DNA of 34,394 nucleotides, from positions 1 to 34,394 of IMG/VR virus record IMGVR_UViG_3300024232_000046. One strand, 5' to 3'. The notes beneath the pieces are model-generated. The model had not been told where the DNA came from, searched no databases, and worked only from the letters and a program-made list of their open reading frames with translations. Of the stretch, positions 1-34,394 are shown one piece after another. Every line of letters begins with the position of its first letter. The stretch's first letter is position 1. Made by a program: the position numbers and the translations under genes. The DNA comes from a virus. Its lineage: Duplodnaviria; Caudoviricetes.

Positions 1-126
1 CGCGAGATAGTTGCTGACGATCACCGGGATCCCTTGCAAGGTGCCGCCATTGATCCCGATCGTCGGGAACTCGACCGCGCCGACCGACGTCCGCATGAGC
101 GAGGCCGCCAGCGCGACGCCCGGCGG
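1..126. repeat. Terminal direct repeat, copy 1 (circular assembly overlap)
   Basis: 1-126 is identical to 34262-34387, and the capsid ORF reads through the join in frame. Confidence 0.95.
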
Positions 127-1674
127 CATCAGGAGCACGACGCCGCGCGGATCGATGTTGTCCGTGGTCCCAAGGCCGATCGCGCCGACCGCGGAGAAGA
201 GGCTCAGGATATCCGTCCGGACGTCGTCCGCCGTATTCCCCGCCGAGCTCCCCAGGCTCACGCCGTAGGTCAGCGACGCCGGATTGACGTTGGACACGGC
301 CGCGAGCGTCGGATCGACCAGACTCATATCGATCTTTTTCACGACGGCGCGCGTCAGCGCGTCTCGCATGGCGGTTTCTGTGCTCAGCCCCGGAATATTC
401 CCGAATCGGAGGATCTCCTCACTGTCGATCACGATCGCGGCGATCTTCGTGTGGCCCAGGGTTTGCGCGGTATATCCGCCCTTCGTGACCGGCTTGGGTT
501 TCGCCTCGCCGACCCAGTTGGCCGTCATCGCCTGCGATTCCACCAACTGCCGCATATTGAACGGCACGCGATTGAGCGCCGGGATCCCGTTCGCCCCGAA
601 TTGCCCGATGATCGTCCGTGGTTGCAGGTACGTCACAAAGTCCGCGATCGTCTGGTTGTAGATGAGGTTTCCGGCCCACGTCGCATCGGTGCTCACCGCC
701 GGCGCGACCGCCGCTTTCACCGCCATGTGTAGCGAATCGGCGGACGGGTACCACTTGCGCGCGACCTCGAGCGCGTTGAGCGCGTTCCCGCGCATGTGCG
801 CGTACTGCGCCGCGCACTTGCACATCATCACGCGGACAAACCCGATGCCAGGCGGCAGTTTGGGTTCCTCGATACTGACTGATCGCTGGACGTTCGGATC
901 GGGCGCCGGCGACCGACGCGGCGCGACCGTGATCGCCTGTTCCACCGCAAGGCTTTCGAGCACGCGATAACTTTTGATCTGCGCGCCGATCCGCTCGAGC
1001 TCCGATGTCAGACTGTCTCGATCCGTGGTTTCGTCGTCCGTCAGGGTATCTTTGGCGAGGAGCGCCTCGAGCGCGTCCTGTTTCGTAGTCCGCTCGAGAC
1101 CGAGCGCCGAGATCCGTTCGCTGTGAGTCATGATCTGATCCTTCTGCAATGACCCCGCGACCGCGGGAGGACTGCCGGGACGTCGGCCGGACTCGGCGCG
1201 GTGACGTTGATCGGCGGATTTGATGGCGGTGATTGTCGTTTGACTGTTCGCCGGGACCGTGACCGTCGACGTCTCGAACCAATCCCACTCCGACACGCGG
1301 AGGCCGTAACTGCCTTTGATTGGCGTCGCCTTGATCGGGCGCCAGCCGATCGACAGGCCCGGCACGAGACCGGCCTTGATGAGCGGCCACACCGTCTCGT
1401 CAATGAACGCAATCCCCTTCGAGATTTGCGCGCGGATCTTGATCCCCGCGGCCGTCACGGTCGCCGACAGGACTTTCCCGATCGGTTTGTTGGGATCGTG
1501 TTGCCAGAGGAGCGGCATCGGGAGCGAAAATTGCGCGCCCTCGGGTTCCATAATGTCGCCGCCGCGGTCCGGCGCCGGTGTCGACGCGAGGCCTTCAATG
1601 ATCCGGAGCTCGGGATCGATCGCTTTAAACGCGACCGTCGCGATCGCAAACGAATCCCGGAACGGCACCGGCAT
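1..1674 (-). CDS. HK97-type prohead protease / major capsid protein fusion, 5' part (650 aa in total, continues at 34261..33983)
   Basis: Manual translation from ATG 1674: MPVPFRDSFAIATVAFKAIDPELRIIEGLASTPAPDRGGDIMEPEGAQFSLPMPLLWQHD...GLSIGW...ETSTVTVPAN (protease motifs). Then a coiled-coil segment and capsid motifs (ANWVGEAKPKPVT, KIAAIV). In frame with ORF 33983..34357. The ORF track missed it because it runs off the window edge. Confidence 0.92.
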   Translation of the reverse strand, partial: MPVPFRDSFAIATVAFKAIDPELRIIEGLASTPAPDRGGDIMEPEGAQFSLPMPLLWQHDPNKPIGKVLSATVTAAGIKIRAQISKGIAFIDETVWPLIKAGLVPGLSIGWRPIKATPIKGSYGLRVSEWDWFETSTVTVPANSQTTITAIKSADQRHRAESGRRPGSPPAVAGSLQKDQIMTHSERISALGLERTTKQDALEALLAKDTLTDDETTDRDSLTSELERIGAQIKSYRVLESLAVEQAITVAPRRSPAPDPNVQRSVSIEEPKLPPGIGFVRVMMCKCAAQYAHMRGNALNALEVARKWYPSADSLHMAVKAAVAPAVSTDATWAGNLIYNQTIADFVTYLQPRTIIGQFGANGIPALNRVPFNMRQLVESQAMTANWVGEAKPKPVTKGGYTAQTLGHTKIAAIVIDSEEILRFGNIPGLSTETAMRDALTRAVVKKIDMSLVDPTLAAVSNVNPASLTYGVSLGSSAGNTADDVRTDILSLFSAVGAIGLGTTDNIDPRGVVLLMPPGVALAASLMRTSVGAVEFPTIGINGGTLQGIPVIVSNYLA

Positions 1675-1764
1675 CGTTGAGGAGGCCAAATTGATCGCTA
1701 TTGTGCGATATCGTCCGCTCGAGCCGATTTGTTCTATCTCAAAAACACGACGGATCTATCGGTT

Positions 1765-1773
1765 TGCCATAAT
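1765..1773 (+). promoter_or_regulatory. Possible extended -10 promoter (TGc-CATAAT) for the two plus-strand genes
   Basis: TGCCATAAT in an AT-richer divergent intergenic gap, about 70 bp upstream of ATG 1841. Confidence 0.35.
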
Positions 1774-1840
1774 CGATCGTTCCCACTTCGAGCCGTTCTG
1801 ACGCATCCGCAACACTTCCCGGCAGGAGGCCGGCCGCCTA

Positions 1841-2083
1841 ATGTCGAAAAACGTCTTATTTTTGCTCGGCATGTGCGCGTCGATCGCGGTCGCCATTGCG
1901 CCAAATGCGAAGGAATTTGATCACCCGTGGGATCATATTCTGAGCTTGGGAGGCCTCGCCGGAACGGCGATCACTGGGTATCTCTCACAGAAACCGCGCC
2001 GGGAATGGTCCGACGAACGGCGCCAGGAACACCGTGATCAACTGGACCTCGATCGCTTGGCCGATGAGGACCCCGAAGCATGA
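1841..2083 (+). CDS. Small membrane protein, holin-like candidate (80 aa)
   Basis: Two hydrophobic segments and a highly charged C-terminal tail. GGAGG upstream. ATGA overlap with the next gene. Confidence 0.55.
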   Translation: MSKNVLFLLGMCASIAVAIAPNAKEFDHPWDHILSLGGLAGTAITGYLSQKPRREWSDERRQEHRDQLDLDRLADEDPEA

Positions 2084-2562
2084 AAGTCCTACTCCTGATC
2101 CTCCTGATCGCCGCGCCCGCCGGCGCCGGCGAGCGCACCCCGTTTTTGTGGACCCCTCCGCATCGACACACCGCCAACGCGATTAGTTGGGGCACGGCGA
2201 TCGGATCGGTCGCCCTCGATACGGTCCGATCGTTCAAGTCAGAGCACCGAAAAACCGCCTTGCTCGAGCAAACCTGCGGACTCGGCGTCGCCGGCCTTGC
2301 GATGCGGACCACGAAACACTTTGTCAGCCGGACGCGGCCGGACGGATCCGATAATCGATCCTTTTACTCCGGGCATACGACGTACAGCGCCGTGAGCGCC
2401 CGCACCGGATACGGGTTTGGGTTTTCCGTGATCCTGTCGATTGATACCGCGTTTTTCCGTCAGGCCGCGGGCAAACACTTTGCCTCAGATACGATCGTCG
2501 GCGCCCTCGCCGGCGTCGGCTCGGAGGCCCTCTGCCGCGCGATCATCCCCGGCGACCGCTAA
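2080..2562 (+). CDS. PAP2-family phosphatase with N-terminal signal/TM segment (160 aa)
   Basis: All three PAP2 motifs are present: KHFVSRTRP (KX6RP), FYSGH (PSGH variant) and RQAAGKHFASD (RX5HX3D). Confidence 0.85.
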   Translation: MKVLLLILLIAAPAGAGERTPFLWTPPHRHTANAISWGTAIGSVALDTVRSFKSEHRKTALLEQTCGLGVAGLAMRTTKHFVSRTRPDGSDNRSFYSGHTTYSAVSARTGYGFGFSVILSIDTAFFRQAAGKHFASDTIVGALAGVGSEALCRAIIPGDR

Positions 2563-2695
2563 CGGCACCACGATCGCACTGTCCGGGGATTCGTACGGCA
2601 GGACGTACCCGGCGCCCCGTGGGTTTCCCTCCGCATCGGCCGGCAGCCAGAGCACGCCATTACCGCAATACAGAAGACTCATTCAGGATGCCCGT

Positions 2696-2902
2696 CTATT
2701 CCCGGCGATCGATCATGGCGGCGTACGACTTCAACAGGAGGCGCGCGGTACTCGAGACAGACCCGCGGCGCCGCGCGGCGAGCGACTCGATCCGCGCCTG
2801 TTCCCGCGCGGAGATCCAGACCGTGATCGGTAGCAGCGGATCGCGGGACTTCGGCCGGCCGCGCCGCCGCGGCGTGAGGACCTCGAGCGTCGGATCTCCC
2901 AT
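2696..2902 (-). CDS. Small DNA-binding protein, RGRP motif plus ribbon-helix-helix-like region (68 aa)
   Basis: RRGRPK followed by a strand-helix-helix pattern (ITVWIS-AREQARIESLAARR-SVSSTARLLL). Abuts the upstream ORF. Confidence 0.55.
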   Translation of the reverse strand: MGDPTLEVLTPRRRGRPKSRDPLLPITVWISAREQARIESLAARRRGSVSSTARLLLKSYAAMIDRRE

Positions 2903-3127
2903 TCACGTCCCCTTTCGACCTGTTCCGCGACAGGCCGCGCAGCCGTCCGGATCCGCGGCGCCCTGCTGACCGCCGGCCCAGGCCCAGGCCTCCTCGAGCG
3001 CCGTCAAGAGATCGGCGACGCGGACCCGCGCCGCGGCGAGCTCCGCGCGTTGCCGATCGACGGTACAGATCCAGCAGATCGCGTCAATCACCCCATGCGG
3101 ACACGCGGCGTTCGTCAGGATCGCCAT
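2903..3127 (-). CDS. Hypothetical Cys-rich protein (74 aa)
   Basis: ORF directly after terL, with CPH, CWIC and CAAC motifs. Confidence 0.55.
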   Translation of the reverse strand: MAILTNAACPHGVIDAICWICTVDRQRAELAAARVRVADLLTALEEAWAWAGGQQGAADPDGCAACRGTGRKGT

Positions 3128-3141
3128 TTTTTGCTCGCCAT

Positions 3142-4887
3142 TTATCGGCCCCCGTAGACGTCGATGAACGGATCGCGCGACTGCGTCCGTTCCCGACGGA
3201 TGATCCCGCCATCGATCCCCATCACGAGCGCGGCGATCCCGTCGATCTTCTCCGGCGATCGTTCCTTTGCGAGCCGGAGCTCCCCCTTCGTCCCCTCGAT
3301 CGTCACGGTGTTACTTGCCATCCAGGACAGGATCGGATCGCCGCCGTGACACAGATTCGCCGTATGGATCAACGTGCCGAGGCGCCGGATCGCTTCATTC
3401 ATAGCAAACCCCTGTCGCATCCCGATCATCAAGATCCCCTCGCCCGTGAGGATTTGCGCGGTTTCGGTCGCGTACGCCGTATCGTAAAAGATGGACTCGA
3501 GGCCCTCCGCCGCGACGTCGGCCCGGATGTCGACGCGCACCCGTTCATAGTCGGTCGCCGCGCCCTCCGTCACCGTCAGGAGGCCGGACCGCCGCCAGGC
3601 ATCATACGGTCGCGCCGGGAACCGCTTGAGCGCGTCCGCCGGCGTGTAATAGCGAAAGCGGACCGCGACCCGTCCATCGGCGAGGACCCACAGGCGGCCC
3701 CAGGCCGTCAGATCGTTATTCAGCCCGAAGTCCAGACAACCAAACGCCGGCGCCCCGAGGAGCTCTGAGGCCGGCGGGAATGGGCGACAGGCCGCCCATG
3801 CACCCATATCGATCGCCCGCGCGGATCCTTGCGTCCAGACACAGAAATTGAACCGCAGGACGTCGGAGATCGCCGTCGGCATTCCGATCGCTTTTTGCAC
3901 CCGTTGCCGGACGTACTCCCACGGGAGGCTGACCCCAAGATTTGGATTCGCTTTCAGCCAATGCGGCCCTTCGGTTTGCCAGTCATCGCAGGCCGGACAC
4001 TCGTCAGAAGGAAACCATCGGCCCTTCGCCGCGCAAGCCGTACAGGGATCGAGGCCGCAGATAAACGCGAACCACGACTCATTCTCGATCGTGCCGTCGA
4101 GGACCTTGCGCGAGTAATCGTGTTGGTACCAGCAGACGGATGTCCGATCGAATCCGGAATTCGTCGTTTTCACGATCAAGGCATTCCGGTTGCCCTTCGT
4201 GCCGGCCGTGACTTTGTTGACGACGTCGGCCGTCGGATGTTCGTGAACTTCGTCAATCAACGCCCCGTGCACGCGCTTCCCGTCGAGGCCGCGTTTTTCA
4301 CTCGAGATCGGTTTGAGGATCCCACCTTCGCCCGGCACGATCAATTCATGTGCACGGTACCCGTCGGCCCCGAAGAATTCCCGGAGCTCCGGCGAGGCGT
4401 CGACCATTTTGCGGACGTCGGCCCAGGCCAGATTTGCCTGTTCCCGCGTCACGGCCGCGAGGTAATTCTGCGATCCGGGTTGCCCGTCGGCGACGAGCAT
4501 ATAGATCATCATCCCGGCGCCGAGCGGCGTTTTCCCGGACCCCTTCGCCGTTTCGATGTAGGCCTCGCGAAAGCGCCTGAATCCGGCCGCGGTATACCAA
4601 CCGAACAGGGATCCGACGATGAACGCTTGCCACGGCGCGAGGACGAACGGCCGCGGATTGCTCGAGGAGGCCGCCGCGGCGTCGCCGGCATCGGTGTTTT
4701 CTGGCAGGTACAGGATCTCCGCGAAGAATGCGATCGCCCGTTCCGCCCTATCAACGTCCCATACTAGACCCCGAACAGAGGCCGTCCGGACGTCCTCGAG
4801 ATGTCGGCCACAGGCCGCCCGGACCAGGCCGCCAGCCACAATCGACCCCGCTATGACCCGACGCGCGTAGTCGGTCGCCTGATCCAT
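3142..4887 (-). CDS. terL: Terminase large subunit (581 aa)
   Basis: LAPWQAF, Walker A AKGSGKT, Walker B ALIDEVHE, WLKANPNLG and C-terminal KIDGIAALVM. Confidence 0.97.
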   Translation of the reverse strand: MDQATDYARRVIAGSIVAGGLVRAACGRHLEDVRTASVRGLVWDVDRAERAIAFFAEILYLPENTDAGDAAAASSSNPRPFVLAPWQAFIVGSLFGWYTAAGFRRFREAYIETAKGSGKTPLGAGMMIYMLVADGQPGSQNYLAAVTREQANLAWADVRKMVDASPELREFFGADGYRAHELIVPGEGGILKPISSEKRGLDGKRVHGALIDEVHEHPTADVVNKVTAGTKGNRNALIVKTTNSGFDRTSVCWYQHDYSRKVLDGTIENESWFAFICGLDPCTACAAKGRWFPSDECPACDDWQTEGPHWLKANPNLGVSLPWEYVRQRVQKAIGMPTAISDVLRFNFCVWTQGSARAIDMGAWAACRPFPPASELLGAPAFGCLDFGLNNDLTAWGRLWVLADGRVAVRFRYYTPADALKRFPARPYDAWRRSGLLTVTEGAATDYERVRVDIRADVAAEGLESIFYDTAYATETAQILTGEGILMIGMRQGFAMNEAIRRLGTLIHTANLCHGGDPILSWMASNTVTIEGTKGELRLAKERSPEKIDGIAALVMGIDGGIIRRERTQSRDPFIDVYGGR

Positions 4888-4894
4888 CGGCGCG

Positions 4895-5029
4895 TCAGAC
4901 GAACTCAGCGACCGCCAACAGGATCACCGCCAGCGTCAGCAGCGGGAGCGGAGGGACGTACACCGGGATCAGACTTAGGATCGCCAGGAACAGCGCGAGG
5001 AGGACACAGGCCTTGCGTTCTCGAGTCAT
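4895..5029 (-). CDS. 44-aa membrane microprotein between terS and terL
   Basis: Manual translation: MTRERKACVLLALFLAILSLIPVYVPPLPLLTLAVILLAVAEFV*. ATGA overlap with the terS stop and fills the gap. Below the ORF-track size cutoff. Confidence 0.65.
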   Translation of the reverse strand: MTRERKACVLLALFLAILSLIPVYVPPLPLLTLAVILLAVAEFV

Positions 5030-5451
5030 CTGAACCTACCTAACTTAGAGGCCGGCAGAGTTTCGACGGCGCCGGCGCGTTGCGGCATCGGGCGCCCATT
5101 CGGGCTCAGCAGAAAACGGAGCTCGAATGCGTCAAGCTGTTTCAGGAGGCCGCGATGATTGGACCCGCCGCGGCCCGAGCTCTTTCCTTCGTGCCGCTCG
5201 AGTACCACGATCTGACAGTAGCGCGCAAACGCCGCGACGGACGCGGCATCGAGGGTCCCAAACGCGATCGCGTGCGGCGCCCGTTCGTCCCAAATCGCCC
5301 GTTCCTCCGGATCGAGCGTCGCCGGGATCGTGATCTCCGCCGGCGGCGCGAGGAGCGCGGAGGCCGGCGGGATCGACGGATGGAGCAGGACGATTCCGGT
5401 TTTGCTCCGAGGCTTCCTGCCGGCCCCAGGACGCCGACCGCCGCGCGCCAT
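5026..5451 (-). CDS. terS: Terminase small subunit (141 aa)
   Basis: Starts MARGGRRPGAGRKP, contains ERAIWD...FARYCQ...FLLSP. Lies between HNH and terL. G-rich SD before ATG 5451. Confidence 0.85.
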   Translation of the reverse strand: MARGGRRPGAGRKPRSKTGIVLLHPSIPPASALLAPPAEITIPATLDPEERAIWDERAPHAIAFGTLDAASVAAFARYCQIVVLERHEGKSSGRGGSNHRGLLKQLDAFELRFLLSPNGRPMPQRAGAVETLPASKLGRFR

Positions 5452-5460
5452 AGTTCCCCC

Positions 5461-5680
5461 CGAAATCAAACGCCCGAATCAAACAGAATCAAAAACGGCC
5501 GTTCCCGATGCCGTTTCGAGCTTAGGCCGCCGATCCGGTCCAGATCCCGGAATGGACCCGGGATCCCTATTCGCCTTTCAGACGTGCGTGCTGCGCGAGG
5601 CCTGTCCGGCCGGAGGCCGGACAGACATTTTACGTCCCCCCGGTCCGCAGCCTGTGGCGATCACTGACTTTTGGGATGTC
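5461..5680. promoter_or_regulatory. Putative cos packaging region
   Basis: Non-coding gap between HNH and terS. Three AATCAAA repeats (5464, 5477, 5487) and a perfect 10-bp inverted repeat at 5602-5611/5615-5624. The position is the usual one for cos in HK97-like phages. Confidence 0.55.
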
Positions 5681-6037
5681 TCACAATTCCCCTTTCGCCC
5701 ACGATTCGCGGGCCGTTTTCCGGCCGTGGTGTGTCTCGCAGAGTGTCTGTAGATTCTGCGGATCGGCCATCAGGAGCGGATCGCCGCGGTGCGGGATAAT
5801 GTGATCGACGTCTGTCCCGAGCATTCGCCGCCCCTCGAGGAGGCAATCGACACAATACGGATTGTCGCGCAAATGCGCCTCACGGAGGCGCCGCCACGGC
5901 CGGCCGTAGGCACCGACCGTAAACCGATTTGCCGTCACCCGTTCCCGCCGACGATGCGCTGGACAGCGGCCCCATGCCACCAGTGACGGACAGCCCGGCT
6001 CGAGGCAATGCCGGAGCGGCGCCGCGGGAGCGCTCAT
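5681..6037 (-). CDS. Terminase-associated HNH endonuclease (118 aa)
   Basis: CLEPGC...CPAH N-terminus, then CVDC, DVDHIIPHRGD, NLQTLCETHHGRKT. ATGA-coupled start at 6037. Confidence 0.93.
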   Translation of the reverse strand: MSAPAAPLRHCLEPGCPSLVAWGRCPAHRRRERVTANRFTVGAYGRPWRRLREAHLRDNPYCVDCLLEGRRMLGTDVDHIIPHRGDPLLMADPQNLQTLCETHHGRKTARESWAKGEL

Positions 6038-6639
6038 TTGATGGCTCGGCGCGTCGGCGAACCGCCGCGGACGATCCACACGTTGAACGCACCATACGGC
6101 GGCCCGACGAGATAGCCGGCCGTCGGATCGGTGATGTCAACGCCGACGAAAGGGATCGAAACCGCCACCCCATAATTCTGTTTCGTAAGATCCTCTTTCG
6201 GCGTCCCATCCGGATTGGTTTGGACCGTGCCGTCAGGATTCAAGAGATAGGGGTGATTCCACGCCTCGATCACGTAGGTATGTGGTCCCCTCGAGACGCC
6301 AGTCGGCGTCCGATATTCGTAGACCTTATCGCCGGCGCGCGGCGTCCCATTCGGGCAGACCCGCGGCGAGCTCGGCATCCCGATATCCGTGCGCGGTCCG
6401 CCGTCCAGCGTCAGCCCGAATCCGCTGTAGCGGTGAGGGACCATCGTCTGATCCGTGTCGGACTTCGGCACTGATTGCGCCATCGTCCACGTCATTCCGA
6501 ACGGCGCGCCGCTCGGGACCTCCTGGGGACTCGCCGGCGGCCCGAGGCATGGATCGCCCACGGTTTGCGACACGGCCGGCCGCGCGATCCCGATTAGACA
6601 TAGCGCGACGGCCCCCATCCGATAGCAGCGGTTCAGCAT
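6034..6639 (-). CDS. Secreted protein of unknown function (201 aa)
   Basis: SD GAGGGAG before ATG 6639. Signal-peptide-like MLNRCYRMGAVALCLIGIARPAVSQ followed by a beta/Pro-rich mature region. Confidence 0.7.
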   Translation of the reverse strand: MLNRCYRMGAVALCLIGIARPAVSQTVGDPCLGPPASPQEVPSGAPFGMTWTMAQSVPKSDTDQTMVPHRYSGFGLTLDGGPRTDIGMPSSPRVCPNGTPRAGDKVYEYRTPTGVSRGPHTYVIEAWNHPYLLNPDGTVQTNPDGTPKEDLTKQNYGVAVSIPFVGVDITDPTAGYLVGPPYGAFNVWIVRGGSPTRRAIK

Positions 6640-6656
6640 GACTCGATCTCCCTCTT

Positions 6657-9035
6657 CTATCCGGTGATGATGATCGGTCCGCTCACCGGACGGATCCGGA
6701 CCGTATACGGCCCTTTTTGATAGGTTCTCAGCGTCGCGCCGTGTTCGTCTATCCGGACATACGCCGACGGTCCGAGCATGTCCGCCGGGAACGCCTGCAG
6801 ACCCTGAAAAAAATTCGTGCAACAGGCTTGTTCGTCACCGGAGGGTAGCTGGCCCGTTTTTCCGCCTTCGTAGTGGAAGATGGCGCCGGCGCCGAGCAGC
6901 CCACAGGCCGCGCCATAGGCGAGATAATCCTCCGCGCGGTGAATCGTGGTCCCCGTACTCGGATCGGTTTGCCCGTCCGGCGCCTCTGTGGGTTTGATCG
7001 GTTCCCCGGCAATCCAGGGGACCGGACACGCCGGCTCTGCGGGATAGGACGGTCCGCCGCCGACCTGATACTCGTGCAGATCATGCACCTTGCGCGGCCA
7101 CTCGAGATCGCGCGGCGTGTGCGCGTCACCAAATGAACCAAACCACTGCGCCGAATCGGCGTATTCGCCGGATGTAAACAGCAGGCCGGAGGCCTCACAC
7201 GCGGACTTGAGCGCCCGCGTGTCGATGTGCTTGTTGATCTGCGGTTCGTTCCCGATCTCGATCAGGACCGACTCGAGGCCGGCCGCGCCGAGCTCCCGGA
7301 CGAGTGTCTGTGCCCACGCGATCCGCGCCGGATCGTCATCCGTTAGCAGCGTCAGATACGTAGTGAGGCCCCAAGATCTGAGCGTTTCGATCCCGGCGAT
7401 CGTCTGATCCACACTCGGCGAATTCCAACCGCCGGCGATTGGATGCCCGATCGGCAGGTAATCCCAACAGCGGACCAGATTCGCGAACTTCGATCGAAAC
7501 GTCCAGAACAGCGGATCCAGGTTGCGCCCGTCCGCGAGACTCCGCAGGACGTTAAACCCGGAAAACCCCATCACCCGTACGGCCGCATTCGTAACGTCCC
7601 GAAACAGCCAGCGATCGACATGCCAGCGGGACACCGGGCCGCCGGGATCCGTCACCGCGATCGGCGTGAACGACTCCCAGGCGTCGGCGATCGGTTGATT
7701 GGCGAGGATCCGGCCGTCATCGTGCGCCGACATAAACCGGCGCATCCAGGCCGCTTCAAAGCGCCACACATTGACGCCGTTCTGAACGGCCTTTGTTTGA
7801 ATGAATTCTTCCCACTCGCCGATGGACCCGCGATCGCATTTCAGCCGGCCGTCGGGTTCTGCCGCGACAAACGCGCCGGCGGCCCGGAGGCCGACGCGGC
7901 CCGGCGTCGAGCTCGGGATGATCTCAAACGCCGCGCCCGGCCGCCCTTCGTGCAGAAACCGATCGGCGCCGATCATGACCTCACCGCCGTGGACGGTTGC
8001 CAGCCGGTAATACGTCGAGGCCGGGATCGGCGGGATCGGATCGATCGCCGCGGTCGCCGTGACCTGACGGATCCGCCCGGTTTCATGCGTCCCGGCCGCA
8101 TTCCCGCCGCGCGCCTTCACAAACGCGATTTGTGCGGACGCGAAATGGTATGTGTGATCCGGATCGGTCCCAGGATTGTGCGCCGCGACCGTCCACGGCC
8201 CGGCCGTCGACGGCCCGATCAACCACTCGATCCACTCGAGCGGACCCCCTCCGGATTCGTTGGCATAGACGCAAGTCACGTCGAACGGAACCACACCCGT
8301 GACCGGGAATGTCGGCGAGGCGATCGTAAACTGCGGAGGCGCGATCGCCGGCGGATCGATCGCGGGCTGAAATTCCGGGAGCGTCGCGATCTCCTCGAGC
8401 GCGAGGAGGAATGTCCGCACCAACTGCAGCGGATAATGCGTCACCAGGACCGCGAGGCCGCGGCCCTCCGTCCAGGCCGCGCGGATGAAATCCACTTCGC
8501 CGTCATCGAGCACGTACCGACGGTTTTGGAAAACCACGTGCACGCCGGACTCATGATCCTGTCCGATGAGCACCAGGCCTGCCGGCGTCTCTATGGGCGT
8601 GTACTTGTGCAACAGGCGACCGTCCGGCACCGTCGCGATCGCGAGCGTTGCCTCGCCGAGCACCGGCCGACCGGCCGCATCCAGGCAGCGATAGCCGTTG
8701 ACGGTTTGATCGGCCGCCGGTCGGATGATGTGCACGAGGTTCCCGGCATCGTAGATCACCGGCGAGGCCCCATGCGCCGGCCCCGTCGGCGACCAGGCCC
8801 CGCCGGCCCATTCAAACGATCCGCCGTTTTGCGCTTGTCCGGCGATCCGGACGTCCCCGGCCGGCGTCAGCCGAGGCCATCGGAGCACGTCGGGCGCGTC
8901 CGTGATCGCGACCCTCGCCCCCGTGCGCGCGTCGATCCGCTCGAGCCCCCGCGATCCATACAGGTTCACGATCCCTGTCTGATCGCCACTGCGGAGATCG
9001 CCCTCTGCCGCTCCCGGGTATTCGTGTCGAATCAT
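6657..9035 (-). CDS. Modular glycoside-hydrolase-like protein: beta-rich N-terminus, PKD/Ig-like, fascin/beta-trefoil-like, GH5-like (clan GH-A) TIM barrel (792 aa)
   Basis: Repeats FVAAEPDGRL..DR..IGEWEEF and FMSAHDDGRILAN...DAWESF. Catalytic-type motifs EIGNEP and WIAGEP. Confidence 0.65.
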   Translation of the reverse strand: MIRHEYPGAAEGDLRSGDQTGIVNLYGSRGLERIDARTGARVAITDAPDVLRWPRLTPAGDVRIAGQAQNGGSFEWAGGAWSPTGPAHGASPVIYDAGNLVHIIRPAADQTVNGYRCLDAAGRPVLGEATLAIATVPDGRLLHKYTPIETPAGLVLIGQDHESGVHVVFQNRRYVLDDGEVDFIRAAWTEGRGLAVLVTHYPLQLVRTFLLALEEIATLPEFQPAIDPPAIAPPQFTIASPTFPVTGVVPFDVTCVYANESGGGPLEWIEWLIGPSTAGPWTVAAHNPGTDPDHTYHFASAQIAFVKARGGNAAGTHETGRIRQVTATAAIDPIPPIPASTYYRLATVHGGEVMIGADRFLHEGRPGAAFEIIPSSTPGRVGLRAAGAFVAAEPDGRLKCDRGSIGEWEEFIQTKAVQNGVNVWRFEAAWMRRFMSAHDDGRILANQPIADAWESFTPIAVTDPGGPVSRWHVDRWLFRDVTNAAVRVMGFSGFNVLRSLADGRNLDPLFWTFRSKFANLVRCWDYLPIGHPIAGGWNSPSVDQTIAGIETLRSWGLTTYLTLLTDDDPARIAWAQTLVRELGAAGLESVLIEIGNEPQINKHIDTRALKSACEASGLLFTSGEYADSAQWFGSFGDAHTPRDLEWPRKVHDLHEYQVGGGPSYPAEPACPVPWIAGEPIKPTEAPDGQTDPSTGTTIHRAEDYLAYGAACGLLGAGAIFHYEGGKTGQLPSGDEQACCTNFFQGLQAFPADMLGPSAYVRIDEHGATLRTYQKGPYTVRIRPVSGPIIITG

Positions 9036-9223
9036 GCGGACCTCCTCACGATCAGTCCAGAGTCACGATTCCCGATCCGCAGACAGATCGCGCAGTCAGG
9101 TCCTGGACAGACATGGGGGAACGTCGATTGCTCCACTGATAGCGGCTGGCGCGCCAGTTCCGCGTCTGCGCGCCGACACTCGTCTAGCCATTCCAGACGC
9201 CGCGCCCTCGAGGCCGGCGTCAT
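9032..9223 (-). CDS. Hypothetical Cys-rich protein (63 aa)
   Basis: MTPASRARR...HVCPGPDCAIC. ATGA overlaps at both ends. Confidence 0.65.
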   Translation of the reverse strand: MTPASRARRLEWLDECRRADAELARQPLSVEQSTFPHVCPGPDCAICLRIGNRDSGLIVRRSA

Positions 9224-9480
9224 GCGGACCGCCGGCGTTCGAGACGGATCCTCTCGAGCTCCGCGCGGATGAGCGCGAGTTGCTGATCGGCGATTCGCCG
9301 ATGATGCAGATTGTTGGACGGACTCGGGACATAGACGCGCGCCGGACGGAGGCGCGCCCGTCTCGAGGCATCGGCCGTGCGACAGGCCGGCCCGCAGTAG
9401 GCCCGATCCGCGAGGTGTGAGGCATAGGCCGCCGTCACGGGGACCGTGCAGCCCGGCCGGAGACAGGGTTTCGTCCACAT
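9220..9480 (-). CDS. Hypothetical zinc-finger protein (86 aa)
   Basis: SD AGGGGGG, then MWTKPCLRPGC...YCGPAC and a basic helical C-terminus. Confidence 0.7.
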   Translation of the reverse strand: MWTKPCLRPGCTVPVTAAYASHLADRAYCGPACRTADASRRARLRPARVYVPSPSNNLHHRRIADQQLALIRAELERIRLERRRSA

Positions 9481-9540
9481 AGCGCCCCCCTTGTACCTGA
9501 TCACCCTAAGAGCCGCTTAGAAGGCAGACCCGGATCCGGA

Positions 9541-9760
9541 TCTTGAAATAGAGAGTACATACGTACTAGTACTAGTAGGCGCGCGGTGTATCGCAATCGG
9601 ATATATACCACCCGTAGTGGTCGAGTCAGATTGTGCAACAGGTTAGCCGATCGTGTCCTGTGGAAAAGTCCCCAAAAACTGTGGAAAAGTCCCCCGCGAT
9701 CTGTGGAAAAGTCCCCCGGAATCGGCCTATCCCTGTGGACGGATCTGTGGAAAACCGATT
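9541..9760. promoter_or_regulatory. Putative replication origin with DnaA boxes and a DnaA-trio-like unwinding element
   Basis: Minus-strand TTTTCCACA at 9659, 9680, 9702 and 9746, with degenerate boxes at 9632 and 9734. GC cluster 9578-9586, TAC-TAG-TAC-TAG-TAG at 9564-9578, and an AT-rich tract at 9541-9563. Confidence 0.7.
9658..9717. repeat. Three iteron-like direct repeats, CTGTGGAAAAGTCCCC, with a 21-22 bp period
   Basis: Copies start at 9658, 9679 and 9701. Confidence 0.95.
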
Positions 9761-9768
9761 TTTCCCGA

Positions 9769-10153
9769 TTAATGATTCGCACGGCGAAATCCTGGGATCT
9801 GCAACAGCGTCTCGATCGGTGTCTCTTAGGGAACCGCAGTACCGCGCCCGCCTTGACCCGATGAGCGTCGCACGGTAGCCAGCCGAGGAGTTTTGTCGGC
9901 TGTGATGGCGACGGTGGGGGCAAACTCCATCACGGCGCAGAACATCACGGACATCAACGCGGCGATTGTCGCCATCGCGGCGGCGGTCACGGCGGCGAAT
10001 GCGCCAGAGCCAGTCCTGCGAGGGTCCCCCCGGGTTCGTCACGGGGACGAACTTCGGGGGGACTCTGTTCCCTTGCCGGTCTACGTAGACCTTTCTGGCA
10101 CGGGTGGACAATTCCGCGGGACAACAGCACCTGACTTCGACCTCGATCAGCAT
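9769..10153 (-). pseudogene. Probable fragmented small phage gene (three pieces)
   Basis: Pieces: MLIEVEVRCCC (10153-10121, SD-led), QPTKLLGWLPCDAHRVKAGAVLRFP (9902-9828) and ETPIETLLQIPGFRRANH* (9825-9769). They are separated by a 218-bp insert and a frame change. The joining rests on my recollection of a phage family and is not verified. Confidence 0.4.
10013..10122 (+). ncRNA. Candidate structured RNA or ssDNA element (three-way junction)
   Basis: P1 is 10013-10020/10115-10122, P2 is a hairpin at 10021-10066, and P3 is a hairpin at 10067-10109 containing the 14-bp palindrome GGTCTACGTAGACC. Several non-Watson-Crick pairs are G-U on the + strand. Confidence 0.5.
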
Positions 10154-10335
10154 GAGCGGATCCCCTCGATCGCCGCGGCCATCCGGCCGGCGTGATACCG
10201 CGTCAAAAAGACCCACTCACAGGCCCGGCAGCGCCAATGCGTCCGCGGCGTCGCGTGTCGCTCGAGCGCCTTGCGCCGGGACCCGTTGAGCGGTCGCCGA
10301 CAGTCCCGACAGGCCGGGAGGACCGCGGCCGTCAT
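10147..10335 (-). CDS. Small zinc-ribbon protein (62 aa)
   Basis: CRDC...CRAC motifs and an ATGA-coupled start. Confidence 0.65.
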   Translation of the reverse strand: MTAAVLPACRDCRRPLNGSRRKALERHATPRTHWRCRACEWVFLTRYHAGRMAAAIEGIRSC

Positions 10336-10550
10336 GCGCGGATCGCCTCGAGGACGCGATACCCCAGGCGGCGCCAGGCCTCGGCCGGTTTCCGCTCGAT
10401 CCGGCCGCTCGGTTGAATCTCTGCCGTCGACGGCGACGTGATCTCGAGCTGTCCGCGAAAATAGAAGGCCTCGGCGTACCAGGTGATCCCGAAAATACGG
10501 ACGGCCTCCGGCGCGTAAATCATCGGCCGCTCAATCACTTTGTATTCCAT
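10332..10550 (-). CDS. Hypothetical protein (72 aa)
   Basis: Tightly packed between neighbouring genes, with protein-like composition. Confidence 0.65.
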   Translation of the reverse strand: MEYKVIERPMIYAPEAVRIFGITWYAEAFYFRGQLEITSPSTAEIQPSGRIERKPAEAWRRLGYRVLEAIRA

Positions 10551-11066
10551 TCAGCGGCCCCGTACTGGTTCCGCGTCGACGATCGGACCGGCCCCCGCGG
10601 CGAGGAGGCGATCGGCGGCCGGCATTTGTCCCGTTACATAGATCCGATCGACCTCCGGCCCGATGTACTGCGCGACCGTTTGCTGATTCGGGAGGAGGAC
10701 ATGCGCGAGGAATTCCTCTTCGAACGTCGCGATCCCGCTTTCGACGGCCTCGAGTTTCGCTTTGATTACCAGGAGCAGCGCTCGCCAGCGTGTCCGCTCC
10801 TCCTGTTCGATCACTTTCGCGACGCCGGAGGCCGTTCGCTGGAGGTACGAATTCTTGATCCGCTTGTGTTTTGGATCGTTCGGATCCGGGAGGCCGATCT
10901 CGAATTTCACGATCCGATTGTGCGCCTGAAACTGGACGGTGGCGAGATGCGCCTCATGGTCTACGCCGGCCATGAATTTGACGCATTTGTGCCGCGCGAG
11001 TAACCGCTCAATTTCGGCCCGCGACTTCTCGACCGGTACGGACGTATTGGAGGCGTACGCCATCAT
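10551..11066 (-). CDS. Conserved phage hypothetical protein (~171 aa)
   Basis: MAYASNTSVPVEKSRAEIERLL...WRALLLVIKAKLEAVESGIATFEEEFL resembles a common phage family. Start is coupled to the upstream stop. Confidence 0.8.
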   Translation of the reverse strand: MMAYASNTSVPVEKSRAEIERLLARHKCVKFMAGVDHEAHLATVQFQAHNRIVKFEIGLPDPNDPKHKRIKNSYLQRTASGVAKVIEQEERTRWRALLLVIKAKLEAVESGIATFEEEFLAHVLLPNQQTVAQYIGPEVDRIYVTGQMPAADRLLAAGAGPIVDAEPVRGR

Positions 11067-11260
11067 CGGCCCGGCCGTTTCTTCGGCGACACAGGCCGTT
11101 GTCGCAGCGTGACGATCGGCAGTTGCCGCTCGAGCTCCGCGGACAGCTTGACGAGCGTTTCCGCATCGAGGCCGTTGATCAGCGCGGCGATCACGTCGGC
11201 CGGCGGCCCAGAGATTGACACCGTCAGTTTTAAGGGATCGGTTTTGGTGCGTTTCGCCAT
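11063..11260 (-). CDS. Hypothetical protein (65 aa)
   Basis: MAKRTKTDPLKLTVSISG..., with an ATGA overlap to the downstream gene. Confidence 0.65.
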   Translation of the reverse strand: MAKRTKTDPLKLTVSISGPPADVIAALINGLDAETLVKLSAELERQLPIVTLRQRPVSPKKRPGR

Positions 11261-11475
11261 TGGTTGACCTTTGCACAAAATGCCGGGCCATAGGTCGGCG
11301 CCGAGGATTTCACGAGGGACGTTCCGGGATCTCCGGTTTGCAACTCACGCCGATCCGCTGACGCACCAGACACGGCACGCTCGGATCTCCCGTCTCTCTC
11401 GCCGTTGCCCTATGCTCTCGCGCGGCGACTGCCGCCCCCGCGCGTGTCCTCCACTAGACGAACCCGGCAGACAGA

Positions 11476-11667
11476 TCAGCCGCGCGATCCATCCGTTCGT
11501 CGCCAGGCGGCCGCAAACGCCACGGCCGCCCGTCGCGCCTGATCCGCCGCGATCGCCACGTCCGTAAACGCGAACGTCAGTTTGTCCCCGATCGCTGATA
11601 GGCGACGCGCGATCACCCGTTGTCGGAGCATGTGTTGCCGTTTGGCTTTGATCTCATCTGTCCGCAT
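11476..11667 (-). CDS. Hypothetical protein (63 aa)
   Basis: AAAGGA SD-like sequence upstream. Basic and helical. Confidence 0.6.
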   Translation of the reverse strand: MRTDEIKAKRQHMLRQRVIARRLSAIGDKLTFAFTDVAIAADQARRAAVAFAAAWRRTDGSRG

Positions 11668-11688
11668 GGTGTCCGATCCTTTCGTTGA

Positions 11689-11907
11689 TCAGCCGTGCGC
11701 CCTTTCCGCCATTCGCCGGATCGCCGTCCGGCATTGATCACACTCGACCCATCGATCGAGCTCCCCGGACCGCATCGCGCGCCGCGCGTCCGCCGTGGTG
11801 ACGTCTCGAGCCGTGATCGCCGCGCCGCAGGCCGTGCGACCGGCAGCGCCGCGTGATCCATTGATCCGCCGGCCGGCCCGCACAAACCCGATCCGTAGAT
11901 GGCCCAT
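11689..11907 (-). CDS. Hypothetical protein, possible Zn site (72 aa)
   Basis: GGAG SD, with an H...TACG...CDQC pattern. Confidence 0.6.
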   Translation of the reverse strand: MGHLRIGFVRAGRRINGSRGAAGRTACGAAITARDVTTADARRAMRSGELDRWVECDQCRTAIRRMAERAHG

Positions 11908-11940
11908 GGTTCGATCTCCGTGTGCGTCTGATAAGTCCGA

Positions 11941-12339
11941 TTATGTTGGGTTCCGCTGTTGCTTCGCCCGGTAGCGGTGTACCGCGGCCCGATTCCGATC
12001 GGCACACGTCTGACAACATTGCTTGCCCTCGACCCGTTCCGCCCCGCAGCGACAGCGGCCGGCCGCAAACCAGGACGCCCGCGCCCGCCGCTGATCCGTG
12101 AAGTACTCCGCCGACCGATCCCGCTCATATTGAAACTGACAGCGCCGACAGAGGATCGCCCGCGGCCCGCTGATACTGCGCCGCCCTAACACGTCGCGAT
12201 GATTCCGAGGGAGCGTCCGCCGACAGTCGCCGCGGCAGGTAAACAGATCCGGCGCGCCCGGTTTGTCGAACTCCCGGAGTAACGCCGTGTGCAGCTCGGC
12301 GTCCACAAATCGGTTGACGTCGAAATAATCCGATCTCAC
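11941..12339 (-). CDS. Cys/Arg-rich zinc-finger protein (132 aa)
   Basis: CRGDC, CRRC, CRCG and CCQTC motifs. GTGA overlap with the upstream gene. Confidence 0.7.
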   Translation of the reverse strand: MRSDYFDVNRFVDAELHTALLREFDKPGAPDLFTCRGDCRRTLPRNHRDVLGRRSISGPRAILCRRCQFQYERDRSAEYFTDQRRARASWFAAGRCRCGAERVEGKQCCQTCADRNRAAVHRYRAKQQRNPT

Positions 12340-12704
12340 CGGCGGCCCTTGCGGATCTCCGTGATCGTGATCCCGTACTGCGCTTCCACGAGTTTCTTTT
12401 TCAGCCGATAGAGGGGCGTGATCATGCCTTTGACGTCCTCAACTGTCAGGATGCCATCCGTCCCGTCCCGATAGCGAAAATCAGCGATATAGGCCGCGAC
12501 GATCACCCGGCGCCCATGCGGATCGGTGACGCAGATCGGATATGCCGGTTGCCGCTCGAGCTCGAAAATCAGGCCGGCCGACTCGAGCAAACAGAGCTCC
12601 CCGTACCGCGTCGCCTCCGCCTTCGATTGAAATCGGATCCCGCGGGACTCGCCGACTTTGGCACCGAACTTGTGCCGGCCGACGTTTCGCCAGGACCCCA
12701 TCAC
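12336..12704 (-). CDS. DUF1064-family protein (PD-(D/E)XK nuclease-like)
   Basis: HKFGAK...FQSKAEATRY...LERQP...YIADFRY...VEDVKG..TPLYRLKKKL. Confidence 0.88.
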   Translation of the reverse strand: MMGSWRNVGRHKFGAKVGESRGIRFQSKAEATRYGELCLLESAGLIFELERQPAYPICVTDPHGRRVIVAAYIADFRYRDGTDGILTVEDVKGMITPLYRLKKKLVEAQYGITITEIRKGRR

Positions 12705-12738
12705 CCGCCTTCAACTTTCTGGCGGCCCGCAGTCGCCG

Positions 12739-12948
12739 TTACAGTTGTTCTAGTGTCTCGAGCTCGAGCGCGGTCCGGACGAGCTCCCGGACGTTGTCTT
12801 TGAGTGAATCCGACCAGAACGGCCACCACGACGGGAGGCCATCCGGGGACCGATACGGCGCCGCGGCCGTGAGCATGTACACGATCTGCCGTCGGATCCC
12901 ATTGCTCCGTTTGGTCCGACGCGATCGGCAGTCCGTGATCGCGTTCAT
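12739..12948 (-). CDS. Hypothetical protein (69 aa)
   Basis: ATGA overlap with the upstream ORF. Confidence 0.55.
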   Translation of the reverse strand: MNAITDCRSRRTKRSNGIRRQIVYMLTAAAPYRSPDGLPSWWPFWSDSLKDNVRELVRTALELETLEQL

Positions 12949-13124
12949 TTCGCGCCCGCCTTCTCACGCTCGAGCATCGCCTCGAGGCGCCGGCGTGTGT
13001 TGAAAGCCTGGCCGACGTTCCCGCGGATGCGCCGCGCGGCGACGGCCAGGAGGACCGCCAGGAGGCCCAGAACGGCCAGGCTAGCGGCGATCAGGCGTCC
13101 GGCGAGGCTCAGCCCCTCAGCCAC
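12945..13124 (-). CDS. Single-TM membrane microprotein (~59 aa)
   Basis: VAEGLSLAGRLIAASLAVLGLLAVLLAVAARR..., GTG start after GAGG. Confidence 0.5.
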   Translation of the reverse strand: MAEGLSLAGRLIAASLAVLGLLAVLLAVAARRIRGNVGQAFNTRRRLEAMLEREKAGAK

Positions 13125-13225
13125 GGCCGCCTCGGCTGAGCGCCCGCCAGCCGTTCGCCGGCCGTCAGGAGGAAATCGGCCCCGTAGAGGCCGGCCGCGA
13201 TCGCGATCAGAATGTAGATGAGCAT
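13109..13225 (-). CDS. 38-aa membrane microprotein
   Basis: Manual translation: MLIYILIAIAAGLYGADFLLTAGERLAGAQPRRPWLRG*, with GAGGA upstream. Confidence 0.5.
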   Translation of the reverse strand: MLIYILIAIAAGLYGADFLLTAGERLAGAQPRRPWLRG

Positions 13226-13458
13226 TCGTCCTCAAAACGGTATCCGAATTGCCGGAGCGCCGATCCGGTTGGAAGTAATCGGCGTTTGACTTCCACGTCG
13301 CGTGACACCGTGCAGGCCTCGCGCGGAAATGCCCGCTTGGCCCATCGCCGCGCGTGTCGAATACAGCAGTCAGTTTTATGGATCAGTCCGACACTTGGAA
13401 CGTGAACCGCGTACGTGTAGCTGATGCGCGGGTTGCAGGTAATGGGTTGCGCGAACAT
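13207..13458 (-). CDS. Hypothetical protein, probably leaderless first early gene (83 aa)
   Basis: The ATG lies 6 nt after a -10 box and has no SD. Confidence 0.65.
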   Translation of the reverse strand: MFAQPITCNPRISYTYAVHVPSVGLIHKTDCCIRHARRWAKRAFPREACTVSRDVEVKRRLLPTGSALRQFGYRFEDECSSTF

Positions 13459-13464
13459 AGGCCC

Positions 13465-13493
13465 ATCTTAGCCAAGCGGTTTGTTACTGTCAA
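13465..13493 (-). promoter_or_regulatory. Near-consensus sigma70 promoter with operator in the spacer
   Basis: TTGACA-17 bp-TAAGAT. The spacer contains CAAACCGCTTGGC. Confidence 0.8.
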
Positions 13494-13677
13494 CCGCGCA
13501 CCATTTCAGGTGACGGCCGCCATAGCGCGCCGAGGCCGGCATAGCGGCCCCACAGGTGCAGCGCCGGCGGCCGGGCCGTGGTCGCCGGGCGTTCTCGCGC
13601 GCCGCGGCCGCTTTCGCGGGACTCGTGACCCGGCCGCCGAGACGGCCGAGCGCGACCGCGTGAGGATTTTTCGGCAT
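13468..13677 (-). CDS. Small basic nucleic-acid-binding protein of KNPxAVALGRLGG type (69 aa)
   Basis: MPKNPHAVALGRLGGRVTSPAKAAAARENARRPR...CTCG...HLKWC. Confidence 0.75.
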   Translation of the reverse strand: MPKNPHAVALGRLGGRVTSPAKAAAARENARRPRPGRRRCTCGAAMPASARYGGRHLKWCAVDSNKPLG

Positions 13678-13685
13678 CGCCTTGG

Positions 13686-13715
13686 AGTCTAGCAAACCGC
13701 TTGGCCCGTTGTCAG
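13686..13715 (-). promoter_or_regulatory. Second sigma70-like promoter with the same operator inverted
   Basis: CTGACA-18 bp-TAGACT, 8 nt before ATG 13677. The spacer contains GCCAAGCGGTTTG. Confidence 0.65.
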
Positions 13716-13867
13716 CCGGCCGCCGGCCGAAAGGTTTTCGCGCAGACGTTACACAGGATCCACCCGCCCGACAATCGCTCGAGCATCCGATCCGCCGTAC
13801 AGAACGGACAGCGCAGCGCCGGCGCCTCCGTCTCACGCCGCGGCGTCTGGATCGGCCGCGGCGCCAT
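13712..13867 (-). CDS. 51-aa zinc-ribbon microprotein
   Basis: Manual translation: MAPRPIQTPRRETEAPALRCPFCTADRMLERLSGGWILCNVCAKTFRPAAG*. TGATG overlap with the upstream stop. Confidence 0.65.
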   Translation of the reverse strand: MAPRPIQTPRRETEAPALRCPFCTADRMLERLSGGWILCNVCAKTFRPAAG

Positions 13868-15093
13868 CACGGGGACACCAGGAGGACCGCCCGGCCGCCA
13901 CTCGCGCTGAGGCCGTCCGGCGTCCCGATCAGGAGGGAGATCCGCGGAAACATTGATGCCGGCGTCCCGGATGGCGTACTTTCGATCGACCAGGTATCCG
14001 TCGGCGTGATCGGAATGCCCAGGCCGGTAATGTTGCCGGTCGCGCCGGTACTGCTGATCGTCACGGTCGCCGCGGTCGGCGCGCCGTTTTTGCGGAGAGT
14101 AAACGTGTAACTTTTGCCGGCCGCGGGAACCGCGCTTGTCTCAGCGTACAGGGCTGTGACATAGATCGTCGCGAGGAGCGGCCCCGGATACGATCGCGCG
14201 GATTCCGTTGCACTCCAACTGTCGCCCGTCGCGTTGCAATTCGACCGCGGATAGGAATAGCGCGTCCCGGTATTGCTCGGCGCCGTCGCCGTGGTCACAC
14301 TCGCGATCATCCCCTGATCGGCCGTTGTCGGGACAAAGACGATCATTCCGGTATCCCACGTGGATCCGGTGGTACTGGTTGCCGGGCCGTACTGCACGGA
14401 CAGCAGATCGCCGGCCGCGACCGCGAGGGAAAACGTACTGTTCCCCGATCGCGTGCCAGAATTGATCGTCACCGTGGTGTTCGTGGTCCCGCCGGTCCCG
14501 TCCTGTTTGACGCCGTTCAGGACGAGGCTGTATTTGAACGATCCCCCGCCGGTCGCATTGGTCCGCGTCACGCACCGCATGGCGGTTACGGTCCCCGGCG
14601 AGCTGACGGTGTGCCGCGTACCATAGGTGCCCGCCGGTTCTGAACTTGTTCCGGAGATCACGCCGTTATCCGGCGAACTCAAGATCAGTTCCGACGCGAA
14701 TTCGTGGATATTCTCGCCGGCCGTCGTTGGGACGAACTCCATCACGCTCCGGAAATCAGCGGCCGCCGGCGTCCCGCTCACCGTGAGCGCGATCCGGATC
14801 GTGTCGCCGGCGGTGTAACTCACGCTGTTTGTCGGATCGGTCCCCTCCGTCGCCGTCCCGCTGATCGTGATCGCGAGCGCCGTATTCGCGTTGTTTTTCT
14901 GGAGTGTGAACGTGCGGGAATTCCCGACACCCGGCGCCGTCGCGAGCACCACTTTCCAATTCCGCATGTCGCCGGCCGTCGGCATTTCCGGCGAATCCGC
15001 GGCGTTCGCGAGCGACAGTGACAGGCCCCGGACCGCCGACACGTTGACGCCGGACCCCGACACCCCATGCACAAAAATCTGTTGAACGCTCAC
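13867..15093 (-). CDS. Tail fibre/spike-associated beta-rich protein (408 aa)
   Basis: Thr/Ser/Gly-rich with three related modules (e.g. RTFTLQKN and YTFTLRKN). Coupled to the fibre gene. Confidence 0.7.
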   Translation of the reverse strand: MSVQQIFVHGVSGSGVNVSAVRGLSLSLANAADSPEMPTAGDMRNWKVVLATAPGVGNSRTFTLQKNNANTALAITISGTATEGTDPTNSVSYTAGDTIRIALTVSGTPAAADFRSVMEFVPTTAGENIHEFASELILSSPDNGVISGTSSEPAGTYGTRHTVSSPGTVTAMRCVTRTNATGGGSFKYSLVLNGVKQDGTGGTTNTTVTINSGTRSGNSTFSLAVAAGDLLSVQYGPATSTTGSTWDTGMIVFVPTTADQGMIASVTTATAPSNTGTRYSYPRSNCNATGDSWSATESARSYPGPLLATIYVTALYAETSAVPAAGKSYTFTLRKNGAPTAATVTISSTGATGNITGLGIPITPTDTWSIESTPSGTPASMFPRISLLIGTPDGLSASGGRAVLLVSP

Positions 15094-18000
15094 CCTTCGT
15101 CCACGGTGATCTCGATCGTGACGCGCTTTAGGGACGTGACACTATCGACCTTGAAGGCGAGGACGTCACCGGCCGTGACGGACGTCGTCCAGCCGGTTAA
15201 CGTCGAATCCTCACTCTTGATTGCCGAGCTGATCGTCGGTTTCGCGGACGCCGTGATCGTGTCGGCGACCGTCGGCGCGTAATTGCTATATGTGTCCTTC
15301 CAAACGTCGATCACGATCGATCCGGACGTCACGGAGGGATCCGAGGACAGGAGACGTACTTTAGTAATCGTGCCGGTCGCCGGGACACTGACGAACCCTG
15401 CGATCCCGGTCGCGATCACCGCCACGCCGTCGCCGATGATCATCCCGATCACGCGCTTGAGTGTCGACGCGCTGTAGACGCCGGAGGCCGCGTGTACGTA
15501 GCCCGTGCCTGTCGCGCGCTTGACGAGTTTCCCCGTCGTACTGTCGAACAGGACGATCTCTGCGTCGACCGCCGAGGACGGCCCGACGACGTCCCCCACG
15601 GCCGGCGCCGCGATCGTCAGCGTCGATCCGGCGCCTCCATCCGTCAGTGTGATCCCGGTGCCGGCCGTGAGGACCCGCTCCGCTGACAGCGTCGCATCGG
15701 TGCCGAGCGTCAGATAGGAGGCCCCCGTCGGAGCGCCGCCGCCGCCGCCGGAGGACGCGATCGTCAGCGTCGATCCGGCGCCGCCGTCCGTGAGTGTGAT
15801 GTTGCTTCCGGCCGTGAGGACCCGTTCCGACGTGAGCTCCGCATGGGTAGCGAGCACGACGTATTGCGGCGTGTTGGGCGCCGCGGCGAGGTTTCCGCGC
15901 GCCGTCGCCGCGGCCGCCACGTCCGACAGATTGAGCGATCGCCGCAAATACCGTGCATCCCCTTGCGCCTCCGTGATACCGGATCCGCCGCTCGAGCTTG
16001 ATCCCCCGGCCTGAAAACTGACGTCATCGATATAGAAACTGAACGCGCCGCCGTTCCCGACGCCGGCGATCCGTACTTGGTTGATCGTGGTCCCAACCGG
16101 GACGGCAAAACTCCCGATCGGGATCGCGACCTGCTGATAGACGCCCGTCACGCTCGAATCAAAGCCGAGAAATCCCGTCACGATCGAGACGAGCGATCCT
16201 TTCAGGACGCCGCCCGAATAGAGGCCGACGCGCAGGATCCGATTGTTGCCCCAGGCCGCGAGCGATCGAATGTAGAGGACAAGCGACGTCAACGAGGACG
16301 GATCCATAGACCCGGCGCCGATCTGCCCTTGCGCATAGGCGCCATTCGTGACAGTGGTTCCCGCGATCGCCTTTGTCCCGGTCCGCGGCGCCGTGGTGGA
16401 CGCGAGACTGAACCCCGATCCCGATGTCGACCAGTCCCACTCCCCGGATCCACTCCCGAGGTTTTCGGCGTAGAGGACAGTGGCCGTCACACTGGCGGCG
16501 CTCGAGGCCGCCGGGACCAGTACGATCCCGAGTTTGACTTGTGTCGCCGGATCCGTGTCCGGTTCACTCGGCGTCGCCGCCGGCGTCCCGGTGACGACCA
16601 CGACGGCGCCGGCGGTATCTACGGCGATCACGTCGATCCGATCGAGCGTCGCATCCGCCGCCGTCAGAGTCACGATTTGTTCCGGCGCGCTGTAGAGCAG
16701 TCCGCCGATCGCATAGGTCGCCGCACTGACCCGAAACGTGTAGGCAGAGATCCACGCGATCTGTCCGCCAGAGATCAGGAACGTGCCTTGCGCTTGCGCG
16801 CCGCCAGGGACGATCGCCGCGAGCGTCTCGAGGACATACGCCTCCGACGCGACCCGTTCCCCATTCACGAGCATGTGCCCATGCACGTGAAACGTGTTCG
16901 CGTCACCGTCCGTGTGATCCTCGCCGTCGAGGCCGAAACTGATCGCGAGCGGCGCCGTGACGTCCGTATAGGCGCCGGCGATCATCGATCCAAGAATCGC
17001 CCGCGGCCCTTCCGCGATCGCGAGATACAAGATCGCATCGGCGACTCCGGACACACTCGAGAATGCGATCGTGGCATCCGTCGACGTGACGGCCGACACG
17101 GTGGCTTGGAGCTCCACCGATCCGGAACTGGCGGCCCGTGTCTCGAGGACGAGATCGGTATAGGTCGCCCGCCGATACACGGAGGGATTTGCGGCATCCA
17201 CACCGCCGATCCAGATCCCTCCGCTGTCCGACCCGGACCCGCCGCCATCCGTCCAGGCGCCGAAGGCCAGGCCCATATCGGCCTTATTCGCGCTGGCGGA
17301 CCCTTGCAAGGTTTGCAGGATGATCCCGCGCGCCTGAAATCCCGGCGTGATCGTCACGTTGCCCGGTGACGTCGGCGCCGCCAGGGTCCCGAGCGCGAAC
17401 CGCACGCCGGCGAGCGCGAGAATGTGTTGGACGGGTTGATGTGTCAGTGTGCCGGCGTCGCGCGTGATCGTGAACCCGTTCCCGGACGCCGCCGTGATCG
17501 AGGCGCCCATAAGCTCCGTGCCGCCCGACAAGTTGGCGAGGCGCACCGACGAGACGCGATCGGTATGCTGCCCGCGGTAATTGTCCGCGGCGCCGCCGGT
17601 ACCCCGTCCCAGGGTCCAGCCACAGATATTGTCGGAGGCATTCGAGAATCCGAACCCGTGAATGGATCCGAACGGCGCGCCGAAGCTGTAATCCCCGGTG
17701 CCGAATTCGTCCGCGGCGCCGCCCATCACGATAAACGCCGTGGGTGCAAACCCTAACCCCGTGACATCGATCGTTCCGCCGCTCGAGACGTTGATTTTTT
17801 GCTGGACAAATCGCGCCTCGATATCGCCGCCGAGGACCAGCGCATGATAGAGCGCCGCGGATCCGTCGTTCGTGATCCAGTTGATCGAGAATCCGTCGGC
17901 CGTGAACGCGACGAACTGGCCCTCCACAGTCGCCGCCGGATCGGCGCCGGACGTCGCGCCACTTTTCCATGCGATCCGGTTCGTCCGTTCCCCTTGCGCG

Positions 18001-18221
18001 GATGTGGTCGCCGCTTCGCCGCCCGGATGATGGATGAACCGAACGGATTGTTTGACGCCGTCCGTCATCCCGAGGCCGAGCGTCGCCGCCGTGGTCGCGC
18101 CGGAGGCCGTTTGACCCGTCGACCAGAGGAGGAGCGCTTTCCCCTGAAATCCCACACCCGTGATCGTCTGGACCCCGGCCGCGGTCGCTTTCGCAAATTG
18201 CAGGTATTGCGAGGACAGCAC
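15090..18221 (-). CDS. Tail fibre / receptor-binding protein (1043 aa)
   Basis: Follows the hub gene. Beta-rich, with a carbohydrate-binding-like central domain (FYIDDVSF), an NLSDV..AATARGNL fibre motif and a duplicated ERVLTAG..ITLTDGGAGSTLTIA. Confidence 0.8.
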   Translation of the reverse strand: MLSSQYLQFAKATAAGVQTITGVGFQGKALLLWSTGQTASGATTAATLGLGMTDGVKQSVRFIHHPGGEAATTSAQGERTNRIAWKSGATSGADPAATVEGQFVAFTADGFSINWITNDGSAALYHALVLGGDIEARFVQQKINVSSGGTIDVTGLGFAPTAFIVMGGAADEFGTGDYSFGAPFGSIHGFGFSNASDNICGWTLGRGTGGAADNYRGQHTDRVSSVRLANLSGGTELMGASITAASGNGFTITRDAGTLTHQPVQHILALAGVRFALGTLAAPTSPGNVTITPGFQARGIILQTLQGSASANKADMGLAFGAWTDGGGSGSDSGGIWIGGVDAANPSVYRRATYTDLVLETRAASSGSVELQATVSAVTSTDATIAFSSVSGVADAILYLAIAEGPRAILGSMIAGAYTDVTAPLAISFGLDGEDHTDGDANTFHVHGHMLVNGERVASEAYVLETLAAIVPGGAQAQGTFLISGGQIAWISAYTFRVSAATYAIGGLLYSAPEQIVTLTAADATLDRIDVIAVDTAGAVVVVTGTPAATPSEPDTDPATQVKLGIVLVPAASSAASVTATVLYAENLGSGSGEWDWSTSGSGFSLASTTAPRTGTKAIAGTTVTNGAYAQGQIGAGSMDPSSLTSLVLYIRSLAAWGNNRILRVGLYSGGVLKGSLVSIVTGFLGFDSSVTGVYQQVAIPIGSFAVPVGTTINQVRIAGVGNGGAFSFYIDDVSFQAGGSSSSGGSGITEAQGDARYLRRSLNLSDVAAAATARGNLAAAPNTPQYVVLATHAELTSERVLTAGSNITLTDGGAGSTLTIASSGGGGGAPTGASYLTLGTDATLSAERVLTAGTGITLTDGGAGSTLTIAAPAVGDVVGPSSAVDAEIVLFDSTTGKLVKRATGTGYVHAASGVYSASTLKRVIGMIIGDGVAVIATGIAGFVSVPATGTITKVRLLSSDPSVTSGSIVIDVWKDTYSNYAPTVADTITASAKPTISSAIKSEDSTLTGWTTSVTAGDVLAFKVDSVTSLKRVTIEITVDEG
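15610..15824. repeat. Intragenic duplication in the tail fibre (147-bp offset)
   Basis: GCGATCGTCAGCGTCGATCCGGCGCC...CCGGCCGTGAGGACCCG occurs at 15610 and 15757. Confidence 0.85.
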
Positions 18222-18224
18222 GGA

Positions 18225-19769
18225 TCAGATCTCCGCATCCGTAATGTGATTGTCGTACCCGAACACTTGGCAGGACTCGAATCCCCCTGTGGCCGTGATG
18301 GCACTGCCGCCGCCGCCGACCACGATCGAGTTTTCGGTTTTGTAGTACAGGAAATCGGCGTCGCCGCCGAATCGGCCGCCGTCGTTGTACTGCACGGCGC
18401 GATTCGGCCCGCCCGGCCCGACCTGATGTACACCGCCCTCGCCGCCACTCGAGATCCCGGACGTCTCGCCCGCCTTATCCCCGAGCCAGTCTTTATAGAG
18501 ATCGCGCCATCCGCGGCGCCCCAAGTTGGTTTCGGCTCGGATCTCCGCCGTGATCTCCCGGATCAAACGGTTCTGACTGTCGCGCGTGACGACGTCCGTC
18601 AGGATGGCGGCGCCGGACAAATTCCGCGCCGGGACCGTCACGGTTTGCGTTTGCCCAGGCCGGAGGCCTTGCTCGAATGTTTTATAGGTGAGCGTTTGCG
18701 TCGCCGTCAGCGCTTGCGCGAGATAGCCCTCCGCGAGACTTTGCGCGGTCGCATCCGTGGGCACTGAATCGACAACTACGACTTTTTCCCACAGCCCAAC
18801 CGCAGCCTGTGAGGCGAGATCGTCCGCTTGCCCGAGGCCCTCAAACGTCCCGTTAAAGATGATCTCGATCAGCGATCCGAGCGCCGGCGTCCCGATATTC
18901 CGCGTGATCGTGTTCGTCCCGGGATCGTAGGTCCACATCGCGGCGTCCGCGTCGCCCGTGACGTTCAAGGTTTCGTTGGCGTCCTCCCCCGGCGTAAAGA
19001 CCCCGTCGGCCGCATAGGCCACATACCCGCGTGTGGCACTCGGAACGTATTGGAGCTGAAACGTCGTCGCCGATCCGTCGCCTGTGAACGATTCGAGGTG
19101 ATTATCTTCCTGTTTCGCGGGGACCTTCACGATCACCCGGTTCGCGAAATGATCGCGCCGTGGTTCGACTTCGATATCGCCGACGACCTCCGGGAGCAGG
19201 TTTCCGATCAGATCGAACGGCGCCGCGAGTGTCGACGGTTGCGCCATACTCAGGACTTTGAAACTGTCGATCGTCCACGCGAACTGCTCGCCGAATCCTG
19301 CCGTCAGCGTCGATAGTTCGTTGAGGACCTCCGTCAGCGGACGATAGACATAGATGAGCTCCGGGAGCGTCGGCCCGTCGACCTGTCCGGCGTCGAGCGT
19401 CACGCCATATCCGGCCAGATAGCTTGTCACCACGATCAGCGCCGCTTTGAGGGTCCCGGCAGGGATCGTTTCGTTGACATACCGGCGATCCGTGTACGCG
19501 GTGAAATCCCCGGCCGATACGATCGTCTCGATCGCCGGTTTGGCGCCGCCGTGAAACCCGCGTTCTGTGACCCGTTCGACCAGGCCGCCGAACACGCGAC
19601 CGCCGTCCTCCTCGATAATGACTTGCGCGTCCATCGCAGGCCGATAGGTCCCATCGAACGACACGATCGCAAAGGCCGCCGTGGTCCGGCCGTTCAAGGT
19701 TTCGGAGAGATGCAGCGACCCCGCGCGGATCGCTTTCGGGACGCCGGCGATCGTCAGGGTCCAGATCAT
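18225..19769 (-). CDS. Tail tip / baseplate hub protein (514 aa)
   Basis: Directly after the tape measure gene. RVFGGLVE, FANRVIV and GLRPGQTQTV are hub-like patterns. Confidence 0.75.
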   Translation of the reverse strand: MIWTLTIAGVPKAIRAGSLHLSETLNGRTTAAFAIVSFDGTYRPAMDAQVIIEEDGGRVFGGLVERVTERGFHGGAKPAIETIVSAGDFTAYTDRRYVNETIPAGTLKAALIVVTSYLAGYGVTLDAGQVDGPTLPELIYVYRPLTEVLNELSTLTAGFGEQFAWTIDSFKVLSMAQPSTLAAPFDLIGNLLPEVVGDIEVEPRRDHFANRVIVKVPAKQEDNHLESFTGDGSATTFQLQYVPSATRGYVAYAADGVFTPGEDANETLNVTGDADAAMWTYDPGTNTITRNIGTPALGSLIEIIFNGTFEGLGQADDLASQAAVGLWEKVVVVDSVPTDATAQSLAEGYLAQALTATQTLTYKTFEQGLRPGQTQTVTVPARNLSGAAILTDVVTRDSQNRLIREITAEIRAETNLGRRGWRDLYKDWLGDKAGETSGISSGGEGGVHQVGPGGPNRAVQYNDGGRFGGDADFLYYKTENSIVVGGGGSAITATGGFESCQVFGYDNHITDAEI

Positions 19770-22700
19770 CCGAGGCGATACCGTTGCACGACGCCCGGGA
19801 GATGTGGAACGAGAAATTCCGCCGCGGCCCGGCCATCCTGTTCAAAAATCACGCGCATCCCCTCGAGCGCCGGCGTCAGGCCCCCCGACAGCGGCACGAT
19901 CGCTTCCGGTCCACGCTCGCCGATAAACGCGAGGGTTTTTTTCATCACGATCCCGCCGTCCCCGAGCGCCGGGATGCCGGACGTATCAAACCCGAATTGG
20001 ATCCGCGGATCCCCTGTCGCGAAGCGGTCCCAATCATCCGGGAGATCGAGCTCGACCGGGACCGTGATCGGCGGGACCTTAATCCGCCCGAACGTGCCCG
20101 CGATATCGTCCGCGGCCGCTTTCGAGGACCCCGCCAGGCCGGACAGACTCCCGCCGACTTTGGTTTGAAACGCTGCGCCGCTCTGTTGCGCGGCGCGCGT
20201 CAGTTCGTTTTCAATGAACCGCGCGGCGTCCGCTGATTGCTTCCGGAATACCTCGCCCATCCCGTTTGCGGACTCCTTCGCCGCGATGGGGATCTGCGTC
20301 AGGATCTTGTCCCTGAACCCATCCAGCGACGGGAACGCTCCCGTGATCCCTGTGGAGAATGCCGCGCCGATTGTCGCGCCCGCGTCCGCGGCCGCCGGCG
20401 GGATCTGCGTCCGGATCTTGTCTGCGAACGATCCCACGGAGGCGCCGGCCGCATCGACGCCGGTACTAAAGGCCGTGCCGATCGTTGCGCCGGCATCGAC
20501 GGCCGCGGCCGCGGTCGCCCGGATGCCGTCCGGGATCTTGGCGCCGAACGTATCCGCGATCGCGAGGAGGACCTCGAGGGTTTTCTCTTGTGTCGATTTG
20601 AACTGATTCCCGACGATCCCTTGCGCCTCGGCCTGTTTGAGAATCCCCTCCGTGGTCGCATCGGTGATCGATCCGAATTGCTGCTCCGCCTCAAATAGCG
20701 CTTGGAGTACAGGTTGCGACAGCGCCAACGCTTGCGATAGATCCCCGCCGTGATTCGCCACTTCCTGCAGCGATTGCCCGATGTCGGCCGCGAGCGCTTG
20801 AAACCCGGCCGGATCCAGATCCTTCGCCTCGAACAGGCCCCGGAAAATCTGTCCCGACGTCTGGACGTTTTGGAGGAACGGCCCGGTGATCTCCGAGTTG
20901 ATGAGATCGAACTGTCCGAGGAGCTTGTCAATAACCGGCGTCGACCCGGCCCCGAACTCAGCGACGCCGGACTTGAGCGCTTGGAAGGACGGCGCGAGCG
21001 CTTGAATCGCGGCGAACCCGTCCCCGGTTTCCTTGACGATCCCCGCGAACGTCGACTGGACGATCACGCCGAGGCGTTCAAATTCCGGTTGCGTCCGCGC
21101 CGCCACGGCCTGCAACTGCCCCTGCAGATCGGCCAGTTTCTTCCCTTCGTCCCCGGTGAGGAGCTCCGGCGGACGGCCGGCGAGCAGTTGCGTCCGTTGT
21201 TCGATCAGCGCCGCGAACTGATTGGTATAGAGCGCCGTCCGTGCGTTGACCGCCGTTTGCGCCTGATCTAGGCCTTTGAGGTGCGCCTGATAGGCCGCGA
21301 GCGCCTCATTGACATCAGAGACCGCCCGCGTGAATTTGTCCGCCTCGACCGTTGTAAACGCTCGCGCCAGGGCCGCCGCGACCTCCGGTCCGGCCCGTTG
21401 CGCGAGCGCGCGGATCTTCTCGAGGCCGCCGAGCTGCGCCTGCAGTTGCAGTTGCGAGGCCCGGACGCCGCTCTGCTCGACCTCGAGCGCATTGGGACCG
21501 ATCGCGCCGCCGAGGAGGCCCGCCGATAGGCCGACGGCGCCGCCGACGGGACCGCCGAGCGCAAACCCCTGCAGGCCGCCGGCGATCGCCCCGGAGATGG
21601 ACCCCGCGAATTTGCCCATTTGCTGCGCGAACTGCGCGCCCTGTGCAAACGCGACGAGACCTGTCCCGATGTTCCCGGCGAGCCGTTCCCCGATCGTGAT
21701 CGCGGCCCCGCCGTCCGCGGCCCGTTTGGCGGACTCCGCGAACGTGTCCACAAAGGCCGATCCGAGCGCCGCCCCAAACCCCGCGACCGCGCCGACCGTG
21801 TTCCCGCCCTGTAACGCGGTGACTGCCGTCTCGAGCGCTTGTGGCAGGTTATGCGCGAATTCCGCGGAGGCCCGCTGGAAGGCGTTGGAAAATTCCTTGC
21901 CGGCTTTCTGCCCGAACAGCGCGAAGGACGCGAGCTGGCCCGACGTGAATCCGATCCCACTCAGGCCCATTCCGAACCCGGGGAACGTCCCGATCACTTG
22001 ATCGATCTGCCGCCACTGCCGCTCCACGTCGGCCCCGAATCGATCTAAGCGATCGCCGATCGAACGAATAGAGTCACCGGCGATCTTCGCCAGTTCCTTC
22101 ATTTCGTCCTGCATGTCCTTCGTACTGAACGCTTTCATCCGGCGATCGAGCGCGTCCACGTCCCCGACGATCGTGAGGATCTCTTTTTTCGCCGCCAGGG
22201 ATTCAAAGGCGGCCGCGACCCGTTCCACGCTTTCCTTGATCGCGATCTCCCAGACGTGCGCTTTTTCGGCGGACTTGGCCGCCTCCGGGCCGAAGAGATC
22301 CACGAGTTGGGACAGCGTCGCGCCGTGCGCGGCCGCCCGATCGATCTGTTGCGTGAGCTCCGCCAGGCTCTTAGTGAACGATTTGAACGCCTCCACACTG
22401 TCGGCGTCCGGCGGAGGCGGGACCCCTTTCAGCTTCGCCCGCATCGCGTCGGCGGCGTCCGCGATCTCGGATTGGATCCGCGCGAACGTCGATCCGAAAT
22501 CATCCCCGGCGGACTTGGCGGCCGCGGCGATCCCTTGTGCCACGGTCCGCACGGTTGCGCCCGCGAGCGCCGCGCCGGCCGCGACACTGTCCAGCGGTTT
22601 CCGCAGGGCCGCCAGGTTTGCCTCGAGCGCATCAAAGGCGGATTGATGTGTCCCGCCCCCGAGCGCGAGGTCGAGCGCCCGGCCCACGGAGATGATCGCC

Positions 22701-23758
22701 GGCGCGAGGTCGAGAAAATCTTTGGTTTCCTGCGTGACGCGCGCCGAGATGTCGACGGCCCACTGCGCCACGCCGTCGACCATCCGCGCGAGGACCTCGA
22801 GGAGGTGCGCGGCCGCCTCGCCGACGAACACGACAAACCGATCGAAGGCCTCGCCGGCGCCCTTCGTCCCGGTGACGATTCCCTTGACCGCATCCAGGAA
22901 AATCCCGCCGAACACTTCGGTAAACGCGACCGCGGCCGGGAGCAGCTTGGCGCCGAGCTGTTGCGTGAGGCCGTCCGCCGCGGCTTGAATCGCGCCGAGG
23001 CCATCGTGGAAACGGTCCGCCGCGACCGCCGTCCGCGTGGACATCACGATCCCGAGATCGTTCGCTTGATCGAGGAGTTTTTTGATCCCGTCGGATCCTT
23101 CCGCCGCCAGGCTCGCGACGTCCTTGAACGACTTCCCGAAAATCGCGACGCCGGCCGCGGCGCGTTGGCTGGCATTCGGGAGATCACCAATCGCGCCGAG
23201 GATTTGCTGAAAGGCTTTTTCGGGCGCCTCGCTTTTGAGCGTTTGGAATGACAGGCCAAGACTCTTGACCGCCTCGCGCGTTTTCTCCGCTCCGGCGCCG
23301 AGGTTTGCCTCGAGCTTGAACACGGCGCCCGTGATCGACTCGAGCGACGTTCCGCTCTGTTGCGCGGCGAATTTGAACCCGGAGAGCGCCTCGACACTAA
23401 GGCCGGTTTGCTGCGCGAGGGTGAAAAACTGATCGCCGAGCTCCGCGGTCTTTTTGAGCGCCTCGTTCGCGGTCCCGGCGATCGTTTCGACGCCCGCTTG
23501 GACCGCCTTAAACGCGACCGCCGCGCCGGCCGCGGCCGCGGTGACGCCGACCACGGCGACGCCGATCGTCCCAACGACGGATCCGAACTGCGAAAACGCC
23601 TTACTGACGCCGTCGATCGTCCCGGTGATCTTTGCCGCGAACTGATCGAACCCGCCTTTAAAGTCCTCGACCGTTTTGGTCGCGTCTTTGAATGACGTCT
23701 GGAATTCGGCGAGTTGCGCCGACAGGCGGACAGCGAGCGTCGCGATCGGTCCGGCCAT
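19766..23758 (-). CDS. Tail tape measure protein (1330 aa)
   Basis: Ala/Gly-rich and helical. Starts IATLAVRLSA, ends with IPALGDGGIV...IGERGPEAIVPL. Internal 37-aa duplication near 20289/20400. Confidence 0.95.
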   Translation of the reverse strand: MAGPIATLAVRLSAQLAEFQTSFKDATKTVEDFKGGFDQFAAKITGTIDGVSKAFSQFGSVVGTIGVAVVGVTAAAAGAAVAFKAVQAGVETIAGTANEALKKTAELGDQFFTLAQQTGLSVEALSGFKFAAQQSGTSLESITGAVFKLEANLGAGAEKTREAVKSLGLSFQTLKSEAPEKAFQQILGAIGDLPNASQRAAAGVAIFGKSFKDVASLAAEGSDGIKKLLDQANDLGIVMSTRTAVAADRFHDGLGAIQAAADGLTQQLGAKLLPAAVAFTEVFGGIFLDAVKGIVTGTKGAGEAFDRFVVFVGEAAAHLLEVLARMVDGVAQWAVDISARVTQETKDFLDLAPAIISVGRALDLALGGGTHQSAFDALEANLAALRKPLDSVAAGAALAGATVRTVAQGIAAAAKSAGDDFGSTFARIQSEIADAADAMRAKLKGVPPPPDADSVEAFKSFTKSLAELTQQIDRAAAHGATLSQLVDLFGPEAAKSAEKAHVWEIAIKESVERVAAAFESLAAKKEILTIVGDVDALDRRMKAFSTKDMQDEMKELAKIAGDSIRSIGDRLDRFGADVERQWRQIDQVIGTFPGFGMGLSGIGFTSGQLASFALFGQKAGKEFSNAFQRASAEFAHNLPQALETAVTALQGGNTVGAVAGFGAALGSAFVDTFAESAKRAADGGAAITIGERLAGNIGTGLVAFAQGAQFAQQMGKFAGSISGAIAGGLQGFALGGPVGGAVGLSAGLLGGAIGPNALEVEQSGVRASQLQLQAQLGGLEKIRALAQRAGPEVAAALARAFTTVEADKFTRAVSDVNEALAAYQAHLKGLDQAQTAVNARTALYTNQFAALIEQRTQLLAGRPPELLTGDEGKKLADLQGQLQAVAARTQPEFERLGVIVQSTFAGIVKETGDGFAAIQALAPSFQALKSGVAEFGAGSTPVIDKLLGQFDLINSEITGPFLQNVQTSGQIFRGLFEAKDLDPAGFQALAADIGQSLQEVANHGGDLSQALALSQPVLQALFEAEQQFGSITDATTEGILKQAEAQGIVGNQFKSTQEKTLEVLLAIADTFGAKIPDGIRATAAAAVDAGATIGTAFSTGVDAAGASVGSFADKIRTQIPPAAADAGATIGAAFSTGITGAFPSLDGFRDKILTQIPIAAKESANGMGEVFRKQSADAARFIENELTRAAQQSGAAFQTKVGGSLSGLAGSSKAAADDIAGTFGRIKVPPITVPVELDLPDDWDRFATGDPRIQFGFDTSGIPALGDGGIVMKKTLAFIGERGPEAIVPLSGGLTPALEGMRVIFEQDGRAAAEFLVPHLPGVVQRYRLG

Positions 23759-23761
23759 GTG

Positions 23762-23920
23762 TCAGCGCCTCCCGTACCACCAGAGGACCGCGAGGCCCAC
23801 GAGGAGCAGGGTCCCGGTCCCGACTTCGTCACAGACCGCCGGCGCGCGGCGCGCCAGCCCGGCGACCGGGATCGCGGCCGCCATCCACAGGCCGGCTAGG
23901 AGCACCAGACGACGGATCAC
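23762..23920 (-). CDS. 52-aa two-TM membrane microprotein
   Basis: VIRRLVLLAGLWMAAAIPVAGLARRAPAVCDEVGTGTLLLVGLAVLWWYGRR*. GTGA-coupled and ends 3 bp before the tape measure start. Confidence 0.65.
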   Translation of the reverse strand: MIRRLVLLAGLWMAAAIPVAGLARRAPAVCDEVGTGTLLLVGLAVLWWYGRR

Positions 23921-24330
23921 AACGTCCGACCGCGGGACAGATCCCGCTCGAGCTTGGGACCGATGTCGCGCATCCGCCGAATGAACGGATCCCGTTCCTG
24001 TTCCGCCGCCGGCCGGAACATCGGCCGCGCCGGCATCCGCACCGTACCGTATTCCACAAAGCGCCAATAGACCTCCGGTCCCGGCCGGCCGCCGATCCCG
24101 AACCCCGGCGCGATCCCAACGCGCCCGGCCGTCCCCGTACTCTTCGACGTGATCGCCGCGCGTAAGCGGCCCGTGAGGCCTCGAGGCGCCCGCGCCCGCG
24201 CCGCTTGTTCCACGGCAAAGGTGGACTTGGCGATCGCGTCCGCGGCGAGCGCTTTGGCGGCCTCCGGGACCGCGGCGATCGCCCGCTTCGTTGCCTCGAA
24301 CCCCTCGAGGGTCGCCGTTACTGTAGCCAC
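23917..24330 (-). CDS. HK97 gp10-family tail completion protein (137 aa)
   Basis: ARARAP..TGRLR...YWRFVEYGTVRMPARPMFRPA. Confidence 0.9.
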   Translation of the reverse strand: MATVTATLEGFEATKRAIAAVPEAAKALAADAIAKSTFAVEQAARARAPRGLTGRLRAAITSKSTGTAGRVGIAPGFGIGGRPGPEVYWRFVEYGTVRMPARPMFRPAAEQERDPFIRRMRDIGPKLERDLSRGRTL

Positions 24331-24605
24331 GGTTTGAGCGGATAGCGCAATACGGCCCCCTCCCATCCCAGGACCCGCTCGGGACTCGCCGGCTTGGGAT
24401 CCTTGTAGCTCACCGTGAGAAACGCCTGCAGGCCGACGAGCCACTCGAGGCGGTTTTGTGCGCGACGAAATCCCGCCTCTTTAAGATAGAACTCACGGAC
24501 CGTCAGCGCACCGAATTCGGCCGGCGTTAACCCGAGCTCCCCGAGGCCAAAGGGTTCAGCCCACTCGAGCCACTCCGCGAACGTCGCCGGCCCCGTCAGT
24601 TTCCC
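24318..24605 (-). CDS. Tail assembly chaperone, -1 frameshift extension (gpT-like)
   Basis: Slippery G-GGA-AAC at 24605-24599. The -1 frame reads KLTGPATFAEWLEWAEPFGLGELGLTPAEFGALTVREF...PWLQ*. Confidence 0.85.
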   Translation of the reverse strand, partial: GKLTGPATFAEWLEWAEPFGLGELGLTPAEFGALTVREFYLKEAGFRRAQNRLEWLVGLQAFLTVSYKDPKPASPERVLGWEGAVLRYPLKPWLQ

Positions 24606-24964
24606 GCGTCGCCCTCCGCCGGTGGCAGTTCGTCCGCCGATCGAAATAGACCCGTGCGATCGAGCGCCTCCGACAGCGCGTCCGCCAGGACCTTGATCCG
24701 CTTGCCCTCACCGCCGGCAGACATCGGCCGAATGTACTGATCGAGCATCTTCTCCACCAGGCTGACTGTCAGGCTTTTATCGTCATCCTTTAGCCCGACA
24801 TAGAGCGCCGCCACGATCGCATTGATCCCGATCTGCGCCAAGTGACTCATAACAGCGCCCGTCGGAATAGATCCGAGTTGGGTTTCGAGCTCCCGCAGTT
24901 GCTTGATCCCGAACATCAGATCGCGCGTTTTGCCGCCGAACTCGATCCGTACCGCATCCGTCAT
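24596..24964 (-). CDS. Tail assembly chaperone (gpG-like, 122 aa)
   Basis: Follows the tail tube gene. IEFGGKTRDLMFG..LRELE..LG. Ends at the slippery site. Confidence 0.85.
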   Translation of the reverse strand: MTDAVRIEFGGKTRDLMFGIKQLRELETQLGSIPTGAVMSHLAQIGINAIVAALYVGLKDDDKSLTVSLVEKMLDQYIRPMSAGGEGKRIKVLADALSEALDRTGLFRSADELPPAEGDAGN

Positions 24965-24988
24965 CGTGTCGCCCCTTTCCAGAGAGAG

Positions 24989-25012
24989 GCGCGCCGCCCG
25001 TGAGCGGCGCGC
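24989..25012 (-). terminator. GC-rich hairpin after the tail tube gene (weak terminator or mRNA stabiliser)
   Basis: Perfect 9-bp stem GCGCGCCGC/GCGGCGCGC followed by CTCTCTCT on the minus strand. No poly-U tract. Confidence 0.45.
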
Positions 25013-25039
25013 GGCTAGATGGCGGGGACCCGGCCAGGA

Positions 25040-25462
25040 TTAGCTCGGGGATCCGCCGTTAAACGTGTCCGTGGTCTCCGACGTGATCGCGATCTCGAAC
25101 GTGAACGTGGTCACACCATTGACCGTGGAGATCGCGCCCGTGTACTTGCCCGTGTTGCCCTGTCCGTGATAGCGGACTTGCCCGGTCGCGTGCCCTTGCG
25201 GCCCGTACACCCATTCGATATCGGTCAGGCCCATCAGATCGCCGAGCGCGTCCTCCGCCTCCTGCGACCACTTCCCGCCGACCGTCAAGCGCTTGTCCTC
25301 GAACCCGTAGAGAATGTTTTTCTTCGGATTCGCGACGTCGGGCTGAAACGTCGTCCCGTCCTGTTCGTCCTGATTGTTGGACTTGTTGACACTGTCGCAG
25401 TACGTGGAGATGTTCGTACCACCGAGTTTGAGATAGACCTTTTTTCCGGTGATCACAGGCAT
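25040..25462 (-). CDS. Tail tube (major tail) protein (140 aa)
   Basis: Beta-rich. Located before the chaperones. Contains YGPQG.ATG..RYHG and VTTFTFEI. Confidence 0.8.
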   Translation of the reverse strand: MPVITGKKVYLKLGGTNISTYCDSVNKSNNQDEQDGTTFQPDVANPKKNILYGFEDKRLTVGGKWSQEAEDALGDLMGLTDIEWVYGPQGHATGQVRYHGQGNTGKYTGAISTVNGVTTFTFEIAITSETTDTFNGGSPS

Positions 25463-25480
25463 AGCGATCCGTCCTTCCGC

Positions 25481-25771
25481 TTACAGGCCAGGACGGCGCG
25501 CCCCAGGAGGCCGCGAGCGGCCGGCCGGGGACACCCCAGGCGGATGATCTGATCCGACGGAGGCGCCATCCGCGCCGGCGTCGATCAAAAGACCGTCAAT
25601 CACTTCGAGCGCCGCCCGCGCAAATAGCGCGATCGCGGTCCGCTCTTGTTGGATCTCGAGTGGCGAAAGTTTCTGATCGCGCATCTTATGCGCGTATGCC
25701 TCGAGCGCGTTGATCATTCCGCGGCCGTGCCGCGAGAGATGCGTCAACAGGCCGACGGTTTCAGGCCTCAC
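25481..25771 (-). CDS. Hypothetical protein (~96 aa)
   Basis: GTGA-coupled start, helical. Confidence 0.55.
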   Translation of the reverse strand: MRPETVGLLTHLSRHGRGMINALEAYAHKMRDQKLSPLEIQQERTAIALFARAALEVIDGLLIDAGADGASVGSDHPPGVSPAGRSRPPGARRPGL

Positions 25772-25989
25772 GGCAACGGCCCGTCGAACGTCTGATCGCA
25801 GACGTCGCACATCCAGCGCGGCCCGACGTCGCCGCCCGTGGTGACGTCATGCCGATGATCCTCCGGATGGAGACAGGCCCCATTCGACGCCGCGGCCGCC
25901 GTGGTCGGACCGGCCTCGAGCAGACCGATCGCGAGCTCCACTTGCGCGCGAACGATATATAGCTGTTGCAGCGCGGCGTCCGTGTTCAT
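25768..25989 (-). CDS. Hypothetical protein with CxH...CxxC (73 aa)
   Basis: TAATG overlap with the tail terminator stop. Confidence 0.65.
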   Translation of the reverse strand: MNTDAALQQLYIVRAQVELAIGLLEAGPTTAAAASNGACLHPEDHRHDVTTGGDVGPRWMCDVCDQTFDGPLP

Positions 25990-26465
25990 TATGTGGACCC
26001 GTTCACGCCGGAAAGGTGCGCCCGGAAGATGATCGGGAGCGACCGGACCGCGAGGCCGCGCACCGATTCTACGAGGACATCTGGGAGGATCTCAAAGGCG
26101 ATCTCGACTGTGCCAAATCCGGACACCGGGAGATCGGCATCATCCAGGCGATCCTTGATCAGCGTCCCGAGCGCATAACACTCGTCCTCATTTGGTTGAC
26201 TGGACACGGGTTTCACGTGGAATGTGCACTCTGATCCCCCGCCAAACTCCCCGAACGTGAGCAGCGGGATCTCTGTCGGCGCGCCGACCGTGACATAGGG
26301 AAACGCCGCTTTTGGCGGAACCGCCGTTTCACCGTAGACCGCCGGACCGGATCCAAACCCGGACGGGACGTCCGCGAGGAGGGACGTCAGCGCGGTATCC
26401 GCTTTCAGACTCGCCACGACGGCCGCGAGGAGCGCCGGGACCGCGAACGGTGACGGTGACGGCAT
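25989..26465 (-). CDS. Tail terminator / DUF3168-like protein (158 aa)
   Basis: LKADTALTSLL...AVYG...AAFPYVTVG. Follows the head closure gene. Confidence 0.82.
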   Translation of the reverse strand: MPSPSPFAVPALLAAVVASLKADTALTSLLADVPSGFGSGPAVYGETAVPPKAAFPYVTVGAPTEIPLLTFGEFGGGSECTFHVKPVSSQPNEDECYALGTLIKDRLDDADLPVSGFGTVEIAFEILPDVLVESVRGLAVRSLPIIFRAHLSGVNGST

Positions 26466-26467
26466 CG

Positions 26468-26800
26468 CTATTGCGCCTCCACACAAGTGAGCTCGAGCGT
26501 CGCATGTCGATTGTCCACGTCGACCACGGAGGCGATCTGCAGCGTCCGGCCCTCGAGGACGACGGTCATATAGGACTCGATCCCCGGCCGATACCGGATG
26601 CGGACAACGCTCGCGATCCCCGACTGGATGGCGCCGACTTGCAGCGCCTCGCCGAGCGGCCCGGACGTGATCTCCGCCGGGATGCGCGACGCGACCGTGA
26701 CCGGCCCACTCGGGACCGTCCCGCCCGTCCCGGATTGCGTCCCGGCCGGCGCGACGATGTCCACGCGCGATCGGAGCGCCCCGGCTTTTACGTATGGCAT
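26468..26800 (-). CDS. Head closure / head-tail adaptor (SPP1 gp16-like, 110 aa)
   Basis: AGALRSRVDI...VRIRYRPGI...MTVVLEGRTLQIASVVDVDNRH..LELTC. Confidence 0.9.
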   Translation of the reverse strand: MPYVKAGALRSRVDIVAPAGTQSGTGGTVPSGPVTVASRIPAEITSGPLGEALQVGAIQSGIASVVRIRYRPGIESYMTVVLEGRTLQIASVVDVDNRHATLELTCVEAQ

Positions 26801-27456
26801 CGGGATCCCCACGGCGCCTCGAGCGCCGGGACCTGCCAGGGTTTCGGCCGACCGTGGAAACAGACCACGCGCGCCCCCGGCGGGATCTGGCCGTTCAGGC
26901 AGTGGACCTTGTACGAGACGAGCGCCGCAGGGCAGACGTCCTGCCAAAACGTGAGCTCCGACCACGTCCCGCCGACAGTAAGCGCCGTTTCGATGTAGCG
27001 TTGATCGCCCCCGTACCCGCACGCGCGCATGTACGTCTGCGGATCCGACGTGAATTCGTGATACCACGACGCGACCAGCGGATCGCCGGCCGTCCAGCCC
27101 ATCACACCGGACCCCAGGCCGCGCGCATACTCCGGCGGACGGCGATAAAAGTCCTCGAGCGCGAGGAACCGCTCCCGGCGCGCCAGCAGCGGCGCGAGCG
27201 ATCCCACGACCACCGAATCGAGATCGAGATACAACAGCCGGAGGCCGTCCGGAAACAGCCCCGGCCGGAACAGCTCGATCTTCGACCACCAGCCCGGCCA
27301 GTCATGCGCGAGCTTATGTGTCAGGACCCCAGGGATCACGGTATCCGTCAGACAGCCGAAGGCCTCACCCGGCGCCCATAGCGCGATCTGCGCCCGGAGC
27401 TCCCGGACGTGGTCCGGCCGATACATCCCGCCCGATCGGAGGACCGCGACGATCAC
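26788..27456 (-). CDS. GT-A glycosyltransferase, GT8-like (222 aa)
   Basis: VLRSGG.Y, CLTD, WPGWWSKIELF, LYLDLD (DxD), GDQ and VVCFHGRPKPW. GTGA-coupled. Confidence 0.85.
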   Translation of the reverse strand: MIVAVLRSGGMYRPDHVRELRAQIALWAPGEAFGCLTDTVIPGVLTHKLAHDWPGWWSKIELFRPGLFPDGLRLLYLDLDSVVVGSLAPLLARRERFLALEDFYRRPPEYARGLGSGVMGWTAGDPLVASWYHEFTSDPQTYMRACGYGGDQRYIETALTVGGTWSELTFWQDVCPAALVSYKVHCLNGQIPPGARVVCFHGRPKPWQVPALEAPWGSRCHT

Positions 27457-28190
27457 AACGCGCCCCCGATCCGTTCGTGGTCCCACTTCCCGCCGCGGCG
27501 CCGCCGTTCCGCTTGCATCGCGAGGAATTCCGCCCGATGGCCCTTGCCGTACCAGTTTTCCCGCGGCCCCAGGTGCGCGACTCGGAACGGGACCCCGCGG
27601 ATCGGCCGTTTCGCCGTGCGCCATCGGTCCATCAGCCGATTGTCGTAATTGCCCGCATGGATCCAGCAGGTATCGATCAGCGGTTCCACGCCGACCACCA
27701 CGGGATCCCATTGATGGAAGAGTTGAAAATACCCGACGCCGAGAACATCCCCCGGCACGTGCGGCTGTCCGCGATCCTCCAGTGTCTGCGGCGTAGCGTC
27801 GAACCGATGGCACCCGTAGAGCGTTCCGACCGCGAGGCCGCCCTCGAGGCGCGCGGCCCAATCGGACGGCGGGACCACGTCCGCATCGAACAGGAGGATC
27901 CAGCCGGGATTGCCATTCGTCCGCGCGCAGAGATCCGCGCGAGCCTCCTCGAGCGCCCGGCCTTTGTTGAACGCGGCGCCGTCGAGGTAAAAACTATTCG
28001 TCACTACAAGTGTGGAGCGATCCAGCGGCAGGCCGTCCGGCCCGCCTTTCAGGATCAGATCGATCGTGTCCCGATCGCGATGCACGGTGATCACCGTGAG
28101 CGACGCGAGGCCCGGGAGCCAGCGCGGCAGGCCGATCGCGAGCTCCGCCGCATAGTCGACACAGACGGTGATCCCGTGGATCGTATTCAC
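27453..28190 (-). CDS. GT-A glycosyltransferase, GT2-like (245 aa)
   Basis: ITVCVDY, FNKGRAL, WILLFDAD (DxD), GYFQLF and HLG. GTGA-coupled. Confidence 0.8.
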   Translation of the reverse strand: MNTIHGITVCVDYAAELAIGLPRWLPGLASLTVITVHRDRDTIDLILKGGPDGLPLDRSTLVVTNSFYLDGAAFNKGRALEEARADLCARTNGNPGWILLFDADVVPPSDWAARLEGGLAVGTLYGCHRFDATPQTLEDRGQPHVPGDVLGVGYFQLFHQWDPVVVGVEPLIDTCWIHAGNYDNRLMDRWRTAKRPIRGVPFRVAHLGPRENWYGKGHRAEFLAMQAERRRRGGKWDHERIGGAL

Positions 28191-28735
28191 GCCGGTTTCT
28201 CCATCCACCAGGATCGGTATTCGTTCAGATCCGCCGTGACATGGACCTCGAGGCCGTGCAGCTCCGCGAATTCATTCACGGCCCGAATGACGCCGGCGTG
28301 TTCCGCCATGTAATCGTGACCCGCAAAAATCCCGCCTGTGGCGAGCGTCGGCCACCAGGCGTCGAGATCGTCCCGGACCGCAGACCAGGTATGCGCGCCG
28401 TCGATATAGATAAACCCCGGCCGATAGTACCCGCCGATCGGCCGCGCGAGCGCCAGTGAATCGCCGCGGATCAGTTTCACACGGCCCCGGAACGGCGCGA
28501 GGAGGACCGCCGCCATCATCAGATCGGGCGTTCTGTCGTACGGCATATCCGCATACGGCGCCCAATGATCGACACAGATCAGGATCTCGCCTTTCCAGAC
28601 CGTGAGGAATTGCTCTGCGAAGATGCCGCGATCGGTCCCGACTTCGATCGCCCGCACGATCCCCCGCGCGTTGCAGAGCTCCGCGAACTGCAGCCGATTC
28701 TCGAGCGGATAGGGCGGCGCCTCGATTAAGTCCAT
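28187..28735 (-). CDS. Class I SAM-dependent methyltransferase, Methyltransf_24-like (182 aa)
   Basis: IEVGT..G, CVDHW, FIYIDGAH and GGIFAGHDY. Confidence 0.9.
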   Translation of the reverse strand: MDLIEAPPYPLENRLQFAELCNARGIVRAIEVGTDRGIFAEQFLTVWKGEILICVDHWAPYADMPYDRTPDLMMAAVLLAPFRGRVKLIRGDSLALARPIGGYYRPGFIYIDGAHTWSAVRDDLDAWWPTLATGGIFAGHDYMAEHAGVIRAVNEFAELHGLEVHVTADLNEYRSWWMEKPA

Positions 28736-29694
28736 ACGGGGACCGCTCCCGCCGGCCGCGACGCGAGATAGAGCGACAGCGCGAGGCGCCGGCCGATCGC
28801 GCGATAGTCGTAGAACGATCGCGCTTTTGCCGCCCAGGCCGTCGCGGTGATCGGATCCCAGGCCTCGACCGCTGCGCGAATCACGGCCGCGAAGTCCGGC
28901 GGATTAATCGTGGAGGGAACCCGGATCAGCGCCGCGTCGATCTCCGGCAGGACATCGTACGCAGGCAGATCGGTAATCACGGTGCAGCCCACGGCGACCG
29001 CTTCAATGATCTTCCGGAGCGCAAACCCGTACATGGACGCCGTCGCGACCGAGACGCGGTACCGCGCCAGTTCCCGACAATACGCCGGCGTCACGGCGCC
29101 GCGATTCCCGTATCCCGGATGCCGGAGCACGTCCAGACCGAGCGCGACTCGGTCCCGGACGGCCCGCTGCCGCAGCGGATAGGCCATCGACAGCGCGCCC
29201 GAGACGACGGCCGGCCGGCGAGTTGCGCCCATCGGGATCCCCGCGAGATCGTCCGCGTCGACCGAGTGGTAGGTGCGAATCAGCGGCACCGTCTGCAGCC
29301 ACGGGGCATTTTTCCGGATCGAGATGGCATGATAGTACGTGATCGCGGCGTGCGCGCCGACCTCCCGATAGACGTGTTCCTGATAGGCGAGCGATGAGGC
29401 CGCGTCCTTCACCACGACGGCCTTAAACGCCTCCGTATCACGCAGCGCCGCGACCCGCTGAAACCCGAGATCCTTCCGGAACGCGATCGGGGACGCCGGA
29501 TCCCAGTCCCGCGGATCATGCACGACGATCCGCGTCGGCCGGTACCGCGCCAGGATCGTTGGCACATCTAACAGATCATCGAACCCGCGCCCGCAGAGGA
29601 CCCATCCCGCCAGGTGCAAACCGGACTGGAATTGGTCGCCCTCCGTCGTCATATGCCGTCTATAGTCGACGTTCCCGAGGAGGATCTCCGTCAC
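28726..29694 (-). CDS. GT-B-like glycosyltransferase (CgeB/GT4-like C-terminus, 322 aa)
   Basis: YPLRQR, HPGY, Y..ELARYRV and KIIEAVAVGCTVITD. GTGA-coupled. Confidence 0.75.
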   Translation of the reverse strand: MTEILLGNVDYRRHMTTEGDQFQSGLHLAGWVLCGRGFDDLLDVPTILARYRPTRIVVHDPRDWDPASPIAFRKDLGFQRVAALRDTEAFKAVVVKDAASSLAYQEHVYREVGAHAAITYYHAISIRKNAPWLQTVPLIRTYHSVDADDLAGIPMGATRRPAVVSGALSMAYPLRQRAVRDRVALGLDVLRHPGYGNRGAVTPAYCRELARYRVSVATASMYGFALRKIIEAVAVGCTVITDLPAYDVLPEIDAALIRVPSTINPPDFAAVIRAAVEAWDPITATAWAAKARSFYDYRAIGRRLALSLYLASRPAGAVPVWT

Positions 29695-30593
29695 GGTTTC
29701 AGACTCCGGAGGCCTTGATAGTCCGTCGGCCGCGCGGTTTCGGGCGCCTCGAGATCGGTATGCGGGACCGCGGCGATCTTGCGAGACTTGAGACGCCCCG
29801 CGATGAGGGGAATGAACGTTTCTGAATAGTCGTACGTCGCCTCCGTGTCGAGATGCCCTAGGCGTCGCAGCGGGACCCCGCATCCCGCGTCACAACACTT
29901 GGCGACCTGATCCCCGAACCCCTCCATTCGATTCTTCCACCAGCCCGGGACGGCCGGGATCCCGTGATTCTCGCCACGGATCCCATCGAGCGCGCCGGCG
30001 ACTTCACAGAAGTACGCGAACGGCGCGCCGTCCCGTTCAAAGACCGCCGCGGACCATGTTCGGTTAATATCGCACCCCTCACGCGCCGTGACCCATTGAT
30101 CCGGCGTCAGGCCGACGTCTCGCCAGTGGAGGAGGATCGGCGCGTGCCAGGAGGCCCGGTTGCGCGAACTCGGGATCACCTTCCCCGGCAGATAGCGATC
30201 CATCACCGCGGCCGCGGCCGGATTCGCGTGCGCGTTGAGATTGAATCGTCCATGCGGGAAAAACGTGTCACGGATGAGCGCCCCGTGTCCGCGCAGATCG
30301 TTCGTCCAGATCCCCCGGTGACGTTGATCGGGGACTTCCTCCCGGAGGATCGCCATCAGCGCAGGGAATTCCGGGTGCATACAGGGATTCCCGCCGAACA
30401 CACCGCGGATCCCCGGCCAGCCGGCGAGCGATCGAAGCGCAAGGCGAAACACGTCCGGCGCCATGTGGACCGGATCGCGTCGGAAAGGCAACAACTGCGT
30501 ACAGTTGGAGCACCAAAAGAGATCGCAGGATCGCGAGATCACGATCTGGATCGTGTCGTTGGTTTTCTCCGTGGGCGCCTTCACGGCCGACAC
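29691..30593 (-). CDS. Radical SAM enzyme with a CX4CX2C motif and C-terminal Cys cluster (300 aa)
   Basis: IQIVISRSCDLFWCSNC, FGGNPCMHP, IWTN, YFCEVA and CCDAGCG. Confidence 0.85.
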   Translation of the reverse strand: MSAVKAPTEKTNDTIQIVISRSCDLFWCSNCTQLLPFRRDPVHMAPDVFRLALRSLAGWPGIRGVFGGNPCMHPEFPALMAILREEVPDQRHRGIWTNDLRGHGALIRDTFFPHGRFNLNAHANPAAAAVMDRYLPGKVIPSSRNRASWHAPILLHWRDVGLTPDQWVTAREGCDINRTWSAAVFERDGAPFAYFCEVAGALDGIRGENHGIPAVPGWWKNRMEGFGDQVAKCCDAGCGVPLRRLGHLDTEATYDYSETFIPLIAGRLKSRKIAAVPHTDLEAPETARPTDYQGLRSLKP

Positions 30594-31246
30594 TCTAGCA
30601 GAGCGCTTCGCTGATTGTCTAGGCGACCGTCGAGGACCTCCTCAAGCGCCGCGCGAGGGAACCAGTTGATCGCGGTCTGCCGCGAGCAGTTGACGACGTC
30701 GACGCCGGCCGCTTGGAGTGGTTCAACCAGCGTCGAAAACGCGGCGCGCCAGGATCGAAAAATAAGCTCCGTTGGCCCGGCGCCATGCGGATGATCCCCG
30801 TGCCAATGCGTGCGGCCGTCCGGTCCGGCCTGCAGATCGTAGCCGAGGAGGATGATCCGCCGCGCGCCGAGGAGGACTGCGACATTGATCGCCGCGTATC
30901 CGCTGTTCCGGCCGTTACAGATCCGTTCCGGATCGAGCGACAGACCCCAAATCCCGGCGTTTTTGAGCAGGATACACCCGGCCGCTTGTGAGGCTTTCGT
31001 GCGCTCGAGTGAGAATTTCAGGCCCGGGAACTGCGCCAGGCGATCCGCTTCCCAGTCCCACATGCGCCCGTCTGAGGCATAGAAGGCATCCGCCCACGGC
31101 GCGAGGATCACCGACTTGTTGACGGCGACCACGCGCGCCCGGCCGCGGCAGTACTCGACATCGGCCGCCGTCAGACTGGGACCCGCCGCGATACAGACCA
31201 CGGTTGATCCCGGCCAGGCCTTCGGGACCACGCCGAACGGATTCAC
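30581..31246 (-). CDS. Maf/DUF115 (MptE-like, sialyltransferase-like fold) protein (221 aa)
   Basis: CIAAGPSL, VAVN, NSGYAAINVA..LGARRIILLGYD, HWHG and VVNCS. Confidence 0.82.
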   Translation of the reverse strand: MNPFGVVPKAWPGSTVVCIAAGPSLTAADVEYCRGRARVVAVNKSVILAPWADAFYASDGRMWDWEADRLAQFPGLKFSLERTKASQAAGCILLKNAGIWGLSLDPERICNGRNSGYAAINVAVLLGARRIILLGYDLQAGPDGRTHWHGDHPHGAGPTELIFRSWRAAFSTLVEPLQAAGVDVVNCSRQTAINWFPRAALEEVLDGRLDNQRSALLECRP

Positions 31247-31584
31247 GCGATCACCGCCTCGATCCAGCGTCCGAGATAGCGCCGGACCTCCGGCGAGAGA
31301 TCCGCCGGGACCGGGAGCGTCGGCGCGACCGTCCGCACTTCGTAGAGCTCGGCGAGTTGCGCCATCACGGCCGCGCGGATCCCTTCCGGGACCGTGTCCG
31401 CGTCCCAGTTTGCGATCACGCCGAGCACGAGACTGTCTGTGGTCGCGAGCTCGAGGTAATTGATCACGATCGATTGCGCCATTTGCGCGTACAGCGCGAT
31501 CAGATCGTCTTCGTCGGCAAACGTGACCCGGAGGACAGCTTTCGCCTCCGCGAGCGTCAAAAAGACGTCACCACTTCCCGCCAT
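31243..31584 (-). CDS. Head-tail connector (HK97 gp6-like, 113 aa)
   Basis: [12 protein letters not shown]...EDDLI...VPEGIRAAV...LYEVR. Confidence 0.9.
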
Positions 31585-32356
31585 CAGGCCCCACTTGATA
31601 CCGATCGACGCCCGGCCGGCCGTCGGCGCCCGGTCGCCCGTCGTTGCCCTTCGTCCCATCACGGCCCCGCGCCGCGAGGAGCGCCCATTTCGTGCCGCCG
31701 TCCTCCGGAGGACTCGAGACGGCCTCGAGCGCGACCCAGGAGGATCCCTTGTACACAATCACGTCGCCGGCGTCATACGCCCGGCCGGCCTGATAGGCCT
31801 TGCGAAAGATGAGCGCCGGCGCCGCGAGCTCCCCGCCTTCGATCGGCGTCCCGTCCGCAAACACCCATCGGGATCGGCGTTCGTCCAGGCGTTCGATCCG
31901 GCACCCCTTCACCGTCCCGTCGCGCCCGGCCGGCCCGATCGCCCCGTCCCGGCCGTCCCGTCCCGGAGGCCCCGGCGGCCCGTCAGAACCACGCGCGCCC
32001 GGAACCCCGTCAGACCCCTTCGCGCCGTCCGATCCGGGCGCACCGGGACCGCCAGTCGGCCCCGGAGGCCCCGGGGGACCGACCTTCCCGGCCTCGCCGG
32101 CCGGGCCGACGTGACCCATCAGGCCGGCCTCGCCTCGCGGTCCCGGCGGTCCCGGCGGTCCCGGCGGTCCGACCTTCCCGACCTCGCCCGGCGGTCCCGG
32201 CGGTCCGGCCGGTCCGGCGATCGCCGCTTTCCTTCGGAGCTCCGCGGCCTCGCCCTCGAGCGCCTTGATCCGCGCGACCAGCGGCGCGGTCGCCGTTTCG
32301 ATCGCCTCCCGAAACACCCCGGCAAATGCGTCGATCTCGTCAGACGTCAGCGGCAT
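31568..32356 (-). CDS. Collagen-like head-associated protein (262 aa)
   Basis: N-terminal coiled coil, about 34 uninterrupted Gly-X-Y triplets, and a C-terminal [12 protein letters not shown]...[11 protein letters not shown] domain. Confidence 0.85.
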
Positions 32357-33743
32357 AGCGAATCGCTTTCACTTCCGACAGGAACCGGGATCGGAGATAC
32401 CCGACGTCGAGCGCTTTGGCGGCCGGGACCGGCGAGGCCTCCGGCGCCGCGGCCGGGATCGCCGGCGACGTTGAGGCCGGCGCCGGCATTTGATCGCGCC
32501 TGTTGAGCGCCTCGATCGAATAATCCTGCTGTTGCCGATAGACCGTATCCCCACCCGACACCGGCGGCAGGTTCAGCCGGCGCCGCGATTCGTTGACGGT
32601 TTTGATCCCGGTCGCCTCTTTTTCCGAATCGATCAGGGTTTTCGTGTCCATCCGGAGGAGCGCGTCGAGATCGAACTCGATCCCATACGGCCGCGGGAGC
32701 TCGAGGCCCTCCGTCAGCAGGGTTTCGGCTTTTTCGAGTTTTTCCTGCAAACAATTCGAGTAGTACTGCGTATCGAGCGCCTGAATATTGTTGTAATTCG
32801 GCATTCCGCCCACGCTGATCTTGTGCGGGGGGACCCGGAACGCTTGACAGACCATTTCGGCGGAGAATTTCAACTGCTCGAGGAGTTGCGCATCGTGCGC
32901 CGGGATCTGGATCGCCTGATAGGTGAGGCCGTCCCCCAGGACAGCGACCGCGCCGACGTCGAGGCCTTCCCATTTCGCCTTCGCACGGTCCGCCGTCGGT
33001 TGCGAGATCGGCCCCGGTGCCGTGAGGATCCCGGCCGGTTGCGAGGCGTTCTGGAAAAACTCGGTAGAGTTTGACTGAATCGTGAGGCCTTGAATCGCCG
33101 CCCGGCCACAGGCATAGATCGGCCCGACGCCGATCAGGGGATGCCAGATCGCGAGATAGATATCGTGGATGATCTCGCGCGCCGGGACGATGATCGCGGA
33201 CTCAATCGCGGCCGTCGGATCCGGCATGAGCGCATAAAAGACGGACGTATCGGGCGCCTGCAGGACCCGCACGCGCGAGGGATCGAGCACGTACAGCCCA
33301 TTGACCACACCCCGCGCGTCACGCCGTTTCAGGATATAGGCATTCCCCGTGAGGAGTTTACTCGTCTGCCAGTACTCAAAGAGCTGTTGTCGGATCTGAA
33401 ACCCGTTCGGCTTCCGGAGGACGGGACTATAGGCGGAATTCTCGACCTCTGTGGTGATCCCGTCGGCGTCCGCGATCGTCAGCATCGGCCGGGACTTCCC
33501 GAAGTCCGACGCGATCAGCGATACGCACGCAAAGACCGCGACGTGCGCCGTGACGTTTTCGACTGTGCATTCTTGGTTCTGTTGCCAGGCGCAGGCGAAT
33601 GGTTCCCGTATCACCGGAACCCACGCGCGGCCGCTCCCGCTCACTGGACGCGCGCCGTCGCCGATCGCCTTGATCCGCTCGAGCCCGAGTGTCGACTCGG
33701 CGCCATACGGTTGATGCCGGAGCTGCAGTCCGAATACGTCCAT
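32340..33743 (-). CDS. HK97-family portal protein (467 aa)
   Basis: [43 protein letters not shown] and TVNESR...NLPPV.GGD. Confidence 0.96.
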
Positions 33744-33961
33744 CAGGCCGCCGGTTTGCGGGATCGCCGTTTCGGCGGATCCGGTTGCGTGGGTTGCTCG
33801 AGTGGCGGCGCCGGCCGCCGGGACAGGCTCACGATCCCGCGCGTTGCTAACTTCAACGCCTCGAGGACCGGGACCGCGAACCGTTCGCCTTGTGCGATGC
33901 GCCGCGCGCCGGCGTCATACGGCCGGCGCGCGATCACATAAACGTCCGTGGATTTGCCCAC
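33743..33961 (-). CDS. Small head-module protein (72 aa)
   Basis: Lies between the capsid and portal genes, with a TGATG overlap to portal. Confidence 0.65.
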   Translation of the reverse strand: MGKSTDVYVIARRPYDAGARRIAQGERFAVPVLEALKLATRGIVSLSRRPAPPLEQPTQPDPPKRRSRKPAA

Positions 33962-33982
33962 TAGTGAGCGCCCCCGGCGCCC

Positions 33983-34261
33983 TTAGCTCGGACTGGCGAC
34001 GCCGCCCCAGTTGACGGACTGGATCACCGCGACTACACCGGACCGCCGCAGCCCCCACGAAATGAACCGCTCGGCTCGGAACGCGACCAGGTTATCCTGC
34101 CAGAGGCTCACCAGCGATACGCCTGTCGTTCCGCTTTGCGTCGGCGCGTCGTTCATTTCGAGCGACGCCTCGCGCGACATGTCGACCGTGACCTCGCCGT
34201 CGTCCGCGAGATTGATCTCCGGTGCCACGACGGCCACAACCAGGTTCCCGTACCCCGCGAG
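33983..34261 (-). CDS. Protease/major capsid fusion, 3' part
   Basis: ADDGEVTVDMSREASLEM...SLWQDNLVAFRAERFISW is an HK97-fold C-terminus. Confidence 0.92.
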   Translation of the reverse strand, partial: LAGYGNLVVAVVAPEINLADDGEVTVDMSREASLEMNDAPTQSGTTGVSLVSLWQDNLVAFRAERFISWGLRRSGVVAVIQSVNWGGVASPS

Positions 34262-34387
34262 CGCGAGATAGTTGCTGACGATCACCGGGATCCCTTGCAA
34301 GGTGCCGCCATTGATCCCGATCGTCGGGAACTCGACCGCGCCGACCGACGTCCGCATGAGCGAGGCCGCCAGCGCGACGCCCGGCGG
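34262..34387. repeat. Terminal direct repeat, copy 2
   Basis: Identical to 1-126. Confidence 0.95.
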
Positions 34388-34394
34388 ACGTCGG

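What the first reader, a model, noticed from the sequence alone, without database searches (positions are those of the whole stretch)
9541..9760. Bacterial oriC mimic in a phage with no recognisable replication genes
Seen: four co-oriented TTTTCCACA 9-mers at 9659, 9680, 9702 and 9746. The spacings of 21, 22 and 44 bp put them in helical phase. Degenerate boxes lie at 9632 (TGTTGCACA) and 9734 (CCGTCCACA). Downstream on the same strand comes GATACAC-CGCGCGCC-TACTAGTACTAGTAC and an AT-rich tract. Known: TTTTCCACA fits the DnaA-box consensus TTWTNCACA, and the order box, GC cluster, TAG-type trios, AT-rich tract is the basal unwinding system described for Bacillus subtilis oriC. Inference: this apparently complete genome shows no Rep, helicase, loader, primase, polymerase or integrase, so it may replicate as a minichromosome driven entirely by host DnaA, possibly titrating DnaA away from the host origin.
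Basis: partly seen in the sequence, partly recalled or inferred. Interest (0 to 1): 0.85.

Follow-up and report, generated by a model that had tools for sequence, protein, structure and literature searches.

The report
Phage origin without its own initiator
A complete 34-kb soil phage genome with no detectable replication-starting gene carries a gene-free cluster of binding sites for the host's DnaA protein beside its easiest-to-melt DNA, so it likely lets the host protein start its copying, like a tiny bacterial chromosome.

Summary
The genome's only four perfect DnaA boxes lie within 96 bp (0.29 expected) and point at five DnaA-trio-like triplets in the genome's least stable duplex. The genome is a 34,261-bp circle whose junction three other contigs cross. 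No initiator, helicase, polymerase or integrase was detected. Natural variants delete most of the longer overlapping reading frame and the gene beside it yet keep the element, and 15 variable sites miss the boxes and trios. It is not a textbook basal unwinding system: the trios lie 80 bp from the nearest good box (rule: 16 or less). Among 79 viral loci sharing one early gene, all 4 box clusters sit in or just behind a Rep-type gene; three show the same order (AT-rich tract, CG run, boxes). Best reading (0.55): a phage origin of that kind that lost its Rep half and is likely fired by host DnaA alone. Closest known: the Rep-less plasmid replicons pLS20 and pTE15. Host, DnaA binding and replication are untested. 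This scan noted similar Rep-less DnaA origins on other DNA before (e1-9509081, e1-7995467).

The parts
9746..9754 (-). Perfect DnaA box TTTTCCACA (most distal)
   Evidence: no listed variant falls in it
9734..9742 (-). Weak DnaA-box-like site CCGTCCACA (3 mismatches), 3 bp behind the distal box
   Evidence: one low-depth contig carries a change towards the consensus
9701..9716 (-). 16-bp repeat copy 1, holding the perfect box 9702-9710
9679..9694 (-). 16-bp repeat copy 2, holding the perfect box 9680-9688
9658..9673 (-). 16-bp repeat copy 3, holding the perfect box 9659-9667 (nearest good box, 80 bp from the trios)
9632..9640 (-). Weak box-like site TGTTGCACA, not conserved
   Evidence: changed at 9633 in runs X6 and X11
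9579..9585 (-). CG run directly before the trios
9563..9578 (.). Five DnaA-trio-like triplets (3'-GAT GAT CAT GAT CAT-5' opposite the box strand); 9564-9577 is a perfect palindrome
   Evidence: no listed variant falls in it
9539..9562 (.). A+T-rich tract; with the trios it forms the least stable 40-bp duplex of the genome (predicted unwinding element)
9528..9543 (+). GGATCC-type repeat, like the Pro-Asp-coding repeat inside Rep genes of L289 and L338
   Evidence: resemblance of layout; whole-region DNA alignment not significant
9471..9479 (+). 2-mismatch box TCGTCCACA pointing at the trios from the far side (83 bp)
   Evidence: single weak site, may be chance
9220..9480 (-). 86-aa cysteine-rich protein with a conserved C-terminal helix; flanks the element; small family; candidate late activator or helper
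9785..10166 (+). 382-bp dispensable segment holding most of a 96-aa + strand ORF (9905-10195); absent from natural variants
10147..10335 (-). 62-aa cysteine-rich protein; in variants its stop lies about 20 bp before the distal box

Best explanation
The gene-free stretch 9505-9775 is likely this phage's replication origin, and it is likely opened by the host's DnaA with no phage-made initiator. Shown: four perfect phased boxes, a CG run, five trios and the genome's least stable duplex, in a closed 34,261-bp genome where no Rep, helicase or loader was detected. Inferred: DnaA-ATP binds the phased boxes and is brought to the trio tract 80 bp away by a bend or loop, as distal boxes are thought to act in B. 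subtilis incC and E. coli oriC. It then melts 9539-9578 and, being the host's own initiator, recruits the host helicase-loading route. The palindromic trios would let either strand be gripped. Inferred origin of the element: the unwinding-plus-box half of a Rep-embedded, DnaA-assisted phage origin whose Rep gene and iterons were lost while the boxes went from two to four.
For: Box cluster far above chance and unique in the genome. Least stable 30-, 40- and 60-bp windows of the circle start at 9546, 9539 and 9518. The frames over the boxes on the gene strand score as non-coding (-0.29 and -0.35 per codon). Circle closed: 126-bp end overlap, crossed by L006, L137 and L139; G001 runs collinear over 5680-29360 and G002 over the rest to 5377. 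No replication family in 113 frames against Pfam, in 262 of 439 frames of 45 aa or more against PHROGs, or in 30 proteins against NCBIfam. PHROGs did recognise 6 of 8 hand-picked Rep-like loci. 14 Rep profiles or seeds against all 687 six-frame segments gave a best E of 0.2. L139 and contigs in runs X19, X20, X12 and X6 lack 9785-10166 but keep the element. 0 of 15 variable sites in 9505-9775 fall in boxes or trios (p 0.037; boxes alone p 0.11; features chosen after looking). Of 79 viral loci sharing the gene at 10551-11066, 4 have two or more perfect boxes within 150 bp, and all 4 lie in or just behind a Rep-type ORF. L266, L289 and L042 show the same order AT-rich/GATC tract, CG run, boxes; L283 partly. 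TTTTCCACA is the commonest perfect box around dnaA in 3 of 3 Vicinamibacterales loci. DnaA alone opens the P1 and F origins (PMC5043065, passages). pLS20 and pTE15 replicate without a rep gene and carry DnaA boxes (PMC8557374, PMC9743546, passages).
Against: No box with 2 or fewer mismatches to TTATCCACA lies within 16 bp of the CTA trios, and in B. subtilis the proximal boxes are essential (PMC6669920, passages). No IHF-consensus site (consensus recalled) with up to 2 mismatches in 9400-9900, so the bending factor is unexplained. The searches miss some initiators: 2 of 8 control loci had no PHROGs hit. About 15 small early ORFs have no family. The 16-bp repeats extend 6-7 bp beyond the box, as iterons would. 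CG run plus TAGTAC repeats also occur in viral contigs with no perfect box (L129, L130), so the trios may be a generic melting motif. DNA alignment to Rep-linked origins of like GC is not clearly above shuffles (about 2-3 SD at best), so common descent is not shown. No distant relative with this same Rep-less layout was found; all carriers are about 95-100% alike. CheckV rates the record 55% complete and linear. The host is unknown. How a cos-type phage would make many copies from a DnaA-limited origin is unexplained.
Confidence: 0.55

Rival explanations
1. It is the origin, but DnaA works with a small phage protein that the searches cannot name (for example the 86-aa or 62-aa cysteine-rich neighbours), which binds the 16-bp repeats or bends the 80-bp gap.
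For: Repeats are longer than a DnaA box and the extension carries no listed variant. Both flanking genes are kept in the variants. The 86-aa family is small and occurs on contigs of 34,935 and 34,212 bp. The spacing rule fails, so a helper would be useful.
Against: The 86-aa model is a small cysteine-rich domain plus helices with no fold match. The 171-aa protein models as alpha-beta3-alpha with no initiator match, co-occurs with separate Rep genes in 6 loci (L264-L267, L283, L289) and is skipped in X19 and X20. All other unannotated early ORFs are under about 135 aa.
Confidence: 0.18
2. It is a transcription-driven, host-only origin (c2 or R-loop type): early transcription running into the A+T tract opens it, and the DnaA boxes only assist or regulate.
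For: Lactococcal Ceduovirus origins support plasmid replication without phage proteins (PMC7150918, passages). The early genes are read on the minus strand through the boxes towards the tract.
Against: No sigma-70-like promoter in 9300-10300 (0 found). Four perfect phased boxes are more than such origins are reported to need; the word DnaA does not occur in PMC7150918.
Confidence: 0.1
3. The phage borrows a Rep made by a co-infecting or resident relative; the element is a Rep-dependent origin used in trans.
For: The layout matches Rep-embedded origins of other soil phage contigs.
Against: No iteron-like repeats on the side where those phages carry them. The genome encodes a full head, tail and packaging set.
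Confidence: 0.08
4. The boxes are a DnaA sink or a control site for the late genes that follow, and the real origin lies elsewhere.
For: T5-like phages carry conserved DnaA boxes away from their mapped origins (10.1101/866236, passages). DnaA boxes on plasmids titrate DnaA (PMC5835720, passages). The element sits at the early/late boundary.
Against: Only four boxes, tied to the least stable duplex. 4 of 4 clusters in loci sharing the early gene are Rep-linked. No other origin candidate or replication gene was found.
Confidence: 0.06
5. The contig lost a replication module in assembly.
For: CheckV 55%, classed linear. The supporting assemblies may come from related samples.
Against: The junction is crossed by three other contigs, two of them divergent variants; the early region is collinear in G001. 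The only internal repeat found is 100 bp at 82% identity. An identical 86-aa protein is on record on a 34,551-bp contig.
Confidence: 0.03

Closest known systems
Rep-less theta plasmid replicons oripLS20 (Bacillus; PMC8557374) and pTE15 (L. reuteri; PMC9743546)
   Same: No typical rep gene; DnaA boxes and an A+T-rich region; host DnaA proposed as initiator
   Different: Those are plasmids whose replication region was shown to work. This is a tailed phage, the element is about 270 bp rather than 1.1-1.3 kb, there is no DNA similarity, and it has four perfect phased boxes against one consensus box in pLS20.
Basal unwinding system of bacterial oriC (PMC8287927, PMC6669920)
   Same: Boxes pointing at a GC run, then five trios starting with 3'-GAT-5', then an A+T tract; phased distal boxes
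   Different: No proximal box: 80 bp against 16 bp or less. Not beside dnaA or dnaN. The trio tract is palindromic.
DnaA-assisted iteron origins (P1, F, RK2, pSC101; PMC5043065) and Rep-embedded phage origins seen here (L266, L283, L289, L042)
   Same: A+T tract flanked by DnaA boxes; same order of elements as L266, L289 and L042
   Different: No Rep gene or separate iterons; more boxes; the module faces against the direction of the phage's genes.
Ceduovirus (c2-type) origins (PMC7150918)
   Same: Non-coding phage origin that needs no phage protein
   Different: Those hold two early promoters and DnaA is not mentioned; here there are perfect DnaA boxes and no promoter match.
DnaA boxes of the T5 injection-stop region (bioRxiv 10.1101/866236)
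   Same: Conserved DnaA-box cluster in a phage
   Different: T5 boxes come in pairs 3 bp apart inside inverted repeats in the terminal repeat, and T5 encodes its own replication genes.

Membership tests
Basal unwinding system (BUS) | DnaA box with 2 or fewer mismatches within 16 bp of the trios | tested here: not met
   Nearest good box 80 bp; 9632 site 53 bp with 3 mismatches. The same rule passes on L255, L256 and L258.
Basal unwinding system (BUS) | Three or more NAN trios, GAT proximal | tested here: met
   Five trios, three of them GAT; 0.46% of shuffles
Basal unwinding system (BUS) | Short GC-rich spacer before the trios, boxes pointing towards them | tested here: met
   CGCGCGC at 9579-9585; all four boxes point at it
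Basal unwinding system (BUS) | DnaA-dependent strand separation needing boxes and trios | not testable with these tools
   bench assay
Rep/iteron origin (lambdoid or P1 type) | Element-encoded initiator gene | tested here: inconclusive
   None detected, but PHROGs missed 2 of 8 control loci
Rep/iteron origin (lambdoid or P1 type) | Iterons distinct from DnaA boxes | tested here: inconclusive
   The only repeat family is 16 bp with a DnaA box as its core
Rep/iteron origin (lambdoid or P1 type) | A+T-rich unwinding element beside the sites | tested here: met
pLS20/pTE15-type Rep-less replicon | No rep gene, with DnaA boxes and an A+T tract | tested here: met
   within the sensitivity of the searches
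pLS20/pTE15-type Rep-less replicon | Sequence similarity to such a replicon | tested here: not met
   blastn against 72,556 plasmids: two short matches at E 1-3
pLS20/pTE15-type Rep-less replicon | Autonomous replication of the bare fragment | not testable with these tools
   bench assay
c2-type transcription-driven origin | Early promoters within the origin | tested here: inconclusive
   0 sigma-70-like matches; the host's promoter type is unknown
T5 injection-stop boxes | Box pairs 3 bp apart in inverted repeats within a long terminal repeat | tested here: not met
   Perfect boxes are 21-44 bp apart in direct repeats, mid-genome

The most novel reading that the evidence does not exclude
A family of 34-kb tailed soil phages has dropped its initiator altogether and replicates as a minichromosome fired by host DnaA alone, through a long-gap, two-sided (palindromic) trio element. 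It is the end point of a series visible in related contigs: full Rep, Rep plus DnaA boxes, DNA-binding half of Rep plus boxes, boxes only.
Probability: 0.4. Interest if true: 0.8.

Novelty: new variant of a known kind. Interest (0 to 1): 0.62.

Why it matters
Tailed phages are generally taken to bring their own initiator or to start by transcription or recombination (recalled). My literature searches found no phage whose origin is fired by host DnaA alone (listings only, open-licence library). If true, this phage's copying is tied to the host's cell-cycle signal, which would suit slow-growing soil hosts and narrow the host range. It also gives a 270-bp natural test of whether DnaA can open trios with no adjacent box, and a lead on how Rep-less replicons such as pLS20 start, which is still open (PMC8557374). 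It would explain some phage genomes that appear to lack replication genes.

Tried and rejected
A cryptic Rep over the boxes: the 140-aa and 175-aa minus-strand frames score as non-coding, are not on record as proteins, and most of the longer one is deleted in variants. The 96-aa plus-strand ORF has no Atlas hit and is dispensable. The 171-aa protein (phrog_17260; 3266 homologues) had no Foldseek match at E 0.001 or less and a best VIA Z of 6.3, a common arrangement. The 132-aa protein has only zinc-ribbon-like leads under 0.9. The 86-aa protein had no fold match. GC skew keeps one sign round the whole circle and does not locate an origin. No Rfam match; the box-to-tract strand folds no better than shuffles (z 0.0). 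No similar DNA among 50,697 phages or 72,556 plasmids; no relative of the 86-aa protein among those phages. Terminase relatives at 55-81% mostly stop short of the early region. Of the two distant ones with 10 kb upstream, L160 has a Rep-like ORF, two boxes and an integrase, and L143 has no perfect box. Host not resolved: best terminase matches in species genomes are only 41-45% and span several phyla. Whole records of five metagenome contigs were not held, so their early regions stay unseen. No RNA holder listed. Run X16 gave no contig on 9440-9800.

Full report
OBSERVATION. They are the only perfect TTWTNCACA matches in the window (chance mean 0.29; 0 of 100 shuffles reach 4). Three sit in identical 16-bp repeats 21 and 22 bp apart, and the set lies at 0, 2.0, 4.1 and 8.3 helical turns. 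In the direction the boxes point come a CG run (9579-9585), five triplets CTA CTA GTA CTA GTA (9578 to 9564) and a tract of 67% A+T in a genome of about 65% G+C. The 40 bp from 9539 are the least stable duplex of the genome by nearest-neighbour energy (-44.9 against a mean of -62.4, sd 4.1). Five triplets with three or more CTA arise in 0.46% of 5000 local shuffles. The trio tract is a 14-bp palindrome, and a 2-mismatch box at 9471 points at it from the far side. The two 'degenerate boxes' are weak, and one is broken in a natural variant.

THE GENOME. It is a siphophage with capsid-protease, portal, terminase, HNH, connectors, tail tube, tape measure and a DUF1064 nuclease. IMG/VR classes the record as linear and 55% complete, but its ends overlap by 126 bp with 7 extra bases, inside the capsid gene, giving a 34,261-bp circle. 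L006, L137 (97.9% alike) and L139 cross that junction. G001 is collinear over 5680-29360 and G002 over 15329-34387 and 1-5377. These assemblies may come from related samples. Contigs holding the stretch come from soil metagenomes (laid runs X6, X11, X12, X19, X20).

NO INITIATOR FOUND. Pfam saw no replication family in 113 frames, which included all 79 six-frame segments of 45 aa or more in 9000-14000. PHROGs saw none in 262 of the 439 such segments of the window; the 177 left out are alternative frames over structural genes. NCBIfam saw none in 30 proteins. As a control, PHROGs named 6 of 8 hand-picked Rep-like loci and missed L160 and L017, so the negative is good but not absolute. Fourteen profiles or single seeds built from those Rep domains gave a best E of 0.2 over all 687 segments of 25 aa or more. 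The largest unnamed early protein (171 aa) models as alpha-beta3-alpha with no initiator match and occurs beside separate Rep genes in six other loci. The frames that overlap the boxes on the gene strand look non-coding.

NATURAL VARIANTS. L139 and contigs in runs X19, X20, X12 and X6 join 9784 to about 10167 and so lack 382 bp, which removes the 96-aa plus-strand ORF and most of the 175-aa frame while the element is kept. X19 and X20 also skip 10333-11060 and carry 860 unseen bases at 9226-9245; I could not read those bases. Fifteen variable sites are listed in 9505-9775; none falls in a perfect box or in the trios (p 0.11 for boxes, 0.037 with trios; features chosen after looking; differences near contig ends are not listed by the tool). 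This fits selection but is weak, because the variants are close.

WHAT BOX CLUSTERS MEAN IN OTHER PHAGES. Three phased boxes occur in about 350 stored stretches of the viral collection (estimate from 22 of 64 parts), so a cluster alone is not rare. Among 79 loci that share the 171-aa gene, 4 have two or more perfect boxes within 150 bp, and all 4 are in or just behind an ORF that PHROGs files under replication initiation, primosomal or DnaD-like proteins. Read along the Rep gene, L266, L289 and L042 run: Rep N-terminus, repeats, GATC-rich or A+T-rich tract, CG run, boxes; L283 does so in part and L265 does not. The window's plus strand runs GGATCC repeat, A+T tract with trios, CG run, four boxes, but with no Rep or iterons in front and against the direction of its own genes. 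In L160 and L266 the Rep-like ORF stops before the tract and an unrelated gene follows the boxes, as if DnaA had taken over the C-terminal job. Most other Rep genes examined have no box. DNA alignment to the origins of like GC is at most 2-3 SD above shuffles, so shared descent is an inference from layout.

NOT A TEXTBOOK BUS. The published rule asks for a box with at most 2 mismatches within 16 bp of three or more trios (PMC8287927, methods and first results read). The CTA trios fail it (80 bp), whereas the dnaA-dnaN regions of three Vicinamibacterales genomes pass. In B. subtilis the proximal boxes are essential and distal boxes act in phase through a likely loop (PMC6669920, passages). So the element works, if it works, like the distal part of such an origin with a missing or very weak proximal site. 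TTTTCCACA is the commonest perfect box in those three loci (3 of 3, 5 of 5, 2 of 4), which fits such a host but does not identify it.

MECHANISM. Shown: boxes, phasing, trios, low stability, closed genome, no detected initiator, dispensable overlapping ORFs. Inferred: DnaA-ATP gathers on the phased boxes, reaches the trio tract by a bend, melts 9539-9578 and hands over to the host helicase loader. DnaA alone can open the P1 and F origins (PMC5043065, passages). Confidence 0.55. A small phage helper (0.18), transcription-driven start (0.10), a Rep borrowed in trans (0.08), a sink or control site only (0.06) and misassembly (0.03) remain. Unexplained: no IHF-like site, no repressor, integrase or partition ATPase, and no recombinase to make the concatemers an HNH-type terminase normally cuts (recalled).

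WHAT IS KNOWN. Rep-less replicons with DnaA boxes exist among plasmids: pLS20 and pTE15 (PMC8557374, PMC9743546, passages). Phage origins needing no phage protein exist in Ceduovirus (PMC7150918, passages). DnaA boxes in phages are reported for T5, away from its origins (10.1101/866236, passages), and in an Ori-Finder prediction for a polymerase-encoding Pseudomonas phage (PMC11512268, passages). PMC5835720 was seen as passages. Ten searches (listings) showed no phage started by host DnaA alone; the library omits most subscription papers. Earlier notes of this scan describe two other Rep-less phage-like elements with DnaA origins; I did not check them and they are not independent evidence.

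VERDICT. A real, well-placed candidate origin in a genome that very probably lacks a classical initiator; a new variant of the Rep-less, DnaA-box kind rather than a copy of oriC. Interest 0.62; 0.8 if DnaA-only firing is shown.

Noticed in passing
L160:1485-2400, L266:3685-4420, L289:4622-5300: Rep-like ORFs that end after the N-terminal domain, before or at the repeat tract, followed by two DnaA boxes: possible half-way stages towards a Rep-less origin.
   Followed up: partly
L009-L127, L341-L452: About 350 and 310 stored stretches of the viral collection hold three close DnaA boxes; most of those printed are outside long ORFs and many lie near contig ends.
   Followed up: partly
L017:3873-4286: Four boxes 22/21/21 bp apart plus a CTA-type tract about 30 bp away, inside a 138-aa frame with no PHROGs hit, in a 31.7-kb record rated 97% complete: perhaps another long-gap origin.
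   Followed up: partly
L129:6001-6030, L130:4924-4960: CG run plus TAGTAC repeats with no perfect DnaA box in the locus; in L129 directly before an ORF that looks by eye like a primase zinc-binding domain.
   Followed up: no
window 26788-31246: Block of glycosyltransferase-like, methyltransferase and sialyltransferase-like genes between the head connectors, possibly for virion or DNA decoration.
   Followed up: no
window 10551-11066: phrog_17260, 3266 homologues at E 0.001 or less, highly conserved, models with an alpha-beta3-alpha fold weakly like ribosome hibernation factors, dsRNA-binding domains and T7 gp1.2 (Z 6.3 or less).
   Followed up: partly
window 9220-9480: 86-aa protein with an almost invariant 30-residue C-terminal helix; 15 relatives among 1.84 billion representatives; placed just before the late genes like a late activator.
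   Followed up: partly
window 4895-5029 and 23762-23917 (minus strand): Two short, very hydrophobic ORFs (44 and about 51 aa), one between the terminase genes and one before the tape measure gene.
   Followed up: no
L256:300-330, L258:400-420: The dnaA leader of two Vicinamibacterales genomes contains AAAGTCCCC, also the tail of the phage's 16-bp repeat; there it looks like a GAAA-loop hairpin and may be coincidence.
   Followed up: no
window 15609-15855: 100-bp internal repeat at 82% identity inside the 1043-aa tail protein gene.
   Followed up: no
L349, L352, L361, L375, L381, L395, L406, L407, L413: A family of contigs up to about 43 kb (about 55% G+C) with dense DnaA-box arrays at or near the contig end.
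   Followed up: no
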